IMG/VR virus record: IMGVR_UViG_3300035070_002905
Span: 64,001 to 128,000 of that record
Length of the DNA: 64,000 nt
Strand: one strand, 5' to 3'
Source of the DNA: a virus
Position 1 is the first letter of the stretch. Each line of letters starts with the position of its first letter. The position numbers and the translations under genes are program-made. This document shows positions 1-64,000 of the stretch, piece after piece. The notes under the pieces were generated by a model. It was not told where the DNA came from. It was given only the letters and a program-made list of their open reading frames with translations, and ran no database searches.

Positions 1-2606
1 TAGCCATAATACGTGTTGTTAGGGCTAGCTAAGCGATTACTCATATCTACTACTAAGTTCGTAGAGGATACATACCTGCATCGGTCTACTAATATGGCAG
101 CGTAATCAAAAGAGTTCGCCTTTATATCCTCCAGGTGCAATCCCATAACTCCTGCGATTCGCAACCCAAAGTCTTGAGTTAAGTTCTCTTCACAGACTAG
201 ACTGAATCCTTTAGCCGTAAAAGAAGTACCTGTGTGTCGGTATATACGGACATCCGTAAGATCGTTATATCCGTCGTATAGAGATTCCTTACTATATACA
301 GTATTTCCTATTACCTGATTAACCTCTAGGAACTCTCCTTTATAATAGTTATCTCTGGCAGGATTAAAGGATCCTATAGTTGCATCCCATATGATCAGTT
401 CGTCGCCTGCGCTTATGCTAGATGCGTCTACTACGTCTATAGACCTCTCCCCTACTTCACCTACGGTAGATGCCAGAGTAGTCACCTGGGTAAGCCAGTT
501 AGAGTCGTCCTCCCCATACCTAAACGCTGTAGTTATAGAATCTCCCGAGATGATAAATCGTACTGAGTCAGAGCCCTCTCCCTTAAAGGCACTACATGGG
601 GTGAGGTCTATTTGAGACGTTATTTTATAGCTTCCAGGAGGAGTATAAACCGATCCTCTAGTATTAATGGCTGCCTGGATAGCTGCAGTATCATCCGTTA
701 CACCATCGCCTACTGCACCGAAGTCCTTAACGTTTACTACATCGGCGAAACGCTGGTTAAGTGCACGAGCCTGCGTAGAGCCTACTGAAAGAATCTCTGC
801 TGCGTTAATCGACTCAGCCGTCTGTGCCGCCGCCTGTGGAGAATCATCTACCCATTGATAGCTATTCCCATCGTTGAACCAGATGTATGTACGTCCAGAT
901 TCTGTATCGTACCAGCGAGCATTGTCTACTGGGTTCTCTGGAGGAGTAGGCTGTACGTATGAACGTGAGTCACTTGCCTCTGAACGAATCTGTGCGATCT
1001 CGGTTAGTACGTTGTTAAGATCCTCTGTACCTAGCTCACCGTTCTGGTAGTGGCTCGACTTGATACATAGTACGTACGCCACGTTATCCGGACGAGTCTC
1101 TGCACCGCCTGCCGCTACGCCAGTACCGTTAGCTACTAGAGCTGAAGTGCCTGCTCCGGTAGGAACCTGACCGATGCCGTAAGGAGTTCCACCTACAGTA
1201 AGATCCATCTCGCCTACAGAAGAGCCTTGCTGACTACCGATTACTCGTGCCTGCATTGTACCAAAGAACTGTAGCGTAGCCACCGTCCAGTACTGATCGC
1301 TGTTAGGGTGTTGCAGACCGCCTGCGCCTAGTACACGCCAGTGACGGTGTGCAGCCAGTTCAGTCGATGCGATTGTTACCAGTGCGTTGTTCGTATTGCC
1401 TGGTACGACTGCCGAAGCGTCAAACCATACGCCACCATCGTCAGAATACTGAAGACGGATCTGGCTAGGCAGGTATTGAGCGCCTAGAGATTCTGCATTG
1501 AACAGAGTGATCGAGTTAACTGTAGTCGGAGCATCGAACGAGTAGCCGATAGACTGATCTGCGAAGTTAACCGTAGTCGTAGTCGATGTATTACCATCCC
1601 ATAGATTCTCTGTAGTACCTGGGAATGTAGTAGTCATCCAGCGGCCTAGCTCGTTGGCAATCAACTGGCTTGGAATCTGCGTAGTATCTGTACCTGCACC
1701 GAAGTCGTAGCATCGTACGAAGTCGCCGCGTGAATCTGGTAGAGTAGCCACTTCCGCTGCAGGGTTACCTGTCAGGAATGTCACTAGCTCTGGGTACATA
1801 GAACGAGTGATCGTTCCACCGATTGTACGCAACCAGCCTGCCGGTACGTTGTTATTCGGGAAGTAACCCATAAAGCCTACCGGTACATCTGCCACGCGTG
1901 TAGCTGCAGGAATACCGATGTGACGTACGCTGATAGTCTCCGAGCGAGGCACGAAGTTAAGCGTCAGGACATTACCTGCCAGACTGTACTCAGTAGTCGA
2001 TAGGATCGAACCGTTACGGATAACAATTACAGATGAACGGCTAGGAGCCTGACGGCTAAGCGTAATGTCACGTGTGTTGTTAGCTGCAGAGAATACATGC
2101 TGCTCTTCGGTGATCTCGTTAACGTTGTACGGGTGGTTAACCTGGCTGATCTGCCATTGCGTACCGTCGAAGATCAACTGGATGTAAGCGTTACGTAGAT
2201 CTAGTACTAGGTCTGTATCGCCTTCAATCGTAGAGCCTGTAGGTATAACCGTTACTGGACTTACTGCGAAAGACGAGTCTCGGTCGGCTACTGCTACTAG
2301 ATTACCTACTACTGGATTAGCCGGTAGCGTGATTGTGATACCACCTGCAGCCATGTAGCCGATCTTATCGGTAGCCGTTACGTCGGCATCGGCGTTAATC
2401 CATGATAGGCCCTGTGGAGGTAGGCTAGACCACTGGATGCCGCTATCACCGCCTCCAGAAAATGCTTCCAGGAATTTACCGCCCTGGCCGGCGTATCCCG
2501 GAGCATCGTTAAGATCACTCCAGTTTAGTACCGCTTTGACTTCCGTGCGGATATGCTCCAGAAGTTCGTCGGATATGGTAGAAATACCAACTCTTGTATT
2601 TGCCAT
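1..2606 (-). CDS. Tail fibre/tailspike, partial (runs off the left edge): tail-collar domain, discoidin-like insert, start of a pectin-lyase-like beta-helix
   Basis: Absent from the ORF track, consistent with no stop in the window. ATG at 2606 with AAGGAG RBS. Manual translation gives MANTRVGIST..., collar motif VPVGFMGYFPNNNVPAGWL...YPEL...LPDSRGDFVR, and tailspike motif VVNVKDFGAVGDGVTDDTAAIQAAIN in the same frame. Confidence 0.85.
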   Translation of the reverse strand, partial: MANTRVGISTISDELLEHIRTEVKAVLNWSDLNDAPGYAGQGGKFLEAFSGGGDSGIQWSSLPPQGLSWINADADVTATDKIGYMAAGGITITLPANPVVGNLVAVADRDSSFAVSPVTVIPTGSTIEGDTDLVLDLRNAYIQLIFDGTQWQISQVNHPYNVNEITEEQHVFSAANNTRDITLSRQAPSRSSVIVIRNGSILSTTEYSLAGNVLTLNFVPRSETISVRHIGIPAATRVADVPVGFMGYFPNNNVPAGWLRTIGGTITRSMYPELVTFLTGNPAAEVATLPDSRGDFVRCYDFGAGTDTTQIPSQLIANELGRWMTTTFPGTTENLWDGNTSTTTTVNFADQSIGYSFDAPTTVNSITLFNAESLGAQYLPSQIRLQYSDDGGVWFDASAVVPGNTNNALVTIASTELAAHRHWRVLGAGGLQHPNSDQYWTVATLQFFGTMQARVIGSQQGSSVGEMDLTVGGTPYGIGQVPTGAGTSALVANGTGVAAGGAETRPDNVAYVLCIKSSHYQNGELGTEDLNNVLTEIAQIRSEASDSRSYVQPTPPENPVDNARWYDTESGRTYIWFNDGNSYQWVDDSPQAAAQTAESINAAEILSVGSTQARALNQRFADVVNVKDFGAVGDGVTDDTAAIQAAINTRGSVYTPPGSYKITSQIDLTPCSAFKGEGSDSVRFIISGDSITTAFRYGEDDSNWLTQVTTLASTVGEVGERSIDVVDASSISAGDELIIWDATIGSFNPARDNYYKGEFLEVNQVIGNTVYSKESLYDGYNDLTDVRIYRHTGTSFTAKGFSLVCEENLTQDFGLRIAGVMGLHLEDIKANSFDYAAILVDRCRYVSSTNLVVDMSNRLASPNNTYYG

Positions 2607-2643
2607 TCTTGGCTCCTTTAGTTACGTTGCGCGCGCTATACTC

Positions 2644-2650
2644 TATTTTA
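2644..2650 (-). promoter_or_regulatory. Candidate late promoter TAAAATA
   Basis: Same heptamer recurs upstream of several virion/packaging gene blocks. Confidence 0.6.
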
Positions 2651-2668
2651 CACATAATAGGGATTTCG

Positions 2669-2676
2669 GTTATAAG
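2669..2676 (+). promoter_or_regulatory. Candidate early/middle promoter -10-like element GTTATAAG
   Basis: Same octamer heads the plus-strand blocks at 26225 and 60869. Confidence 0.55.
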
Positions 2677-2719
2677 TGATATAGAGAGGGACATGATAAC
2701 GACTATCTATGGAGGATTG

Positions 2720-3217
2720 ATGGATCATACTGAATATTACCTAGGGATCGACCCTGCATGGAAGACCTGTGCGGTAGCCTTGATGAACGATCGTAATGAA
2801 GTCATTAAGTCTATCGTACTGGACCCGTCTACCATGGAGATGGCCGAGGTTCCCGATGTAGTAGAAGCTTGGCTGGGAGGTGGATTCCACCAGATTATCG
2901 GCTGCTGCATGGAGCGTTTCGTCTACTATGAAGGCGTGCACAATCCAGACAGCGAGCGGATTCTGATGGTAATCGGCCAGCTACAATATTGGTTACGCAC
3001 TAAGAACATTCCCTGTACGCTCTGGAGAGCATACGATTGGAAGAGTCGTCTTAGTAAGCACTTATTTAAAGAACGGGATTTCCGTAATCCCAGTGATCGC
3101 TTCGATAAGGTATTCTCAGTGGCAGCTGCAGAATGTTGTACCGGCGTGAAATTCGAAACAGACCACGAGGCCGATGCAGGATGCTTGGCCTATCTAGCAG
3201 GAGCTATGTATGCATAA
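2720..3217 (+). CDS. RuvC-like Holliday junction resolvase
   Basis: YLGIDPA, central ME, C-terminal DHEADA acidic motifs of the RuvC/RNase H fold; GGAGG RBS before ATG 2720. Confidence 0.75.
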   Translation: MDHTEYYLGIDPAWKTCAVALMNDRNEVIKSIVLDPSTMEMAEVPDVVEAWLGGGFHQIIGCCMERFVYYEGVHNPDSERILMVIGQLQYWLRTKNIPCTLWRAYDWKSRLSKHLFKERDFRNPSDRFDKVFSVAAAECCTGVKFETDHEADAGCLAYLAGAMYA

Positions 3218-3920
3218 GTTTACTGAGTACCAAGGACGAGTACTCAATAGTGTAGAATACAACGGCGTGCCTTACGCGCGCATGGGCGATATCATCGAGT
3301 GCATTGTACCGGGCGGCTGGTCGGACTACGAGCAGGTACTCAACTCGGATCAGGGTCTCATCGAAGATCTCGACTTGATATATCTACCGGATGATGTATT
3401 CTGTGAAGCTGATGGCTGGCACATTCCAGTCAGTAAAATAAGCTGCTGGTTATTCACCATTAAAGTCCGCGACTGCGATGACGATATGCAGGATCGCTTC
3501 CGTACCTTCCGACGTGACTGTGAGAAATCCTTTCGAGTCACTTGGGGTATGGACGTCGAGGACGTACGGGTACGCGTGCGCGAGATGCCCTTCCAGGAGC
3601 AGGCGTCTTACGAGGAGCTACTCTGGGCCTTCCGATCTCTAGGAGTTCCAGTAGAAGATGAACCTGATGAGTTAATCATCTACGACGTACTAACTAATCT
3701 CGCCTCGCATAGTGAATGCGGACGGGCTGGACAGAAACTGGCAGACATGCTGACGTACATCGACGACCTTCCCGGTGGCGAGTACATCTTGGAATACATT
3801 GAAAACTACTTACTAAATCGCCTACCGGACTCGGTGGATCTGCAGGACTTCCTTGAAGAGCTAGACCGCCGCGTATCGTTTATGGCAAGCCAATTCATAG
3901 GAGAAACAAATGCAAAATAA
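3210..3920 (+). CDS. Antirepressor-like protein (P22_AR_N-like N-terminal domain)
   Basis: VEYNGVPYARM..II...W...IPVSKISCWLFTI...RRDC pattern resembles the P22 Ant N-terminal domain. Confidence 0.55.
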   Translation: MHKFTEYQGRVLNSVEYNGVPYARMGDIIECIVPGGWSDYEQVLNSDQGLIEDLDLIYLPDDVFCEADGWHIPVSKISCWLFTIKVRDCDDDMQDRFRTFRRDCEKSFRVTWGMDVEDVRVRVREMPFQEQASYEELLWAFRSLGVPVEDEPDELIIYDVLTNLASHSECGRAGQKLADMLTYIDDLPGGEYILEYIENYLLNRLPDSVDLQDFLEELDRRVSFMASQFIGETNAK

Positions 3921-4491
3921 GATTCACGATATCATGGACCACGCCTGGGATCATCCTGCAGTGGACGAAGTACACACCATGCGAGTTGGCTTAATCACAA
4001 ACACCGTTGGACAGGCTCGTCCTGTCGTCATTACAGATCTAGATGATATTATGTTAGAAGAACCTAAAGTGGACCTCTCTAAGATCATCGAAGAACTGCC
4101 TCTAATCGTACACTTCGGTGTCGACCATCTTATCGCTGTACTAATCGTCTTGGACGCTGACTCTGGTAAAATTCAGTGCTATCCTTTCAGTAATGATAAT
4201 GAACATAACAAATGGTTCGTCTACGATATCGCGTTCGACATTGTCGATCATGATAAAGTGGAAGTCCGTCCAGTTCATCCATGGGTCACTGTTGCAGATG
4301 ATCTTTACCAAGAAACTTACGAGCATATGGAGGCATTAGCATCTGTATGTATGTCATTCCTCACTCGATTGGGTGAAGGGACTCTAGTAGAATCAGAGGA
4401 TAACTTCGAGCGACTCAATAAGAAGCGCACGAAGAATGGGAAATTTCCTCGACGACCTAATTGGAACTTAATATGTGGAAGCCAAGTTTAG
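3910..4491 (+). CDS. Hypothetical protein
   Basis: 193 aa ORF, AGGAG RBS, overlaps the upstream stop. Confidence 0.7.
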   Translation: MQNKIHDIMDHAWDHPAVDEVHTMRVGLITNTVGQARPVVITDLDDIMLEEPKVDLSKIIEELPLIVHFGVDHLIAVLIVLDADSGKIQCYPFSNDNEHNKWFVYDIAFDIVDHDKVEVRPVHPWVTVADDLYQETYEHMEALASVCMSFLTRLGEGTLVESEDNFERLNKKRTKNGKFPRRPNWNLICGSQV

Positions 4492-5162
4492 AATTTACTT
4501 TACGATTGAAATGGTTTACTTTTACTACTAAGATCGTTCACATGTACCGCAAGGTACGTGACAAGGTGATGAACTATATCACTAAGCACGACCTTGAAGA
4601 GTGCAACGGAACTTCTATGGCTGCGGCATTCGCTGGCGGCACATGCGTAGGTATTACTGCAACTTCAAACCATGCAGGGAACCGTGATGTCACGGTACCT
4701 GCGGGTATTCTACTAGGCGCTGGCGCTGTGGTAGGAACTATTGCTATGCTCTGCTGGGGTAGAATGCCGGGGAGCAAGAGAGAGCTTACAGAGGAAGAGT
4801 GGGATACCGCTCTGCAGATAGTCGGAATGACTAACCTGACCTGTGTAGCTACTACTATGCCTAAGCACGTCGATATTGCATACGCTATGGTTACCGGAAC
4901 CAGTCTCCTGGAGATTGACGACGAGGAACTACGCGATCGATTCATGCCTAAAGAGGAGGAGCCGGATTTCGATGAAAGTAACTTCTTCATGAGCGACGAT
5001 GACGACGAAGAAGATGACGAGGACGACTGGAAGAGTACGCCTAAGAAATCGAAAAGAAAAATGAACTTGGACTGGGACTTCCCAATTAAAGATCCAGATG
5101 ACTACAGGGAAAGTAAGTTAGAGGATAAATACTCAGGAGATAAATCATGGCTAGTGATCTAA
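4461..5162 (+). CDS. Hypothetical protein, hydrophobic segment and acidic tail (start uncertain)
   Basis: ORF within the co-directional cluster. Confidence 0.65.
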   Translation: MELNMWKPSLEFTLRLKWFTFTTKIVHMYRKVRDKVMNYITKHDLEECNGTSMAAAFAGGTCVGITATSNHAGNRDVTVPAGILLGAGAVVGTIAMLCWGRMPGSKRELTEEEWDTALQIVGMTNLTCVATTMPKHVDIAYAMVTGTSLLEIDDEELRDRFMPKEEEPDFDESNFFMSDDDDEEDDEDDWKSTPKKSKRKMNLDWDFPIKDPDDYRESKLEDKYSGDKSWLVI

Positions 5163-5674
5163 AAACCTACCTACCTGTAGAACTCAAGCGCTACCGCAGA
5201 CGTTACGCATTCCGCTCTAAGCGAGATGACGATGGACGTCAGGAATACGTGATTAAGTTCAAAGGGTGGAACGGAGAGTTAACTAAAAAGATGACTCAAG
5301 CAGAAGCTCGAAAGTTCTGTACCACGTATTCTAATGGGGTAATGAAGCATGCAGTAGAGTGTGCTCCATATCACGAACACGGGCGTGAGGCCTTTAGAAC
5401 TCGTAAGGTAATTGGAGATCCGGTGATCGGTACTCTGATGCGGTCGTTTAAAAATATGGCCGTAGAAGAGACCGAGAAGAAGGATTCGAAAGACAAAGCA
5501 AAGGAGATGCTTAATGATAATCGGAATAGCGGGACCAGCAAAGGCGGGGAAGGACACAGTAGCGGCGATGATCGGGTGGCAGACGACGAGTTTCGCCGAT
5601 CCTCTAAAAGAGGTTACCGCTCTAACCTTCGACATTCCTCGCGAGGACCTAGAGACTCAGGAGGGGAAGGCTAG
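5147..5674 (+). CDS. Hypothetical basic protein
   Basis: AGGAG RBS; 3' end overlaps the kinase gene by about 160 nt. Confidence 0.6.
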   Translation: MASDLKTYLPVELKRYRRRYAFRSKRDDDGRQEYVIKFKGWNGELTKKMTQAEARKFCTTYSNGVMKHAVECAPYHEHGREAFRTRKVIGDPVIGTLMRSFKNMAVEETEKKDSKDKAKEMLNDNRNSGTSKGGEGHSSGDDRVADDEFRRSSKRGYRSNLRHSSRGPRDSGGEG

Positions 5675-6140
5675 TAAGCATCCTAACGGATTCGGCTTTA
5701 CTAACCGCGAGCTGCTCCAGATGGTCGGTACGGATATGTTCCGTAAGGTAATTCACAACGACGTGTGGACGGAGAAATTCAAACGCACCATTAGCAGTGG
5801 AGGTAATTGGATTGTTCCTGATGTACGCTTTGATGGAGAAGCTCAGACTATTCTGGATGCAGGTGGAATCATTCTTGACGTGGTACCGGGATACGACGGA
5901 TATGAAGAAATTCCTGGTACTCATAGCAGTGAAGCTGGTATTAATCCTGATCTGGTTAATTATCGTATATACAATGATTCTTCCATAGACGATCTACAGC
6001 ACCGTACCTGGGAGACTTGCTGGGCGCTGAACATTCAGTTCCCCGGCGAGTTCGATGAAGTACTCCGTACGATGAATATGGATGATCCTGTAATGGACGG
6101 CTGGGTGGAGGCTCTACATGAAGCACAAGACATGGCTTAA
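5514..6140 (+). CDS. Deoxynucleoside monophosphate kinase
   Basis: P-loop GPAKAGKDT, FADPLKE, RELLQMVGTD and DVRF motifs of T4 gp1/T5-type dNMP kinases. Confidence 0.9.
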   Translation: MIIGIAGPAKAGKDTVAAMIGWQTTSFADPLKEVTALTFDIPREDLETQEGKASKHPNGFGFTNRELLQMVGTDMFRKVIHNDVWTEKFKRTISSGGNWIVPDVRFDGEAQTILDAGGIILDVVPGYDGYEEIPGTHSSEAGINPDLVNYRIYNDSSIDDLQHRTWETCWALNIQFPGEFDEVLRTMNMDDPVMDGWVEALHEAQDMA

Positions 6141-6594
6141 GTGCGCTCAGGCGGTAGCTGAGGATTCTAAGTGTATCTCGATGAAGGTAGGTTGTGTGCT
6201 CGTTAGCGATGGGCATGTGATCTCTACTGGATATAATGGTTCGGCTAAGGGCGATCATAACTGTTCGGATGTCCACAAGGAACGTGGCCCCGAGCATTCT
6301 GATTGGTCGAATAAGTTCGAGATTCACTCGGAGATGAATGCCATCATCCACTGTCCGGTGAGTACTTACGGTATGATTGCATACGTAACGCATTCTCCGT
6401 GTTGGAACTGTACTAAGCATCTGGTGGCGGCCGGTGCTAAGTCCATTCACTTCATGGAGATGTACTACCGTATGGATCCCGACGAGTGGTCTGAGGTAAT
6501 CGACTATTGTAAGCGTATGGGCGTAACGCTAGTTCAGTGGAAGGATAGCTTTCTTCCTGAGAAGATCTGGGTGAGTAAGGTGGAAGCATGTTAG
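6118..6594 (+). CDS. dCMP deaminase
   Basis: KVGCVLV, TGYNG, HSEMNAI, SPCWNC zinc deaminase motifs. Confidence 0.9.
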   Translation: MKHKTWLKCAQAVAEDSKCISMKVGCVLVSDGHVISTGYNGSAKGDHNCSDVHKERGPEHSDWSNKFEIHSEMNAIIHCPVSTYGMIAYVTHSPCWNCTKHLVAAGAKSIHFMEMYYRMDPDEWSEVIDYCKRMGVTLVQWKDSFLPEKIWVSKVEAC

Positions 6595-6911
6595 GATTCG
6601 TAGACAAGCTAATCGATTCTCTCCCGGATATGATGATTGAACATGAGTACTATAGCCATACCTTTAGCGATGGTACGGTTACTCTTCAGATCAACTCATG
6701 GAACTATTACAACGAGGCGGATAATGACGCTCCTCGTGTAGTAGGTAGTTCCAATTGTACAAGTGATATGGGTATCGAACTGACTCTGTTTATAGATAGA
6801 GCCAACATTACTCGCAAACTTAGTCAATCTGAGATAGAGCGTATATCTAATGCGGCTATCGATATGGTTGAAGATGATGTTAACAATAAGATGGAGAAAT
6901 GGCTATGCTAA
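6588..6911 (+). CDS. Hypothetical protein
   Basis: Coupled ORF in the operon. Confidence 0.65.
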   Translation: MLGFVDKLIDSLPDMMIEHEYYSHTFSDGTVTLQINSWNYYNEADNDAPRVVGSSNCTSDMGIELTLFIDRANITRKLSQSEIERISNAAIDMVEDDVNNKMEKWLC

Positions 6912-7135
6912 TTCTAATGCAGCTAACTGTAATTATCGCAAGTGTACTATCTAGTGCCCTGTGCTTTCAAAAGGCATGGAGTGCAGAGGGCCACGACTGG
7001 TTCTCTCTATGGAATATCCTAGCGTTTATCGTCCCTATGGTCATGTTCGCTCTAATGGGTCTGGGCAACGGGTTGATGGTTCCTCTACTTCTACTGGCTC
7101 ACTCGTATTCTGAGAAGCTGTGGGAGAGAGGCTAA
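6899..7135 (+). CDS. Small membrane protein
   Basis: Hydrophobic helices, GGAG RBS. Confidence 0.6.
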   Translation: MAMLILMQLTVIIASVLSSALCFQKAWSAEGHDWFSLWNILAFIVPMVMFALMGLGNGLMVPLLLLAHSYSEKLWERG

Positions 7136-7263
7136 TGGGTATGCTACTCGGCGTATTTATTCTAGTGCTATTCGTGTACTTTTTACTGGTCAAGATGAAG
7201 GGAGGAAAGGTAGTCTCAGGGAACTGGGACTGCGGAGATGATGACGACTACAAGGGATATTAA
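7135..7263 (+). CDS. Small membrane protein (42 aa, below track cutoff)
   Basis: TAATG coupling; MGMLLGVFILVLFVYFLLVKMKGG... Confidence 0.55.
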   Translation: MGMLLGVFILVLFVYFLLVKMKGGKVVSGNWDCGDDDDYKGY

Positions 7264-7345
7264 AGAAAGACGCAGGGCCCTTCTGGGCCTTGCAATTACG
7301 TGCATGTTTTTATTTGGTGCTGCATGGGCATGCGGAATGAGCTAA
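7241..7345 (+). CDS. Small membrane peptide (34 aa)
   Basis: GGAG RBS; MTTTRDIKERRRALLGLAITCMFLFGAAWACGMS fills the gap. Confidence 0.4.
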   Translation: MTTTRDIKERRRALLGLAITCMFLFGAAWACGMS

Positions 7346-7358
7346 TTGGAGTAATACT

Positions 7359-7628
7359 ATGAATTTACGATTAGACAATCGTCGAGTGTCTTGTAACGAA
7401 CTTAAGGTACACGGCGTTATTTACCATATGTTCTCTGTATGGTTTTCACAGGATGAGATAGACGATGGTCTACATCGTAGAGTCAAAGGATTGACTGGAC
7501 AGTACTTCTACTCGGTTGTAGACGGCCCTTCAGGTTGCTTAGATCGACAGGATAGCGGGCAGTCGTTTACCTTTGGTACGCTGCGTAAACATGAGATCAA
7601 ATCTCTAGGAGAGCTACGTGGCAATTAA
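7359..7628 (+). CDS. Hypothetical protein
   Basis: GGAG RBS, 89 aa. Confidence 0.65.
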   Translation: MNLRLDNRRVSCNELKVHGVIYHMFSVWFSQDEIDDGLHRRVKGLTGQYFYSVVDGPSGCLDRQDSGQSFTFGTLRKHEIKSLGELRGN

Positions 7629-8031
7629 ACTGTATAGCGCATTAGACACCGATATCATCTGCACTACCTTTATTGAAGGTGTACGCGTAGACTTCGGATG
7701 GCATGAGGATATGCATCCTCCTACACACTATTCCATAGACTACGATGGAGAGATCTACATAGGTACTCATGCATTCTGGATTGCATCTGAGCCTCATGAG
7801 CTTGATGATGACGGAGACCTGGTTGTCAACTGGAACGAGATGAGTGAGGATGGACATCAGGTTAGTCTAATAGGTAAGTGGGGTGAATTTAATACCGGCC
7901 TGTACGGCGAGCTTACTCTGGTAGATGTCGAAGGTCCTCCTATTATCGAAATAACTAAATACGGAGAGGCGGAGAAATGTAACTGCGCCGACTGCCGACG
8001 AGAGAGGGAGACCGAAGATGGGGATGTATGA
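7618..8031 (+). CDS. Acidic hypothetical protein with C-terminal CxCxxC (paralog 1)
   Basis: Shares DIICTT.IEG.R.DF.W and PPTH...DYDGE with the next gene. Confidence 0.7.
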   Translation: MAIKLYSALDTDIICTTFIEGVRVDFGWHEDMHPPTHYSIDYDGEIYIGTHAFWIASEPHELDDDGDLVVNWNEMSEDGHQVSLIGKWGEFNTGLYGELTLVDVEGPPIIEITKYGEAEKCNCADCRRERETEDGDV

Positions 8032-8449
8032 CGCCCAGCCAGATGACATTATCTGCACTACCGTTATCGAAGGTAAGCGAATCGACTTCGCCTGGCCTGA
8101 AGATCTATTGCCTCCAACTCACTTTAACTTTGACTACGACGGAGAGTTCATCGTAGGCAATTATCCTTTCTATGATCCGGATCGCCCTCACCATGAAAGT
8201 AGTCTATCCACTAACTGGGCTACAAGAGACGGTCTCTCATTTATGGATGGGTACCTTGCTACCGGCGTAGGATACACTAACATAGAGAACTCTGCACTTA
8301 GCGGTGAGATTACTCTGGTAGAAGTCGAGGAAGATACTCTTATCCAGTATGCCGAGGGCACTTCTAAGAGGGAGGAAGTCTCCTGTGAGTGTCCGGACTG
8401 TCGACCTGATATGCATGCCAGCGATGAGAACTATGCGTTAGGCGCATAG
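8018..8449 (+). CDS. Acidic hypothetical protein with C-terminal CxCxxC (paralog 2)
   Basis: Paralog of 7618..8031. Confidence 0.7.
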   Translation: MGMYDAQPDDIICTTVIEGKRIDFAWPEDLLPPTHFNFDYDGEFIVGNYPFYDPDRPHHESSLSTNWATRDGLSFMDGYLATGVGYTNIENSALSGEITLVEVEEDTLIQYAEGTSKREEVSCECPDCRPDMHASDENYALGA

Positions 8450-8450
8450 C

Positions 8451-8479
8451 AAAAGAGCCTCACTAGGAGGCTCTTTTTT
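8451..8479. terminator. Bidirectional intrinsic terminator
   Basis: AAAAGAGCCTC-actag-GAGGCTCTTTTTT between convergent genes. Confidence 0.85.
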
Positions 8480-8482
8480 AGC

Positions 8483-8875
8483 TTATGGGATAAGTTCCCA
8501 GTGCGGTAGATCGTTAAACTTCTGATCAGTCGTACGTTTATCACCATCCCAGTCACCACCGTATCGAACTTTGATACCCAACTCTTCAGCTACGCGGAAT
8601 ACGTAACCTGCAAATAGGTAGAATCGTCCTAGGTCGTCCCAATCGATAGGATATGGCGCCACGTCTACTGCAATCGAAGGAGAAGTGTTGTGCTTACTCT
8701 CTGGATACTTCAACTTACTCTTACCAGTATAATACGCCTGGTTCTGTTCGTCTTCTCCACGCTCTCCGCAGAGGATACTACAGTCGAAAGTCTTAACGAC
8801 TTCCTGGAAGAGGCGCTGGAGGTCTGGATGACAGGTCTCTAGACGCGCTCTACTTGATTTTCCGAATTTTGCCAT
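8483..8875 (-). CDS. Endolysin, M15 family L-Ala-D-Glu peptidase (T5 lysin-like)
   Basis: HPDL, R...EQ, SKH...AVD, GGDW, DLPHWEL motifs; AGGAG RBS before ATG 8875. Confidence 0.9.
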   Translation of the reverse strand: MAKFGKSSRARLETCHPDLQRLFQEVVKTFDCSILCGERGEDEQNQAYYTGKSKLKYPESKHNTSPSIAVDVAPYPIDWDDLGRFYLFAGYVFRVAEELGIKVRYGGDWDGDKRTTDQKFNDLPHWELIP

Positions 8876-8963
8876 TATGTCACTCCTGGGCGGCAGCCCT
8901 CTGTAAGCCATTCTAAGAGACTTTGGCCCTAAGGCATGCCATTGGTCACCTTAGGGTCTAATC

Positions 8964-9356
8964 TCATCGTGCTGGCGTTTCTGGAAGCGCTGGATAGGTC
9001 TCTACGACCTCTGGAGCCTCCAAGTTGTATTCGATTAGAAGTAGATCAAATGCTGACTTCATGACGGTGATTACGTCATCGGCCAGAGCTTCAGTTGAAA
9101 CCCATTTTTTAGCATCTGTGTACTTACATAATCGCTTGCCAAAGTTACTAGTCCAGTCGGTACTGTAGTCGGGATACTTGGCGATCTCGTCAAGGTGCCC
9201 AACTACCTGCCAATCGAGTAAACTGCCGTCTAGATCCACAGTCCACAGAAAGATATTCCGTGGAAAGTCTACTTCACTATTCGTATCGTCTACTACGGCT
9301 TCTACCAACCACTGACCCGAGTCAAAGCTCTTCGTGATAGTTAGATAGTTTGCCAT
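8964..9356 (-). CDS. Hypothetical virion-module protein
   Basis: TAATG coupling to the upstream gene. Confidence 0.6.
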   Translation of the reverse strand: MANYLTITKSFDSGQWLVEAVVDDTNSEVDFPRNIFLWTVDLDGSLLDWQVVGHLDEIAKYPDYSTDWTSNFGKRLCKYTDAKKWVSTEALADDVITVMKSAFDLLLIEYNLEAPEVVETYPALPETPAR

Positions 9357-9856
9357 TAGATATACCTGATTCTCCACTGAAAGATTAACGAGAAGGCATC
9401 GGTCTTAGAGATAGATCGGAACGTCTTGATATTGAACATATCACCTGACTCCTTGAAGAGTGCAGTCTCACTGATCTCCTGTCCATTACCCTCATCCTGA
9501 CTTAGCGAGTATACGATCTGAATGTATACCTGAGTATCATCAGTAGGATCGCTAGGAGTAATCGTCACGTCTGTGTTGATACCCGTATTGATCGGAGCGT
9601 ATAGATCGTTGTTAGTAGGATCTGGTGCGATTGGACGTAAGCCCTCTGGATCTAGCACACCGCCGGTCCCTACCTTGAACGTATTCAGTAGATCGAACGG
9701 TGTAGTGTTATCATATAGGAATGCCAGGTGATGACGGCGGCTGGGCATGGTGATCGTATTGCGCTCTGTCAGCACATGCTCCTGATTACCGTCCTGGTAT
9801 TCCTTAAAGATTGTTAGCTCTCCGTATGCGCACGGGGCTGATTCTTCCAACCTCAT
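9356..9856 (-). CDS. Putative baseplate/tail-fibre attachment protein
   Basis: FKVGTGG, EGNGQEISETALF, KTF..ISK...W.I pattern typical of tail-associated proteins; position in module. Confidence 0.5.
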   Translation of the reverse strand: MRLEESAPCAYGELTIFKEYQDGNQEHVLTERNTITMPSRRHHLAFLYDNTTPFDLLNTFKVGTGGVLDPEGLRPIAPDPTNNDLYAPINTGINTDVTITPSDPTDDTQVYIQIVYSLSQDEGNGQEISETALFKESGDMFNIKTFRSISKTDAFSLIFQWRIRYI

Positions 9857-12054
9857 TGTAGTCTCCTTATTACATTAATTCGCTCAGCTACACCAGTATC
9901 AGTAGTAGGTACGCCACCACGATTCATGTACATAACTGGGTTGGCACCTCGTCCGAGTTCATCGTCTTCGAGGTAGTCATCGTATATCCCATCTGCTCTA
10001 CTACGGTCTAGTAGGAACCTTGCCTGATTCTCTTCCACCATTCCTCGAGTAATCTTAACGTCGGCGCCTGCGCCTACTGGATACTCGTATACGGCACGTA
10101 GATCGTCTGCGTCTTCTACCGGGAACATCGTAGGGACTTGCTTAGTAGCATCTACCAACCAGCCCACCGTCCAAGTATCGTCATCTACCCTCTGGAAGAA
10201 TAGCTTACCGTCAGACTCGATATCCGCCACTGAAGGTGCGTACATCTGGTATGCGTAAGGCGACCACTTAGGGTTTAATCCTACATTAGCGTACGGGAAG
10301 TTAAAGTCTCCCGAGAACTCTGCTAGGATGTTCTGTGTACGCGTTACGATGTTATCGTAGTGCTCGAACATATCGACGCTACGTAGGAAGTACTGGGCTC
10401 TACCGTTGATGTTAAAGCTTGGGTTCACATAACGTATTTTAGTTACTACCTCGTTAGCTGTCATCAGGTATAGCGGCACTACGTTCCTATCGTTGAACGT
10501 TACCGTATCTCCCAGAGGGAAAGTATCGGCAGATACGACTGTACGAGTTATACCAGATTGGATATCCGGTCTCGGGTTGCCATCTCCATCGAATCCCTGC
10601 GTATTGTAAGAGCGGTAACCCCTACTGATAACGCCACGGCTTGTCGGCTTATTAGTATCTCCACGTGAACCCATTAGAAGTCCAGTGTACGCCCCGTACT
10701 TATCTCCGATAGTCTGGAACTCTGGAGTCCACCCTGAATTTCCAGGCCAGTCACCGTAGCCGAGTAGAGTAGCAGTGTACTCAGAGCCTTGGAATCGGTT
10801 ATACCAATGCTTACCGCGCAGGAAGTAAGGTCGATACTCGGGATCGGTAGGGTCCTCGTAAGATGCTCCGCGGTCCATATAGCGAACGCTAGGAGGTGCA
10901 ATACAGGTATCATCTAAGTGAGACTGTGCGTCGTACTTAAAGTCGTCTACCAGGTTAACCGGCTCGTCTTCCAGTATCGCCTTCCATACGAAGATCGGAA
11001 AGGTATACGAAGGCTTGGCGTAGTTAACTAGTCGCTGTGCAGTCGTAAAGGCCTTAACGGTCTGGTCGGGCTGAGGCGTAATGATTACCTGGAACATATG
11101 GTGCTTTAGGAAGTCCTGCATCATACGGTCGCCTACAGATCCTGGAGAACAGCGCCCTACATCTCGTGAGGAGTATCCATTAAGAACTTCATTAGGCAGA
11201 TACACGTTGTACCACCATTCGCCGTTATCGTAGTAATCCTGTACTTCAATCCAAGAGGATAGTAGTTGGCCTTCCTGTAGAGTGTCGCCTACCGCTAGGT
11301 CTGGATACATACCGTAAGGAAGTAGGTAGCTCTGACTTGCGGTAAACACTAGATGGTTACGATTAGTCAAATCCTGAGTAATACTAAGGACTTCTTCCGT
11401 AGCACGCGCGTATGGCATTCCCATTGTAAGGTTAACGCCACGCTCGATGTTACTCTTATTAGGTCCATTGGCGTATAGATAGTAGACACCTTGAAGGAAT
11501 TGCTTGTAGTTGAATACAGAGTCTTCCTCATCGAATTCTACTAGGCGCCCGAAGCTGTTATTGATCCACTTATCGTCGACCTCTACGTCTGACATCCAGA
11601 TAGCGTATTGTGGAGTACCCGTCTCAGTGTACCGTACGGGGAACTTATATTCGCTAATCGGCTTGTTAAACTTGATCGTACTATTAGTAGTGTTGATCTC
11701 GTAATCTCTGCCATTATTAAGCGTCTGGGTTGGTAGTAGCGCTCGGTTCATCAAGCGCTCTGCAGACCAGGTACCGTCTACTAGGTTGAACTCGGTGAGA
11801 TCTAGAGGATCTACCGAGTCGCTATCGCTTAGTAGCAGTAATTTAATACGTGTATGGTAGCGCTTCTGGATGTCATCAAGGGAGATCCCCGCGCTACGCT
11901 GTAAGAAATTGCTGTACACCTCTGCCAGACTAATCGTCTCGGAGGCTAGGATACCTTCTACTAACTCAGAATCGCCAAATACGTTGGTCCAGAAGTCCGA
12001 AATGCCGTACATATAGACTAGGGAACCATCGCTAACATTTGGTGCTTCTATCAT
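9853..12054 (-). CDS. Putative baseplate wedge protein
   Basis: Follows the baseplate J-like gene; LVNYAKPSYT resembles the wedge KPAHT motif. Confidence 0.5.
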   Translation of the reverse strand: MIEAPNVSDGSLVYMYGISDFWTNVFGDSELVEGILASETISLAEVYSNFLQRSAGISLDDIQKRYHTRIKLLLLSDSDSVDPLDLTEFNLVDGTWSAERLMNRALLPTQTLNNGRDYEINTTNSTIKFNKPISEYKFPVRYTETGTPQYAIWMSDVEVDDKWINNSFGRLVEFDEEDSVFNYKQFLQGVYYLYANGPNKSNIERGVNLTMGMPYARATEEVLSITQDLTNRNHLVFTASQSYLLPYGMYPDLAVGDTLQEGQLLSSWIEVQDYYDNGEWWYNVYLPNEVLNGYSSRDVGRCSPGSVGDRMMQDFLKHHMFQVIITPQPDQTVKAFTTAQRLVNYAKPSYTFPIFVWKAILEDEPVNLVDDFKYDAQSHLDDTCIAPPSVRYMDRGASYEDPTDPEYRPYFLRGKHWYNRFQGSEYTATLLGYGDWPGNSGWTPEFQTIGDKYGAYTGLLMGSRGDTNKPTSRGVISRGYRSYNTQGFDGDGNPRPDIQSGITRTVVSADTFPLGDTVTFNDRNVVPLYLMTANEVVTKIRYVNPSFNINGRAQYFLRSVDMFEHYDNIVTRTQNILAEFSGDFNFPYANVGLNPKWSPYAYQMYAPSVADIESDGKLFFQRVDDDTWTVGWLVDATKQVPTMFPVEDADDLRAVYEYPVGAGADVKITRGMVEENQARFLLDRSRADGIYDDYLEDDELGRGANPVMYMNRGGVPTTDTGVAERINVIRRLQ

Positions 12055-13619
12055 TCGTTCGCTCCTATGGTCAGATTACGTAGGTAGAACTTCTCGGTCG
12101 GGATCGTATCATAAGTATCCACGATTGTAGTAGAGGAAGTAGTCAGATCTCTCGCTACCTTCTCTCCGGTTAAGTTCAGTGGAAGTACAAAGTCGGTTAC
12201 TCCAGAAGAGTAGATCGCTTGGATCACTTCGCTGGCGTATAGAGTACCTCCGTTAGGGATGCTCGCTATGTAAGTCTCTACCGCTGTACGAGTATCCGTA
12301 GTGTCAGTAGGCGGAGTACCGTGCGTAAGGATATTCACATCGATAAATACCGGTACGAACGCCCTTGCCAGGTAGTCTGCTGTAACTACTCGATTATCCT
12401 CGCCGTCAAGCCATGTCTGCACACCGCCTAGCCCTGAGAATACCTGTGCGTCCAGCGTAACCTTAGCGTTCGGCTGGCCTATAAAGCGAACCTGAGTGAT
12501 CTGCTTAGAGGATAGCCCCATATCTAACTCGCCTACCAGCGGAACGCCGTCCGTATAGGTAGTACTATTAGAGATCTGCGTAGTAAACGGTGTGTTTGCA
12601 GGGACATCGTCTGGATCTGATCCAGGAGGCGGTGCACTAGACTGCGTTATGCTAATTACCGGACCTTCTATGTTGATCAAGCCGGCTGCGTCAGTAGTAA
12701 ACTGGTTCGACTGGATAATCGGGTCTGTATCTACTAGGATATCTGTAAAGCCGCCACGATGGTAATCGATAAGATCGCCGTAGTTAGGGTGTAACGGGTC
12801 AATATTCTCAATCTTAATCAAATCGCGGTATAGGTAAGGACTTCCTAGCCCGAATACCTGCACGCTATTGATGTAGTTGAACTGATCGGTAATCAACGAG
12901 CGTATAGAACGGTCATTTATCAGGTTACGCGTAGAGATCGAATCGTATGAGCGGCCTACCATCTCGGTATTCGTCTCGGCAGCGATCGCCTGCTGCGAGT
13001 TATACAAGATCTCGCCCTGTAGGAAGTACGGAGAGAAGATCGTGAAGTATAATAGGTCGCCTTCGCTTAGGTTATACTCAGTAGTCTGTCCCTCGGACTG
13101 TAACGTGATGTCTACGTACCATAGATCCTGACTGTTATCATACTCGAAGTAGAACTGACCGGTAACTGGAGTAGTAACTGGCGGTAGTACTGTAGTATTC
13201 GCTCGTGGAGTGAAGTACAGAGTATCATCGGTAGAGAATCGAGCGGTAGCAGGTATCTGTACGGCCGTAGGAGTTCCCGTAGGAAAGCTAAAGTACAGTC
13301 GGCTAACTACCTGTGCGCTAGTGCCCGTCTTACGGGTGATGAAAAAGTTGCTCAGACGGCGATCTACGATATCTGCATCGGAAGCATCCGTGATATTGTT
13401 TAGATCAGACTCGTCGAAGTAGTAGGTGATAGCCTTCTGGATCGATGCCATCATTACTGCATTAGGTCGGACGATCATGTCTCTAATAGCAGTACCCTGT
13501 CTGAAGTCATACGTCGGGAACAGAGCTGATAGATACTGAGCTGCGAATACTTCCGCCTCTACAATATCGGCTCTCTCTACCGTTATGCCTTCTATAATTC
13601 CAAATAAGTTAGTAGCCAT
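12051..13619 (-). CDS. Baseplate J/gp6-like wedge protein
   Basis: GTAIRDMIVRP, NFFITRKTG, AETNTEMVGR patterns; follows the gp25-like gene. Confidence 0.65.
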   Translation of the reverse strand: MATNLFGIIEGITVERADIVEAEVFAAQYLSALFPTYDFRQGTAIRDMIVRPNAVMMASIQKAITYYFDESDLNNITDASDADIVDRRLSNFFITRKTGTSAQVVSRLYFSFPTGTPTAVQIPATARFSTDDTLYFTPRANTTVLPPVTTPVTGQFYFEYDNSQDLWYVDITLQSEGQTTEYNLSEGDLLYFTIFSPYFLQGEILYNSQQAIAAETNTEMVGRSYDSISTRNLINDRSIRSLITDQFNYINSVQVFGLGSPYLYRDLIKIENIDPLHPNYGDLIDYHRGGFTDILVDTDPIIQSNQFTTDAAGLINIEGPVISITQSSAPPPGSDPDDVPANTPFTTQISNSTTYTDGVPLVGELDMGLSSKQITQVRFIGQPNAKVTLDAQVFSGLGGVQTWLDGEDNRVVTADYLARAFVPVFIDVNILTHGTPPTDTTDTRTAVETYIASIPNGGTLYASEVIQAIYSSGVTDFVLPLNLTGEKVARDLTTSSTTIVDTYDTIPTEKFYLRNLTIGANE

Positions 13620-14116
13620 TATTCGTTCACCGTAATCCCTAAGCTAGTGAATGGAAGTGCGATAGGAGCCGATTCGCCTGCACGTGAGATTAGCTGGACG
13701 TTAATAGCTACGGAGTCATCTGTAGAGATGATACCTAGAACCTTCGCCGACTCTAACTGTGAGGTCGTTCCTGCAGAGCTGATATTGAGGATAGACTTAG
13801 TCTGAAGCTCTGCCTGCTTAATTGCACTCTCTATATCCGAACGAAGAATGTGTAGGTCCGACGTCTGGATATTTCGTTGTTGGTTAAAAGTAGAAAATGA
13901 CGTACCGCGTGTTCCGTGTATTACATCGGATCGGGGTGACGTCATGAGTACCTTCATAAATGTCTGTGCGATCTTCTGTATACCAGAGATACGCTTAGGG
14001 TTCCTACCGAACCCCAGATCGATTGCACCTTTAGGATAGCCTTCTGGGAAATCGAAAAAGAGGACGTCGTATGTAGACGTCCCGTCTAAGTTTGCTGTAT
14101 TACCTACGCGTGCCAT
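13619..14116 (-). CDS. gp25-like baseplate protein
   Basis: GIQKIAQTFMKVLMT...GT.F pattern, size and position. Confidence 0.55.
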   Translation of the reverse strand: MARVGNTANLDGTSTYDVLFFDFPEGYPKGAIDLGFGRNPKRISGIQKIAQTFMKVLMTSPRSDVIHGTRGTSFSTFNQQRNIQTSDLHILRSDIESAIKQAELQTKSILNISSAGTTSQLESAKVLGIISTDDSVAINVQLISRAGESAPIALPFTSLGITVNE

Positions 14117-14475
14117 TAGTTACCAGCCTCCTTCGCTTGTTGGAGCAGGTTATTAGACTGCCTGTTGTAGTTCCACTTAGCAATGTTGTCCGTCTCTTCC
14201 TGAAGGGCATCTGCGTAGTAGTCTCCACGGCCCATTAGGCGGATGGCGTACTCTGCTGTCTGCGCCAGGTTATCTCGATACCCTCTAATAAGTGCAGCCT
14301 CGGGCTGTCCAGGTCGATCACCAGATACGGATTGAACTACTGCTCTTACTGCAGTGAAATCATTCGGGTCTCTATCGTTGAACTCTTCTGGTACGTTGAG
14401 AGGATCTTCGAGGTATAGTCGTTTACTCTCTAGGTACACCAGGAATTCATCATACATACCAAGAAGATTATCCAT
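14116..14475 (-). CDS. Hypothetical protein
   Basis: Coupled ORF in the late operon. Confidence 0.65.
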   Translation of the reverse strand: MDNLLGMYDEFLVYLESKRLYLEDPLNVPEEFNDRDPNDFTAVRAVVQSVSGDRPGQPEAALIRGYRDNLAQTAEYAIRLMGRGDYYADALQEETDNIAKWNYNRQSNNLLQQAKEAGN

Positions 14476-15157
14476 CGTACTTCTCCAATAGGCTCTGAAC
14501 TTTATTTTTTAGCTTACGCTGAGTATAGTTCAACTTGTTGGTGTCCATACCGAACTGCTCGGTCATATCTGCCTGACTCATACCGGAAGTCTTACTATCG
14601 AAGAACTTCAATTCGTCGGGCTTCAGGTTTTCCTTAATGTAGTTCAGCTTGATAGTGTCATCAGAGAACTGACTGGCTACGCCTGCGACTTCCTGACGAG
14701 ACTCGTAGATATCCTGGAACAGGTTTTCCTTAAGATCCACTACCTCTTTAACCGTCCAGTTAAGGCGAGTAGCCAGTTCCTGATCGGTAGGTGCACGTAG
14801 AAGCTCAGACTCTAGATCGTCTAGCGCCTTCTTGTAGTGCTTGAACTTACCCTGCTGCTTATCTTCCGACATACGCACTACGTTCTGGTAGGTGTAGTTC
14901 AGACGACTCGCCTGGGCGATATGGTTGAATACGTGTGTTGAGAGCTTAGCACCTTTACTAGGATCATACGTCTCGATACCCGAGATGGCGTGCTTAGAGA
15001 TCTCTGCCTTAAGCGCTGCGTCGGGTAGCGAACCGGATAACTGTTGGTGCTTCTTATTGAGGACAGGCTGGAGAGCCATTAGAACCTTAGTGCGGTCCTT
15101 CATGTTACCAGTCTGTTGATATACTTGATACAGCTCGTCTTCTTTATACTGTGCCAT
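14468..15157 (-). CDS. Phage RNA polymerase sigma factor (sigma70 family, FliA/SigB-like)
   Basis: Region 2 AISGIETYDPSKGAKLSTHVFNHI, region 3 RAPTDQELATRLNWTVKEV, C-terminal HTH-like GMSQADMTEQFG. Confidence 0.8.
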   Translation of the reverse strand: MAQYKEDELYQVYQQTGNMKDRTKVLMALQPVLNKKHQQLSGSLPDAALKAEISKHAISGIETYDPSKGAKLSTHVFNHIAQASRLNYTYQNVVRMSEDKQQGKFKHYKKALDDLESELLRAPTDQELATRLNWTVKEVVDLKENLFQDIYESRQEVAGVASQFSDDTIKLNYIKENLKPDELKFFDSKTSGMSQADMTEQFGMDTNKLNYTQRKLKNKVQSLLEKYDG

Positions 15158-15420
15158 TAGACTTCTCCCGATAATACTTTCGATGTTACTACAGTGTACG
15201 CGTAGTTGAGCATGAACTGCTGGAAACTCTTGCTATACTGCCTGTTAATGAAGCAGTTACGTGCAGTAGAGTTCGGAGCGAGTTGCCCGGATACGCTATT
15301 AGGTACAATGAAGTAATTACGACGTTTCTCGTTGATGAGGTCACTTGACGACTTATTACTGTTGGTCGGAAATGAGAGGGACGGCGGGGAACCGCCCTCT
15401 GGATAACGTCTACCTTCCAT
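15157..15420 (-). CDS. Hypothetical protein
   Basis: AGGAG RBS before ATG 15420; stop coupled to the sigma start. Confidence 0.6.
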   Translation of the reverse strand: MEGRRYPEGGSPPSLSFPTNSNKSSSDLINEKRRNYFIVPNSVSGQLAPNSTARNCFINRQYSKSFQQFMLNYAYTVVTSKVLSGEV

Positions 15421-15430
15421 CTTGACTCCT

Positions 15431-17689
15431 TTAATATTCCAAGAATGGGCTTGATTCAGCATCAATACCTGCTGATACTATTTTACCGCCTTCTTGGGTC
15501 GTATCTTGGAGTCTGGTAGGGTTACGTACATACTCGACATCGGTTAGATCAGTAGAAATCCAATCGTCTATGTCGACATATCCGGTTTGTCCATCAGCAA
15601 TACGTTCTTGTTCGAGCTCGTAGAGTGAAGTGATGTTGCGTGCGACTAGCATCAGGCTGCCCTGTACCGTGTCGTAGAATGGTCCCTCTCCATCTGTAGT
15701 CCAATGACCGCCCGTATCTGCTGTACGGGTGAACGGAATCATTGTACCGGTAGTGTAGTCCTGTAATAGAGCCGGTTCGGCTGCCCCTACTCCTAGTACT
15801 TCTTGGTATACTTGACAGGCCTTTATGTAGCCCTTAGAGTTACCGTAGATACGCGGGTCTTCTGCCAGATCGAACGTAGCCATTAGGTATGGGTTGATCG
15901 CTGGTAGATTGAACTTAGCCAGTTCTGCTAGGGTCGATAGGCTGGTCATCCCGTATGTGGTAGATGACATACCATCTGCAGAGATATCATGTGTGATACT
16001 CGTACAGAAACCGTGGTAGCTATCTCGACTAGGTACAGGATCGACTACGTCCATCGGATATCCTACTACGGCGTACGGGTTAAATACTCCGGTAGCTGAA
16101 CCCTGACGAGACTTAGCGGTCTCCTGTGCAAACTCCTGGTCTGCGTATAGGAAGTTAAGGCGTTCGAAACTAGCGATCCCTGAGCTAGTCCCCAGTGGAT
16201 TGTAGTTAGGATTGCCTGGGTACATAGTGTTCCAAGCCTGTAGAGCTGCATTATACTCTGTACCGACTACCTCTGTGCCGCCGCCTTCAGTGTCCTTCTC
16301 TTCCAGGTAGCCACGCATTAGGTTGTACTTCATAGGTAGCTGCGTGACCTGAGCACGTATGCCCTGACCCCACTCGTACTTACCGACCTTGTTATTGTAA
16401 GAAGATCGTGAGCTGCCCAGGTTACCGCCTGCACCTCCGCCACGGGCGTACCGTACCGAGTGTGGGCTAGTATAAGTAATGCTTGGACCCATCTGACCCA
16501 TACCTGCCAGGCCTGCTGTAGGATTGGCTAGGTTGACGGTACGTGTAGGAGTCGCCGAGTACATACTCTGCATGTTAAACGAGTAGTACATGTTCGGGAG
16601 TAGCACGTTACATATCGGAGCGTAGTAGTATGGTAGGCGAGGCTTCGTGATATACTCGATGATAGAACCGTCTGCTCGGCTGACCGGGCTGTTCAGGGTA
16701 ATCATATCGTACTCGAGTAGATCTAGCATCATCGATACCAGTTGACCATAGCTTCCTATCTCGGGACTCGGCATGCCGGCCTGTAGAGATTGCAGTGCTG
16801 CTACCGATAGTTCTTTCTGTGCGGCCTCCCCTACGAACGTCTTATACGCTAGGGGGATCATAGTAGGCTTGTTGTCTACATCGGGATTGGCCTTAGCGTT
16901 CTCTTCCGGTCTGAAGTTGTACGTGCTAGTTGCAATGCCGTTCTCGATAGTCGGGTGGCCGGTCATTCGCTTCCAGAACTTGATACCGTCTTCTACCATC
17001 GGAGTGAATAGCTCCCTCATGGCTTCCGAGTCGTTAGAACCAACGTTCCTCTGTGCGTCTAGCTTCAGGATATTCCATAGTACGCGGATCATTCCCGGTG
17101 TACCCTGTAGGCGTAGTGCCTCGGCGGCGTCTGCTACATTCTGATGGCTGTCCGTGCCTGCCGTAGCGCTGATACCTTGTAGAGCTTTGATCATCGCCGT
17201 CTCGCGGCTGAACTCTGCAGTAGTCGTAGCGCCGGTAGCTGTAGGGTCGGTCTCGCTTAGAGCGCCCTGTACTAGCTGGCTAGAGTAGCGGATCAGGATA
17301 TCGCTCAGTACACGTGAGTGGTGAACGGCCTGTAGTGTAATCTGCTGCTGTGCTCCGTTAGAGCTGATAGACTTAGTATCGGATACTGCACCGATGATCC
17401 CAGAGAAGATCAGCTTATAGCCGTCCTGCTGGGTAGCTCGTGTAGCTCCCGAGATTACCTCATTAGGAGTAACGCCGTAGTTGTAGTCTCTAAAAAAGAT
17501 CTCTACCTTAGGCTGGTAGTTCCTACCGATCTCCTGCAGGCCTGCGAAAGGCGGCAGCGAGATGTCGGCGGTAGGGTTCTGCTGGTAAACGTTACTGATC
17601 CGAATATGGTTAAAGGGCACCTGAATGCCCTCTATGTATACCCGGTAGTCTTCGTACAGCATGTCTAATCCTGTTCGATTAAGTGACAC
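15431..17689 (-). CDS. Putative baseplate hub/tail protein
   Basis: 752 aa; C-terminal FNPYAVVGYP...GFCTSITHDIS beta pattern like gp27/gpD hubs; position after the tape measure. Confidence 0.5.
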   Translation of the reverse strand: MSLNRTGLDMLYEDYRVYIEGIQVPFNHIRISNVYQQNPTADISLPPFAGLQEIGRNYQPKVEIFFRDYNYGVTPNEVISGATRATQQDGYKLIFSGIIGAVSDTKSISSNGAQQQITLQAVHHSRVLSDILIRYSSQLVQGALSETDPTATGATTTAEFSRETAMIKALQGISATAGTDSHQNVADAAEALRLQGTPGMIRVLWNILKLDAQRNVGSNDSEAMRELFTPMVEDGIKFWKRMTGHPTIENGIATSTYNFRPEENAKANPDVDNKPTMIPLAYKTFVGEAAQKELSVAALQSLQAGMPSPEIGSYGQLVSMMLDLLEYDMITLNSPVSRADGSIIEYITKPRLPYYYAPICNVLLPNMYYSFNMQSMYSATPTRTVNLANPTAGLAGMGQMGPSITYTSPHSVRYARGGGAGGNLGSSRSSYNNKVGKYEWGQGIRAQVTQLPMKYNLMRGYLEEKDTEGGGTEVVGTEYNAALQAWNTMYPGNPNYNPLGTSSGIASFERLNFLYADQEFAQETAKSRQGSATGVFNPYAVVGYPMDVVDPVPSRDSYHGFCTSITHDISADGMSSTTYGMTSLSTLAELAKFNLPAINPYLMATFDLAEDPRIYGNSKGYIKACQVYQEVLGVGAAEPALLQDYTTGTMIPFTRTADTGGHWTTDGEGPFYDTVQGSLMLVARNITSLYELEQERIADGQTGYVDIDDWISTDLTDVEYVRNPTRLQDTTQEGGKIVSAGIDAESSPFLEY

Positions 17690-18353
17690 TTCCGTATACT
17701 CCGTAGTAAGCGATGATTGCTAGAGCACGCTCTAGTATATCCTCTATTGTGTACAAGTAGTCATTCTCATCGATGTTCTGTCGTAGACTCCTCAGTCGAG
17801 GTACCAGACGATCCATCTCTGCATGACTTGTTATTAGACTCCAGTTCTCCGGGATAGTCGGTAGGACCGGTACGCCTAGCTGCTCGTAGCCCAGCAAGGC
17901 TCCTGAGTATGTGCCGGCTAGATAGTTCATATATCCACGAGTATCACCGGTAAGCGCATAGCTAGATCCTACTGCAGGGTTTAGCGTTACACCTACTCGA
18001 GCTCCGTAGCCACGACCGCATAGACGACAGAAGCCGTTCTCGGTTAGGCAGTTACCGGTATCTCTAGTCCGTACGAAGTAGTTGCCTGCAGTCAGGCGTT
18101 CTACTAGATATGGATCATCTATTGGCGCGTTGGTGTCCAGTGCGATTAAGCCGAGTACCTCATAGTCCGTGTCGGGGATATCCATCCTGCGTCCTATAGT
18201 AGTCTCACAGTCAATCTCCGTGCACGGCATGGTAGGATTAAGTATCTTGTTAGCGAACGAACGTAGAATAGGATCCGTGTTAGGGATCGCATCTAGGTTG
18301 AACACGTTCTGTAGTAGTAGGGAGTTCGAATAGGAACGTACACCTAATGCCAT
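17679..18353 (-). CDS. Protein with RNA polymerase beta-prime-like Zn-binding module
   Basis: EIDCETTIG...VRTRDTGNCLTENGFCRLCG resembles RpoC DCGT..G...RS..TC....GVC..CYG; GGGAGG RBS before ATG 18353. Confidence 0.5.
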   Translation of the reverse strand: MALGVRSYSNSLLLQNVFNLDAIPNTDPILRSFANKILNPTMPCTEIDCETTIGRRMDIPDTDYEVLGLIALDTNAPIDDPYLVERLTAGNYFVRTRDTGNCLTENGFCRLCGRGYGARVGVTLNPAVGSSYALTGDTRGYMNYLAGTYSGALLGYEQLGVPVLPTIPENWSLITSHAEMDRLVPRLRSLRQNIDENDYLYTIEDILERALAIIAYYGVYGSVT

Positions 18354-18354
18354 A

Positions 18355-19671
18355 TTAGCCTCCCATCTTAATTGGTAGTGAAGGATCAAGCTCTGGCTCT
18401 TCCGTCTGAGGCGTAATGCCTAGCGATAGAGTGGCTCGTTGATTTACCACTAGTACTGCAGCTTCTCCTGTAGGAGTTCCTCGGGCAGCGCCCTTAGTTC
18501 CTCCGGCAGATAGCGATAGCATTGCAGGACCAGCATCTACATCAGGGCCTCCCGCTACATCTATTCGTCCACCTCCGCCTTCTCCGATAGAGCCTACCTT
18601 AGCGGACAGACTATCTGGGAAGTTACAGATCTTCGTAATAGCGTTATCGATATTGTTCGCCGCTCCATACACTGCACGGGTGGCCGACTCTATATTCCCG
18701 ATGATGTCATCGATGCCCGACTCGATTGCGTCTATGAAGCTCACTGCCTCGTTAGCGAATGCTGCTACCTGAGCGGCTAGATCGACTAGCGGTGCGGTGA
18801 AGTTACTGATGAAGTCGTTGATATCACCGAAGAAGTCCGTTACGTCCGAGGCCGAGAACCCGATTAGATCCTTAATGGTCGGCAGCGTAATGATCGACTT
18901 AGTATAATTACCGGTAGACAGGCCTGCAGTGACGTTAGCCGTGGGCGAGTCGTCGGGTAGAGGCACTAGGCTAGCCGTGTTGTTCGCAGTACGTGCAAAT
19001 ATGTCGGACGCCGTGATCGTAGGATCTCGCGTAGTAAGCGTAGTGTAGTTAATGTCACCCGAGCCGTCTGCATTTAGGAAGTACTCATCGGTAGAACGGA
19101 TGATGAACTCTCGTGCGATGAAGCTTGCAGTGAACCGTACGTCAGTATCTCGGTCTGCGCCCTGCTGTATCTGGATACTCAGGAAGGCACCGGTGAACTG
19201 TGCGTTGTTAATCGACATCTCTACGTACGAGTATTCCTGTGCAGCCTTACTACCGCGTAAGAAGTCTTTGTATAGCGAGAGGAACTGTGCGAACTGATCG
19301 TTGTCTAGGTCGTCTACTATGATACCGCTTAGGTTTACTACAATCGGTGCATGCCCGTAGAAGTATACGGCCTCTTTACCTCCGAAGGTATGTACAATCT
19401 GCTGTTTCTCTACGATGCCGTAATCGATGTTCTGTGCTATAAAGTTAATGTATCCAAGGCCGTCAGGGTTTAGTACATCCCACAGAGCATTCGACTGATA
19501 CTGCTGTTGGGTCTGACTGGCATTGGAGTGAAAGGTCGCCCATTCTTCATTCGGTACGTGGAAACGTAGAGAAGCCGCTGTACCGCGGCTCTCTTCTGCT
19601 ACCCTATATCGTGGACGTACAGTCTGGAGACGTTCTCCATTCTGATTAATACGACTTGGTAATTCAGCCAT
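18355..19671 (-). CDS. Putative tail tube initiator/baseplate protein
   Basis: Downstream of the tape measure; tube-like N-terminal beta region then helical region. Confidence 0.4.
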   Translation of the reverse strand: MAELPSRINQNGERLQTVRPRYRVAEESRGTAASLRFHVPNEEWATFHSNASQTQQQYQSNALWDVLNPDGLGYINFIAQNIDYGIVEKQQIVHTFGGKEAVYFYGHAPIVVNLSGIIVDDLDNDQFAQFLSLYKDFLRGSKAAQEYSYVEMSINNAQFTGAFLSIQIQQGADRDTDVRFTASFIAREFIIRSTDEYFLNADGSGDINYTTLTTRDPTITASDIFARTANNTASLVPLPDDSPTANVTAGLSTGNYTKSIITLPTIKDLIGFSASDVTDFFGDINDFISNFTAPLVDLAAQVAAFANEAVSFIDAIESGIDDIIGNIESATRAVYGAANNIDNAITKICNFPDSLSAKVGSIGEGGGGRIDVAGGPDVDAGPAMLSLSAGGTKGAARGTPTGEAAVLVVNQRATLSLGITPQTEEPELDPSLPIKMGG

Positions 19672-19673
19672 TG

Positions 19674-19871
19674 TTACTCCCTTACGGTGGTCTGACGCAT
19701 AACGTTACGTTGTTCCAGTAGTTCCTTCTGTCCGAAGACTCCGCCTAGCTGTGTAGGCATGAACTGCTTCTCGGAATCCGTAGCTAGATGCCTTAGACGC
19801 CCTATTGTAGATTCCACATGAACCTTAAAGATTTCAGTGGATGTCATATTAACTAGTTTAATGCTGGCCAT
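19674..19871 (-). CDS. Hypothetical protein
   Basis: TAATG coupling with the tape measure stop. Confidence 0.55.
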   Translation of the reverse strand: MASIKLVNMTSTEIFKVHVESTIGRLRHLATDSEKQFMPTQLGGVFGQKELLEQRNVMRQTTVRE

Positions 19872-22807
19872 TATCTACCTACCTTATTCTTGTAGTCCTC
19901 TGTGGACATATGCCAAGGAGTGTCCTGGCGTAAGTTACGTTCGTTCAACTGCTTCATCTGCTGAGTCAACTCGTTAGTGGCAAAGCTATTGGCTTTCACC
20001 TGGCTGGCTAGGTCTCCGCTGTTGAGTAGATTGTCGAGGTTCTTACCGATATCCTTGAAGGCCGAAGTATCAATCCCCAGGTCGTCGTCAGACTTACCTG
20101 CAGCTTTCTCTTCTTGGTACTTCATAGCGTCAGCGATAAGCTTGGCGTCAGTATCGTTGTTGCCACCGAATATACTGCTAATGGCTCCCGTATTGAAGTC
20201 ATTCTCGATTGCCCGTGCACCGCCTCTATTGTTAATGTACTCTTCGGCGTCTTCACGAGAGAACCCTAGACTAGATAGCCTCTGAAGGATATCCTCTTTG
20301 CCATTAATGTTGGCTGCACTCGCCGACTTAATACCGCCTCCGACTGTCATACCAGTAAGCGGATCGAATGTCCCAGTAGTTGTAGGCATAGTATCGCGAG
20401 TCTTACCAGCTGCCTTAGCTGCCGTACCGACTATAGCGTCTATCTCACCTCCTGCCACTACCCTACGTGCCTCTTCTTCAGATACTCCGTAACCCTTAAG
20501 GTATTGTATCTGCTCGGCTTTGGATGCTCCCGTTAGGCGGGCTTTGATCGCCTTGTTCATATCGCCAGAGTAAGTGTCCTGGTATGCGCCACGTAGTACA
20601 TCTCCGCTAACGCCACGATCACCCATACGACTAGCAATGAAGTCATCGCCTGATTTCTTAAAGGCGCTTGCTGATACCTGCTTAACCTTAGTACGTCGGA
20701 TCTCATTTTTAGCTGCACCCTCATTTACCAGTTGGTTTACTCGAGTGGTTATGCCTGCAGGATCGTCTGTACCGAATACCGCACCGCCTGACTGCTTGTT
20801 TACCTTATAGGCTAGCGTCTCGATACGATCGAGCTCTTCCTGGGTATAGCTGTCACGTCCCAGTAAGCTCATTAGCTCACGGGCGTCTTGCTGTGCCTGT
20901 CCTTCAGCCTTAGCTGACTGAGTGGTAATACCGGTAATCACCGAGGTCCACTTATCGTTAGTCGAGAAGCTGCCTCCGCTAGTAGCTCCAGTAACCGGGC
21001 TAGTATAAGTACCCTGCATTGAACCTGACTGTAAGCCGACTACATTGCCGCCAGCGTCGTAACCCTCAGCACGCGCGGTACCGGGTACGCCTAGGATCGA
21101 TGCTGTAGTACTCTCCCAAGCATCCGCTAGCCATGAACTAGCAGCCAGAGGAGCTGTGCCTATTCCTGCACCTGCACCACGTGTATTAGATCCAATCTGA
21201 CGGAACTCGTTCTGAATAGCGCCTAGACCCCAGACGCCTGCCATCGATAGCCCTTCACGACCACGACGGTTAGCCGTCTCACGACGACCAGATGCATCCG
21301 ATGCTAGAGATCGGTTAGTACGGTTAGTAGGATCCTGCTCTGCCTGATATGCCAGTACAAGCGACTGGAACTCTTGCGAGCTATAGCCGTTCTGCTGTGC
21401 CACCGTAGCCAGGTTCTCGATCTTACTAGCGTCCATGCCCGAAGCACGTGCCAGACTCTGTAGCATCTTGAGTGGACCGTTGATCATGCCGTCGCTACCT
21501 ATGAACTCACTCATATTAGCGCCTTGGTTCATGAACTGCTTACCCATGGTACCGTAAGGATCAGCCGCGAACTGTGCTCCGAATGCAGAGGTCGTACCTA
21601 CTACACTAGAGCCTGGACGCATACCGCCCATCATCATCATTTGGCCCATCGGAGAGCTCATCATACGCATGCCGCCTTGCATTACGTTCTGAGTCATCCC
21701 CTCCATACCGCCTAGAGCTGCTACCTGTCCTGCAGAGATTAACCCTGAACGACGTGCTCCTGAGAAGCCGGCGAATATGTCTGCAGCCTGTGTCTGACCG
21801 AGTATCGGTGCGACGCCGTATTGGCTGGCGATCATCTGCCCTTGGTTACCTACGGTATTCATTAGCTGGTCTACGCTGACGCCTGATGCTGCCGAGGCAG
21901 AACTCATCATACGCATGACCGTTCCCATCTGAGAGATGTTCTCAACGCCGGCTCCACGCATGCGACTCATATAGTCCACAGCTTCTTTAACGGAGTCAGT
22001 GTTAGCTAACGTCATGATAGTCTTAACGTTATCGGCCATAGCCTTAACGCCTTCGGTAATACGGTTGACGTCCATATTGCCTATGTTGTTGAACATGCCT
22101 GAAGCCATACCGTAGTCGCCGATCGCGTTGAAGTCCTCTGCGGAGAACGTGAAGTCCTCTGCACCGGCTTTAGTTAACGCGCTGGACAGCTGGGTTGCTC
22201 TAGTATTACTAATACCGTAAGCTCCTGAAGCATTAGCGCCCTGGCCTGATACGAAGGTATCGCCTAGACGGTCACGCCAGTTCTGTGCTCCCCGACGAGC
22301 CTCTACGTATGGGTCCATTACATTACGGTCTGCGAAGCTAGCAACTCCAGCTGCGGCAGCCATCGGTAGCATTGCACCGGCTACAAAGCCACCTGCTGCT
22401 CCACCTATTGCTCCCATGCCGACTCTACCGGCTATACCGCGTCCTAGGGCTGAACCGAATCGGTTAGCTCCACCGGATAGCAGTCTATCTGCACCGTACC
22501 AGGCAGCCAGTGGGATCGCACCCTTCTGCATAGCACTCATGCCTGCGTCCATCGGTGCGAACGCAATGTTAGATCTGTGTGCTCCGTAGTATTGGGAAGG
22601 ATCGTCTCGAGCCCTCCTATCATCTCCGAATGGCGTAAACGCCTCGTGCATCGAATAGCCTAAACCAAAACGGGGAGCGTACGGGTTATCCGCTTGCTCC
22701 CTCTGGTAGGCTGGTCGAAACTGAGACATATAAGCCGGCGTCATGTAGGCAGGGTCTATGTTCCATCCCTGGTACGTGCTCATCGGCGTATTGAATTGAT
22801 CAACCAT
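19871..22807 (-). CDS. Tail tape measure protein
   Basis: 978 aa Ala/Gly/Met-rich helical protein directly after a frameshifted chaperone pair. Confidence 0.75.
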   Translation of the reverse strand: MVDQFNTPMSTYQGWNIDPAYMTPAYMSQFRPAYQREQADNPYAPRFGLGYSMHEAFTPFGDDRRARDDPSQYYGAHRSNIAFAPMDAGMSAMQKGAIPLAAWYGADRLLSGGANRFGSALGRGIAGRVGMGAIGGAAGGFVAGAMLPMAAAAGVASFADRNVMDPYVEARRGAQNWRDRLGDTFVSGQGANASGAYGISNTRATQLSSALTKAGAEDFTFSAEDFNAIGDYGMASGMFNNIGNMDVNRITEGVKAMADNVKTIMTLANTDSVKEAVDYMSRMRGAGVENISQMGTVMRMMSSASAASGVSVDQLMNTVGNQGQMIASQYGVAPILGQTQAADIFAGFSGARRSGLISAGQVAALGGMEGMTQNVMQGGMRMMSSPMGQMMMMGGMRPGSSVVGTTSAFGAQFAADPYGTMGKQFMNQGANMSEFIGSDGMINGPLKMLQSLARASGMDASKIENLATVAQQNGYSSQEFQSLVLAYQAEQDPTNRTNRSLASDASGRRETANRRGREGLSMAGVWGLGAIQNEFRQIGSNTRGAGAGIGTAPLAASSWLADAWESTTASILGVPGTARAEGYDAGGNVVGLQSGSMQGTYTSPVTGATSGGSFSTNDKWTSVITGITTQSAKAEGQAQQDARELMSLLGRDSYTQEELDRIETLAYKVNKQSGGAVFGTDDPAGITTRVNQLVNEGAAKNEIRRTKVKQVSASAFKKSGDDFIASRMGDRGVSGDVLRGAYQDTYSGDMNKAIKARLTGASKAEQIQYLKGYGVSEEEARRVVAGGEIDAIVGTAAKAAGKTRDTMPTTTGTFDPLTGMTVGGGIKSASAANINGKEDILQRLSSLGFSREDAEEYINNRGGARAIENDFNTGAISSIFGGNNDTDAKLIADAMKYQEEKAAGKSDDDLGIDTSAFKDIGKNLDNLLNSGDLASQVKANSFATNELTQQMKQLNERNLRQDTPWHMSTEDYKNKVGR

Positions 22808-23117
22808 CTATTAGTCCTCTTACAACAGCCTGTCCGTCCTCCAGTTCCATAGTTGGACGTAAGTGCTTAACGTTATTCTGGTATTCATCCATCATCTCTG
22901 CGTATCGATCTTCGATGTCTTCAAACCAAAGCGCCGCTACTGCCTTACGGTATTGAGTCTTCATCAGGTCGATGTTATTTGTTGCTGCAGCTATCTGAGT
23001 CATGAGCATATGGCTTTCGGTCGCCTTCTGCTTACCTAGCGCCTTACGCAGTTGTCTATCTCGCATAGAAAGAAGGGGACCTGGATCGATCCCCTTTATG
23101 TAAAGTTCCATGCGCAT
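22800..23117 (-). CDS. Tail assembly chaperone, frameshift extension (gpT-like)
   Basis: In the -1 frame of the upstream gene, open back to the slippery site; no convincing RBS. Confidence 0.7.
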   Translation of the reverse strand: MRMELYIKGIDPGPLLSMRDRQLRKALGKQKATESHMLMTQIAAATNNIDLMKTQYRKAVAALWFEDIEDRYAEMMDEYQNNVKHLRPTMELEDGQAVVRGLIDG

Positions 23118-23134
23118 ATTCGCCCATGACTCTT

Positions 23135-23659
23135 TTAAAAATTTTCTTCGCCGTACCCTAGGGCATTACGGATAGAGACATCGAAGGTGGACATGTGACG
23201 GCTAAGCATCTCGACTACCTGACTTGGGAGTGCGCGTACTTTGTCGTAGCGGGCCTTCTGGTCCATGCCGCTGTAGTCTGTACCGTTAAGATCCATCAGC
23301 GAGTATGATAGGCTCAGTACCGCAGCCATCGTCTGGTATGCAGACATCGTCTGGAACTGCATGCCGTCTAGCTGGCGGGCAATCTTCACGTCTTCATCCG
23401 CCGTGCGGCTCTTAAGCTTGCACGAGTAGCGCTTACCTAGCGGGAATGTCTCTTCGTATGAGCCCTGGAAGAATAGATCGTCGTAGATCTTAAGGAACTT
23501 AGCCTTCTCTGCCTCGCTCGGGCCTTCTACTACAGGCTCTTCTGGTAATTCAGGTAGTGTAGGCGTCACCTCGGCCTCTTCCTGTGCTTCAGCTACTAGC
23601 ATCGGCTCGTCGAAGTCCAGTGAGTTATCTACTTCAGCGAAGTCTAGTTTGTTTTCCAT
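23135..23659 (-). CDS. Tail assembly chaperone (gpG-like)
   Basis: Ends GAA AAT TTT TAA; AGGAG RBS; upstream of the tape measure. Confidence 0.7.
   Translation of the reverse strand: MENKLDFAEVDNSLDFDEPMLVAEAQEEAEVTPTLPELPEEPVVEGPSEAEKAKFLKIYDDLFFQGSYEETFPLGKRYSCKLKSRTADEDVKIARQLDGMQFQTMSAYQTMAAVLSLSYSLMDLNGTDYSGMDQKARYDKVRALPSQVVEMLSRHMSTFDVSIRNALGYGEENF
23138..23144 (-). other. Programmed -1 ribosomal frameshift site A AAT TTT
   Basis: X XXY YYZ heptamer just before the stop; the -1 frame reads LKESWAN into MRMELY. Confidence 0.8.
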
Positions 23660-23686
23660 TGTGTTTCTCCTTTTAGTATGTACCTA

Positions 23687-23693
23687 TATTTTA
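23687..23693 (-). promoter_or_regulatory. Candidate late promoter TAAAATA
   Basis: Between the terminase terminator and the chaperone RBS. Confidence 0.6.
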
Positions 23694-23696
23694 GGC

Positions 23697-23722
23697 ATAA
23701 AGAAGCCCTCACGAGGAGGGCT
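23697..23722 (-). terminator. Intrinsic terminator after terminase
   Basis: AGCCCTC-ctcgt-GAGGGCT then TCTTTAT on the minus strand. Confidence 0.65.
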
Positions 23723-23729
23723 GGATGAT

Positions 23730-25370
23730 TTACTCTACGAAACGCTCGAAGTGTCCACAGGTGTACTGGTAGCCGAGGTATGCGAATGTAACCGCATGGA
23801 ACCAGTCATCAGGGATGTTCGGGTCTTTAACGTATAGACGCTTACCGACTCGAGTCTCTTCCTCGTAGATAGCCAGTGCGTCATTCCACAGGTATTCCGT
23901 CTGTTCCCAGCAGGGAGCAAGGAAGCGTCCTGGACCCCAACGCATAGCTGACATGATGTTATCCATGGCACGCGTACGGTCGGCTGCAAGGTAGTTACCC
24001 TTAGTATTCCAGTATAGCATCGTATCGCTTGATACATACTGGGTCATGATCGCACGGTTATGGCCGAAGCGTTGCTGCATGATCTCGCCTTGTAGTACAC
24101 CGACACCACGGTCCGAGCTGATACACTTAACGTTCCACTTATTAGCCATCTCACATACCAGGTCGACCTGATCGTGGATCTTCGCATCGGCGTACTTCTT
24201 AGAGTCTAGTAGAACGATCGAGTTGTCTGCACATATACCAATGACGACTGCGATGGTCGACGATGACTTACTGCCTGATACCGACCAGTCGACACCGAGG
24301 ATGGTCGAGTGGATGCTCCCGATCTTAGCCTCTAGGTGTGGCGGGACGTTAGAGCCATCGGGTAGAGGCCACTCGCGCCACTCGGGGTCTGAACATGCCT
24401 GAGCCTCGCCCAAGCTGAGTGATGATGCACCCATATCTGTAGCCAGACCGAATACTTCGTTAGCTAGTGTGGCTGGAGTGTACAGACCGCCTTTAAGTGA
24501 GTCCTCTACTTTCTTGTAGAGCTGAGGCCACTTAGGCTTACGGTCACCGGTCTCACCTTCAACCGAGATGTTGGCACCGAAGATTAGCTGTGGGAGATGC
24601 AGACCGACACGGTCCTTCTCGTTAAACTTAACCCACTGCCCGTCGAAGAAGTCGAAGCGTGAGTGACAGTGTGGACATACCATGTGCTTAGGGTTAACAC
24701 ACATCTCCATACACGTGTCGAAGTCATGTGGAATCACCCACTTGCTGCACTTATCGCACTTCTTAACCCATTCCTGCTTATTGCTCAACTGCCAGAGCTG
24801 CTCTAGGGTATTCGCCGTTGACTTACTCGTACCGGTGAACATCTGGTAGCCGAACTGAGAGGTGTTGAGGATCTCACCGATTACCGGGATGATGTCCATC
24901 GACACGTCCTGCACCTCATCGATACACATTAGGTCGGCTGTTAGACCACGCACACGGTCGGCATCTGCGCCGGTCTGTGCATACGACAGGTATACTGTAC
25001 TCTTATTCTTGTATGTCTTTTGGAATACGTTACCGACGTCCTTCTGATCCACACAGTACTTGCTGATATACTCACAGTCCCTGAAGATGTCCAGGTAACC
25101 AGAGGAGAATCGCTTGGTTTGTATCTGTGAAGGCGTGATGTATAACGATTGGAACCAGGGCTGTGCGACCGAGCCAATATTGATGCGTCCTGCAAGGCCT
25201 AGTGACTTACCCACCTGACGTGACGCCTTGAGTACTAGGTAATCCTCGTACGTATCATAAATCTTGCGTTGTGGACCGTAGTTGTTGCCAAACTCCACAC
25301 GTGACCCACGGAAATCTAGTATTGCCTCTGCAATCTGACTGCCCTTGAGCTTACTCATATCGATGTTCAT
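23730..25370 (-). CDS. terL: Terminase large subunit
   Basis: Walker A KASRQVGKS, Walker B LMCIDEVQD, CxxC pairs, nuclease ILGVDWS and DDWFHA. Confidence 0.9.
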   Translation of the reverse strand: MNIDMSKLKGSQIAEAILDFRGSRVEFGNNYGPQRKIYDTYEDYLVLKASRQVGKSLGLAGRINIGSVAQPWFQSLYITPSQIQTKRFSSGYLDIFRDCEYISKYCVDQKDVGNVFQKTYKNKSTVYLSYAQTGADADRVRGLTADLMCIDEVQDVSMDIIPVIGEILNTSQFGYQMFTGTSKSTANTLEQLWQLSNKQEWVKKCDKCSKWVIPHDFDTCMEMCVNPKHMVCPHCHSRFDFFDGQWVKFNEKDRVGLHLPQLIFGANISVEGETGDRKPKWPQLYKKVEDSLKGGLYTPATLANEVFGLATDMGASSLSLGEAQACSDPEWREWPLPDGSNVPPHLEAKIGSIHSTILGVDWSVSGSKSSSTIAVVIGICADNSIVLLDSKKYADAKIHDQVDLVCEMANKWNVKCISSDRGVGVLQGEIMQQRFGHNRAIMTQYVSSDTMLYWNTKGNYLAADRTRAMDNIMSAMRWGPGRFLAPCWEQTEYLWNDALAIYEEETRVGKRLYVKDPNIPDDWFHAVTFAYLGYQYTCGHFERFVE

Positions 25371-25393
25371 AAAGTCTCCTTGTTTGCTATACT

Positions 25394-25400
25394 TATTTTA
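25394..25400 (-). promoter_or_regulatory. Candidate late promoter TAAAATA
   Basis: About 24 nt upstream of the terL ATG. Confidence 0.6.
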
Positions 25401-25498
25401 GTTTGAGAATACACCCTAAAATATCTTAATGTATGCTTGACGATATCAAAGGAGGGGTGGTAGGTCATCTAGTACCGGCGCCCGTTCCTTCTAGATAT

Positions 25499-25505
25499 TA
25501 AAATA
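25499..25505 (+). promoter_or_regulatory. Candidate late promoter TAAAATA (second copy at 25417-25423)
   Basis: About 21 nt upstream of ATG 25526. Confidence 0.5.
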
Positions 25506-25525
25506 GTAGTAAAGAGGAGGCTTTT

Positions 25526-26200
25526 ATGTCACATATAAAACCAAAGGACCTCTACAAGCGTAGAGACCGATATAACAAGAAGATTCGCGGGTTCCACCCC
25601 CTCGTAGATGACCTGCTAGACGGCAAGATCGACGAGGAGTTGATGGAAGAGGTCAACGAGATCTACCACGACTCAGATATCACCAAAATACACGTAGAAG
25701 CTGCATTATGTTCAGATAGTAGCTACGATAAGATCTCCGAGGTGCTAGGTATCCCTGCAGACATCCTCGAATTGTACCACGACTGGATGTATCCTATCCG
25801 TGAACTCGGGTTGTCTTACAAGATACGTCATATCAACAAACTACCGGCAGGTACTGGACGAACTTACAAACAGTACGTGCATACAGAGGGTCTAGACTAC
25901 CTGATTCACCTCCTCGGTGGTAAAGTGGAGGTCTCACCTACTGAAATCATCAAAGAAAGCATGCAGACTGCTTACATGAAGGGCAAAGAGGCTCGTCATA
26001 GTAATATTTCATCAGAATCAAGCAAACAGGCACGAAATTGGATGCGAGACGGTGTTCAAACCGCATTAATCGTTAAAAATGAGCTTGGCGGCGCTGATAA
26101 CTACGATGCAGTGGCTGAATTGAGTGAAAAACTACAACTTGTACACGGCAAGGACGATGCGGCAAGCGCAGAAGACCTTGGAATTACTTTGGAGCCCTAG
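25526..26200 (+). CDS. Hypothetical helical protein divergent from terL (possible terminase small subunit)
   Basis: Strong GAGGAGG RBS; HTH-like SYDKISEVLGIPADIL; function inferred from position only. Confidence 0.55.
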   Translation: MSHIKPKDLYKRRDRYNKKIRGFHPLVDDLLDGKIDEELMEEVNEIYHDSDITKIHVEAALCSDSSYDKISEVLGIPADILELYHDWMYPIRELGLSYKIRHINKLPAGTGRTYKQYVHTEGLDYLIHLLGGKVEVSPTEIIKESMQTAYMKGKEARHSNISSESSKQARNWMRDGVQTALIVKNELGGADNYDAVAELSEKLQLVHGKDDAASAEDLGITLEP

Positions 26201-26224
26201 TGGCTCCATTTTTTTCGTTTTCCT

Positions 26225-26232
26225 GTTATAAG
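26225..26232 (+). promoter_or_regulatory. Candidate early/middle promoter GTTATAAG
   Basis: Heads a plus-strand small-gene block. Confidence 0.55.
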
Positions 26233-26269
26233 TCCCTTGAGTATACAAACAATTTACCAGGAGATGCTG

Positions 26270-26431
26270 ATGAAGTATTTCACACAGTCCAGTGGAGTGT
26301 ACGCCGTGATCCTCGTAGCATTATGTGCTTTGATGGCCTACGCGTGTTCATTTACTGTAGTCGCACTGATCCCAGGCATGTTTGGGATTCTAACTATCAT
26401 GAGTTATATGGATGACGTATGGAATATTTAA
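26270..26431 (+). CDS. Small membrane protein
   Basis: AGGAG RBS; two hydrophobic segments. Confidence 0.6.
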   Translation: MKYFTQSSGVYAVILVALCALMAYACSFTVVALIPGMFGILTIMSYMDDVWNI

Positions 26432-26583
26432 AGAGTGAGAACGTTGTAGGTCTAGCAGGTACAATCCTTGCGCTAGTCATCATGGGAGCTATCCTCGCGC
26501 TGTGCACCTGGTTGGTGTTCCAGTCTGCGTGGTGGTTGTTACCAATATTCTTAGGGCTCATGGCTCTCGGGGAGGCTGGATGA
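26419..26583 (+). CDS. Small membrane protein (54 aa, below track cutoff)
   Basis: MEYLKSENVVGLAGTILALVIMGAILALCTWLVF...; ATGA-coupled to the next gene. Confidence 0.55.
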   Translation: MEYLKSENVVGLAGTILALVIMGAILALCTWLVFQSAWWLLPIFLGLMALGEAG

Positions 26584-26966
26584 GTGAATGGACAGAATAC
26601 CTCAGTCGTGCAGTCAACGGGTCGGGTGAACTGGCCATTCATGTGGATGAGCGTGAGAATCGCATCATTTTAGACACCGGCGAGAAGAATAAGCTGCGTC
26701 TAGGTCATAAAGCGTGGAAACATGCTGGTTTTGAGCTAAATCTACCTGATTATGAGGGTAAATTGACGCATATTCGCTGTTCTTATCGTGAAGTGCAGCT
26801 CGAGAAGGTAATTCTACACGATAAACGCTATGAACTCGTTACTACTACCGGTTCGTATAATATCGTGCACCGTGCCTTCTGGCCTAACCGTGAGAACCAG
26901 CAACACTACGAGCACATGGACGGATTCGTCGAGCGTGTGCCTAAAAATAAATACTTTGTACAGTGA
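26580..26966 (+). CDS. Hypothetical protein
   Basis: GGAGG RBS, ATGA overlap. Confidence 0.65.
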   Translation: MSEWTEYLSRAVNGSGELAIHVDERENRIILDTGEKNKLRLGHKAWKHAGFELNLPDYEGKLTHIRCSYREVQLEKVILHDKRYELVTTTGSYNIVHRAFWPNRENQQHYEHMDGFVERVPKNKYFVQ

Positions 26967-26972
26967 GGTAAC

Positions 26973-27179
26973 ATGGTACCAGAATATTTCTCACTTGATT
27001 TCAAGGGCGTAGTCGCTGCAGTCAAGTCTAAAGAGTATATTACAGATGAGATGGCTATTCTCAAAGTTACTCCGGTCTCCGGTGGACTTCGAGTCGAGCA
27101 CGTGACGTTCAGTCGCTGTTGTCCACCTGAATATGACACTACTACCGTAACAGAAGAGGAAATTAACAATGAAATTTGA
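26973..27179 (+). CDS. Hypothetical protein
   Basis: GAGG RBS. Confidence 0.55.
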   Translation: MVPEYFSLDFKGVVAAVKSKEYITDEMAILKVTPVSGGLRVEHVTFSRCCPPEYDTTTVTEEEINNEI

Positions 27180-27423
27180 AGTTATCGCAACGCGCCTAAC
27201 AAATAAGAGCAACCGAGTAGAAGTTGCACTGCAAGCTCTTAAAGATATGCAAGATGAATGCTTCCACGATCATGTTGAAGAGACCTTCGAACCATATTTC
27301 GAAACGATGGGCATTTATCGTGCAGCTCCCTGGTCAATGATGAGCGGTCCAGAGTATTTCTACGTGTGTGTCCAGCAAGTTGGCACCGGTCACCGATATG
27401 AAATCCTCAAGTTGCTACAATAA
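27169..27423 (+). CDS. Hypothetical protein
   Basis: GAGGA RBS. Confidence 0.6.
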   Translation: MKFEVIATRLTNKSNRVEVALQALKDMQDECFHDHVEETFEPYFETMGIYRAAPWSMMSGPEYFYVCVQQVGTGHRYEILKLLQ

Positions 27424-27735
27424 TACACGTTGCTACACGTTTTGCTACACGCTAAAGCTAGGCCCTGCCTGGCTTTTCTTGTTTTTGTAGCAATGTAGCA
27501 TGTAGCAGTCGTTTTAGATACACACTTATAGAGAAAGACATACTAATACTTGGTCTTATATATAAATAAATAAAATCTCGTTTAGTGTATAGATGTGTAT
27601 AATAATGATACTCTCTCTACTAGTATGTGTATGTAAACGGATTTTTTTGCTACAATGCTACAAAATGGCACAAACCCTTACCCCGCCTAGAGAAATCGTG
27701 TAGCAAACCATGTAGCAAACTGTATTTTTGTAGCA
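27413..27735. repeat. Iteron-like TGCTACA/TGTAGCA array around an AT-rich core; candidate replication origin
   Basis: 11 heptamer copies in both orientations in the largest non-coding gap; overall imperfect inverted repeat. Confidence 0.7.
27454..27486 (+). terminator. Probable intrinsic terminator
   Basis: AAAGCTAGGC-cct-GCCTGGCTTT followed by a T-rich run. Confidence 0.5.
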
Positions 27736-27780
27736 AAACGACTCTTAAATTAGCTATTGACAAACGAAAGGACTGATGAT

Positions 27781-28164
27781 ATGAATCATCAAATAACTCT
27801 TACTCGTGGAGATCGGGAAGGCTTCGAGGAGTTTACCGACATCTTCACTAACGAAAGAAACAACAAAATCATCATCTGGTTTGAAGGTGACATATGTGGA
27901 CGCGGTGTACAATTCGGATTCGGTCACCCAGATCCGGACGCCTACTTCGAGATTCTAGATATAGAGGAGCCGGTAGGTTCTTTTGAAAGTCTAGAGCTAT
28001 ACGACGCCGAGCAGGTACATCCTGACACCCATCGCATGACGTATATCATCGTCACCGATCAAGGCCGCTACCCTATATGTATATTCCAGCATGAATCCAT
28101 CAATGTTAGCACGCAGTCTATCTGGAAGGGTGAAGTAGGCCGAGACTGGGAGAGTATACTATGA
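27781..28164 (+). CDS. ESIL-family paralog 1
   Basis: Ends DWESIL; shares FGF..DPDAYFE and YIIVTD.GRYPICI with paralog 2. Confidence 0.7.
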   Translation: MNHQITLTRGDREGFEEFTDIFTNERNNKIIIWFEGDICGRGVQFGFGHPDPDAYFEILDIEEPVGSFESLELYDAEQVHPDTHRMTYIIVTDQGRYPICIFQHESINVSTQSIWKGEVGRDWESIL

Positions 28165-28541
28165 GTCCAGTATCAACGCTGAGACGTGGTGATCGTCCCG
28201 GGTTCTACGATCTGGTAGACATCCAGATCTCGCCAGAAGGCTCCCGTCTACACCTGCGGTTCGAAGAGGGTACTAGCAATACCGGTATCACCTTCGGATT
28301 TCACGACGACCCAGACGCCTACTTCGAGATGCCTGAATTCGATGAGCTCGAGGGCGAGTTCCTCCGCCTAGAGGTATACCCTCGCGAGTGGGTCCACGAG
28401 TATACAACGGCACGTGTAGAGTATATAATAGTCACCGATAAGGGTCGCTATCCGATATGCATAATGAAGCATCAATCAGATGATGATAGTGGTGTAAGTC
28501 ACTGGGCCCACAATCCTAACTGGGAGAGTATCCTATGGTAA
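28161..28541 (+). CDS. ESIL-family paralog 2
   Basis: Ends NWESILW. Confidence 0.7.
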   Translation: MSPVSTLRRGDRPGFYDLVDIQISPEGSRLHLRFEEGTSNTGITFGFHDDPDAYFEMPEFDELEGEFLRLEVYPREWVHEYTTARVEYIIVTDKGRYPICIMKHQSDDDSGVSHWAHNPNWESILW

Positions 28542-28912
28542 TGGCAACACTTGGTCCTACCGATGGTCTGGTAGACTTCCACGATATCCACACACAGGAG
28601 GGCAATGAGATCCTCCTCGAGTACCTCGACCGCGACGGTGCTCCCGTAGGCGTCGCCTGGGGCTTTAACGTACGAGACAACTGCACCTACGAGATCCTAG
28701 ACTTCACCGAACCCACCGGTGATCACATCCGCACCATCTTCGGAGCCCGACACACCCTCCACGAGGATACCACGGCTACGATGACGGTAACGATAGTCAC
28801 CGAGGACGGAGAGTTCCCGATCACCATCCTACAACACGGTCGTTCACGTGCAGACACCACCGGTCGCTGGATACGAGAGGTCCACCATGATGAGTGGGAG
28901 AGTATCCTATGA
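28535..28912 (+). CDS. ESIL-family paralog 3
   Basis: Ends EWESIL; IVTEDGEFPITI. Confidence 0.7.
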   Translation: MVMATLGPTDGLVDFHDIHTQEGNEILLEYLDRDGAPVGVAWGFNVRDNCTYEILDFTEPTGDHIRTIFGARHTLHEDTTATMTVTIVTEDGEFPITILQHGRSRADTTGRWIREVHHDEWESIL

Positions 28913-29253
28913 TCCTAGCAGAAATAAAGTACACAGGCGGTCGGACTAAGATATACGACATCTTCCACTACGATGAGTGTAGTCTATTCTTCCAGTTCGA
29001 CGATGGCTTCGTCCAATATGGATACGAGCACGGCCGTACCTGTGAACTAATCGCACCCGACGACTTCGAAGGTGACTTCGTAACGCTCATCCTGCATGAA
29101 TCTAACGAAGTACATCGAAATGTACACGAATCTCTGGCTGTACTACGCACTACAGTCGGGGAATACCACTTCCTCATCCGCACCCACGGCTCGCCCACTA
29201 CCATCGGACGACACACGAACAACCTACCCGTGGACGCGGAGAGCATACTATAA
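28909..29253 (+). CDS. ESIL-family paralog 4
   Basis: Ends DAESIL; LRTTVGEYHFLI. Confidence 0.65.
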   Translation: MILAEIKYTGGRTKIYDIFHYDECSLFFQFDDGFVQYGYEHGRTCELIAPDDFEGDFVTLILHESNEVHRNVHESLAVLRTTVGEYHFLIRTHGSPTTIGRHTNNLPVDAESIL

Positions 29254-29263
29254 GGAGCAACAC

Positions 29264-29497
29264 ATGGCAATTCTTGGAACAATCTTCGGCAGCCTCGGCA
29301 TGTTACTATCGGCAATCTCAATCCGCTTCGGTTGGATTATCATACTGGCTGCAGGCATCATCGACCTAATCAACGGAGCCGGCGTCGGCGCTGCACTATG
29401 GACGTGCACGTGGACCTTCTTCGTGCTCGTAGTTTGTGCGATTTTAGGCTTTATCTTCTCGGCTATCGTAACTGCAATCTCTGCTGATAATCTGTAA
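29264..29497 (+). CDS. Small membrane protein
   Basis: TAAGGAG RBS; strongly hydrophobic. Confidence 0.65.
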   Translation: MAILGTIFGSLGMLLSAISIRFGWIIILAAGIIDLINGAGVGAALWTCTWTFFVLVVCAILGFIFSAIVTAISADNL

Positions 29498-29532
29498 TAA
29501 AATACCTCTACCCCCAAATAAAAGGAATTACA

Positions 29533-31773
29533 ATGAAACTGACTGATACTCGTCAAATGATGGCCGACGCTAAGTTCTTCGAAGCATACTCTCGCTACAA
29601 CAGCACCCCTGCAGACTTTCTAGCAGGCACTGCCGGCTACGAGAGCTGGGAGACCTCAGTCAAGCGTGTAATGGATATGCACCGCACCAAGTACGCAGCA
29701 GAGATGACGCCTGAACTTGAAGAGATGATCGCATTCGCCCAGAAGGCATACACCGAGAAACGTGTACTAGGTGCACAGCGTGCCCTACAATTCGGTGGCG
29801 ATCAGATCCTAAAGCATAACGCTAAGATGTACAACTGTACCGTAAGTCACTGTAACCGTCCCGAGTTCTTCGGTGAAGCCATGCACATGCTCCTCTGCGG
29901 TGCCGGTGTAGGCTTCTCGGTTCAGTCACACCACGTCGAGCAGATTCCTCCGCTTAAAGCCCGTGGTAAACGCGCTAAGACATACGTGGTAGATGATTCT
30001 ATCGAAGGCTGGGCGAACTCGATCGACGTCCTAATCTCATCATTCATGAGTGAAGGCGCCAAACATCCAGAGTACTCTGGCTGTCACATCTCGTTCGACC
30101 TAAGCAACATCCGTCCACGCGGCTCATTCATCTCGGGTGGCTTCAAGGCTCCGGGCGCTGCTCCGCTACGTAAGGCCCTCGACCTAGTCGAAGCCCTGCT
30201 GGTACCTGTAGCCCTAGCCGGACGTAAGCTCAAACCGATCGAAGCCTATGATATCACCATGTACGCAGCCGATGCAGTAATCTCTGGCGGTGTACGTCGT
30301 TCAGCTACCATCTGTCTATTCGACGTGACCGACGAAGAGATGATGAACAGTAAGACCGGCGACTGGTTCAACAGTAACCCTCAACGCGGCCGAAGCAATA
30401 ACTCGGCGGTAATCCTACGTGACGAGATCACATGGGAGGAGTTCGAGCCAATCATGGAGAAGATCAAGGACTTCGGCGAGCCGGGCTTCATCTTCACCGA
30501 CAATAAGGAGTTCGCGTACAACCCGTGCGTGGAGATCGGCATGCTGCCTACCCTCGACGAGGATACCGACGGCATCCCTGCAGGTACACCGGGCTGGCAG
30601 TGCTGTAACCTAGCCGAGATGAACGGCGGACTGATCACCAGCCTCGAGGACTTCCGCATCGCCGCACGCGCCGGAGCGATCGTCTGTACACTACAGGCAG
30701 GCTACACCGACTTCGCCTTCCAGACGCCGGCCACCCGTGCCATCGTCGAGCGTGAAGCACTGATCGGCGTATCGATCACCGGCTGGATGAATAACCCTGA
30801 AGTACTCTTCAATGAGGAGAACATGAAGGAGTGCGCCGAGCTGATCCAGGCGGTAAACAAGGAAGTGGCAGCGATCATCGGGATCAACCCGGCAGCCCGT
30901 ACTACCTGTGTGAAGCCATCGGGCAACGCCAGCGTACTACTGGGCACTGCATCGGGCATCCACGGCGAGCACTCACCTAACTACCTGCGTCACATCCAAC
31001 TGGGTAAAGACACCGAGGTAGGTAAGCTGCTCGCCGAGGTCAACCCGGCCATGTGTGAAGACTCAGTCTGGACCGATGCATACTGTGTAGGCTTCCCGAT
31101 CGTAGCACCGTCGACCTCTATCTACAAAGAGGATCTATACGGCATCGAGCAACTGGAATACGTGAAGAAAGCACAACAGGTATGGGTAGAGCACGGCACC
31201 GACGTAGAACTGGGCGTCCACCCTAAGCTACGCCATAACGTGAGCAATACGATCTCCGTCCAGGACGGTACCTGGGGTGAAGTCGCCGAGTACGTCTTCG
31301 AGAACCGCTTCTACTTCGCCGGCATCTCCTTCCTAGGGGCTTCAGGCGATAAGGATTACGCCCAGGCGCCTAACGCCCAGGTGTACACCGAGGAGCAGCT
31401 GGTAGACATGTACGGTGCAGCATCGTTCTTCGCCAGCGGTCTGATCGTAGACGGCATCGACGCCTTCAACGGTGATCTATGGGATGCCTGTGCGGCAGTC
31501 CTCTGGAATCGCGAGATCCCAGTAGACAAGACGACCGTCCTACAGATTGACTGGGTGCGTCGCTTCAAGAAGTTCGCTAGCAACTACTTCGACGGTGACC
31601 AGGTGAAAGCCAGCTACTGTCTGAAGGATGTACAATACTTCCACAAATGGACTAAGATCCAGAACACTCTAGCGAGTATCAACTGGATCAACGACTTAGG
31701 CCAGAAGGAGTACACCGAGGTGGACACTATGGCTGCCGTGGCATGTTCAGGAGTAAAAGGTTGTGAAATCTGA
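29533..31773 (+). CDS. nrdJ: Ribonucleotide reductase, probably class II (adenosylcobalamin-dependent)
   Basis: YNC, GVGFS, GGVRRSATI, NPCVEI, CNLAE, CVKPSGN and C-terminal Cys pair. No C-terminal YY pair and no adjacent nrdB, so class II is inferred. Confidence 0.8.
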   Translation: MKLTDTRQMMADAKFFEAYSRYNSTPADFLAGTAGYESWETSVKRVMDMHRTKYAAEMTPELEEMIAFAQKAYTEKRVLGAQRALQFGGDQILKHNAKMYNCTVSHCNRPEFFGEAMHMLLCGAGVGFSVQSHHVEQIPPLKARGKRAKTYVVDDSIEGWANSIDVLISSFMSEGAKHPEYSGCHISFDLSNIRPRGSFISGGFKAPGAAPLRKALDLVEALLVPVALAGRKLKPIEAYDITMYAADAVISGGVRRSATICLFDVTDEEMMNSKTGDWFNSNPQRGRSNNSAVILRDEITWEEFEPIMEKIKDFGEPGFIFTDNKEFAYNPCVEIGMLPTLDEDTDGIPAGTPGWQCCNLAEMNGGLITSLEDFRIAARAGAIVCTLQAGYTDFAFQTPATRAIVEREALIGVSITGWMNNPEVLFNEENMKECAELIQAVNKEVAAIIGINPAARTTCVKPSGNASVLLGTASGIHGEHSPNYLRHIQLGKDTEVGKLLAEVNPAMCEDSVWTDAYCVGFPIVAPSTSIYKEDLYGIEQLEYVKKAQQVWVEHGTDVELGVHPKLRHNVSNTISVQDGTWGEVAEYVFENRFYFAGISFLGASGDKDYAQAPNAQVYTEEQLVDMYGAASFFASGLIVDGIDAFNGDLWDACAAVLWNREIPVDKTTVLQIDWVRRFKKFASNYFDGDQVKASYCLKDVQYFHKWTKIQNTLASINWINDLGQKEYTEVDTMAAVACSGVKGCEI

Positions 31774-31966
31774 TCTATGGCCCGAACTACAGTTCCCACC
31801 TATTAACCTGTGGAATGTCTGGCCGACTGAAGCAGCTGCCGACGTTCACCTACAGCACTTCATTAAGAGCTGGTACGGTGAAGAGAAGCAGTCTGCTCCG
31901 GTAGAACGGACTACGAAAATACACGAGGGTGCACAACGCATCCTCAACTATGCTAAGGGCGCCTAA
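31763..31966 (+). CDS. Hypothetical protein
   Basis: Fills the gap between RNR and the terminator; start uncertain. Confidence 0.45.
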   Translation: MKSDLWPELQFPPINLWNVWPTEAAADVHLQHFIKSWYGEEKQSAPVERTTKIHEGAQRILNYAKGA

Positions 31967-31982
31967 GGGCGTCCTTTTTCTT
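31955..31982 (+). terminator. Intrinsic terminator
   Basis: AAGGGCGCC-taag-GGCGTCCTT then TTTCTT. Confidence 0.7.
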
Positions 31983-31994
31983 GGGAGTAACAAA

Positions 31995-32324
31995 ATGAAA
32001 TTAATGCCTGACACTGTAGCAGAGATCTTCTCACTGCTAGACGTAAGCGAAATTCGACTAGGCGGCTCTGATCGCTACACTATTGATGTAACTGATCGAA
32101 TCACCGTTAGTTACCTGAAGAACGGTGGTACGTGGTTCGCCGACCTCCGACTGGATGATTGCTCCATCAGCCTGCCGGCAGACGATCGTGCAGCCTTCGT
32201 TAAGTGGTGGGACGACAATCATAAGCAGAAGATCGCCCAGGCCGTCTCCACCATCGAGCATGGACTAGACTGCGCCGTGCAGTTCTACCATGACCACGAC
32301 ACCCTACGAATCGAGGACTACTAA
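31995..32324 (+). CDS. Hypothetical protein
   Basis: GGGAG RBS before ATG 31995. Confidence 0.65.
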   Translation: MKLMPDTVAEIFSLLDVSEIRLGGSDRYTIDVTDRITVSYLKNGGTWFADLRLDDCSISLPADDRAAFVKWWDDNHKQKIAQAVSTIEHGLDCAVQFYHDHDTLRIEDY

Positions 32325-32999
32325 ATGAAATACATGGACGTATACGTGGCGCTGGACGCGCTAGAGCAGGCTAATGACTCTGTACAGGTAGTCTCTACCG
32401 ACTACGCTAAGGCCTACGAGCTGATCGAGCATAACAACTACCAGGAGGAGTTCGCTAAGGGTTCTCGTGAGTACGATATCCAGAAGTTCAGCATACCACT
32501 GGATACCATCTACTACATCGGTGGATCATCCGACGGCTACGTGACGCTGGTCTACTCGACCGACCCACTAGTCACCGAGCTAGAGTATCTACTGTACGAA
32601 GACCGTTACGCTGCCACCGACTGCTCTGGTTCATTCCAGGCGCTAGGCTGTACGCTACCGATGACCGACCTTAAAGAGGTGGTCATGAACATCTGGGGTG
32701 AGCGTCAGGCAGATAAAGCCCTACGCTTCCTCATGGAGAATGATCGACTCGACCTCTTCTACGAGATGGCAGCTCTATGGGAGCATCCACTCGATGATAT
32801 CGCCGAGTACTACGGTCTGGCTGACTCTACCTGGTGGGCGAAGGAGAAGGGGGTAGTGATCATGGATCCCGATGGATGGGACCGTCAGAACTACGAGTTC
32901 TCCTTCCAGACCGAGCTGATCGACGAAGACGAGTTCGACCGTCGACTGAGCATCTCTACCATCCTAATGTACGTAGAGAGGTCCAGATGTACTCAGTAG
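32325..32999 (+). CDS. Hypothetical acidic protein
   Basis: GAGG RBS; C-terminal IMDPDGWDR module. Confidence 0.7.
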   Translation: MKYMDVYVALDALEQANDSVQVVSTDYAKAYELIEHNNYQEEFAKGSREYDIQKFSIPLDTIYYIGGSSDGYVTLVYSTDPLVTELEYLLYEDRYAATDCSGSFQALGCTLPMTDLKEVVMNIWGERQADKALRFLMENDRLDLFYEMAALWEHPLDDIAEYYGLADSTWWAKEKGVVIMDPDGWDRQNYEFSFQTELIDEDEFDRRLSISTILMYVERSRCTQ

Positions 33000-33244
33000 A
33001 CATCGACGTGTACGTCACGGAAGACCACTACATATCAGAGGTCGAGAGTGACGAAGAACTGGCAGAGCTAGAGGCAGACTACGTAGAGGTAGAGAGATTC
33101 TCTGCTATCGTACCTGAGGATATGATCGAGAAGATCGTCTCCGACAAGCTCAAGACCCTTAAACCATGCGATCTACCCTACGAACTGCGTCGAGCAGTAG
33201 AACTAGAGTACGAGCGCAACAACTACCCTGAAATCTCATACTAA
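32987..33244 (+). CDS. Hypothetical protein
   Basis: GAGG RBS before ATG 32987. Confidence 0.6.
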   Translation: MYSVDIDVYVTEDHYISEVESDEELAELEADYVEVERFSAIVPEDMIEKIVSDKLKTLKPCDLPYELRRAVELEYERNNYPEISY

Positions 33245-33253
33245 GGACAGTAT

Positions 33254-33652
33254 ATGATCTATAAACTAACTATCGGCGACTACTGGGATGACGGTCACGG
33301 TAAATATAAACTGATGTACGTGGACTGCAACATCGAAGACCCTAAAGCCATCAACGATGCTGTACTATCGGTCGGTAAGATGATCGGTCTGTGCATCTAC
33401 AATGATATCTGCTGCGAATACGAAGAGGGCTGGATCAACCGCGAGAATGCTGCACGCTTACTAGAGCACGGCATCGACGTGGCCGAGCTGGCAGAGTACG
33501 ACGAGGAAGATCGCTACTACATGCACTATGAAGCTATGGTGCACCTCTACATGGCATACGCAGAGATCCACTTCCCGGAGCTAGAGTATGAAATCGTTAA
33601 AGACCAGGCCACCAGCCTCGGCGATCAGTTCGGCTACGGCCTCTTCTACTAG
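33254..33652 (+). CDS. Hypothetical phage protein
   Basis: TAAGGA RBS; IGDYWDDGHGK...GYGLF. Confidence 0.7.
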   Translation: MIYKLTIGDYWDDGHGKYKLMYVDCNIEDPKAINDAVLSVGKMIGLCIYNDICCEYEEGWINRENAARLLEHGIDVAELAEYDEEDRYYMHYEAMVHLYMAYAEIHFPELEYEIVKDQATSLGDQFGYGLFY

Positions 33653-33776
33653 GTGTACCAATGACTGCAGACGTGAAGGAGACCACTGCCGAACATGTGG
33701 AAAGACCTTGGAAGAAATGCGGGCTGCTCGTAGGGCGCGAGCGAGACGACAGCCCTCTGTTAGACGAGGTGATTAA

Positions 33777-34460
33777 ATGTATAACGAAATGCCCTGGGAC
33801 TACCGAGTGTATCCCGGAGATCCATCAATACGTTACCGATCCAGAAGAGGAGACCTAGAGTACTTCCGAGAGGATCTCGCCGCCATGGGGTTCGTCCCCG
33901 GCGACGACGATCAGTTCCCTCGAGAGTTCACTACCGACTACACTGACAACGACTGGGTGCCCCGTGGCGAGACGTACACCCCTGACAACGACCGAGAGTG
34001 GCAGGCAGTGCGCTCGGGCTGTAACGCAGACGTACAGAGCTCTGAGGACTACGAGTGGGAAGATTTCATCGAGGACCTCGGGCTAACCGACCACGTGTAT
34101 CGCGGTCGACTGCCCGACCTCAACTTCGACTCAGACCTATCAGCTGCAAGTATAGAGCTGTTATCTAGGGGTATACCAGCGGACGAGTATATCTTCAACC
34201 AAATGAAAAAAGAGGGATCTACATGGACACCAAGGAGTTCATTCATGTCTTCGATAAACTACGACGCTTTATGGATATCCATTCAAGAGGCACAGCAGAG
34301 GAAATCTCTTTCTCTGAATACAACGGACAGTTCTACCTCGTGGGTACAAACGGGTACGAGTCCGAGTACGGGAGCGACGCTCACCATGAACGGCATGAAG
34401 TTACCGTACCCGGCGACTTCTTTGAGCGGATTGACGAGTACACTGGTGCACTGCTCATAG
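33777..34460 (+). CDS. Hypothetical acidic protein (3' end overlaps the next gene)
   Basis: GAGGTG RBS. Confidence 0.55.
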   Translation: MYNEMPWDYRVYPGDPSIRYRSRRGDLEYFREDLAAMGFVPGDDDQFPREFTTDYTDNDWVPRGETYTPDNDREWQAVRSGCNADVQSSEDYEWEDFIEDLGLTDHVYRGRLPDLNFDSDLSAASIELLSRGIPADEYIFNQMKKEGSTWTPRSSFMSSINYDALWISIQEAQQRKSLSLNTTDSSTSWVQTGTSPSTGATLTMNGMKLPYPATSLSGLTSTLVHCS

Positions 34461-34567
34461 AGCGGCATCTAGAGCGAGAGCTCAAAGCAGAGCAGGCCCG
34501 TAAGAACCAGGAGGAGCGTGACCTGGCTGAACTACAACGACTACAGGAGAAGTATAATGCCAAGTAG
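34223..34567 (+). CDS. Hypothetical protein with C-terminal coiled coil
   Basis: Ends ELQRLQEKY, like the next gene. Confidence 0.65.
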   Translation: MDTKEFIHVFDKLRRFMDIHSRGTAEEISFSEYNGQFYLVGTNGYESEYGSDAHHERHEVTVPGDFFERIDEYTGALLIERHLERELKAEQARKNQEERDLAELQRLQEKYNAK

Positions 34568-34949
34568 AGCACAACTAGTGCAGATCCTAGATGGGTTTGC
34601 ACACGAGTGGATAGAGGAGCGTCTATACGAGCTCGCACGTATCCGTCACGGTAAATGTATCATCGGCATAGAGGATGTCTACTACGAAGCCGATCAGGCC
34701 TACGGACGTGCATACGAGGACGGCGGAGACTGTCATCCTACCGTAGCCTGGGTGAATGCAGGGGTAGACGAACTGCTCAGCTCAGAGGCAGCCCACGAGT
34801 CCTGGATGGAGCAACAGCGCATCGAGGCAGAGAAGGAGCGTCAGCGTCAGGAGGGCCTGCGAGCTCTAGCGGCGCAGCGTACCGAAGAGCACGAACGTGA
34901 ACAACTACGCAAACTAAAGGCTAAGTATGAGACAACTACTAGTAAATAG
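34557..34949 (+). CDS. Hypothetical protein with C-terminal coiled coil
   Basis: AGGAG RBS; ends EQLRKLKAKY. Confidence 0.65.
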   Translation: MPSRAQLVQILDGFAHEWIEERLYELARIRHGKCIIGIEDVYYEADQAYGRAYEDGGDCHPTVAWVNAGVDELLSSEAAHESWMEQQRIEAEKERQRQEGLRALAAQRTEEHEREQLRKLKAKYETTTSK

Positions 34950-35310
34950 CATCAAGTGCCCGGACGGCACCGTCCTGACCAGTCGACACGTCCACGACTT
35001 CCAGAGCCACACCCAGGAAGACGGCCGTGAGTATTTCGTAGACGGTGGCTGCCACTACCAACGTATCGGTTACTCTGATGAGGAGTACCTGGACTGCAGC
35101 CTGTACAGCGATGACCCTCACGAGGTGATCCGAAGCAAGTTCATCTGGACATCCTTCGGTCGCTCGGGTAAAGAGGAGCCTATTCACACTGCACTGGAAG
35201 ACATCGGACGTGCACACTTGAAGGCTCTGCTGAACTGGCCTACCAGTCAGACCATGCGTCAGGTCTTCCAGGCCGAGTGGCTATACCGTGGAGGCGAGAA
35301 GCTATGGTAA
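34927..35310 (+). CDS. Hypothetical phage protein, possible metal-binding
   Basis: N.IKCPDG..L.SRHVHDF...VDGG..Y motif. Confidence 0.65.
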   Translation: MRQLLVNSIKCPDGTVLTSRHVHDFQSHTQEDGREYFVDGGCHYQRIGYSDEEYLDCSLYSDDPHEVIRSKFIWTSFGRSGKEEPIHTALEDIGRAHLKALLNWPTSQTMRQVFQAEWLYRGGEKLW

Positions 35311-35663
35311 TCTATTACCATGTATGTGATGGCGGTGATGGCTCCTCTCACGTACGCTTCTTCGACTCGGCTGAGGCCGCAAAGATAGACATGGAGCAAA
35401 CCATAGCCATCGACGGGTACAGCGTGAGCGATGGCACCGAGTTCTTCGAAGCCGAGAATGTCACCGGTCTGCGTATATCTACGCTCGATGATATGCTTCG
35501 AGGATCTAACGGCGGTCCATACGAACTGGCTAGCTGTCCTTACTGCGACGAGCAAGTCAGCTGGTGGTCTCGCAACCGTATCTGGCGCTGCCAAGCTAAC
35601 TGTGACAAATCTGCCGAAGATTGGCGTCGTCACAAATACCTAACCGACGAGGATGTCCTATGA
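35304..35663 (+). CDS. Hypothetical protein with C-terminal Zn ribbon
   Basis: DGGDGS motif; CPYC...CQANC. Confidence 0.6.
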   Translation: MVIYYHVCDGGDGSSHVRFFDSAEAAKIDMEQTIAIDGYSVSDGTEFFEAENVTGLRISTLDDMLRGSNGGPYELASCPYCDEQVSWWSRNRIWRCQANCDKSAEDWRRHKYLTDEDVL

Positions 35664-35965
35664 TCATCCGCATCCACCTCGACGAGGAACACCTCGACGG
35701 CTCTCGTATTGTACCACTGGACTGTGCACGCAGACTGGTAGACAACCTAGAGAGCTTCGACACGTTCTGCACCGAGTTCTTTCAACCACGCTTCCTAGAG
35801 ATGGGATACGACGTCCACGTACTAAGCGAAGACGGTATCATCACTCTAAGCGAGCTAATGGATAACACCCACCCTTACATCAACAAGGAAATGCGCCGAG
35901 CACACGACACCAGGAAGATGCTCGTAGCCGGTGCGTTTACACCTAAGCCAATAGAGGACTACTAA
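35660..35965 (+). CDS. Hypothetical protein
   Basis: ATGA overlap, GAGG RBS. Confidence 0.6.
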   Translation: MIIRIHLDEEHLDGSRIVPLDCARRLVDNLESFDTFCTEFFQPRFLEMGYDVHVLSEDGIITLSELMDNTHPYINKEMRRAHDTRKMLVAGAFTPKPIEDY

Positions 35966-36405
35966 TGCGCACTAGACAAGGATTCGTCAGCAACTCATCT
36001 TCATCTTCATTCCTAATCTACGGCTTCGAGATGAAACCTGAACTCATGGCAGACTACATCGAGACTCTATCAACAGAAGAGATCGCTGCGCAGCTGCAAC
36101 GAGTTTACACAAATCGTAATAAAACGTTAGAAGTACTATGTGAGGAAGCAGCCGCTATGTCCACCGAAGAGCTAACGGATTGGTTCTCCGACGACATGTG
36201 GGATTTCGCTAACACGCTAGGTCTAGACTATGAGTCAACAGATTATGGCCCAGGCCTCATCGGTGTTAGTACGGATCCAACCTGCCTCTCACTCAACGAG
36301 TCGCTTAACGGCTGGCTCACCGCAGCAAACAAGCAGAAGGTCGACGATCTGGCAGCAGACTTCGGCGTACCAACTACACTAATTGGAGATGTATCATATG
36401 GCTAG
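35965..36405 (+). CDS. GFVSNSSSSSF-motif protein 1
   Basis: Begins MRTRQGFVSNSSSSSF. Confidence 0.8.
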   Translation: MRTRQGFVSNSSSSSFLIYGFEMKPELMADYIETLSTEEIAAQLQRVYTNRNKTLEVLCEEAAAMSTEELTDWFSDDMWDFANTLGLDYESTDYGPGLIGVSTDPTCLSLNESLNGWLTAANKQKVDDLAADFGVPTTLIGDVSYG

Positions 36406-36835
36406 AACACGCCAAGGCTTCGTAAGTAACTCAAGCAGCTCATCATTCATCATCGGCCTAGGTGTCGCTGTAGACCCTGAGGCCCTTAAAGACATCGGCT
36501 ACGGCATCAACACGCGTCAGCTCTGCGATATCTTTGAGAATCCAGGTTGGGAGATTGATGTTAAGACTCGCGGCGATCGTATCTACCTCGAGATGGAGTC
36601 TTTCACCTACAATACGGTAGAGCTAGACGTTACCGAGGTACCGCCAGATTCAGACATCGCGATCGTCTACGCGACTGGTCATGATGATTCAGACTTCTGG
36701 AACGGTGACGACTACGACTACGATAGCGATAACTGGGAGCTGGAGGGCCATCAGGAAGAAGCTCTTAAGGCACTCGAAGACGATGAGCTAATCGAATTCG
36801 GTACGTATGAAATCGGCGCAGGCCGCAACGGTTAA
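36398..36835 (+). CDS. GFVSNSSSSSF-motif protein 2
   Basis: Begins MARTRQGFVSNSSSSSF; GGAG RBS before ATG 36398. Confidence 0.8.
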   Translation: MARTRQGFVSNSSSSSFIIGLGVAVDPEALKDIGYGINTRQLCDIFENPGWEIDVKTRGDRIYLEMESFTYNTVELDVTEVPPDSDIAIVYATGHDDSDFWNGDDYDYDSDNWELEGHQEEALKALEDDELIEFGTYEIGAGRNG

Positions 36836-36844
36836 GGATAGACC

Positions 36845-37273
36845 ATGAGAACAAGACAGGGATTTGTCAGCAATAGCTCCAGCAGTAGCTTCTTACTGTA
36901 CGGTTGGTCAATGGATACGGCGGACGCTCTTCCGTATCTATGGGAGGCCGAGGATGACTTCATAGATCACCTCAAGCGCCACCATAACCTCCGCGATAAA
37001 TCGGAGGAGTACATCAAGGAACTGATGGAGAAGCCTGCAGAGGAGATCTACCAACACCTAGACTATGATACCTGGTGTCTATTCGAACCCTTTGCGGCAG
37101 AGCAGGGCGAAGACATAGTATACTTCGGATATAATCTAGGCAATCCCGAGTACATGAACGTCCAGCAACTAATGGAACCTCTGCTGACCCTTGAGATCAT
37201 GCAAGAGGTTGACGATGCGGCGGCCATTGCCGGTCAACGAGCTTCCGTGTACGGAGGCACCGTCTACAACTAG
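36845..37273 (+). CDS. GFVSNSSSSSF-motif protein 3
   Basis: Begins MRTRQGFVSNSSSSSF. Confidence 0.8.
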   Translation: MRTRQGFVSNSSSSSFLLYGWSMDTADALPYLWEAEDDFIDHLKRHHNLRDKSEEYIKELMEKPAEEIYQHLDYDTWCLFEPFAAEQGEDIVYFGYNLGNPEYMNVQQLMEPLLTLEIMQEVDDAAAIAGQRASVYGGTVYN

Positions 37274-37281
37274 GAGATAGA

Positions 37282-37695
37282 ATGAGGACACGCCAGGGCT
37301 TTGTAAGCAACTCGTCGTCCTCTTCCTTCATCATCGTGACTCACTCAGAGAATATCCATCCGGATGTCGTGGGTGATGTCACGTGGTTCGATGAGGATAG
37401 AGTGCGTGAAGAGATTAAAGAGGTCTACGGATGGGATGTCGTAGATACGTTATACAACGAGTGGTTCGATAAGAATCCTCACCGAGAAGATCCACCCTCT
37501 ATGTGGGATAAGTGGTCTACCCTATCTGAAGAAGAGCAGTGGAAGCGCTTATTTAATATACCTGAAGCCCGCGAACTGTACGACTATATGATGGACGCAC
37601 TGGACGCCGGGGACTTTGTAGCTGAAGTCGAGATGGACTATAACGACCCGAGCGAACCCATCCGACAACACCATGAAATTATTAAGGAATACTAA
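37282..37695 (+). CDS. GFVSNSSSSSF-motif protein 4
   Basis: Begins MRTRQGFVSNSSSSSF; TAATG-coupled to the radical SAM gene. Confidence 0.8.
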   Translation: MRTRQGFVSNSSSSSFIIVTHSENIHPDVVGDVTWFDEDRVREEIKEVYGWDVVDTLYNEWFDKNPHREDPPSMWDKWSTLSEEEQWKRLFNIPEARELYDYMMDALDAGDFVAEVEMDYNDPSEPIRQHHEIIKEY

Positions 37696-38882
37696 TGATT
37701 AATCCAAAGAAACACATCCTACCTGAAGCAATGCTGAAAAACTGTGAAGTATTCTACTCTGGCCACGGCGTGACCATCTACCAGGCAGGCGAGTGGCGCT
37801 TCGCCCGTTCTGAAGCGTACAACTACGACTACAACACGGTAGACGGCTTCTTCCGTCGCTGGGGTGCCACGCTAGACGAAGACCCTACCTTCGCACCACT
37901 TAACGAGATCCTCGACATCGAGGTGACCACCATTTGTAACGGTCCGGCTAACCGTCTGTGTTCCTTCTGTTACAAAAACAATAACCCTAACGGCTACAAC
38001 ATGCCACTGGCAGACTTCCAGGCGGTAATCGATAAGATGCCCTGGTTGACTCAGTGTGCACTAGGCGCCGATGCTCAGGGTACAACCAACCCCGACCTCA
38101 TCCCGATGATGCAGTACGCACGCAGTAAGGGTATCATCCCGAACCTGACGATCGCCGATGTAAGCGAGGAGGTTGCCGAGCAGCTAGCTTCAGTCGCCGG
38201 AGCTGTAGCTGTGTCTGTGTACCGACATGCAGGCTACGACGTCGCGTATGACTCTGTGAAGCGTCTAACCGACGCAGGCATGACTCAGGTCAACTTACAC
38301 TTCATGATCTCTCAGAGAACGTTAGAGGACGCCTATGAGGTATGTCGAGCCATTAAAGAAGATCCTCGTCTTGCTAATGTCAACGCCGTCGTATTTCTCA
38401 GCCTTAAACAGAAAGGCCGTGGACAGCGACACGAGTACGTTACTGAGACTGAATACAAGGAACTGGTGGATCACTGTCTGGCAGAAGGCATTCCCTTTGG
38501 CTTTGACAGCTGTTCTGCTCCTATATTTCTGGGCGCAGTTCGTGAGCATCCATCGTATGATCGTTTCCGCGAAATGGCAGAAGACTGTGAGTCAACCCTC
38601 TTCAGTTCATACATCAACGAACACGGACACTTCTTCCCTTGCTCCTTTACCGAGAAGTGGGTCGAAGGTGGATGGCTAGAAGGCATCGACGTGCTGGCTG
38701 CCGATGACTTCGTGACCGACGTATGGAATCACCAGCGTACCTGCGACTTTAAAGACGTCCTACGCGATAACACCGATGACCTTGGCTGTCGTCAGTGCCC
38801 GGCGTACGATGTGTGCGGTCGTCCGACTCGAGTGTACGATAGTGAAGTAGAAATTGTTGACTTGACTAGCTACAAGCGATAA
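37695..38882 (+). CDS. Radical SAM enzyme with SPASM/twitch-like C-terminal domain
   Basis: IEVTTICNGPANRLCSFCY (CX7CX2C); C-terminal CES...YINEHGHFFPCSF and CRQCPAYDVC. Confidence 0.85.
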   Translation: MINPKKHILPEAMLKNCEVFYSGHGVTIYQAGEWRFARSEAYNYDYNTVDGFFRRWGATLDEDPTFAPLNEILDIEVTTICNGPANRLCSFCYKNNNPNGYNMPLADFQAVIDKMPWLTQCALGADAQGTTNPDLIPMMQYARSKGIIPNLTIADVSEEVAEQLASVAGAVAVSVYRHAGYDVAYDSVKRLTDAGMTQVNLHFMISQRTLEDAYEVCRAIKEDPRLANVNAVVFLSLKQKGRGQRHEYVTETEYKELVDHCLAEGIPFGFDSCSAPIFLGAVREHPSYDRFREMAEDCESTLFSSYINEHGHFFPCSFTEKWVEGGWLEGIDVLAADDFVTDVWNHQRTCDFKDVLRDNTDDLGCRQCPAYDVCGRPTRVYDSEVEIVDLTSYKR

Positions 38883-38906
38883 ACTCACCCGGTTCAAGGA
38901 GGAACC

Positions 38907-39467
38907 ATGGCTACACATGAAATAACCTATGATACTGCAGACAATGCCGCTCGAGCCCTCAACACTATGAAGTGGTATAACCGAGACGGTAAGTTCTCTC
39001 GGAAGGGTACTACTGCAATGTTCGACATGCCCGACTCGCGTCCACTGCACGATCACGTAAGTGGTCATCCTCATCATGCTCTACAGTTCTGCGAGTTCGT
39101 CTCCCGATGTCGGATTCCAGAACTAGAGCCAACTATCCTATGCGACCCTGGCATTGCAGCACGATATGCTAAGAGTATCCTGAAGTCTACCTGGCCGGAA
39201 GCAGAGGATAAGATCTTCTCTAGCATCCACGCTATTACCTACTACCTAGAGGTACCGGGCGTTGATATAGATAGATGTAAGGCTGCAGTCATAGCAGAGG
39301 TAAACAGAGGCAGTGAGAGTAGCTACTGGAATGCGTACAACTACTGGGCGATCATCAGTCGTATCAAACAGGCCTGGCCTGAGGTTGAACCTGTACTGAA
39401 GCTGAACCCGTCTATCTGGGCGCAGTACCAAAGGTTATTACCTACATGGAATTCAACAAATTCCTAA
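38907..39467 (+). CDS. Hypothetical helical-repeat protein
   Basis: AGGAGG RBS; repeated WPEAE/WPEVE motif. Confidence 0.65.
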   Translation: MATHEITYDTADNAARALNTMKWYNRDGKFSRKGTTAMFDMPDSRPLHDHVSGHPHHALQFCEFVSRCRIPELEPTILCDPGIAARYAKSILKSTWPEAEDKIFSSIHAITYYLEVPGVDIDRCKAAVIAEVNRGSESSYWNAYNYWAIISRIKQAWPEVEPVLKLNPSIWAQYQRLLPTWNSTNS

Positions 39468-39612
39468 AACCTGCTATAAATAAAGTGTAAGGAGTTATAC
39501 ACTCCTGCGGAAATTCAACATTCTAGTTATTTCCGTTATAATTAAGTTGTAAGGTAAACTACACCTTACTCGGAGCAAGTGCTCCAACAGGATTAGCAAT
39601 AGCGATCCTGCA
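39448..39612 (+). promoter_or_regulatory. Tandem duplicated promoter-like units and hairpin-rich leader of the poly-Ubl gene
   Basis: Two roughly 61 bp degenerate repeats AATTCAACA...TATAA.TAA..TGTAAGG, each followed by a hairpin, then two more hairpins. Confidence 0.55.
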
Positions 39613-39638
39613 AAATGTCAACTATAGGAATCTGACAT

Positions 39639-40745
39639 ATGACTACTAAGATCATCATCCCTGGCCGTGAAGCACAAACTCTAACTGGCATGACTATGGA
39701 CGTAGAGCAAGTTAAAGCAGCTTACGCTGGTCAAATTGATCTTTCTGCGTATAACGTCGACACTCAAGTTGTTGATGGCGAAACAGTAATCACATTCTCA
39801 AACCGCACTGGTACAAAAGGAACTGACATGCAGGTAATTAACGAAGCAGGCTCTAACCCGGTATTCACTACTATCATCATTCCGGGCCGTGAAGCTCAAA
39901 CTATTCCAGGCATGGCGCTTGGCGTAGACGATGTAGTAGCAGCATTCGCCGGTCAAATCGATCTGAAGAACTACGAGTCTCAAGTGGCTCAAGAAGAAAC
40001 AGGTCCAGTAATCACATTCGCAAACCGTACAGGCACAAAAGGAAATGGCATGCAAGTAATCAACGAAGCAGGTTCTAACCCAGTATTCACAACTATCATC
40101 ATCCCAGGTCGTGAAGCACAAACGATCCCTGGTATGGCGCTAGGCGTGGACGACGTGGTTGCCGCTTTCGCTGGTCAAATCGACCTTAAGAACTACGAGT
40201 CTTCAGTTGCTACTGAAGATACTGGTCCAGTGATCACCTTCAGCAACCGTACTGGTACTAAAGGTAATGACCTGTTCGACGTGCTTTCACAGATGATGGC
40301 ATCTCCTACTACGGTAGAAGAAGAGCCGGCTGCTCCAGCTGGTCCTACTGGTACTAAGATCCTGATCCCAGGCCGTGAAGCTCAGGTAATCCCTGGTATG
40401 CTGATGGACGCTGAGCAAGTTAAAGGTGCTTACGCTGGTCAGATCGATCTATCTGCTTACAACGTTGACGTTAGCGTTGACGGTGACTTCCAGGTAGTGA
40501 CGTTCACTAACCGCACTGGTACTAAAGGTGCTGTCCTAGACGACAGCGCTGCACTTAAGCACACTAAGATCGTGATCCCTGGTCGTGAAGCTCAGGTGAT
40601 CAGCAACATGGTACTTGACGCTTCTGGCGTTAAAGCTGCTTACGCTGGTCAGATCGATCTATCTGCGTACAACGTAGAAGAAACTGAAGACGGTGACACG
40701 TTAGTAGTAACGTTCTCTAACCGTACAGGTACTAAAGGCGCTTAA
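39639..40745 (+). CDS. Polyubiquitin-like precursor: five Ubl units each ending NRTGTKG (PRTRC protein C/Prok_Ub-like)
   Basis: Five roughly 59 aa repeats IPGREAQ...AGQIDL..Y...TF.NRTGTKG; GTKG end as in PRTRC protein C; adjacent E2/JAB/E1 genes. Confidence 0.8.
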   Translation: MTTKIIIPGREAQTLTGMTMDVEQVKAAYAGQIDLSAYNVDTQVVDGETVITFSNRTGTKGTDMQVINEAGSNPVFTTIIIPGREAQTIPGMALGVDDVVAAFAGQIDLKNYESQVAQEETGPVITFANRTGTKGNGMQVINEAGSNPVFTTIIIPGREAQTIPGMALGVDDVVAAFAGQIDLKNYESSVATEDTGPVITFSNRTGTKGNDLFDVLSQMMASPTTVEEEPAAPAGPTGTKILIPGREAQVIPGMLMDAEQVKGAYAGQIDLSAYNVDVSVDGDFQVVTFTNRTGTKGAVLDDSAALKHTKIVIPGREAQVISNMVLDASGVKAAYAGQIDLSAYNVEETEDGDTLVVTFSNRTGTKGA

Positions 40746-40761
40746 GCCTTAGGTATTCTGG

Positions 40762-40791
40762 AAGGCGCCCCTCCGGCGCCTTTCTTTTTTT
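40762..40791 (+). terminator. Intrinsic terminator after the poly-Ubl gene
   Basis: AAGGCGCC-cctcc-GGCGCCTT then TCTTTTTTT. Confidence 0.85.
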
Positions 40792-40809
40792 GCTAATCCA
40801 GGAGTAACC

Positions 40810-41409
40810 ATGGACTATCCACAACCAAGTGACGTACAGAAGCAGATCAATGATGCTATCGTAGCCTGTCTAGATAATAACATCATCCGTTCTCTGGAAG
40901 ACATCCTGGAGCCGATTATCGGTGAGCAGAAAGGAGTCTTCAATGGTTCAATCAAATATCGTGGCGATATCAGCGATGCACAGATGCTGGTTAAACAGTA
41001 TGTAGGCATGATGCCTCTACAACAGATCTGCGGTCGTATCCTCCACGACGATACAATCATCCGCCTATGGAAGGGCGAGAGCTGTGTGGTAACTGAATCC
41101 CTGATGAACACTACATTCGTTCGTCGTGGTGAAGATCACCTCAAGCTTATCTTGGTCACCGTAAATGACCCGGCTACAGTAGACTACGTGAGTAATCTAG
41201 ACTGTGCGTACAACATCGAGCTAAATGAAATGCCGGAAGGCCGCCTTGGTATTGAGCTGCAAGTTCCAGTCAGCACTACCAACGCCGATCACTACTTCCA
41301 ATTCCTACAGCGTCTACCAGCTATCCTAGACGTATACTACACTCTACTGACGAGGTTCCCTACATGTCAAATCTCTTCGATCAATTTTCCGGACTTTCTG
41401 AATTCGTAG
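40810..41409 (+). CDS. Uncharacterised protein of the Ubl operon
   Basis: AGGAG RBS, 199 aa. Confidence 0.7.
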   Translation: MDYPQPSDVQKQINDAIVACLDNNIIRSLEDILEPIIGEQKGVFNGSIKYRGDISDAQMLVKQYVGMMPLQQICGRILHDDTIIRLWKGESCVVTESLMNTTFVRRGEDHLKLILVTVNDPATVDYVSNLDCAYNIELNEMPEGRLGIELQVPVSTTNADHYFQFLQRLPAILDVYYTLLTRFPTCQISSINFPDFLNS

Positions 41410-41648
41410 ATCTGCGTCACGAGTCGTATATGTCTCTGAACAATCTACTAGAAGGCCTTCGTAGCTTCAACGGCACACCTTCAGAAGCTCTTGAGATGGT
41501 TACTACAAGTAACTGGCAAGAAGGGCTTAACGAATACCAGCGACAGCAACAGCGTGTTCGTAACGGTAACCAACAAACGATCCGCGCTATGCAGCAGATC
41601 ACTTTCCGCGACTGTAAACCTGTAATGAGAGGAATCATCTATGTCTAG
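41364..41648 (+). CDS. Uncharacterised small protein of the Ubl operon
   Basis: GAGG RBS; overlaps both neighbours. Confidence 0.6.
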   Translation: MSNLFDQFSGLSEFVDLRHESYMSLNNLLEGLRSFNGTPSEALEMVTTSNWQEGLNEYQRQQQRVRNGNQQTIRAMQQITFRDCKPVMRGIIYV

Positions 41649-42333
41649 TCATATCGACGCTCGTATCCACGCAGAAGGCTACGTATCTATCAGTAACGAA
41701 GCTGGTGCAAACAAGAACATCTCGATCCCTGACTTCTTGCGTAAGATCAACCAGCTTGAGCAGGAGAATGGCAACCAGACTCAGGAAGTAGGCGAGGCGT
41801 ATACTTACCCGTCGTCTATCCACTCGGTCCAGCGTACCACTGATGGTTTCATTGTAAGCCTGTACTTCAACGAGCGTGAAGCTAACATACGTCACTCGTA
41901 CGGTGAAAGCTACCTGATCACTGTACCTAACGTAATGATCCGTCTGGAGCTACGTAAGGTTAACGGCGAAGAGCGCTACTCGATTGTAGATGCACGCTTC
42001 TACGCTACCGATAAGAACCGCATCAGCTTGCCTACGGTATTCCCTAGCGAGCCACGCAGTCAAGAACATATCTGGGCACTACCATTCCCTAATATGTATT
42101 CCGAAGGTAACATGTGCTACGGCGGTAACAGCATGCCTAGCGTAATCTACCGTGATTGGACTGTACTAGACTCTGTCTACCAGACTCTGATCATCGATGC
42201 ATCATGTAACAACGACTTGAACGTACCGTCAGTTAACGATGGTCCGTCTAATGGCGACGACTGGTTACAAGTCCTAGCCGACCACCACTCTCGCGGTGAT
42301 GGTTTCCCTTACACTCGTCTATACAACTACTAG
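41641..42333 (+). CDS. Prokaryotic E2-like conjugating enzyme (PRTRC protein B/Prok-E2_D-like)
   Basis: LPFPNMYSEGNMCYG matches the PFxNV..xG.VC.G catalytic-Cys motif. Confidence 0.75.
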   Translation: MSSHIDARIHAEGYVSISNEAGANKNISIPDFLRKINQLEQENGNQTQEVGEAYTYPSSIHSVQRTTDGFIVSLYFNEREANIRHSYGESYLITVPNVMIRLELRKVNGEERYSIVDARFYATDKNRISLPTVFPSEPRSQEHIWALPFPNMYSEGNMCYGGNSMPSVIYRDWTVLDSVYQTLIIDASCNNDLNVPSVNDGPSNGDDWLQVLADHHSRGDGFPYTRLYNY

Positions 42334-42345
42334 GAATATACTACC

Positions 42346-43479
42346 ATGGCAATGATTATTAACCCGATTACTACAGCATTCATGACAGCAGCCGAGTACG
42401 ATTCAGGTGAATTCGCTCGCTTCCCATTCAAGTACATCCTTGAAGAGAACGGCTCGATCATGTACCACACACAACTAAGTGCAGGTCGCTTCGTCTGCAT
42501 GGAAGAAGCTAAGATCAAAGGCCTGGCGGTCAACAAGACGACTAAGCCTCGTGAAGCAATCTTGCAACATCTACCTAACGGTGGTCAACGCGTTCCTGAA
42601 GAGTTCTTCTGGCAGATCCGCCAGTTCTTCCTTGACGTAATGGGTATGGGCCCGTCTACATATGAAGCTCAGGTCTTCGTACTGTGGAACGAGCATACTC
42701 AAGAGTATCGAATCATGGTCCCTAAGCAAACTGTATCAGCAGCAGCGGTACGTTATGACATTCAAGATCAGCTAGGTGAAGGCGACCACATCATTATGGA
42801 TATCCACAGCCATAACGATATGGGTGCGTTCTTCTCGGGAACCGATGACCGTGACGATGCGAAGAACTGCTGGATCTCTGGCGTGTTCGGTAAGCTCTCT
42901 ACTAACCTAGAGTACCGCTTCCGCTTCAACGATGGCACCGGCCACCACTACGAGCTGGCTAAAGGTGATATCTTCACGGTACCCGCAGCACAGTCTCAAG
43001 AGACTCCGCAGGCTTGGATCGACCAGGTTGAAATCCAGACGTACTCGAGCACTCGGTATCAAGGATACAATCGTCAGCCTTATCAAAGCGGTAACTACGG
43101 CGGTTGGCCGAATAGGAACCGCAATGCAGTAGAGACTCAGGACTACCCTGGCTGGGGCGATTCATGGGATGACGATACTACGGGACTTTTTAGCGAGGCG
43201 TCAGACCTGGACGCCTTCTTAAACGGGTCTACATTCTCGGAAGATGATGCATACAGCGAGTTCTATGATACACTGGTTGACTGCCTGTCTACGTTAGACC
43301 CTAAAGAGAGCGTTAACGTTCTTAAAGAGTTCATTAGCTGGATCGACAACCCTGCTCATGAGGCTGAAACTACTGATCGTGAATGGGACTCCTATAGCGA
43401 CGTGACGTATTACTACAGCCTATTTAAAGTAACACCTGAAATGGGTAAAGCTGTCGCACAGGACGTAATGGGAGCTTAA
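42346..43479 (+). CDS. JAB/MPN+ metallopeptidase (PRTRC protein A-like)
   Basis: YEAQVFVLW...MDIHSHNDMGAFFSGTDDRDD is the E...HxH...S..D JAMM motif. Confidence 0.9.
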   Translation: MAMIINPITTAFMTAAEYDSGEFARFPFKYILEENGSIMYHTQLSAGRFVCMEEAKIKGLAVNKTTKPREAILQHLPNGGQRVPEEFFWQIRQFFLDVMGMGPSTYEAQVFVLWNEHTQEYRIMVPKQTVSAAAVRYDIQDQLGEGDHIIMDIHSHNDMGAFFSGTDDRDDAKNCWISGVFGKLSTNLEYRFRFNDGTGHHYELAKGDIFTVPAAQSQETPQAWIDQVEIQTYSSTRYQGYNRQPYQSGNYGGWPNRNRNAVETQDYPGWGDSWDDDTTGLFSEASDLDAFLNGSTFSEDDAYSEFYDTLVDCLSTLDPKESVNVLKEFISWIDNPAHEAETTDREWDSYSDVTYYYSLFKVTPEMGKAVAQDVMGA

Positions 43480-44025
43480 ATGGAATTAGAACTGACACAG
43501 GGATGTGTCACTCTTATTGATGATGAAGATGCCGACCTTGTGTCGGCTCACAAGTGGTATCCTTTATACGTACCAAGTAGAGATAAATACATGGTGATAC
43601 GTAATAGGAAGATGGTGAACTACGAGAGGAGTGGTACTAGGTATCTGCATACCTTCCTACTGCCTGTTAAAGATGGATATTCTGTAGATCATATAAACAG
43701 GGATCCTCTAGATAACCGACGTAGTAATTTACGAGTAGCTAATAAGCAGCAGCAGCAGCTTAACACTGGACCTCGCAGGAATTCACCTATCCCGTATAAA
43801 GGAGTATCTTATAAGAAGACTAATAGCAATTACGTAGCTCAGATGTATGCACATGGTAGGAATATACATATAGGATCATTCGATTCTCCTACTGATGCAG
43901 CATTGGCGTATGATGAATACTCATTAGACTATTGGTCTAACATCCCCGACGATCCTATCTCAGGGTCGTATACACAATTCCTATATTTAAACTTTCCGGA
44001 GAAACACAATGGCACTATTGCGTAA
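43480..44025 (+). CDS. Free-standing HNH homing endonuclease with AP2 domain
   Basis: VDHINRDPLDNRRSNLR; YKGVSY...HIGSFDSPTDAALAYD. Confidence 0.9.
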   Translation: MELELTQGCVTLIDDEDADLVSAHKWYPLYVPSRDKYMVIRNRKMVNYERSGTRYLHTFLLPVKDGYSVDHINRDPLDNRRSNLRVANKQQQQLNTGPRRNSPIPYKGVSYKKTNSNYVAQMYAHGRNIHIGSFDSPTDAALAYDEYSLDYWSNIPDDPISGSYTQFLYLNFPEKHNGTIA

Positions 44026-45025
44026 ATTTGATTTACTTTTGCAGGACGTTATCGTCGTGGGTTGTGGTGGTACAGGTTCACGTACAATCCCTATGATCGT
44101 GCAGCTGTTGAAGACTGCTCCTGCAGCGATCGGTCCCGCGCTATACCTAGTGGATGGTGATGAGGTTGAGGCTAAGAACCTTGCCCGTCAGAACTTCATC
44201 GAGCCTGATATCGGTCGTAACAAGGCGGTTGTACTAGCTGAGCGCTACGGCCAGGCTATGGACTTCCCTGTACATGCACATCCGCAGTTCGTTACGGACG
44301 GCGGTAACATCGTGGGTGACATTAACCGATCGGCTAGCTCTAACGACTTCCGTCAGCTAGGCCAGATGCGTAAGATCTGGATCCTTGCAGTAGATAGCAT
44401 CAAGGCTCGTATGATGGTACTTCAACAGGCCGGTCACAACGATGTAATCATCGATGCCGGTAATGAAGATACATTCGGTCAGGTGAGCATCTACGATAAC
44501 ATCCACCTAGAGTGCCTCCAGGGCGACTCTACGCCGGAGTTAGGTCCCTTCCAAGGGGATTACGCACTGCCGTTCATTCCGTCGCCCCTGACGTCGTACA
44601 TCGCCGCTGTGATCAATCCTCCGGTTGCTACCGGTTCGTGTGCAGATCTAGATCAGTCTCTAGCGATCAACAATATGATGTCTGCGGGCATCGTTGGTAT
44701 GCTGCAGAACCTGATCTACAACAACGAGTTCTATACCTGTACTAACTCGTACGACCTGCACCGCGGTAACCAGTCGACTTCAATGAACCACCTCTGGTTC
44801 AACGAGACGATGGGCCGTCAGCGCTTCGAGAAGCAGGAGTTCGGTCGTCTTGGCGATGATCTACCTAACCGTCTGTACGATCACCTGTCTAGCCACTCTC
44901 AGAACTTCCTGATGGCGAAGAACATGGAGACTCGTCGTGGTTCAATGGTACATGAACTGCTTTGCGATATCCGCTCTAAGACTACTGCCGTAGATCCAGC
45001 CGTCCTGGCTGCTCTAAAGCTATAA
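44009..45025 (+). CDS. ThiF/E1-like Ubl-activating enzyme (PRTRC ThiF-like)
   Basis: VVGCGGTGS, DGDEVEAKNLARQNF, GRNKA, AVDSIKAR, IDAGNE, GSCADLDQSLAIN. Confidence 0.9.
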   Translation: MALLRKFDLLLQDVIVVGCGGTGSRTIPMIVQLLKTAPAAIGPALYLVDGDEVEAKNLARQNFIEPDIGRNKAVVLAERYGQAMDFPVHAHPQFVTDGGNIVGDINRSASSNDFRQLGQMRKIWILAVDSIKARMMVLQQAGHNDVIIDAGNEDTFGQVSIYDNIHLECLQGDSTPELGPFQGDYALPFIPSPLTSYIAAVINPPVATGSCADLDQSLAINNMMSAGIVGMLQNLIYNNEFYTCTNSYDLHRGNQSTSMNHLWFNETMGRQRFEKQEFGRLGDDLPNRLYDHLSSHSQNFLMAKNMETRRGSMVHELLCDIRSKTTAVDPAVLAALKL

Positions 45026-45026
45026 C

Positions 45027-45060
45027 AAAAAGGCCAGCTCCGTGAGGGGCTGGCCTTTAG
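45027..45060. terminator. Bidirectional intrinsic terminator
   Basis: AAAGGCCAGCTCC-gtga-GGGGCTGGCCTTT between convergent blocks. Confidence 0.8.
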
Positions 45061-45084
45061 TTCTTCTTATTTTTTCGCTTGTCC

Positions 45085-45444
45085 CTAGTTCCTAGCCTCC
45101 AGACGCGTCACCTGCTTTCTTAGTTCCGATAGCTCCCTAGGTACTTCTGATAATGCTTTTAACGTGGCAGATATTTCAGCCATATTAACCTCCGCGGCAG
45201 TTGATCGGTTCTGCGTCTCTCTTAGGCTTATCACTATGCCTTCTATATTTTTAGTATTGGTAGCTGCAATGAACTCCAGCTTATCGATCCTCGATACGCT
45301 ATCTGCTCGATGGTTTATGCTACTCTCTGCTGCATTCAATCTAACTTCAAGCTTCGCAATTGAGTTTTTTACAGTAGTCCATGCACCGAAAAGGGCTGTT
45401 ATTCCAACGCCCAGGGGTACTAAATTGGCTATTAACCATTCCAT
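45085..45444 (-). CDS. Membrane-anchored coiled-coil protein (possible lysis accessory)
   Basis: N-terminal TM helix then heptad repeats; AGGAG RBS. Confidence 0.55.
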   Translation of the reverse strand: MEWLIANLVPLGVGITALFGAWTTVKNSIAKLEVRLNAAESSINHRADSVSRIDKLEFIAATNTKNIEGIVISLRETQNRSTAAEVNMAEISATLKALSEVPRELSELRKQVTRLEARN

Positions 45445-45453
45445 ATAATTCTC

Positions 45454-45876
45454 CTACTTAAACTTTCCTACCCATTGTTTCACCACTGCTTCTACCAGTG
45501 GAATAACGAGTCGACGATATCCCCATACAGACACTAGCATAAGCCCAAGGGCAATCTGATAGTATTGAGGCATGCTTTCCAGCACTGTGAATCCCGCCTG
45601 AATATGTGGTACCATCCCAGGAAAGAAAGCAAGAGGCACCGGTAAAAGGAACAGGTAGAAAGAGATATCATCCATCCAACCGGCAGCTGCGCGAGCCCCA
45701 GTATCCTGAGTAATATCTGCAGTCTGTCCTGCTTGTATTGCCTGGATCTTAGACTCCAGGTTGATCTTTTTTAGCTCATCCTTGCGCTCTTTCTGCGCGG
45801 CTTTAATCTTCTGTCCTTCAGTAAAGTAACCTCCGACAGCACTAGCCACCTCACCTACCCATCCGAATCCTAACAT
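45454..45876 (-). CDS. Putative holin-like membrane protein
   Basis: Two C-terminal hydrophobic helices and basic tail; AAGGAG RBS before ATG 45876; follows the fibre genes. Confidence 0.5.
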   Translation of the reverse strand: MLGFGWVGEVASAVGGYFTEGQKIKAAQKERKDELKKINLESKIQAIQAGQTADITQDTGARAAAGWMDDISFYLFLLPVPLAFFPGMVPHIQAGFTVLESMPQYYQIALGLMLVSVWGYRRLVIPLVEAVVKQWVGKFK

Positions 45877-45890
45877 AAACACTCCTTAAG

Positions 45891-45906
45891 AGGCCCCGAA
45901 GGGCCT
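45891..45906 (-). other. C(UUCG)G hairpin between fibre and holin-like genes
   Basis: AGGCCC-ttcg-GGGCCT with no clear U tract. Confidence 0.5.
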
Positions 45907-45910
45907 ATCA

Positions 45911-48900
45911 TTACCAGTACATGCTCACTGACACTGCATCATCCGTTAGAGTACCTGCTGCGTCTTTAACGTCAACGAATACTTCACCTAGAGTGATCGT
46001 GTAGTTACATGAACGTACTGCACCTGTTGCAGACCTAGCAGTTGCTATAACTGTAGTGGAATCGTCTAGAACCGGTCCAGCAGGAGCTATAGAGTACTGA
46101 CCTGCCTGAACCCGGGTAACAGCGACGGCGTCTGTAAAGTTACCGTGACGACCGTCGATAGCACCTGTATTACTCAGAGTCATGTGCAGTGCATTACCAG
46201 TCGAGGTGTTCTCGTTATGGTTGATGACCGTCTTACCGCCCTCTACGGCCCAGACATTGCCACGAGGTGAGGCAGTCTGCGTGAACGTCATCTCTTTCTG
46301 AGGGAATACCTGCAGAGAAGGCGTACCGCCGAACAGCTGGTTATCACCTACTTCACCCGATACCGTAGCCACTTCAGATGAACCATTCACGATCGTAAAC
46401 GTATTACCGAAGTCGTATAGACCTTTAGGTATGCGTACAGTCACCGGAGCGTTAACGTTCGGGATGTTGTAGCGAAGTCCCGTACGGATAGACTGCCTGT
46501 CCATCGTCACGTCGGTAGATGCCGCAGCAATCGTGTACGTAGTGATAGACTGAATAGACATGTCATTCACGGCGTTACCCGGTGGAGTGTAGAAGAACGT
46601 ACCGCGGTCAGTTGTACCACCGCCGGCGTAAGTTACTTCACCTACCTTCACACCATCAACGTGGATGTCACACGTGTCTTCGCCAGGAGAGTTGATCATA
46701 CTGATCAGATACATTGTATCACGTTCTAGATCGAACGTAGTGTTACCACCAGAGTTGATCATAGTAATCTGTAGCTGACCACTCGATACTGTAACGTTAT
46801 ACTCGAAACGTCCGTTAGAACCCCAAGAGGTGTTGTTCGGTTCGATATCCACCCAGATCTGACCATCGTGAGCTGCTCCGAACATAGCTCGTAAATCTGT
46901 ACGGAAGCCGTTAGCACGACAGGTATCCCAGAATGCCTGAGTATTATTAGGCGCTTGCAGTGTAATTGTACCACCGGTCTGAGTACAGCGGATCACTTCA
47001 GGGAATCCTGCGTGATTCTCTGTATTTACCCAGCGGACGTTGTTACTACCTGTCCAACCCGAGTCGGCTAGGGTATTGCCCTCTGCGAAGAAGAACTGAC
47101 CTACCGGCTCACCTGAAGCGATACGCGTAGTAGTCACGTAAGACCAGTCCGATCCATCGTACCAGATAGGTCGATTATCGGCCAGGCCATTCAACGCCAG
47201 AGAACCTGTAGGATGTCCAGTATTCTGCGGGATGATACGAGGTAGAAGTGTACCACGTAACGGTGAATCCTGCTGTACTACCACATTCTTCTCTAGGTCA
47301 GGCTCGTTAATGATAACGTGCATGTCGTAGTCGTATAGGTATACTGCTTGGTTAGTACCAGTCGAACGCTTACGTAGTGTAAGAACTGTATCGCCTGCAC
47401 CGGTAGCGAACTCATATTCGAACTCATACGTATCACCTACGTTGTTATTAGCTGCAGGGATCGTTAGCTCAGCTACCTGCGTACCCGTACTATCCACCAG
47501 TTCGAAGTCCTGCGTAGTACCACCTGAAGAAGTACTGATACCGAATCTCAAGTAGATTTTGATACGTTGGAATAGACAGTCGCGGAAAGTGATCTGCGTA
47601 CCGCCGGAGCCTGCTGTATTGTATCGAATACCAAAGTGAGTACCGCCACTGACGATAGGCATTAGTTCTCGTACCGAACCACCGGTATCAGCGCCGTTCA
47701 TAGTGATCGTCGATGCCGGGTTAAGACTAGTATCGTCGACCTCTGGACGCTTATCTGCTACTAGATCCGTCCAGTAGTTCGTATCGATAGGCCAATCGGT
47801 CTTGTTATTAGCTATCCAAGTACCATATTCACCTGCACTCATACGAGTACCGTGGCTTGCATACTTACCTATGATAACGTCGTCGGCATGGATATCTACC
47901 TGTGAATTGGTAGAGAAGTCGATGTACGCAGTGTTAGGGCCGTGCTCACCGATAGATGAACATGCTATACCTCCAGACGTTCCATCTACTATATCACGAT
48001 CAGACCACTCATCCGTACTAATAGTAGAGACTACTACTTCTGTACCTGTAGGAGTATATAGGGTAGGAGTACCGAATACTACACCTGAGGCGTAAGGCAG
48101 TGGAATGATACTAGACATCAACCCTTCGTACGTCTTGGATGGGTCTATTCTAATCTGTAATCGTATAGAGTCTACTGTATCGGCAGAATCTCGAATCATT
48201 CGGTACTGAGTACCTCCACCGATATCCCCTGTCTGTACCAGACCTAGGATACGGAAGGTAGTCGTAGACGTTCCATCGGGAACTCCACGTACCATGTTCA
48301 TGTTAATACGGTTAGTGATTACTGTATCGCCGCCCGATTGAATGAACAGGATAAAGTCAGCACCTGAAGTGTCTACCGTACCTGCAGTAAGTGCTGGCCA
48401 AGTAATCAAGTCGTACCAACCTATGCCACCTGCACCTAGATCAGTAAACTGTGCATATGCGTGTTGGCTGCCGCCTGCCGGGATGTTCTTAATGAATGAC
48501 GCGTCTAGACGATCATCTGCAGTAAGAGTCTCCAGGGCATCACGTACACCTGCACCGGATGTGTAGATCGTATCGGCTACAAACCCGTATGGATTGTACG
48601 TAGTTGTAGGGTTCAGAGTAACACCTACTGAATCATGGATGATCTCTATATGTGCATCACCGACACCACCTGTATCTAGGAATGTACCAGTTAGATAATC
48701 TTCGATGCGCAGGTAAGATGCTGCGAAGGCACTGTTACCGATTACAATATCACCAGCTACTTGTCCGAAGTTGTAGTGACTACCATTAGATAGTGTTATG
48801 TTACCTACCAGTGCTCCGATGTGCATCTCACAACGTGCAGCTGTGGAGTTACTTACGTTACCTGTAAGTGTAGCGTAAGGCAGTTCGAAGTCTAAGGGCG

Positions 48901-49651
48901 TAAATGGAGCGATGTTCTCTGTAAACGTAGACGCATCTTGACATTTAATAACGCGCTTACTTGTCGTAGGGAACGCAGAAGCTAGAGTAACCGCTTGCGC
49001 GATAGTCAGTACCGGCTGTTCCGGAGAACGACCATCGGCATTATCATCACCGCTAGCTGATACGTATACCATCTGTGCACTATCGATAAAGTCGATAGCT
49101 TCTGCACCTAGACGATCTGCGTCCGTAAGAGTCTCTAGCTTATCACGGATAGTACTAGCATCATCTTTAACTAGTAGAGAAGAAGGTTCTACCGGTCCGA
49201 ATACTACCTCTTCATCTGTCATTGGAGTCCAGACAGTTAAGTTCTCGGGGATGGTAGTTGTATCGCCTGCAGGATTCCTTGCAACTGATAGGTCTACATT
49301 CATAGACGACAGTGCAGCAGTAGCCTGAACTTGTAGATGTACAGGTGATCGTAGATCATTAGAATCTTCACGTAGAAGACGTACCATATCTACTGCAGGC
49401 ACATTAGAGTCTGTTGCGTGCGTTAGGATGCCCCATTTTACAGGTGCGTTACCTAGGTTACCTTGTATTGTGAAATCAAAGTAAGTGAACTCGCCTGCTT
49501 TAGACATGTCCAGCGTTACCCTCTCTGAGAAGCTGCCACTACCGGTGACGGTAGCGATAGTCAGCCAGTCGTTATTCGTTCGGGTCTGTCCTACTAGATT
49601 AACGGAGGTGAACGACTTATCCCCTACTGGGATTATATTTGCTATTGACAT
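45911..49651 (-). CDS. Large tail fibre/receptor-binding protein (1246 aa)
   Basis: Beta-rich; YVSASGDDNADGRSPEQPVLTIAQAV motif; RDxLExL...RLDAS linkers shared with the neighbour. Confidence 0.65.
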   Translation of the reverse strand: MSIANIIPVGDKSFTSVNLVGQTRTNNDWLTIATVTGSGSFSERVTLDMSKAGEFTYFDFTIQGNLGNAPVKWGILTHATDSNVPAVDMVRLLREDSNDLRSPVHLQVQATAALSSMNVDLSVARNPAGDTTTIPENLTVWTPMTDEEVVFGPVEPSSLLVKDDASTIRDKLETLTDADRLGAEAIDFIDSAQMVYVSASGDDNADGRSPEQPVLTIAQAVTLASAFPTTSKRVIKCQDASTFTENIAPFTPLDFELPYATLTGNVSNSTAARCEMHIGALVGNITLSNGSHYNFGQVAGDIVIGNSAFAASYLRIEDYLTGTFLDTGGVGDAHIEIIHDSVGVTLNPTTTYNPYGFVADTIYTSGAGVRDALETLTADDRLDASFIKNIPAGGSQHAYAQFTDLGAGGIGWYDLITWPALTAGTVDTSGADFILFIQSGGDTVITNRINMNMVRGVPDGTSTTTFRILGLVQTGDIGGGTQYRMIRDSADTVDSIRLQIRIDPSKTYEGLMSSIIPLPYASGVVFGTPTLYTPTGTEVVVSTISTDEWSDRDIVDGTSGGIACSSIGEHGPNTAYIDFSTNSQVDIHADDVIIGKYASHGTRMSAGEYGTWIANNKTDWPIDTNYWTDLVADKRPEVDDTSLNPASTITMNGADTGGSVRELMPIVSGGTHFGIRYNTAGSGGTQITFRDCLFQRIKIYLRFGISTSSGGTTQDFELVDSTGTQVAELTIPAANNNVGDTYEFEYEFATGAGDTVLTLRKRSTGTNQAVYLYDYDMHVIINEPDLEKNVVVQQDSPLRGTLLPRIIPQNTGHPTGSLALNGLADNRPIWYDGSDWSYVTTTRIASGEPVGQFFFAEGNTLADSGWTGSNNVRWVNTENHAGFPEVIRCTQTGGTITLQAPNNTQAFWDTCRANGFRTDLRAMFGAAHDGQIWVDIEPNNTSWGSNGRFEYNVTVSSGQLQITMINSGGNTTFDLERDTMYLISMINSPGEDTCDIHVDGVKVGEVTYAGGGTTDRGTFFYTPPGNAVNDMSIQSITTYTIAAASTDVTMDRQSIRTGLRYNIPNVNAPVTVRIPKGLYDFGNTFTIVNGSSEVATVSGEVGDNQLFGGTPSLQVFPQKEMTFTQTASPRGNVWAVEGGKTVINHNENTSTGNALHMTLSNTGAIDGRHGNFTDAVAVTRVQAGQYSIAPAGPVLDDSTTVIATARSATGAVRSCNYTITLGEVFVDVKDAAGTLTDDAVSVSMYW

Positions 49652-49689
49652 TTTGTCTCCTAAATAGGGGCCGGAGCCCCCTTTATTTA

Positions 49690-52600
49690 CTAGATAAGAT
49701 ACGGTTGGCCTATGCCGATAAGAATCGTATCATCATCGATTACCTGGAATACCTCTTGGATCAAACCTGATACAGGCTGAGCCGAAGTAAATGTCCCTGC
49801 ACTGTTTAGCCAGTAGTACTGTCCGGTAGTATAGCCGTGTCCGGTAATCGTACAGATTCCGCTAGACTGTACTCGATAGGTACCGATGTCCACTACCTCA
49901 CATACAAAGCCGGTAGCCGGAGCCATAGACGATGCATCTGCCGGAGCCCAGTTAGCACCTGCACCTCTAGCTAGCAACTGCTGCTGAGTAAACGGATGGT
50001 TAGGGTGGACTACTGTAATGATATCAGTTGAAGCACCTTCGATAGCGCTAACGTTTAGACGCTCAGTACCAGTTAATGCCTCTAGCTTATCGCGAATCTG
50101 GATTCCAGTATCGCTGCCTACCGGCACGTCTGCATGAAACTTAATGTTAGTTACTGCAACTCGAGCGAATACGATGTGTAGATCGTTTGTTACCAGTCCA
50201 CCAGCTCCTGGAGTAGTCGAAACAGTCCAGTAAGTGGTGTCCGTATTAGTATGAGCTTCTGTACCAACTACTGGATCTATTTTAGTAGCACCACCACCCA
50301 CAGGGTTGCCTTCGTACACGCGGATATCACGATCAGTACCCGATGAGGTCACTTGACCGTATCGAATCTCTAGGACCATGTTATGTGTAAGGGCACCTGC
50401 CGGGACTACCAGCTCACATACATCCGCGGAGGCAGAAGTCTCATCGGCGAATACGTTAGTGAAAAAACCTGCACCGCTACCGAAACCAAGAGGGAAGCTA
50501 CGTCCTGCATCTCTACGGAATGATGCACTTACACCAAGGCCTTCGACCATGTCATCTGCTAGAGTGTTCAGTGGAATGCCGTTAGTAACTCCGAAATCCT
50601 CGAAGATCTTAAGGGCCGCACTACCGAATCCACTACCGCGGATATCAGATGCCATAAACGGAGCGTTAGATACTACCTGTAGATCGTAAACGCCTTGACG
50701 CTGTACTACTACGTGGTAATCATCGGTTGCAACCAGCGCACTATCTAGGTTCCAAACTACAGTCTGTAGAGCACCGTATACGTTAGACTCTTGACCGTAT
50801 ACCGGATCAACTACTACACCGCCTGATGTAGGATCACCTCGGTATACCCTGAAGTGCCTATCACCGGTAGCAGATCCACGTGCGAATCGCGCCTGTAAGA
50901 CCTTGCCTCGAGCTTCCTGTGCTGGAATTATGAATTCCGCTACTGCACCGTCTCCCGTTTCATCTACCGAGCTGTTAAGCCAGAACCACCACGAGCCTGC
51001 CGTTAATGAGGCAAACGGCATGATACGAGAGTTAGTATCTCTCCATGCAGTCCCTGGGACTAGAGTACGTTCAAGTAGCTCATCGCCCTGTGCCTTAGTA
51101 AGCGTAGTACCGGTAGGAATAGCATCACGTACCGCAATCTCACGAAATACGTTCTGGAACGTACCTGTACCATCTATATTCAAGTTCTGAATAGCAGATG
51201 AATCCAGGCGATCTGTACCTGTTAATGCCTCTAGTTCATCCCGAATCTGTGTACCAGTAGACTGGCCAAGAGATGTATGGAACTCTACGTCAAGTAGAAT
51301 CTGACGTCCTAGGTATACGTAGATGTCAGCTGAGTTAGCTGGGACCTGGTAAGTTACCGCATGAGCAGTAGCACCGCTGTTCGTACCGACTACCGGTAGA
51401 ATCTCTGTACCTGAAGCTGTAGCATCACCGTTGAATACACGTAGTTCACGAGTCAGACCTGACACGATATCACTTATGAAGAACGTGATGTATGAACCGC
51501 CAGTTAGATCTTTACCAGTGAAGATTACCTCGCTGTACGCGTGACCTGCATCTGTAGGATCTTGTCCACCCGATGGTGCATATACACCCCACGAGTCAGC
51601 ATCGTCGTAGTATGCTAGTGCAGTACGAGCTGTAGTAACACCTACACCAAATGTGCGTAGGATCTCTGTAGACTGTGCTACCGATAGAGCCTCATCATCT
51701 GCAATAGAGTCACGGTCTGCGATCGTCTTAGCATGCTTAGCGTACTTACTGAATACATTCTGTACCGCCCAAGATTCTAGGCGATTAGCCTCTGCCACCG
51801 ATTCGATATCATCGATAAGCTCTAGTGGAGTAAACCCTAGACGATTGTTGATCGCCTGAAGAGATAGCTCTTCCCAGTCTGCCGCGTTGAATGCACCTGC
51901 AGTAACCGTAGCGATAGCCACGTAGTCACGTCCAAGGTGAGATACATAGGCGCCGATCGCATAGTTGTTCGCGATGTTAAACACGTTGTAAGCTGCCGCA
52001 CCACGTAGGGATACGATGTCACCTTCAACTGCTTCGATTCGGTTTTCGTTAGTGATTGCACTGACGATCTGCCACTCCGCAACATCCCATGCACCTGCTG
52101 CCACGCCTGTACGTGCTTTGTACAATCTGCTTAGGTAGATTACGTAGGTACCTGCAGTATACGTTGCAGTAGAATCAAAGTCTGCCGGACGAGCTGCCCC
52201 GCGTAACGCCTCGATGTCTACTTCAGCTGTATCGATACGACCTTCGTTATCTACAATCGAGATGACCTGCCATTCCGATGCGTCGAAGTTACCTGGAAGT
52301 ACTGCTGCAATAGCATGGTATAGACGGTTGCCGAATACACAGCTATCGTCGATTGCGTAAGTAGCCGTAGAGTCAAAGTCTGCCGCTACTGCCTGGCCGC
52401 GTAGCTGTTCGTGCGCATCGCTGATACCTACTGAAGTCTCTAGGACTAGCGCTGCGTTACTTAGAGTAGACGCTTCGTACCAGTTAGCTGCATCCCACGG
52501 TCCTGCCGTAAGATCTTCACGAGCGATGAACGTACGGTTATCTGCTGTACGATATACCGAGTCACCTGCAGAGTATGCCTGAGTAGCGCTGAATTCTGTC

Positions 52601-54357
52601 GGGCGGGCTCCGCCACGTAGTTCCAGACGTTCCGGCGCACCGGTATCGCTAGATAGCGGTAGGTTAGTGTGCACTGCGATGTTGTTAACTGTTACTCGAG
52701 AGAAAACGATATGCAAATCAGTAGTTACTGCGCCATCATTCTCTGGAGTAGTCGAAACATTCCAGTAGGTCGTAGCCGCACCTGTATGCGCTTCAGTACC
52801 CTCTATAGGTGTCAACTTGGTTACGCCAGTCGTAGGATCTCCTGGGTATACACGAACATCACGTTCTGTACCGCCAGTAGTAACTTGACCATAGGTAACT
52901 TCTAAGACTTGGTTATGTGAAAGTCGGCTCGCAGGAATCACTAGTTCACATACGTCTGCCGTAGCTGCAGTCTCATCGCCGAACGAAGCCGAGAATAGAC
53001 CGGCACCATTGCCGAACATCCTAGGGTATTGACGTCCTGCGGTAGTACGGAATTCCGCACCGATACCCATACCTTGAACTATATCGTTAGCGTGAGTACC
53101 TAGTAGCTCTCCGTTGACTAGACCTGTTTGTTGGTTAACTAGCGCAGCAGCTTCTGAAAAGGATGCACCCTTAAGAGCGGCCATGTGATATGCTGAGTTA
53201 TCCACTAGTTGTAGATCGAAGATACCTTGACGCTGTACGATGATATGGATATCGCCAGCAACGCCGTCCGGGCGCTCTAGATCCCATACTGTAGTAGCCT
53301 GGCTACCGCGAAGAACGAACTCGTTACCTAGAATAGGGTCGATTTCCACACCTAGGTTAACCGGGTTGCCGTCGTATACGCGGAACATTCGAGTTCCAAT
53401 AGTTGACGAACGAGTGAACCTAGCAGTTAACGCCTTGCCACGTACTGATTCTGCAGGAAGTACTAATTCTATACACGCTCCGGCACCAGTCTCATCTATC
53501 TCACTGTTTCTCCACAGCATGAAGCTGTTATTAGACTGAGATACGATCGGCATGATACGTGAGTTATCAGTAGCCCAGAACGCATCGATACCTAGAGTAC
53601 GTCGAACAATCTCATCGGCTTGTGCTTTAGTTAACGTAGCACCTGAGGTAAGACCATCACGTACGAAGATCTCTTCTACTACCGGCTGGAATGCAGCATC
53701 GCCGTCGAGATTAAGATTCTGGATAGCTGATGCATCTAAGCGAGCAGTACCAGTAAGTTCTTCCAGACGATCACGGATTGTAGTACCGCGTGCGTTGTTA
53801 CGTACAGACAGTTCCTGCCATCGTGCCGTATTGAAGGCTTCCGGCGTAGTTACTGGATCGATACACAGGTATTCACGGGCAGACGTAGTCTCCCATACCG
53901 TAGCACCGAGTACGTACGTAGATGAAGCACTGTAGTCTGCCGAACGAGCTGCGCCGCGTAGCGCTACGATCTCTTCCGGTAGAACGCTAAGTGCTTCTAC
54001 TCGAGTGTTAATAGACTCTAGCGATAGATCCTGCCATTTAGCCGAGTCGAATGCTTCTGCCACGGTAACCGCAGTAGTACAGACATAGTGTACTGAGTTA
54101 AAGGTTACTAGATCATCTAGTGCGTATGTTGCGGTGGCATCATACAGTGAAGCAGAGTTGCTCCCGATGACGCTGTGTACGGTTGATTGTAGGAATCGTC
54201 CGTTAGAGAGAGTGATCTCGCCACCCGTACCATTACATAGGTACGATAGACCGGTCTCAGTGATAAACGTGAATTCGCCTAGCCTAATCGGTAGGGCAAT
54301 CGCTGCCGCTACAGTATCTGCCTGTAGACGTCTCACTTGTTGTTGGTTATAGCTCAC
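49690..54357 (-). CDS. Large tail fibre protein (1555 aa) with six CBM5/12-like repeats and an internal duplication
   Basis: GTG start with AGGAG RBS; repeats visible in the translation. Confidence 0.7.
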   Translation of the reverse strand: MSYNQQQVRRLQADTVAAAIALPIRLGEFTFITETGLSYLCNGTGGEITLSNGRFLQSTVHSVIGSNSASLYDATATYALDDLVTFNSVHYVCTTAVTVAEAFDSAKWQDLSLESINTRVEALSVLPEEIVALRGAARSADYSASSTYVLGATVWETTSAREYLCIDPVTTPEAFNTARWQELSVRNNARGTTIRDRLEELTGTARLDASAIQNLNLDGDAAFQPVVEEIFVRDGLTSGATLTKAQADEIVRRTLGIDAFWATDNSRIMPIVSQSNNSFMLWRNSEIDETGAGACIELVLPAESVRGKALTARFTRSSTIGTRMFRVYDGNPVNLGVEIDPILGNEFVLRGSQATTVWDLERPDGVAGDIHIIVQRQGIFDLQLVDNSAYHMAALKGASFSEAAALVNQQTGLVNGELLGTHANDIVQGMGIGAEFRTTAGRQYPRMFGNGAGLFSASFGDETAATADVCELVIPASRLSHNQVLEVTYGQVTTGGTERDVRVYPGDPTTGVTKLTPIEGTEAHTGAATTYWNVSTTPENDGAVTTDLHIVFSRVTVNNIAVHTNLPLSSDTGAPERLELRGGARPTEFSATQAYSAGDSVYRTADNRTFIAREDLTAGPWDAANWYEASTLSNAALVLETSVGISDAHEQLRGQAVAADFDSTATYAIDDSCVFGNRLYHAIAAVLPGNFDASEWQVISIVDNEGRIDTAEVDIEALRGAARPADFDSTATYTAGTYVIYLSRLYKARTGVAAGAWDVAEWQIVSAITNENRIEAVEGDIVSLRGAAAYNVFNIANNYAIGAYVSHLGRDYVAIATVTAGAFNAADWEELSLQAINNRLGFTPLELIDDIESVAEANRLESWAVQNVFSKYAKHAKTIADRDSIADDEALSVAQSTEILRTFGVGVTTARTALAYYDDADSWGVYAPSGGQDPTDAGHAYSEVIFTGKDLTGGSYITFFISDIVSGLTRELRVFNGDATASGTEILPVVGTNSGATAHAVTYQVPANSADIYVYLGRQILLDVEFHTSLGQSTGTQIRDELEALTGTDRLDSSAIQNLNIDGTGTFQNVFREIAVRDAIPTGTTLTKAQGDELLERTLVPGTAWRDTNSRIMPFASLTAGSWWFWLNSSVDETGDGAVAEFIIPAQEARGKVLQARFARGSATGDRHFRVYRGDPTSGGVVVDPVYGQESNVYGALQTVVWNLDSALVATDDYHVVVQRQGVYDLQVVSNAPFMASDIRGSGFGSAALKIFEDFGVTNGIPLNTLADDMVEGLGVSASFRRDAGRSFPLGFGSGAGFFTNVFADETSASADVCELVVPAGALTHNMVLEIRYGQVTSSGTDRDIRVYEGNPVGGGATKIDPVVGTEAHTNTDTTYWTVSTTPGAGGLVTNDLHIVFARVAVTNIKFHADVPVGSDTGIQIRDKLEALTGTERLNVSAIEGASTDIITVVHPNHPFTQQQLLARGAGANWAPADASSMAPATGFVCEVVDIGTYRVQSSGICTITGHGYTTGQYYWLNSAGTFTSAQPVSGLIQEVFQVIDDDTILIGIGQPYLI

Positions 54358-54408
54358 AGTAATCTCCTATCTATGGTACGCATGCGCGCTAATTAATGTG
54401 CTTACGTA

Positions 54409-54415
54409 TATTTTA
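54409..54415 (-). promoter_or_regulatory. Candidate late promoter TAAAATA
   Basis: Immediately after the upstream terminator. Confidence 0.6.
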
Positions 54416-54418
54416 GAC

Positions 54419-54443
54419 AAAAAGAAAGGGCCCGAAGGCCCTT
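54419..54443 (-). terminator. Intrinsic terminator with UUCG loop
   Basis: AAGGGCC-ttcg-GGCCCTT then TCTTTTT. Confidence 0.85.
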
Positions 54444-54445
54444 CA

Positions 54446-57400
54446 TTAGGTTGGTCTGATGACGTCGAGGAAATCCTCGTTAGCCACTGAATCGTATACA
54501 ATACGAATCGCCGTGTCTGACACTCGGAATACTTCAGTGCCGTGTCGCAGGTGCGCTCCGTTGAACTGGAACCCTGCACGAGTATACTCGTCTGCAGTCA
54601 TGTTAGGGATCGCCCAGCTAGCTCCTGCCGCTACCGTAGCTGTGTACTCGGTAGAAATATCGAAGTTAACTGTAGGGACATCGCCGTTACGCTGTACTAC
54701 CGTATAGATTCCACTGCCTGTATGGACAACCTTACCTACGATGTACGAGTCACGTGGTACCGGAAGATCCTCTACGATGTACGCCTGCATCTGCTCTGAA
54801 GTCATCGGCTCACCGATATACTTCATCAACGCGATGTTAGGACTATCGGAGCGAGCGATCAGAGTATCCACTACGTACGAGTTAGCCGGTACAGTCGCCA
54901 GGGCATCATCCGATGCATCCCAGTACTGGTTACCTGTAGCGGAGCCGCCTGGACCCCACTGGTAATCCGTAACGAAGGTACGAGCCAGCTCTGCGAAGCT
55001 AGTTCCGGCTACTGGAATCAGAACCTCCAGATCTACCGTAGCGTCTGCCGCCGTGTTGTACTGACGTAGAGACTCTGCAATCACTCGACCGGTACGAACT
55101 GATAGGTTCTGTACGTTACGTGCAATGCTTCGGCCTACGACGACCGGAAGTCGTGTTAGATACTCGTTAAGAGTACCATCACCGAAGAACGGTCCGATTA
55201 CGTTAGTAGTCAGAGTAGATCCCGCTATGCGAATCTCACCTACTAGTACGATCTGCGCTAGCTCTGCATCTGTGAATAGTCGTTCCTCGCCCAGTAGGAA
55301 GTTAGAACGTTTAATCACGATGTCGATGCTAGGAGAAGTAGTAGAATTAACTACTGTGTATCGTCCGGTGGGTGCTGTAAATGTACCTACTGGACATATA
55401 CCGACTACTGCGTGCTGATCTGTAGCGACCATTCCATGAGCAATACCCGTCTCACCTGCGTACGATAGGTCTGTAGCGAATAGCTTAGCCTCGATCGCCG
55501 ACATAGCGAATGTCGTAATAGGACTCTCCAGCGTAATCGTCACTGCTCGATCATAACGTAGGCCGTAGTCTCCTACCGGAGTAACCTCCGTCTGAATCTT
55601 AGCGTTCAGCTCTGTCACCGCCGCCTGTAGCTCAGTCGCTACGATAGGGTTAGGTGAAGTATCCTGTGCAGGATCGTAACTAACATCTGCCGCCGTAATA
55701 GGAGGAAGACTAATAGCACCTGAACCCGCAGCCGTAATATCGATCACCGCGTAGCTCACTACATCGGTATCGTCTACGTTGTGCGGAATGACCTGTAGTA
55801 CAGTACTCCCGTCGAACGTACCCGTTACACTAGCACCACCGTTGATTAGCGATAGGACATCGGTAGGGTTACGTCGGATTATGTAGCTACCCTCGCCGAG
55901 TAACTTAACTGTAACCGTTGCAGAGTCAGGGACGTCTGCTTCTGTTACCGCGTTAAGGATAGGCGTTTCGAATACCCAGTCACGTACACCATCTGCGATG
56001 AAGATCGTATTCTGAACGATATCCTCAATGGTAACATACACTGTCGGTAACGATGTGAACACCGTGAACAACCAGTCTGACAGGTAGACATTCGATAGGT
56101 TGGCTACTTCGCCTGTATCGAAACGGTTCTCTGAGACTGAACCGGTATACGGTTGGACCCAATTAGATACTATAGCCGACTGAGCATCTGCTGCAGTAGG
56201 AGGAGTTACTGTAAGGGTCATTACACCCCAGTTATTACCAGCCTTAGGAGCGATCTCTACTCGGACATCAAAGTAATCTACTACACCGGTGAAGGTGAAT
56301 ACCGTAGAACCCATGGTGAATACAGTATCGCTGCCGACAACCTCTACGTCGATCAGTAGCTGACCTGCCGTATTAGGTACCGGAGAGTCTACTGCCGTCC
56401 AGCAAGACTGAAGACGAGCTTTACCTGATGCTAACTTGAAGTTATAGTCGATCACGTTACCGTTATCGAATACTACCGCCAGATTCTCCAGTGACATCGG
56501 ACGGGTTAGACCTGTCTGAGCAGTCGCTGAGGTATCTTCACATTGTAGTACGTTGCGTCCTGACTCGACTACCAGAGAAGGAGTACCTACCTCGGTCCAG
56601 CCTTGCAGTGTTGCATCACCGTTATACAGGTTAGTATTGTACGTTACGCGTGCCGTAAGGTTACGAGAAGTATGGAACTGAGTCTGAGACGTCAGGTCTT
56701 CAAGTAGATCCGGTACGATTACCACTAGCTCGCTGCTACTAGTAAGTTCGTGCTCGTTAGAGACTGCTGCGTATGTCGTATCCCCACCTTTCTGTACTAG
56801 CGCCGCTGCAAGTCGGTATCCGTTTCTACCTGAAGTAGGTAGAGATAGGATAGGAATACCTGCGGATAGCTCTGAGGCCGTGTACAGGGTGTCGCCCTTA
56901 GTAAGCAGTAGATCTCGAGATGAACCAGGCTTCTGGTAAATCCACAGGTAATCTACTGAGAACATACCTTCCGGGATCAGAGCATGCTGTGCGTTCGTTT
57001 CGTCTGAGTCTGGTACAGTACCTAGGATGTTATAGTAACGCCCATCGGCCTGCAGAACCTCATCACGGTTATCATCATCCGGCCATAGTGCACGCACGGT
57101 AGGTGACGTAGCGCCTAGATAAGGTACGACCTGTCCATACGTAGTACGGATGAATCCCGAGGTGATGTTGTAAGTAACACCTGCACCTGGGATTACGTTA
57201 ATACCGCTAAGGATCTCCGAGATTGTACCTTCTTTAATCTCCTCTGAACCGTTATCTGCAAGCCATATACTCTCGGTAATAGTATTAATATTACCTGAGT
57301 CCGCTAGTACGTGTGCGAAGTCCATCGCCCAGGGTTCGTTACTAGTGAATGAAGGGTTCTCACCTTCATCGCCTGTAAGTACAACGATATCATAGCCAGA

Positions 57401-58492
57401 GTTATTGATGTTAACTATGTTATAAGCGTTAGTGAACGTAGAGATATCATATTGTTCACGGTTGCTTACGATAAATAAGTTCTGTACTTCAAAATCTCTC
57501 AGTTGAATCGTAGGGATCGCAGGGATTACGTGATGTTGTCCACGGTATGTATAGCTAAGCGTGTTAACTAGACTTACTGTCAACGGGCCGGTCTGAGCCA
57601 TATATCCAGTAGGTCGTTGGTTATCGCCATTCGTATCGAAACCATAACCGCCTTCTACTGGAACAATCTGGTATGGATTCCATGAGTTAGCGGCAGTGCC
57701 TGCAGTAGAGAAGATCGTACCGGCAGCTACATAGGTCTTAGGGAATGGATACCCGACTAAACCTGCACTGTTGAACTGTACGCGCGTACCTGCAGCTACA
57801 AGCGGCTGATCGAAAGTAAAACGATAAACCCTATAGCCTACACCGTCTGGGTAGCCTGTCTGCTGATTGAAGATCGAACGGTTAAGAATGATCGTACCAG
57901 CTGAAGGCATAGTATCCACGATGAACGTGTTATTAGTACTTACCGGAAAGCTACCGTCTGCCGGCACTGTAGCCGAGACGTACAGCGCATCGCCTTCATT
58001 AAGCGTAATGCCTGGAATAGCAGAGTATTCTAGTTTGTAAGTACCGTTAACGTTACCATCAGTAGCAATCTGTAGGAAGCCCAAGTCTTCGTACGCAAAG
58101 TTCTCACCTAGGAACGACGGGTTGTACGGAGCGTAGTTCTCTGCATCTACCGTCGCCAGTAGACGGGTACCATCGTTAGCCTGCATTAGACTCTGCAGGA
58201 TAGTCTCTACGCTATCGTCAAATGGTACGTAGGGATCTGGCACTTCGCCACTATACGTGATGTTAGCCGCATCGCCGGGAGCACCGCCACCGGTGCCCGT
58301 AGAGATGTCAAATAGGAAGTTCCCATTGTCCAACTCAATATCCGCCACGTTAGTACGCGTAGTACGACAGATATACGGAGTGCTAGTATCCTGAAGGATA
58401 GCTAGTTCACCTGCCTGTACATCTGTTAGTATGGCTGTGGCTGCATCAGCCAGCTGTAACCTACGCAGCTGGTCTTGATTAATTGTCTTCAT
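54446..58492 (-). CDS. Large virion/tail fibre protein (1348 aa)
   Basis: N-terminus homologous to the 1555 aa protein; Thr/Val-rich beta composition. Confidence 0.65.
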   Translation of the reverse strand: MKTINQDQLRRLQLADAATAILTDVQAGELAILQDTSTPYICRTTRTNVADIELDNGNFLFDISTGTGGGAPGDAANITYSGEVPDPYVPFDDSVETILQSLMQANDGTRLLATVDAENYAPYNPSFLGENFAYEDLGFLQIATDGNVNGTYKLEYSAIPGITLNEGDALYVSATVPADGSFPVSTNNTFIVDTMPSAGTIILNRSIFNQQTGYPDGVGYRVYRFTFDQPLVAAGTRVQFNSAGLVGYPFPKTYVAAGTIFSTAGTAANSWNPYQIVPVEGGYGFDTNGDNQRPTGYMAQTGPLTVSLVNTLSYTYRGQHHVIPAIPTIQLRDFEVQNLFIVSNREQYDISTFTNAYNIVNINNSGYDIVVLTGDEGENPSFTSNEPWAMDFAHVLADSGNINTITESIWLADNGSEEIKEGTISEILSGINVIPGAGVTYNITSGFIRTTYGQVVPYLGATSPTVRALWPDDDNRDEVLQADGRYYNILGTVPDSDETNAQHALIPEGMFSVDYLWIYQKPGSSRDLLLTKGDTLYTASELSAGIPILSLPTSGRNGYRLAAALVQKGGDTTYAAVSNEHELTSSSELVVIVPDLLEDLTSQTQFHTSRNLTARVTYNTNLYNGDATLQGWTEVGTPSLVVESGRNVLQCEDTSATAQTGLTRPMSLENLAVVFDNGNVIDYNFKLASGKARLQSCWTAVDSPVPNTAGQLLIDVEVVGSDTVFTMGSTVFTFTGVVDYFDVRVEIAPKAGNNWGVMTLTVTPPTAADAQSAIVSNWVQPYTGSVSENRFDTGEVANLSNVYLSDWLFTVFTSLPTVYVTIEDIVQNTIFIADGVRDWVFETPILNAVTEADVPDSATVTVKLLGEGSYIIRRNPTDVLSLINGGASVTGTFDGSTVLQVIPHNVDDTDVVSYAVIDITAAGSGAISLPPITAADVSYDPAQDTSPNPIVATELQAAVTELNAKIQTEVTPVGDYGLRYDRAVTITLESPITTFAMSAIEAKLFATDLSYAGETGIAHGMVATDQHAVVGICPVGTFTAPTGRYTVVNSTTSPSIDIVIKRSNFLLGEERLFTDAELAQIVLVGEIRIAGSTLTTNVIGPFFGDGTLNEYLTRLPVVVGRSIARNVQNLSVRTGRVIAESLRQYNTAADATVDLEVLIPVAGTSFAELARTFVTDYQWGPGGSATGNQYWDASDDALATVPANSYVVDTLIARSDSPNIALMKYIGEPMTSEQMQAYIVEDLPVPRDSYIVGKVVHTGSGIYTVVQRNGDVPTVNFDISTEYTATVAAGASWAIPNMTADEYTRAGFQFNGAHLRHGTEVFRVSDTAIRIVYDSVANEDFLDVIRPT

Positions 58493-58495
58493 GTA

Positions 58496-58960
58496 TTACA
58501 CCTCTAAATCTTGACGTCTCTCACGAGAAGCATTAGCATCGGTATCTTCCACGTTGAACTTGAACTTAGATACGCCGTTCTGATCGTACATAGTAAGCAG
58601 GTTCGTACGCTTATCCCAATACCAACTACCCATTGTAGCAGTCTTGATATCGTTAAGTTCATCAATAATCTGCGCATAGATTGGATCTATGATAGCAGTC
58701 GGAGAATAATCAGTCATAATCTCCAGGACGTCATCACCGTCAGGTACGCCGTTAGGGTACTGTGTAAGATCTAGGGTTACTCGATGATAATTATTTGGAT
58801 CGTTCGGGTCTGTATTACTAACTGTATAGTCGGTAATGCGAACCAGTTTGATCCCGTTAAGATAGATCGTTTCTGCGTCTTTAGAAAACGGGTTGACATC
58901 GAAGGCGTTCTTACCTACTGCATCATCTCCCGTAAAGACTTCTGAATATCCGTAAGCCAT
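58496..58960 (-). CDS. Putative virion structural protein
   Basis: IYLNGIKLVRITDYTV motif; coupled in the late operon. Confidence 0.55.
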   Translation of the reverse strand: MAYGYSEVFTGDDAVGKNAFDVNPFSKDAETIYLNGIKLVRITDYTVSNTDPNDPNNYHRVTLDLTQYPNGVPDGDDVLEIMTDYSPTAIIDPIYAQIIDELNDIKTATMGSWYWDKRTNLLTMYDQNGVSKFKFNVEDTDANASRERRQDLEV

Positions 58961-59445
58961 TACGCGGTACCTCCCGTCTTGTACATAGCCCTGATGTATA
59001 GGTCTGCAGCCTTAGTCCTTTGGTTCGTAACGAATGGACGACCTGCGTACTCGCTAAGACATGTATGGAATGCCTCGCCGTGCCCCTCATTATCTAGGAC
59101 GTAGCCAGTTACTTCACGTAGCATATCATTCTGAGGTACATTCGCTTTACCGAGGATCTTCCATGCTTCCTGAAAGGCGAACGCCAGCTCTAGTGAAGTA
59201 GGGATATCAGTATAGTGAGCGTCGGGGGTGTTGTTATTAGCCACCTCTACGAAGCGCAGGAAGTACTCTGCATCACCTAGGACTAAGTCAGGGTGTTCCT
59301 GTAGTGCCTTGAGCATTACAATCTGAACTACCGATAGCTCGTCGAAGCGAGCACCTAACTCTAGGCTAATTGTTTCTAACTCTAAAAAGTGCCAGTCAGG
59401 ACCGAGTGTCTTGTCTAGCGATTCATCTAATTTACTTAATAGCAT
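58960..59445 (-). CDS. Hypothetical protein (late operon)
   Basis: AGGAG RBS. Confidence 0.65.
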   Translation of the reverse strand: MLLSKLDESLDKTLGPDWHFLELETISLELGARFDELSVVQIVMLKALQEHPDLVLGDAEYFLRFVEVANNNTPDAHYTDIPTSLELAFAFQEAWKILGKANVPQNDMLREVTGYVLDNEGHGEAFHTCLSEYAGRPFVTNQRTKAADLYIRAMYKTGGTA

Positions 59446-59454
59446 CGTATTCTC

Positions 59455-60306
59455 CTATACCAGACTCTCTAGTACCTGTAGCTCTCCTAGAGGTAGTGCC
59501 TCGATGGCGTCCTTCATTTGGTGGGCTTCTTTAAGTAGCTGGCCGATATCATCACCTAGTGCAGCGCCTGCAGCCTCTGCGACTTTGATTAAGCTCTCAG
59601 CCGGTACGCTCTTCTTGTGTAGCTTAATAGAGCATGCTGCCTGCTTAACCATGAAGCAATCTTTATAGAATGACGGGCCGAAATAGTTAGCCGACTTCTC
59701 TAGTCCGCGGATGGTATTGTAAATGGCACGGTTATCTTCTACGCTAAGCTTCTCGGGATCGGTAGATGCAACTACCTGAGCGATCTTAGTGAACTCATCC
59801 TCGCCGGTAATATCTGCACGATGCTTGAGTGCTTCTACTGCAGCGATCTTACTCATAGTACCTGCGCCCGCGAAGATCTTGATGATATCTGAATCGACCA
59901 TGCTAGAGTAGTTATCCACTAGACTCTCACACGCCGATGCGATCTTATCCATATCAGGTCGTACCTGGGCTAGCTGAGTATGAATGAACCCCTCTGCCTG
60001 TGCAACCTTATCGCCTAGCTCTTGGACGCCTGCCTGACGTACCTGAGCGGCTTTAATCATCTTGCTAGTCATATCGGCTACAACACCGCGTACTTCGTAT
60101 AGGTCTACTGCTTTATCAACTCGAGGGATTGCATCATAATCACCTGGACGGTGTGCGATCTTCTCAAGGTATGCCAGCTCTAGTGCGCTGACGATCGTGT
60201 GGTCTTTGCTGTCTGTCTCATAGTTACCTTCCAGTGCGGCCTGTTTGACCATCTCATTAACTTCTGGAAGAAGCTCTGCTACTTGACGAATAGTATGTAA
60301 AGGCAT
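59455..60306 (-). CDS. Helical KxA-motif-rich protein, possibly head-associated
   Basis: AAGGAG RBS; 12 of 22 lysines in KxA context. Confidence 0.6.
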   Translation of the reverse strand: MPLHTIRQVAELLPEVNEMVKQAALEGNYETDSKDHTIVSALELAYLEKIAHRPGDYDAIPRVDKAVDLYEVRGVVADMTSKMIKAAQVRQAGVQELGDKVAQAEGFIHTQLAQVRPDMDKIASACESLVDNYSSMVDSDIIKIFAGAGTMSKIAAVEALKHRADITGEDEFTKIAQVVASTDPEKLSVEDNRAIYNTIRGLEKSANYFGPSFYKDCFMVKQAACSIKLHKKSVPAESLIKVAEAAGAALGDDIGQLLKEAHQMKDAIEALPLGELQVLESLV

Positions 60307-60317
60307 ATAATGCTCCT

Positions 60318-60830
60318 TTAAACGGGTAGGCCGGCCATTTGGCGGGCTCTTTGTAAAATTGTTGGGTCTTCAACTGGATCACTTGGAATACCCTGTAGCA
60401 TCAGCATATCAGCTGCAATCTCAGGTTCCGTATGCGAGGCTACTCGATTTATTCGAGAGGTTACATCCAGTGCGTGTTTTTGTTTAGATCTGTCAGCAAT
60501 GATTTTAGCGATTGTCGCACCAGCACCTACGATACCGCCTGCTATGGCCATAGTCTTGTTGCTTGCTGATGTCCCCTTGGCTGCTGCCATAACGTTGGTC
60601 ATTAGCGCTGCGCCTACAGCACCTTTAGCTCCAGCGCCTAGTGCGCCTCGGGCTTTATCTGCCAGACTGGTCTCGGGTACCGAGAGCTTTCCGCTGGCGT
60701 CCATAATAGTTTCTCGTTGACCTTGCTGATCCATGCTACGAAAGTACGGGCTGTTTAACTGAACTGCCGGCGATACTCCACGCGATGTATTTGCGATAAG
60801 TGCACGAGATACATTTGCAAGTTTTTCCAT
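60318..60830 (-). CDS. Gly/Ala-rich putative virion protein
   Basis: GAGGAG RBS; glycine-zipper-like hydrophobic segments. Confidence 0.6.
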   Translation of the reverse strand: MEKLANVSRALIANTSRGVSPAVQLNSPYFRSMDQQGQRETIMDASGKLSVPETSLADKARGALGAGAKGAVGAALMTNVMAAAKGTSASNKTMAIAGGIVGAGATIAKIIADRSKQKHALDVTSRINRVASHTEPEIAADMLMLQGIPSDPVEDPTILQRARQMAGLPV

Positions 60831-60852
60831 AATGATCTCCTCTGTCTTTCAA

Positions 60853-60859
60853 TATTTTA
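60853..60859 (-). promoter_or_regulatory. Candidate late promoter TAAAATA
   Basis: About 23 nt upstream of ATG 60830. Confidence 0.6.
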
Positions 60860-60868
60860 GGGTATTGG

Positions 60869-60876
60869 GTTATAAG
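60869..60876 (+). promoter_or_regulatory. Candidate early/middle promoter GTTATAAG
   Basis: Heads a plus-strand block, back-to-back with the late motif. Confidence 0.55.
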
Positions 60877-60911
60877 AGAAGTATAGGACAATCATTTTAC
60901 CGGAGAACGAA

Positions 60912-61031
60912 ATGAACTCATTCATCGCACGACTAAAGAATCTTAACCTGCCGCAATTCCTGTTAGTAGTCTACCTGGCTGCTACGACAGTTATTGGGTC
61001 AGTATTTGCAATCGGCACCTTCAAGGAGTAA
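60912..61031 (+). CDS. Small membrane peptide (39 aa)
   Basis: GGAG RBS; MNSFIARLKNLNLPQFLLVVYLAATTVIGSVFAIGTFKE. Confidence 0.55.
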   Translation: MNSFIARLKNLNLPQFLLVVYLAATTVIGSVFAIGTFKE

Positions 61032-61034
61032 CAC

Positions 61035-61415
61035 ATGAAACTACCAGCACTAACGGAACTAGTGTTCAAAGATGTATATGCAGCGGGATTATCTGCACAC
61101 AAAGCAATTAGTAAGTTCAACTCGGTTAACTGCCGTGCTAACTTCTCAACGACCGTGCCTAAGTCTATTCGTGAAATGGAATCTGAGTATACCGTGGGCG
61201 CGCACATTATCAAGAACCACCGCGACCGCTATAAGTGGATGCCGCTAGAAGTGGAGTATGAAGGCGCAGAGTATCGCATCGTCGGTAAGCCTGAGATCTT
61301 CTTCCCGGGCTACGTAGCGATCGGTGACGACTACTACGCGGTGACTGCACAGGATCTTCTACGTGGTTACATTGAAGAGAGCATGCAGATCAGCAAGGAC
61401 GAACTAGAATGTTAG
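61035..61415 (+). CDS. Hypothetical protein
   Basis: AAGGAG RBS. Confidence 0.65.
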   Translation: MKLPALTELVFKDVYAAGLSAHKAISKFNSVNCRANFSTTVPKSIREMESEYTVGAHIIKNHRDRYKWMPLEVEYEGAEYRIVGKPEIFFPGYVAIGDDYYAVTAQDLLRGYIEESMQISKDELEC

Positions 61416-61597
61416 ACATCGATGACTATGATCGCGAAGAAATTCGTGACATAGTATGCGAGAGTGACGAGCTCGTGCAGGCTATCAAGTATGAGATCTT
61501 AAATAATCTAGAGATCACAATGACAAATCCGTCAGAGCCAGGCGCTACTCCGCGTATCGCCCTGACCTACGACGGTGAGGTAATCAGTTCAATCTAG
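61409..61597 (+). CDS. Hypothetical protein
   Basis: Coupled ORF. Confidence 0.55.
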   Translation: MLDIDDYDREEIRDIVCESDELVQAIKYEILNNLEITMTNPSEPGATPRIALTYDGEVISSI

Positions 61598-61605
61598 GAG
61601 GCAAT

Positions 61606-61803
61606 ATGGCCAGAGGAATGGCAATTCTTGGTGTATCAGTTCGAGACGAGTACATCACACCTTACCTATTTGAAACCATGGAAGAAGCGAACGACTGGGA
61701 GGCTCAGGCCGACGGTTGCTACCGCGAAGTCCATACTGGAGAAGTGAAGATTGTTAACGGCCGCCTGCAATGGATGCGCGGCTTTGATAGACCGGAGGAA
61801 TAA
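61606..61803 (+). CDS. Hypothetical protein
   Basis: AGGAGG RBS. Confidence 0.6.
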   Translation: MARGMAILGVSVRDEYITPYLFETMEEANDWEAQADGCYREVHTGEVKIVNGRLQWMRGFDRPEE

Positions 61804-62279
61804 TGCCGATTAATGAAGTAGTACAGGGCGACTTGATCGCCCTAGCTAAGAACTATGAGTACGAAGCGATTGCGCATGGCTGTAACTGCCTGTGTACAAT
61901 GGGGTCTGGAATCGCACCGATGATTCGTCAGGCATTTCCTGCAGCATGGGAGGCAGATCAATTTACCGTGAAGGGAGATCGAGATAAGCTCGGTAGCTAC
62001 TCAGTAGGATATGATGAAGGGCATGATATGTTCGTCTTCAATCTGTACACTCAGTACGATTACTTTGGTCGTAAGCAAGGCCGTCGAGACGTGGACTACA
62101 ACGCCGTAACCTCAGCATTCGCCGCCATGAATGAATGGTGTCGTGACAATGGTATTAGTGTTATAGGCATCCCTAAGATTGGCGCCGGCTTAGCTGGCGG
62201 TGACTGGGAGACGATCAAGGAGCGTATCAATGCGGTTACTCCCGACTTAGATATTGAGTTAGTGGAGTATAATCGATGA
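61803..62279 (+). CDS. Macrodomain protein (ADP-ribose processing)
   Basis: VQGDL, IAHGCNC..TMGSGIA, NLYTQ, PKIGAGLAGGDW. Confidence 0.9.
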   Translation: MPINEVVQGDLIALAKNYEYEAIAHGCNCLCTMGSGIAPMIRQAFPAAWEADQFTVKGDRDKLGSYSVGYDEGHDMFVFNLYTQYDYFGRKQGRRDVDYNAVTSAFAAMNEWCRDNGISVIGIPKIGAGLAGGDWETIKERINAVTPDLDIELVEYNR

Positions 62280-62839
62280 AACTGTTTATAGTCGCTCTTA
62301 TCTTCGCATCGATAGCGATAACCTTCCTGACTAAGTCCGTGGCGATATTCGTTATCGCCGGTCTGGGTATTACCGTGGGAGTTATCCTATGGACTCAGTT
62401 CGTAGACAAGAAGGCTAAGGAGAAGTACTCTCCGCCTCCCCGCAAGAAGCGTGTAGTAGATCCATACGCTCCGCAGTACGTATACGTGATCATGAACCCT
62501 GCCTTTCGCCCAGGTATCTTCAAGGTCGGTATGACTACCGTGAGTATCATGGATCGAATCAAGCAGCTGTTCACTACCGGAGTTCCAGTACCATTCGCTA
62601 CGGTACTTAAGTTCCAGGTAGATAACGGTAAAGAATACGAGAAGGCGTTGCACGTTAAGTTCGCCGATAAGCGTATCAACCGTCGCAGAGAGTTCTTCCA
62701 GCTAACGGAAGAGGACGTCCTAGAGATGGCTCTCCTTCCGGAATGCCAGGAACAAGATCCAGAGGCCCTTAGACGAGCTCTGAGCAAGGAAATGGACCTC
62801 ACGTGGACATTGCCTCAAGTGAAACGCAAAGAGGCTTAG
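62276..62839 (+). CDS. T5orf172/GIY-YIG-like domain protein with N-terminal membrane segment
   Basis: YVYVIMN...KVGMT...R...L...GVP.PF...EKALH...REFF. Confidence 0.8.
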   Translation: MKLFIVALIFASIAITFLTKSVAIFVIAGLGITVGVILWTQFVDKKAKEKYSPPPRKKRVVDPYAPQYVYVIMNPAFRPGIFKVGMTTVSIMDRIKQLFTTGVPVPFATVLKFQVDNGKEYEKALHVKFADKRINRRREFFQLTEEDVLEMALLPECQEQDPEALRRALSKEMDLTWTLPQVKRKEA

Positions 62840-62859
62840 AATAGCCTACAGGAGCATCT

Positions 62860-63258
62860 ATGCGATACCTAGTCTTCGCCGGACCGGAGTACTATCCCTC
62901 CGGCGGGGTTTATGATTTAAAGTTCCAAACGGACGACATCCAAGAAGTCTTAGACTTTATCGAGAACCCGATAGATGATAGCAGCCGGTGGCGTGAGAGA
63001 TTCGATTGGGTCCACGCGCTGGATACTAAATGGGCACTTAAGATCGACCGCTATTTCCTAGGGCGTGCCAAACGTCTGGTATCCCTTATGGAGGACGGTC
63101 AGATAAAGTGTGAGAATGACTGGAAGCTTAAATCGATATGTGATGACCTAGTTATCGCAGGACTAGCTACAGAGGAACCTGACGGCCATTACGATATACT
63201 AGACGAAACTCTAGAAGGGATTATGAGGGAATATGGATGGAATGGTCTGACTTCCTAG
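62860..63258 (+). CDS. Hypothetical protein
   Basis: AGGAG RBS; YLVFAG..YYPSGG..D motif. Confidence 0.65.
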   Translation: MRYLVFAGPEYYPSGGVYDLKFQTDDIQEVLDFIENPIDDSSRWRERFDWVHALDTKWALKIDRYFLGRAKRLVSLMEDGQIKCENDWKLKSICDDLVIAGLATEEPDGHYDILDETLEGIMREYGWNGLTS

Positions 63259-63461
63259 AACAAATGGGTATCACGGATGATACTACTATCGATGAACTAA
63301 AACAGATGCTGTACGAATCTCACTTCGAGAATATACAGTTAGCCGACCGATACGAAGCAGAAATCCGTGAACTGAAGACTAATAGTAAGGGTACTCTTAA
63401 AGAGGCCCTTAAAGTTAAATCAGAAATGGAATGCTTATGTCGAAAACTCCAATCTACTTAA
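63237..63461 (+). CDS. Hypothetical protein
   Basis: Coupled ORF. Confidence 0.55.
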   Translation: MEWSDFLEQMGITDDTTIDELKQMLYESHFENIQLADRYEAEIRELKTNSKGTLKEALKVKSEMECLCRKLQST

Positions 63462-63640
63462 AAGATGTACAACAGGCTGCGGAAGGCTTATGCCTAGAAG
63501 TAGTATCCGCTAACGATATCATGCTTGAATGTCGGACTCATATACTCTACGAAGATATCATCGAGTGTATGCAGTATTTGGAATCACAGGGGCAGGCTCA
63601 ACGACACCGCTTAGGCTGGGATAGTTGGACTCTCCTATAA
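63431..63640 (+). CDS. Hypothetical protein
   Basis: Last ORF before the terminator. Confidence 0.5.
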   Translation: MLMSKTPIYLKDVQQAAEGLCLEVVSANDIMLECRTHILYEDIIECMQYLESQGQAQRHRLGWDSWTLL

Positions 63641-63641
63641 C

Positions 63642-63669
63642 AAAGAAGGAGCCTCTAGGGCTCCTTTTT
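63642..63669. terminator. Bidirectional intrinsic terminator
   Basis: AAGGAGCC-tctag-GGCTCCTTTTT between convergent genes. Confidence 0.8.
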
Positions 63670-63672
63670 AGC

Positions 63673-63969
63673 TTATCCAGCAATGACTGTACCTGCGCCT
63701 GCAGATACTACAGAGCCACATGCCGTGGCATCTCCTACTCGTGCCGCCGGTTGACCGTTGATCAGTACGGTACCAGAGCCTGCAGAGATTACCACGCCGT
63801 GTGGGCCTGGAGGGTTAGGGCAGATCCAGCTATGTGGAGTACCCGAGTCTCCCACTCGTGCAGCAGGAGAACCTTCGATGATTACATCAGGAGATCCACT
63901 GGTTATTACACCGCCAGACCAACATCCGTGCGGGGCGATTGCATCCCCGACTCTAGCTACACTGGGCAT
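63673..63969 (-). CDS. PAAR-repeat spike tip protein
   Basis: VARVGD plus two PAARVGD repeats with His/Cys ligands. Confidence 0.92.
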   Translation of the reverse strand: MPSVARVGDAIAPHGCWSGGVITSGSPDVIIEGSPAARVGDSGTPHSWICPNPPGPHGVVISAGSGTVLINGQPAARVGDATACGSVVSAGAGTVIAG

Positions 63970-64000
63970 TATGGGTAGTACCTCTTGAATTCGGCTACGT

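Follow-up and report, generated by a model that had tools for sequence, protein, structure and literature searches.

A probable ubiquitin-like conjugation pathway encoded by large virulent-type phages

The phage DNA analysed here, a 64,000-nucleotide stretch that we refer to as the window, encodes what is probably a working ubiquitin-like (Ubl) conjugation pathway, carried as a vertically inherited core module of large virulent-type phages; its chemistry is untested. The cassette occupies positions 39639–45025, with all genes on the plus strand, and its host genome is that of a 172-kb virulent-type phage. The original prediction had proposed a full activate–conjugate–cleave set with recognisable catalytic residues and no ParB, and profile searches, fold predictions and a comparison of ~20 lineages bear this out. 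Indeed, every open reading frame and motif claimed for the block was found where it had been placed. The gene list was incomplete in one respect, having overlooked an HNH-AP2 homing endonuclease gene (43480–44025). The absence of ParB extends beyond the window: a PF02195 search of the whole 172-kb genome gave no match, and control genomes did match. No tyrosine integrase was found.

The synteny search proposed for phage genomes recovers the cassette order in 27 loci (~20 non-redundant). The order is fixed in all of them: Ubl, X, Y, E2, JAB, E1, where X and Y are the positions held here by two proteins of unknown family. Because the same gene order recurs in all these loci and the catalytic residues are invariant, chance can be excluded. 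Cultured Vibrio phages (D69, D148 and D181) and the cultured Salmonella phage Arash are among the ~20 distinct phage lineages, as are IMG/VR contigs that reach 193 kb. Although these lineages share only 25–45% identity, E1, E2 and JAB have the same catalytic residues throughout. The cassette sits at a constant genome position and always adjoins a conserved block of structural genes. Moreover, divergence of the enzymes tracks that of the adjacent structural gene (Spearman 0.68–0.79, drawn from related, non-independent loci). In this clade of large virulent-type phages the cassette is a conserved core module, most probably passed on by vertical inheritance.

The precursor of the presumed tag (368 aa, 39639–40745) contains five beta-grasp cores (39642–39821, 39864–40043, 40086–40265, 40350–40529 and 40560–40739) and a single Ala cap codon before the stop (40740–40742). 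Repeat dissection shows that every core starts with PGREAQ and that all five units close with NRTGTKG (residues 61, 135, 209, 297 and 367); TRF reports a period-222 repeat with a score of 673. The units are separated by spacers of 13–27 aa and are diverged paralogues of two subtypes rather than identical copies. A beta-grasp fold had been predicted for the repeat unit, and the AF2 model of one unit is indeed beta-beta-alpha-beta-beta (pLDDT 89.6). Its VIA-align neighbours are mostly MoaD, ThiS, Urm1, SUMO and ISG15 (Z 3–5), with CysO and TtuB also among the best. At the sequence level the signal is faint. Of the four Pfam profiles suggested for the cassette (Prok_Ub, Prok-E2_D, Prok-JAB and ThiF) all find a match, the first two below cut-off: the whole precursor scores 24.5 bits against Prok_Ub (2.3e-5; cut-off 25), and lone units scarcely match at all (1 of 18, at E 0.004).

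Comparison with relatives bears on how the precursor might be processed. Relatives encode one to five Ubl units, and all units in all lineages end [TS]G[TNA]KG, so the C-terminus is Lys-Gly, not Gly-Gly, and its Gly is invariant in every unit of every locus. Most single-unit genes stop right after this Gly; one adds AKR. In multi-unit genes the cap is absent or consists of A, K, DA, EA, ALA or INYSK. Arbitrary residues beyond the last Gly are the pattern of polyubiquitin genes and argue for cleavage after Gly. The comparative pattern supports such a cut.

The protein predicted to transfer the tag is a 230-aa E2-like conjugating enzyme (41641–42333) whose reading frame contains PFPNMYSEGNMCYG. 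It has a small N-terminal domain (residues 1–47) and a UBC-like core (52–227). Its match to Prok-E2_D (PF14460) is sub-threshold (5.8e-4, 20.1 bits, cut-off 25); across the family, 17 of 19 members match, with a best E of 1.4e-9. The motif P-[FL]-[PT]-N-x7-C is invariant and places the Cys eight residues past the Asn, the HPN-to-Cys spacing of canonical E2s. Both catalytic candidates, N151 and C159, are kept without exception in 21 of 21 lineages. Downstream of C159 the invariant positions of the family alignment are G161, N190, D192, L193 and W208, with no invariant His. AF2 models the protein with a pLDDT of 81. The Foldseek check that had been proposed returned nothing significant, but most of the top VIA-align rows for residues 52–227 are UBC E2s (Z 4–5.2, 117–134 residues aligned, rmsd ~4 Å). 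The match of the predicted core to the UBC fold is modest.

The JAB/JAMM metallopeptidase (377 aa, 42346–43479; Prok-JAB 3e-10, PRTRC_A 8e-21) consists of an N-terminal domain, a JAMM core (residues 107–195) and a long acidic C-terminal tail. Its JAMM motif, the zinc site of this peptidase family, is complete (E107, H154-S-H156, S164, D167), and E...HxH-x7-S-x2-D is kept in all complete homologues. The ~100 residues ahead of the core include R48, present in all homologues but one, and no clearly matching invariant Trp. The ThiF-type E1 adenylating enzyme (338 aa, 44009–45025; ThiF 1.7e-13, PRTRC_ThiF 1.2e-20) carries GCGGTGS, NLARQNF and SCADLDQ. Across 18 lineages GxGGTGxR, D-x-D, KNLxRQ, GRNKA, K72, D129 and C211 (within S-C-A-D-L-D-Q) are invariant. 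The hallmarks of E1/ThiF/MoeB adenylating enzymes, a Rossmann GxGxxG, ATP-binding motifs with Arg/Lys and an Asp for Mg binding, are all present. The overlooked gene between the two, on the plus strand (HNH_3 1.9e-9, AP2 7e-7, phrog_99 2e-30), is present at the JAB–E1 junction of L011 and absent from that of D69, L007, L008 and L009. It is a selfish insert and no working part of the cassette.

Two conserved proteins lie between the Ubl and E2 genes. Unk199 (199 aa, 40810–41409, plus strand) has an invariant C-terminal LLTR-x-x-x-C motif in which T181, R182 and C186 are invariant; a search space of 1.84 billion proteins contains 14 cluster representatives of it. It could be assigned to no Pfam, NCBIfam, PHROG or PADLOC family, and its family has no NCBIfam match even with E allowed up to 1. 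Unk94 (94 aa, 41364–41648, plus strand) occupies the slot between Unk199 and E2 in every close locus and can be detected in the L003 and L016 lineages; it belongs to no known family and has no NCBIfam or PADLOC match. Its gene overlaps that of Unk199 by 46 nt and that of E2 by 8 nt, and these overlaps suggest translational coupling.

The Ubl gene appears to be controlled separately from the enzyme genes. The region's best sigma-70-like promoter candidate (39515–39542, plus strand) lies upstream of it, with 10 of 12 consensus positions matched. The candidate rests on consensus alone, and such sites are rarer in the region than in shuffles. At the boundary with the enzyme genes stands an intrinsic-terminator-like hairpin (40760–40792, plus strand; 10-bp stem with 7 GC pairs, then TTTTTTT). 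A GC-rich hairpin and T-run follow the Ubl gene at the same place in nine of nine loci examined, and the stems vary in sequence by lineage with pairing maintained. A strong hairpin terminator (45029–45066; 13-bp stem, 8 GC pairs) ends the cassette, at convergent minus-strand genes.

We propose that these parts act in sequence. The Ubl gene, with its own promoter and a conserved, probably leaky terminator, would supply the tag in excess over the enzymes, an excess that is inferred. JAB, itself an inferred choice of protease, would cut the five-unit precursor after each ...T-G-T-K-G and trim the Ala cap. The products would be five free Ubl molecules, belonging to two subtypes and all ending in Gly. 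The E1 would adenylate this Gly and, by inference, probably form a thioester on Cys211. From there the Ubl would pass to Cys159 of the E2-like protein, in which Asn151 lies at the canonical E2 distance—a step deduced from motif and fold—and then onto lysines of target proteins. JAB may additionally reverse the tagging. No E3, target or recognition domain could be identified in the cassette. Speculatively, a role as E3-like or specificity factor would best suit the co-translated Unk199, with its invariant Cys, and Unk94; the targets might be host proteins or phage proteins produced in large amounts.

Several points count against a conjugation pathway. No biochemical step has been shown for the phage family or for its bacterial relatives, and the modest E2 fold match, the null Foldseek result, the weak single-unit Prok_Ub match and the KG end all weigh on the same side. 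We are evenly divided on a bolder version, in which covalent Ubl tagging of proteins by a complete virus-encoded pathway is an obligatory, vertically inherited step of the lytic cycle across the clade, the two unknown proteins are a new E3 or specificity factor aimed at virion or host proteins, and the polyubiquitin-style precursor is independent of eukaryotes. If true, this would be the first complete E1–E2–peptidase–Ubl pathway encoded by prokaryotic viruses.

Similar loci already sit unrecognised in GenBank (Arash, D69, D148 and D181): we know of no publication in which they are recognised as a Ubl system, and found none that tests the function of the phage cassette. There is nevertheless evidence of expression. 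LC–MS/MS of Arash virions detected the homologues of E1, JAB, E2 and Unk199, with 226–430 spectra each (PMC10585845). The same preparation contained primase, ligase and ribonucleotide reductase (PMC10585845), so we read the detection as expression, not packaging. The genomic surroundings are also shared. Three context genes (154, 161 and 283 aa; minus strand, 58496–60306) have homologues that lie convergent right after E1 in other loci, and tblastn places such homologues downstream of E1 in almost all loci. In Arash, the counterparts of the 283-aa and 154-aa proteins carry a structural annotation. In the window, three giant genes (45911–58492) displace the trio from E1.

Could the cassette serve counter-defence or competition instead? 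Bacterial E1–E2–JAB pathways function in phage defence, and JAB might strip host tags from phage proteins, the Ubl might swamp or mis-tag Bil or CBASS Cap2/Cap3 immunity, or competitor virions might be tagged. A high Ubl dosage (five units, own promoter, terminator) would fit a competitor or decoy, and the Rossmann motif of the E1 also occurs in Cap2-type models. That resemblance to the PADLOC E1–E2 models is weak and limited to residues 12–90 of the E1. PADLOC models match neither Ubl, E2 nor JAB, nor the two unknown proteins, and the link to Bil and CBASS drawn in the original prediction survives as an analogy only. Furthermore, a device that only deconjugates would need JAB but neither E1, E2 nor Ubl. 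Genes for counter-defence tend to be sporadic accessories, whereas this cassette keeps a fixed position and co-diverges with structural genes clade-wide. We consider this role unlikely.

A still less probable reading is that no protein is tagged, and that a ThiS/MoaD-like Ubl is adenylated and thiocarboxylated at its C-terminal Gly by the ThiF enzyme as a sulfur carrier, for instance to modify a nucleotide or cofactor, with JAB acting as in CysO/Mec+ or QbsE/QbsD. The structures closest to the Ubl unit do include MoaD, ThiS, CysO and TtuB, the N-terminal part of the E1 is matched by ThiF and MoeB models, and a radical SAM gene lies upstream in the window. However, that gene is common only to L011, a 98%-identical relative, and not to the clade, and the cassette has no rhodanese, cysteine desulfurase or sulfur-acceptor enzyme. 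Every locus encodes an E2-like protein with invariant Asn and Cys, and to our knowledge sulfur-carrier systems have no such protein. Nor do we know of a multi-unit precursor for a sulfur carrier, and the units here end in KG, not GG. The idea that Ubl and peptidase merely help adjacent tail or baseplate proteins to assemble, as has been proposed for lambda gpI and gpK, with the Ubl freed but not attached and E1 and E2 only regulatory, can appeal to the constant structural neighbours, to lambda-type Ubl–JAB pairs on record in tail assembly (PMC1779556) and to the co-purification with Arash virions, but it is no more probable: the structural neighbours are convergent and hence not co-transcribed, synteny kept within a phage clade proves no functional link by itself, and the conserved adenylation and Cys residues of E1 and E2 would be needless.

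For the conjugation pathway that we favour, the closest known kind is operon type 6d, or the PRTRC cassette; neither it nor the phage form has been experimentally tested. A fit to PRTRC (ParB-Related, ThiF-Related Cassette; NCBIfam TIGR03734-03742) had been predicted, and PRTRC_A and PRTRC_ThiF are indeed the best-scoring curated families for JAB (74.5 bits, cut-off 101.8) and E1 (73.9, cut-off 144.75). PRTRC_B and PRTRC_C match the phage E2 and Ubl only faintly (13.9 bits, cut-off 131.45; 15.2, cut-off 45.95), and the two unknown proteins match no NCBIfam model, PRTRC D, E and F included. Since every PRTRC model stays below its cut-off and ParB is missing, the phage cassette is a divergent PRTRC relative and not a member. 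True PRTRC-type JAB and ThiF pairs do occur in temperate phages (for example Ralstonia phage Dina and Burkholderia phage BgVeeders33), and these loci show no match to the present E2 or Ubl.

Type 6d combines Prok_Ub, Prok-E2_D, Prok-JAB and ThiF and was described from bacteria and the mobile elements that they carry (Iyer, Burroughs and Aravind 2006, Genome Biol 7:R60, PMC1779556). In the 6d E2 the HPN His is missing and a His after the Cys is conserved without exception; the 6d JAB has an N-terminal alpha+beta domain with conserved Arg and Trp, and the extra protein is alpha-helical with conserved polar residues (PMC1779556). Common to both are a small Ubl ending in a conserved Gly, an E2-like protein with a conserved Cys, a JAB and an E1; both also have an additional uncharacterised protein and a domain ahead of the JAB core, whose equivalence in the two is only putative. 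By contrast, the phage E2 still has the Asn of the canonical HPN motif and no invariant His after its Cys, the phage Ubl comes in one to five units with caps, there are two unknown partners rather than one, and the cassette is part of the core of virulent phages.

Bil (BilABCD) and type II CBASS Cap2/Cap3 follow the same logic, in which an E1, an E2 and a JAB peptidase all work at a C-terminal Gly. They are host defence systems, whereas the present cassette is phage-owned and its E1 and E2 are separate, not fused. Phage lambda and T1 tail assembly proteins I (Ubl) and K (JAB plus NlpC/P60) form a phage Ubl–JAB pair (PMC1779556), likewise adjoining tail genes. Lambda has neither E1 nor E2, and its Ubl forms a fusion with a further domain; the present cassette contains the full machinery for activation and transfer. 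Finally, the precursor resembles eukaryotic polyubiquitin genes (UBI4, UBB, UBC type) in having several units per reading frame, each ending at the activation Gly, and in capping the last unit with variable extra residues that need removal; in L012 and L013 the units are nearly head to tail. It differs in the spacers, two-subtype paralogues and KG end of the window's units, and in its presumed processing enzyme, a JAMM peptidase encoded by the same operon.

The cassette at window positions 39639-45025 is real and intact. It lies on the plus strand of a single virus record (172,110 bp, ~95% complete by CheckV), of which the window covers bases 64001-128000, and an ORF check found every gene of the original prediction as described and on that strand; one had been left out, a 181-aa HNH-AP2 homing endonuclease (phrog_99, 2e-30) between the JAB and E1 genes. 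The first gene (39639-40745) encodes a ubiquitin-like (Ubl) precursor of 368 aa with five units of ~60 residues, and contains a DNA repeat detected by TRF. On repeat dissection each unit starts near I-I-P-G-R-E-A-Q and closes with N-R-T-G-T-K-G; consecutive units lie 13-27 residues apart, and a single Ala stands between the last Gly and the stop. Two proteins of no known family follow, unk199 (199 aa) and unk94 (94 aa), and then a 230-aa E2-like protein containing P-F-P-N-M-Y-S-E-G-N-M-C, a 377-aa JAB peptidase with a complete JAMM motif, the endonuclease and, last, a 338-aa E1 with a ThiF match. The unk199 and unk94 genes overlap by 46 nt, those of unk94 and E2 by 8 nt.

Relatives of the cassette were found by protein-level searches only; megablast against phage records gave no match. 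Protein searches of 50,697 phage records recovered every part in Vibrio phages D69, D148 and D181 and in Salmonella phage Arash. E1 identity is 60% for the three Vibrio phages (187 kb) and 33% for Arash (181 kb); in all four the genes are annotated merely as hypothetical or structural. A search of 5.8 billion proteins yielded 16 relatives of the E2 family, none of them named. From fetched contigs and an IMG/VR scan with the E2 alignment we assembled 27 loci (~20 after removal of redundancy) from viral contigs, the longest of 193 kb. Gene order in phage genomes had been proposed as a check, and the cassette passes it: with HMMs built from our own alignments, Ubl, E2, JAB and E1 have the same order and orientation in every sufficiently long locus. 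The phage-type E2 motif occurs in none of 185,579 bacterial and archaeal genomes, a weak negative because it rests on a single peptide pattern.

Three convergent genes, homologues of those at window 58496-60306 (minus strand; 154, 161 and 283 aa), always lie 3' of the cassette. Moreover, the cassette enzymes diverge in step with the adjoining neighbour gene (Spearman 0.68-0.79 over 17 loci; the loci are related, so these statistics are only indicative). Because of this co-divergence and the fixed position, the comparison points to a cassette that would belong to the vertically inherited core genome rather than to a roaming accessory element. The JAB-E1 junction attracts insertions: the window and L011, its 98%-identical relative, have an HNH endonuclease there, L005 a 64-aa ORF, and the L003 group a stretch of small ORFs (0.5-0.9 kb). 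No insert is present in D69, L007, L008 or L009.

Several observations concern individual loci and neighbouring genes. Positions 7962-8975 of our D69 locus (OZ195729) are annotated as a truncated 251-aa E1 CDS and a 29-aa reverse ORF that is spurious; an E1 frame of full length runs across the whole interval (HMM E 3e-168). In another locus (L027, 6723-9165) the JAB gene is in two ORFs ~1.1 kb apart; it may be a broken copy, or an intron or homing element may have been inserted. In the window, three giant genes (45911-58492, minus strand; 1246, 1555 and 1348 aa) separate E1 from the conserved 154/161/283-aa block, and only the middle one has faint tail-fibre or virion PHROG matches. L011 lacks all three and has just a 116-aa ORF that matches the 1348-aa protein over 88 residues. 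The difference marks a recent, large insertion or deletion within the host-recognition region. Upstream, four adjoining MRTRQGFVSNSSSSSF paralogues (35965-38882, plus strand) have M-R-T-R-Q-G-F-V-S-N-S-S-S-S-S-F as their common N-terminus; 3' of them lies a radical SAM/SPASM-like gene (phrog_7293). We excluded these five genes from the cassette because only the near-identical L011 has them.

The JAB and E1 assignments are clear. In Pfam, JAB matches Prok-JAB (3e-10) and E1 matches ThiF (1.7e-13). For E2, the window's protein alone gives weak support (Prok-E2_D, 5.8e-4), but the family makes the assignment solid, with 17 of 19 homologues matching Prok-E2_D (best 1.4e-9). PHROGs holds no family for Ubl, E2 or JAB, and for E1 only an unnamed one with a weak match (E 0.003); in the PDB, the E1 sequence matched MccB alone, over the Rossmann motif. 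Foldseek against the PDB gave nothing significant for either the E2 model (AF2, pLDDT 81) or the Ubl model, so we used VIA-align searches instead. Among the top rows of an exhaustive search that span E2 residues 52-227, most were eukaryotic UBC E2s (Z 4-5.2, ~120-134 residues aligned).

A full activate-conjugate-cleave set with its catalytic residues had been claimed, and conservation upholds this. Across lineages with only 25-45% identity the invariant residues are Asn151 and Cys159 in E2; E107, H154, H156, S164 and D167 in JAB; and GxGGTGxR, KNLxRQ, K72, D129 and Cys211 in E1. The Asn151-Cys159 spacing equals the HPN-to-Cys spacing of canonical E2s.

The repeat units were expected to be beta-grasp domains, and the structure predicted for one window unit (pLDDT 89.6) is indeed beta-beta-alpha-beta-beta with a loose C-terminal tail. 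Its neighbours in VIA-align are MoaD, ThiS, Urm1, TtuB, CysO, SUMO, ISG15, FAT10 and UBX domains (Z 3-5); such low scores are expected for 60 residues, and the modelled fold class is consistent despite them. By sequence, single units barely match Prok_Ub.

Ubl genes among the loci carry 1, 2, 3, 4 or 5 units, all of which end [TS]-G-[TNA]-K-G. In single-unit genes the stop mostly comes right after the final Gly, as in Arash, and one such gene has AKR there; in multi-unit genes the last Gly is followed by nothing, A, K, DA, EA, ALA or INYSK. In eukaryotic polyubiquitin genes, too, the residues after an invariant Gly are arbitrary and disposable. Because the phage genes follow the same pattern, we have strong indirect evidence, by analogy, that the mature modifier would end at the C-terminal Gly and that the precursor would be cut there. 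These capped precursors of one to five units are a natural series for the evolution of polyubiquitin-type gene organization.

For precursors of three units, the alignment A2 tree places first, second and third units in clades of their own, common to four phages, which tentatively suggests that they are retained paralogues and not homogenized copies. Of the five window units, 2 and 3 group with the first-unit type, and 1, 4 and 5 lie near the last-unit type, a tentative placement from a tree on 60 residues. One four-unit precursor (L012, 3262-4353) has three nearly identical units almost head to tail with 2-residue spacers, then a spacer of ~170 aa that may conceal a degenerate domain, and a divergent last unit ending K-R-Q-G-A-K-G plus ALA.

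A GC-rich hairpin and T-run lie 3' of the Ubl gene in all nine loci examined, and the stems vary in sequence and retain pairing. Given this conserved element, transcription of the Ubl gene may be partly uncoupled from that of the enzyme genes, and more tag than enzyme would result.

Published LC-MS/MS on purified Arash virions (PMC10585845) bears on expression. Gene numbers in that paper equal the GenBank number plus one (PMC10585845 supplement). Detected were E1 (gp247, 430 spectra), JAB (gp248, 369), E2 (gp249, 226) and the 320-aa unk199 homologue (gp251, 379) (PMC10585845), and because of these counts we conclude that all four are made in quantity. Detection does not prove packaging: primase, ligase and ribonucleotide reductase are among the 116 proteins identified, and the authors concede that carry-over is possible (PMC10585845). 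Arash Ubl could not have been found. Its true 66-aa ORF (107-307 of our Arash locus; OQ632216, complement 180513-180713; ending R-T-G-T-K-G-stop) is missing from the proteomics database because GenBank gp251c (102-320) was called in the wrong frame.

unk199 has 14 cluster representatives among 1.84 billion proteins and an invariant Cys186 within L-L-T-R-x-x-x-C. A structure-atlas search gave no usable lead for it (atlas model pLDDT 0.44), and a 3,619-aa phmmer match (P0023) was rejected as spurious, lacking the family motif and matching none of the cassette-family HMMs. A predicted complex of E2, unk94 and unk199 scored the same after E2 was swapped for an unrelated protein and is uninformative on binding either way.

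We consider it likely that the cassette is a working protein-conjugation pathway, although only sequence-level prerequisites are established and every chemical step is inferred. JAB would mature the precursor, E1 would adenylate the terminal Gly, and Ubl would pass from E1 Cys211 to E2 Cys159 and then to target lysines. The coupled unk199 (with its Cys186) and unk94 could provide specificity or act like an E3. High tag dosage suggests abundant targets.

Three rival readings are weaker. A device for counter-defence or competition is unlikely, as it sits badly with a core module that co-diverges and with the requirement for E1, E2 and Ubl. A role as sulfur carrier is more doubtful still; the conserved E2 contradicts it, sulfur-transfer partners are absent, and the upstream radical SAM gene is common only to L011. 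The faintest prospect is an assembly role without conjugation, like that of lambda gpI/gpK, for which the conserved adenylation and Cys residues would not be needed. A conjugation pathway kept as core genome across lineages at 25-45% protein identity implies that phage biology has an important, as yet unknown use for protein tagging. Salmonella phage Arash and Vibrio phages D69, D148 and D181 are in culture, which makes the cassette directly testable.

How does the cassette compare with known systems? Its parts list is that of operon type 6d, described as a prediction by Iyer, Burroughs and Aravind in 2006 (PMC1779556), but the downstream His of type 6d E2s (PMC1779556) is absent from the phage E2s. 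The proposed fit to PRTRC (ParB-Related, ThiF-Related Cassette) stands only in part. PRTRC_A (8e-21) and PRTRC_ThiF (1.2e-20) are the best curated families for JAB and E1, both under cut-off; the cassette proteins miss all four curated PRTRC cut-offs, NCBIfam gave no match to PRTRC proteins D, E or F, and the reported lack of ParB extends to the whole genome by profile search. PRTRC-type JAB/ThiF pairs occur in Ralstonia phage Dina (among temperate phages) and in Bacillus jumbo phages, without matches to the window's E2 or Ubl. Nor is the cassette Bil or CBASS. The literature searched yielded no description of a phage-encoded Ubl conjugation cassette, no functional study of PRTRC and no test of the type 6d/PRTRC family, for which, predicted in 2006 (PMC1779556), the cassette would offer the first experimental handle. 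The cassette thus represents a new variant, specific to phages, of a system that has been predicted but is experimentally untested. To our knowledge, the bacterial Ubl conjugation pathways studied so far (CBASS Cap2/Cap3, Bil and Bub) are all host-owned, and those of known role act against phages; here, unlike in those, the complete pathway belongs to the virus.

What the first reader, a model, noticed from the sequence alone, without database searches (positions are those of the whole stretch)
39639..40745. Polyubiquitin-like precursor: five units of two subtypes, capped by one extra Ala
Seen: units end at aa 61, 135, 209, 297 and 367 (nt 39821, 40043, 40265, 40529, 40739), all in NRTGTKG, and the last is followed by a single Ala and stop. 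Units 1, 4 and 5 share VKxAYAGQIDLSAYNV; units 2 and 3 share VVAAFAGQIDLKNYES and are nearly identical as protein while differing at many synonymous sites. Known: eukaryotic polyubiquitin genes are head-to-tail repeats with an extra terminal residue removed by a DUB. Inference: no unit has a free C-terminal Gly until the JAB cuts, so the JAB would both license conjugation and release up to five modifiers of two types.
Basis: partly seen in the sequence, partly recalled or inferred. Interest (0 to 1): 0.85.

Follow-up and report, generated by a model that had tools for sequence, protein, structure and literature searches.

The report
Phage five-unit ubiquitin-like precursor gene
A 172-kb phage encodes five small ubiquitin-like modules in one protein, each with its own conserved glycine tail, next to E2-, JAB- and E1-like genes; this looks like a viral counterpart of the polyubiquitin gene, but cutting into single units has not been shown.

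Summary
ORF 39639-40745 (+) encodes 368 aa: five modules ending NRTGTKG at aa 61, 135, 209, 297 and 367, then one Ala and a stop. Units 1/4/5 and units 2/3 form two subtypes. Units 2 and 3 are 55/59 identical in the core, with dS above 1 and dN/dS about 0.04.

Each module is a divergent Prok_Ub/PRTRC_C-type beta-grasp domain. AlphaFold2 models five independent domains. The tails and linkers are disordered.

The operon runs Ubl, two unknown ORFs, E2-like, JAB, E1. This is the gene order of the untested PRTRC cassette (operon type 6d of Iyer 2006), but without ParB.

Among 56 relatives the operon stays constant while the Ubl has 1 to 5 units. One relative has a perfect spacer-less 57-aa x5 array. 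Internal tails are as conserved as terminal ones. Half of the proteins end exactly at Gly and the rest carry 13 different caps. The residue after internal tails is almost always A/N/Q/S/T.

Best reading (about 0.55): a JAB-processed poly-Ubl precursor. Main rival (about 0.3): an intact multi-domain Ubl, like the bacterial Ubl3 proteins.

The scan had already noted a two-unit version on other DNA (e1-5680168).

The parts
39515..39542 (+). sigma-70-like promoter candidate upstream of the poly-Ubl gene
   Evidence: TCAACA-16-TATAAT, 10 of 12 matches. This is a consensus match only; the region has fewer such sites than its shuffles.
39639..40745 (+). poly-Ubl gene, 368 aa plus stop
   Evidence: Open frame. 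Pfam Prok_Ub E 2.3e-5, 24.5 bits against a cut-off of 25. NCBIfam PRTRC_C is weak, but the profile end (66/66) falls on the unit's last Gly.
39639..39821 (+). unit 1 (aa 1-61), subtype A, ends NRTGTKG
   Evidence: AF2 beta-beta-alpha-beta-beta domain with pLDDT about 90; tail residues 58-61 below 50.
39822..40043 (+). unit 2 (aa 62-135), subtype B, with a 16-aa N-terminal spacer
40044..40265 (+). unit 3 (aa 136-209), subtype B, old duplicate of unit 2
   Evidence: dS above 1, dN/dS about 0.04 against unit 2. Clusters with unit 2, SH-aLRT 99.
40266..40529 (+). unit 4 (aa 210-297), subtype A. It is preceded by a short helix (aa 212-219) and a Pro/Ala/Glu-rich spacer.
   Evidence: The helix directly after the preceding tail is conserved in relatives.
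40530..40739 (+). unit 5 (aa 298-367), subtype A, counterpart of the terminal unit of three-unit relatives
40740..40745 (+). one-residue Ala cap and TAA stop
   Evidence: Relatives carry no cap (27 of 56) or 13 other caps.
40760..40791 (+). terminator-like hairpin plus T-run directly after the poly-Ubl gene
   Evidence: 10-pair stem with 7 GC pairs, then T7. Pattern match only.
40810..41409 (+). 199-aa protein of unknown family, in the position of PRTRC protein F
   Evidence: No Pfam, NCBIfam or PHROG hit. Homologues lie at the same position in Vibrio phage D181 and in L007.
41364..41648 (+). 94-aa ORF of unknown function
   Evidence: ORFs of like size lie at the same position in L001 (95 aa) and L007 (83 aa). 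No family hit.
41641..42333 (+). E2-like protein (Prok-E2_D / PRTRC_B type)
   Evidence: Pfam PF14460 E 5.8e-4, below cut-off. Invariant Cys159 (..C.GG) and downstream His215 in four distant homologues. This is the 6d E2 signature described in PMC1779556.
42346..43479 (+). JAB/JAMM metallopeptidase (PRTRC_A type) with an acidic C-terminal tail
   Evidence: Pfam Prok-JAB 40.4 bits, above the cut-off of 25. TIGR03735 E 8e-21. E107, H154, S155, H156, S164 and D167 are invariant in 27 homologues.
43480..44025 (+). HNH-AP2 homing-endonuclease-like gene inserted between JAB and E1. It is not part of the system.
   Evidence: PF13392 and PF00847. Absent at this place in L001, L003 and L007.
44009..45025 (+). 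ThiF-type E1-like enzyme
   Evidence: PF00899 50.7 bits, above cut-off. TIGR03736 E 1.2e-20. GCGGTG loop and the DAGNE block are conserved.
45029..45058 (+). terminator-like hairpin closing the operon
   Evidence: 13-pair stem

Best explanation
The gene encodes a pro-protein of five PRTRC_C/Prok_Ub-type beta-grasp modifiers strung on disordered linkers. Each ends in the flexible activation tail R-T-G-T-K-G.

Inferred mechanism:
1. The operon's JAMM peptidase hydrolyses the peptide bond after the last Gly of each tail. This removes the Ala cap and releases up to five monomers of two subtypes: A (units 1, 4, 5) and B (units 2, 3). Units 2 to 5 keep their spacer as an N-terminal extension.
2. The ThiF-type E1 adenylates the freed Gly.
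3. The modifier passes to Cys159 of the E2-like protein.
4. It is attached to targets that remain unknown. The two unknown ORFs are candidate adaptors or targets.

Packing several units into one gene, which has its own promoter-like and terminator-like sites, would supply the modifier in excess over its enzymes.

Shown here: the repeat anatomy, the fold class, the operon content, the intact catalytic motifs and the comparative pattern. Inferred: cleavage at internal junctions, activation, conjugation and the stoichiometric purpose.
For: 1. Tails of internal units are conserved as strictly as terminal ones. At 101 internal junctions in 56 family proteins the tail is R/K-T-G-T-K-G in 94, and the rest are near variants. 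AF2 puts these tails outside the fold, with pLDDT below 50. Their conservation is therefore not explained by folding.
2. The NCBIfam PRTRC_C profile ends exactly on the unit's last Gly. Canonical single-unit PRTRC_C of C. necator pHG1 ends G-A-K-G plus a 5-aa cap.
This is the pattern of pro-Ubls that are trimmed.
4. Unit number varies 1/2/3/4/5 (4/10/38/1/3 proteins) while the operon Ubl-X-Y-E2-JAB-E1 stays the same.
5. In at least 10 proteins the units cluster within the protein, so arrays arose repeatedly. P0055 is a spacer-less 57-aa x5 array ending GTKG-N.
6. The two proteins with a unit-like stretch that lacks the tail (P0008, P0020) show that the tail can be lost where it is not used.
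7. The residue after internal tails is restricted to A/N/Q/S/T in 98 of 101 junctions and is never Pro, acidic or aliphatic. This fits a protease subsite.
8. The JAB has an invariant E...HSH...S..D motif.
9. Both copies of subtype B are under strong purifying selection, with dN/dS about 0.04 and dS above 1.
10. From established knowledge, JAMM enzymes cut linear Ubl fusions in other systems, for example MoaD-MoaE by DRJAMM (abstract of PMC8832034). Iyer et al. predicted the same for phage TAPI and for ThiS/MoaD fusions (PMC1779556).
Against: There is no experimental or direct computational evidence of cleavage, and no PRTRC/6d system has been studied biochemically in the literature I could search.

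In about 40 three-unit relatives, units 1, 2 and 3 form separate clades, so unit positions are conserved. The spacer after the penultimate unit always begins with an amphipathic helix followed by an acidic tract. The 16-aa spacer of window units 2 and 3 is also conserved, 14 of 16 residues, despite synonymous change. Selection therefore acts on the whole architecture and not only on unit count.

Unlike polyubiquitin, the units are separated by spacers of about 10-28 aa (30-50 aa in relatives) and are not identical.

The experimentally studied bacterial multi-beta-grasp Ubls (Ubl3 of Bil/Bub operons) function as intact proteins (PMC11601603).

Units were picked by their tail motif, so the 100% G/K/G figures are partly circular. 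Only the flanking T, T and R/K positions are free measures.
Confidence: 0.55

Rival explanations
1. Intact multi-domain modifier (a 'Ubl5'). The JAB removes only the Ala cap. The whole five-domain chain is activated at Gly367 and conjugated as one piece. The internal domains serve as binding or oligomerisation modules, as in ISG15-like BilA and the Ubl3 proteins of Bil/Bub operons.
For: Positional orthology of units across about 40 relatives. Conserved helix plus acidic spacer before the terminal unit. A conserved spacer between units 2 and 3. The terminal unit has its own signature (A-R-TGTKG against N-R/K-TGTKG) in three-unit relatives. Bacterial Ubl3 proteins are stable intact proteins that form Ca2+-dependent filaments (PMC11601603).
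Against: Internal tails are kept as strictly as the terminal one although they are modelled as disordered. In Ubl3, domains 1 and 2 pack tightly, whereas here AF2 gives no inter-domain arrangement (pTM 0.25). Spacer-less, near-identical arrays such as P0055, P0048 and P0051 look like dosage arrays and not like differentiated domains. Unit number changes freely, from 1 to 5, with a constant operon.
Confidence: 0.3
2. Partial processing. Only some junctions are cut, for example the one followed by the conserved helix and the terminal cap. The products would be a multi-domain N-terminal piece and one or two helix/acidic-tagged terminal-type modifiers with different roles.
For: The junction before the terminal-type unit differs from the others in all relatives, with a helix and then an acidic tract. 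Tail-less pseudo-units occur only just upstream of the terminal unit (P0008, P0020). They would remain fused to it as a two-domain modifier.
Against: All junctions carry the same tail and the same class of following residue. Nothing in the sequence marks a subset as uncleavable.
Confidence: 0.1
3. Not a conjugated modifier at all. The units would be non-covalent scaffold or carrier domains, for example for adenylation-dependent chemistry other than protein tagging. In-frame internal starts would then explain shorter products.
For: Conjugation by PRTRC systems has never been shown. In-frame ATGs with an AAAGGA six bases upstream lie at junctions 1/2 and 2/3.
Against: The operon has an E2-like protein with an invariant Cys and a JAB peptidase. 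It has no sulfur-transfer or cofactor genes. The internal ATGs are not conserved in relatives, and they would not create free Gly ends.
Confidence: 0.05

Closest known systems
PRTRC cassette (NCBIfam TIGR03734-03742), equal to operon type 6d of Iyer, Burroughs and Aravind 2006 (PMC1779556)
   Same: The gene set and order are the same: Ubl (C), unknown (F position), E2-like (B), JAB (A), ThiF E1. Compare C. necator pHG1 with the window. The Ubl ends in G-x-K-G, often with a short cap. The E2-like protein has the conserved Cys plus a downstream His. The system sits on mobile elements and has never been tested.
   Different: All matches are below the NCBIfam trusted cut-offs. No ParB is present anywhere in the phage genome, and proteins E and F are not detectable. 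The host is a large lytic-type phage, not a plasmid or ICE. The Ubl is a five-unit array instead of the single roughly 70-aa protein of canonical cassettes.
Eukaryotic polyubiquitin genes (UBB/UBC/UBI4 type)
   Same: Several modifier units are translated as one chain. Each ends in the activation Gly. The last unit is blocked by extra residue(s) that vary between species. A dedicated peptidase is available. Arrays arose repeatedly and copy number is variable.
   Different: There is no sequence homology beyond the beta-grasp fold class. The window's units are non-identical (two subtypes, 54-93% identity) and are spaced by about 10-28 aa instead of being fused head to tail. The tail is T-K-G and not R-G-G. 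The presumed peptidase is a JAMM metalloenzyme encoded in the same operon. Processing is unproven.
Ubl3 / Ubl2 multi-beta-grasp modifiers of bacterial Bil and Bub operons (PMC11601603; the 'polyUbl' of operon type 6e in PMC1779556)
   Same: One to three tandem beta-grasp domains lie in one protein next to E1, E2 and JAB genes in prokaryotic mobile contexts.
   Different: They belong to a different Ubl family. Domains 1 and 2 of Ubl3 pack tightly, bind Ca2+ and form filaments, and the protein acts intact. Here the domains are modelled as independent beads, each with a full copy of the tail.
JAMM-processed linear Ubl fusions (MoaD-MoaE cut by DRJAMM, PMC8832034; lambda-type TAPI/TAPK predicted in PMC1779556)
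   Same: A JAMM peptidase cuts, or is predicted to cut, a linear peptide bond right after the C-terminal Gly of a beta-grasp domain to free it.
   Different: Those are single Ubl-to-partner fusions and not arrays of modifiers. One IMG/VR relative (L012) does show a PRTRC_C domain with a 137-aa extension after GTKG.

Membership tests
PRTRC / operon type 6d | ThiF-type E1 without a rhodanese domain | tested here: met
   PF00899 50.7 bits, above the cut-off of 28.1. TIGR03736 is the best NCBIfam hit, E 1.2e-20, but its 73.9 bits are below the cut-off of 144.75. No rhodanese hit.
PRTRC / operon type 6d | JAB/JAMM peptidase with an intact metal site, encoded next to the E1 | tested here: met
   PF14464 40.4 bits, above 25. 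TIGR03735 scores 74.5 bits against a cut-off of 101.8. E107, H154, H156, S164 and D167 are invariant in 27 homologues.
PRTRC / operon type 6d | E2-like protein with a conserved Cys and a downstream conserved His | tested here: met
   C159 and H215 are invariant in four distant homologues. The profile scores are sub-threshold: PF14460 20.1 against 25, TIGR03737 13.9 against 131.
PRTRC / operon type 6d | Small stand-alone beta-grasp Ubl (about 70 aa) with a conserved C-terminal Gly | tested here: inconclusive
   Each unit matches Prok_Ub just under the cut-off (24.5 against 25) and matches the end of PRTRC_C. The fold list is dominated by MoaD/ThiS/ubiquitin-type proteins at Z 3-5 only. The protein is not stand-alone; it holds five units.
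PRTRC / operon type 6d | ParB-family protein in the cassette (the 'ParB-related' part of the name) | tested here: not met
   No ParB_N match in the whole 172-kb genome, which is 95% complete by CheckV.
PRTRC / operon type 6d | Gene order C-(F)-B-A-ThiF | tested here: met
   Window: Ubl, 199 aa, 94 aa, E2-like, JAB, [HNH], E1. pHG1: C, F, B, A, ThiF.
Polyubiquitin-type precursor | Tandem units, each ending in the activation Gly, with a blocked last unit | tested here: met
Polyubiquitin-type precursor | Units fused directly head to tail and (near-)identical | tested here: not met
   In the window, about 10-28 residues separate each tail from the next 59-aa core, and there are two subtypes. The feature is met in the distant relative P0055.
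Polyubiquitin-type precursor | Endoproteolytic release of monomers by a deubiquitinase-type peptidase | not testable with these tools
   Needs biochemistry or proteomics.
Polyubiquitin-type precursor | Sequence homology to ubiquitin | tested here: not met
   No ubiquitin-family Pfam hit. No PDB sequence relative. Only fold-class resemblance.
Bil/Bub Ubl3 | Tightly packed beta-grasp domains 1-2 with conserved Ca2+ sites, and only the last domain carrying the Gly tail | tested here: inconclusive
   AF2 gives independent domains (pTM 0.25) with disordered junctions, and every domain carries the tail. A model is not a structure, and the Ca2+ sites were not examined.

The most novel reading that the evidence does not exclude
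A bacteriophage runs its own ubiquitin-like tagging pathway and feeds it from a polyubiquitin-style gene. One translation product is cut by the operon's JAMM peptidase into up to five modifiers of two (in relatives, three) conserved subtypes. This would be a convergent, virus-borne reinvention of the polyubiquitin precursor, with several distinct tags made from one gene. Arrays arose independently at least ten times in this family, which would imply that modifier supply limits the pathway.
Probability: 0.5. Interest if true: 0.85.

Novelty: new variant of a known kind. Interest (0 to 1): 0.7.

Why it matters
Polyubiquitin genes, in which many modifiers are translated as one capped chain and cut apart, are regarded as a eukaryotic hallmark. 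The tandem Ubls noted in bacteria in 2006 have since turned out to be intact multi-domain proteins.

A phage family in which every unit of a 1-to-5-unit array keeps its own activation tail would be the first prokaryotic-virus case of the precursor strategy. The array sits next to a private E1, E2 and JAMM peptidase. It offers a simple test: one substrate, one peptidase, five predicted cuts.

It would also open the untested PRTRC/6d family to experiment, and it raises the question of what a lytic phage tags during infection. So far bacterial Ubl conjugation has been studied as defence against phages, not as phage equipment.

A practical point from general knowledge: trypsin would leave a single-Gly remnant (+57.02 Da) on target lysines. 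This is isobaric with carbamidomethylation, so standard di-Gly proteomics would miss these conjugates.

Tried and rejected
- **Complex prediction.** JAB residues 1-215 were modelled with unit 2 plus its junction and Zn. The result was no verdict: the score was 0.85, but a control with an unrelated chain 1 scored 0.76. It is not used as evidence either way.
- **Foldseek, five-domain model against PDB.** The top hits were other bead-on-string arrays (BamA POTRA repeats, linear tetra-ubiquitin) at rmsd about 20 A. This shows repeat topology only and was not used for fold assignment.
- **Foldseek, single unit.** Nothing below E 1. The weak rows include GB1 and protein L.
- **VIA-align wide.** Z was at most 5, so the fold class is suggestive but not proven.
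- **PDB sequence search with the unit profile.** No relative.
- **PHROGs.** Nothing useful.
- **GTDB genome contigs scanned with unit patterns.** No relative was found. One query failed for lack of a conserved stretch.
- **blastn of window 50001-58000 against deposited phages.** No match, so the phage as a whole has no close deposited relative. Only the Ubl operon matches Vibrio phages D69/D148/D181, at about 68%.
- **Literature searches for phage-encoded Ubl systems or poly-Ubl precursors.** No prior description was found in the searchable library.
- **Internal translation starts at junctions 1/2 and 2/3.** Considered and set aside. The ATGs exist, but they are not conserved in relatives and would not free any Gly.

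Full report
**1. Observation.**
The ORF at 39639-40745 (+) is open for 368 codons. A script located GTKG at aa 61, 135, 209, 297 and 367, which is nt 39821, 40043, 40265, 40529 and 40739. Each is preceded by N-R-T, and the last is followed by Ala and TAA.

The five 59-aa cores align without gaps and share 29 invariant columns. Units 1, 4 and 5 form one subtype and units 2 and 3 another. Units 2 and 3 are 55/59 identical in the core and 68/74 including their 16-aa spacer. They differ at 31 synonymous codons, with dS about 1.2-1.4, dN 0.06 and dN/dS about 0.04-0.05. Both copies have therefore been held by purifying selection for a long time.

The array is unique in the genome, a single 172,110-bp viral contig of 48.6% GC that CheckV rates 95% complete.

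**2. What the units are.**
Pfam gives Prok_Ub at 24.5 bits, against a cut-off of 25. NCBIfam gives a weak PRTRC_C match whose profile end (66/66) falls on the last Gly of unit 1.

AlphaFold2 with 24 homologues models five separate beta-beta-alpha-beta-beta domains with pLDDT 80-94. The segments 58-72, 132-147, 206-213, 219-231 and 295-303 fall below 50; these are the tails plus the spacers. The pTM of 0.25 means no fixed arrangement between domains.

A single-unit model has pLDDT 81 and again leaves the last four residues disordered. Foldseek finds nothing significant for it. An exhaustive VIA-align search gives only Z 3-5, but the list is dominated by MoaD, ThiS, ubiquitin, SUMO, ISG15, Urm1, SAMP and GB1. 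The beta-grasp fold class is therefore likely but not proven. No solved structure is related by sequence.

**3. Context.**
Downstream, on the same strand, lie the following genes:
- a 199-aa ORF and a 94-aa ORF without family;
- an E2-like protein. Prok-E2_D is sub-threshold, but Cys159 and His215 are invariant in four distant homologues;
- a JAB peptidase. Prok-JAB is above cut-off and PRTRC_A scores E 8e-21. E107, H154, S155, H156, S164 and D167 are invariant in 27 homologues;
- an inserted HNH-AP2 endonuclease gene;
- a ThiF-type E1, with PRTRC_ThiF E 1.2e-20.

This is the content and order of operon type 6d of Iyer et al. 2006. That type has a JAB, an E1, a small Ubl with a C-terminal Gly, an unknown protein, and an E2-like protein with a Cys and a downstream His (PMC1779556). 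It corresponds to the PRTRC cassette. On C. necator pHG1 the annotated order is ParB-E-C-F-B-A-ThiF, and protein C is a single unit ending G-A-K-G plus the cap AHARI.

The phage has no ParB, and all NCBIfam scores are below the trusted cut-offs. It is therefore a divergent relative and not a member in the strict sense.

A promoter-like site (39515-39542) and a terminator-like hairpin (40760-40784 plus a T-run) bracket the poly-Ubl gene. A second hairpin follows the E1. These are pattern matches only.

**4. Relatives.**
tblastn finds three-unit versions in Vibrio phages D69, D148 and D181 (about 187 kb), ending GTKG-INYSK.

A search of 5.8 billion proteins gives 41 homologues, mostly from contigs of 150-187 kb. 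An exhaustive profile search gives 27 cluster representatives.

In the pooled 56 proteins, unit number is 1 (4 proteins), 2 (10), 3 (38), 4 (1) or 5 (3).

The operon is unchanged where context is available:
- L007 has a 66-aa single unit followed by ORFs of 216, 83 and 284 aa, then JAB and ThiF, next to a terminase.
- L003 has a five-unit protein followed by ORFs of 132 and 482 aa, then E2_D, a 443-aa ORF and ThiF.

The L003 protein (P0055) is an exact 57-aa period with no spacer. Each later unit starts where the first starts, with Ala in place of Met, and the chain ends GTKG-N. IMG/VR adds more one- and two-unit cases. It also adds one PRTRC_C domain carrying a 137-aa extension after GTKG, in a cassette that has ParB.

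**5. Evidence bearing on cleavage.**
- (a) Internal tails are R/K-T-G-T-K-G at 94 of 101 junctions. The freely varying T positions are 94-100% conserved in internal units against 92-94% in terminal units. The G, K and G positions were used to define units, so their 100% figures are circular.
- (b) The tails are modelled as disordered, so folding does not explain their conservation.
- (c) 27 proteins end exactly at Gly.
- (d) The residue after internal tails is A, N, Q, S or T in 98 of 101 cases.
- (e) In a quick maximum-likelihood tree of 160 units, units cluster within the protein in at least ten proteins. Arrays therefore arose, or were homogenised, repeatedly.
- (f) P0008 and P0020 each hold one unit-like stretch without a tail, so the tail can decay.

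Together these points favour the view that each tail is used, which requires cutting.

**6. Evidence the other way.**
- In the three-unit relatives, units 1, 2 and 3 form separate clades. Window units 1, 4 and 5 group next to the terminal-unit clade, and units 2 and 3 group together (SH-aLRT 99).
- The spacer after the penultimate unit always starts with an amphipathic helix, of the type Q-T-N-L-L-x-A-I-F-A-A-V, followed by an acidic tract. In the window this helix follows unit 3 (aa 212-219).
- The 16-aa spacers of window units 2 and 3 are 14/16 identical despite five synonymous changes. Both amino-acid differences lie at the two residues right after the tail.

The architecture is therefore under selection, unlike a pure dosage array. 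The experimentally studied multi-beta-grasp Ubls of bacteria (Ubl3) act intact and form Ca2+ filaments (PMC11601603). Nothing here demonstrates proteolysis.

**7. Verdict.**
The most likely reading (about 0.55) is a poly-Ubl precursor cut by the operon's JAB after each GTKG. This would give two subtypes of modifier with N-terminal extensions. An intact 'Ubl5' is the main rival (about 0.3), and partial processing is a third option (about 0.1).

Tandem Ubls 'reminiscent of poly-ubiquitin' were noted in 2006 only for the unrelated 6e family. I found no description of phage-encoded poly-Ubl arrays in the searchable literature.

Earlier notes of this scan report a two-unit version in another 175-kb phage and several phage PRTRC-like cassettes. 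They agree with this report but are not independent evidence.

I class the finding as a new variant of a known kind.

Noticed in passing
window 35965-38882: Four adjacent genes (starts 35965, about 36398, 36845, 37282) encode roughly 140-aa acidic proteins. They share the N-terminus M-R-T-R-Q-G-F-V-S-N-S-S-S-S-S-F. A 395-aa protein follows with weak radical-SAM and SPASM hits. This looks like a precursor-plus-maturase set.
   Followed up: no
window 43480-44025: An HNH-AP2 homing-endonuclease-like gene lies exactly between JAB and E1 and overlaps the E1 start by 17 nt. It is absent at this position in related operons.
   Followed up: partly
window 39822-39830 and 40044-40052: In-frame ATG codons lie three residues after the tails of units 1 and 2. 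Each has AAAGGA (the Lys-Gly codons) six bases upstream, so they are possible internal starts. The other junctions use GGT or GGC and have no ATG, and the feature is not conserved in relatives.
   Followed up: partly
L001 10529-11542 (Vibrio phage D181): The deposited E1 CDS starts at an internal Met (251 aa). The frame is open about 86 codons further upstream and encodes the GCGGTG nucleotide loop. The annotated start therefore looks too far downstream, or the true start is non-canonical.
   Followed up: partly
L012 2276-2869 (IMG/VR contig): A PRTRC_C domain ending GTKG continues for 137 more residues in the same frame. It sits in a cassette with ParB, PRTRC_B, PRTRC_A and ThiF. This is a possible Ubl-partner fusion that would need cutting after the Gly.
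   Followed up: partly
relatives P0007-P0043, spacer after the penultimate unit; window aa 210-222: A conserved amphipathic helix immediately follows the GTKG tail, and a 20-40-aa poly-acidic tract follows the helix before the terminal unit. Its function is unknown. It may be a docking element or the N-terminal tag of the last modifier.
   Followed up: partly
window 50001-58000: No blastn match to any of 50,697 deposited phage records. Only the Ubl operon region resembles Vibrio phages D69/D148/D181, at about 68%.
   Followed up: no
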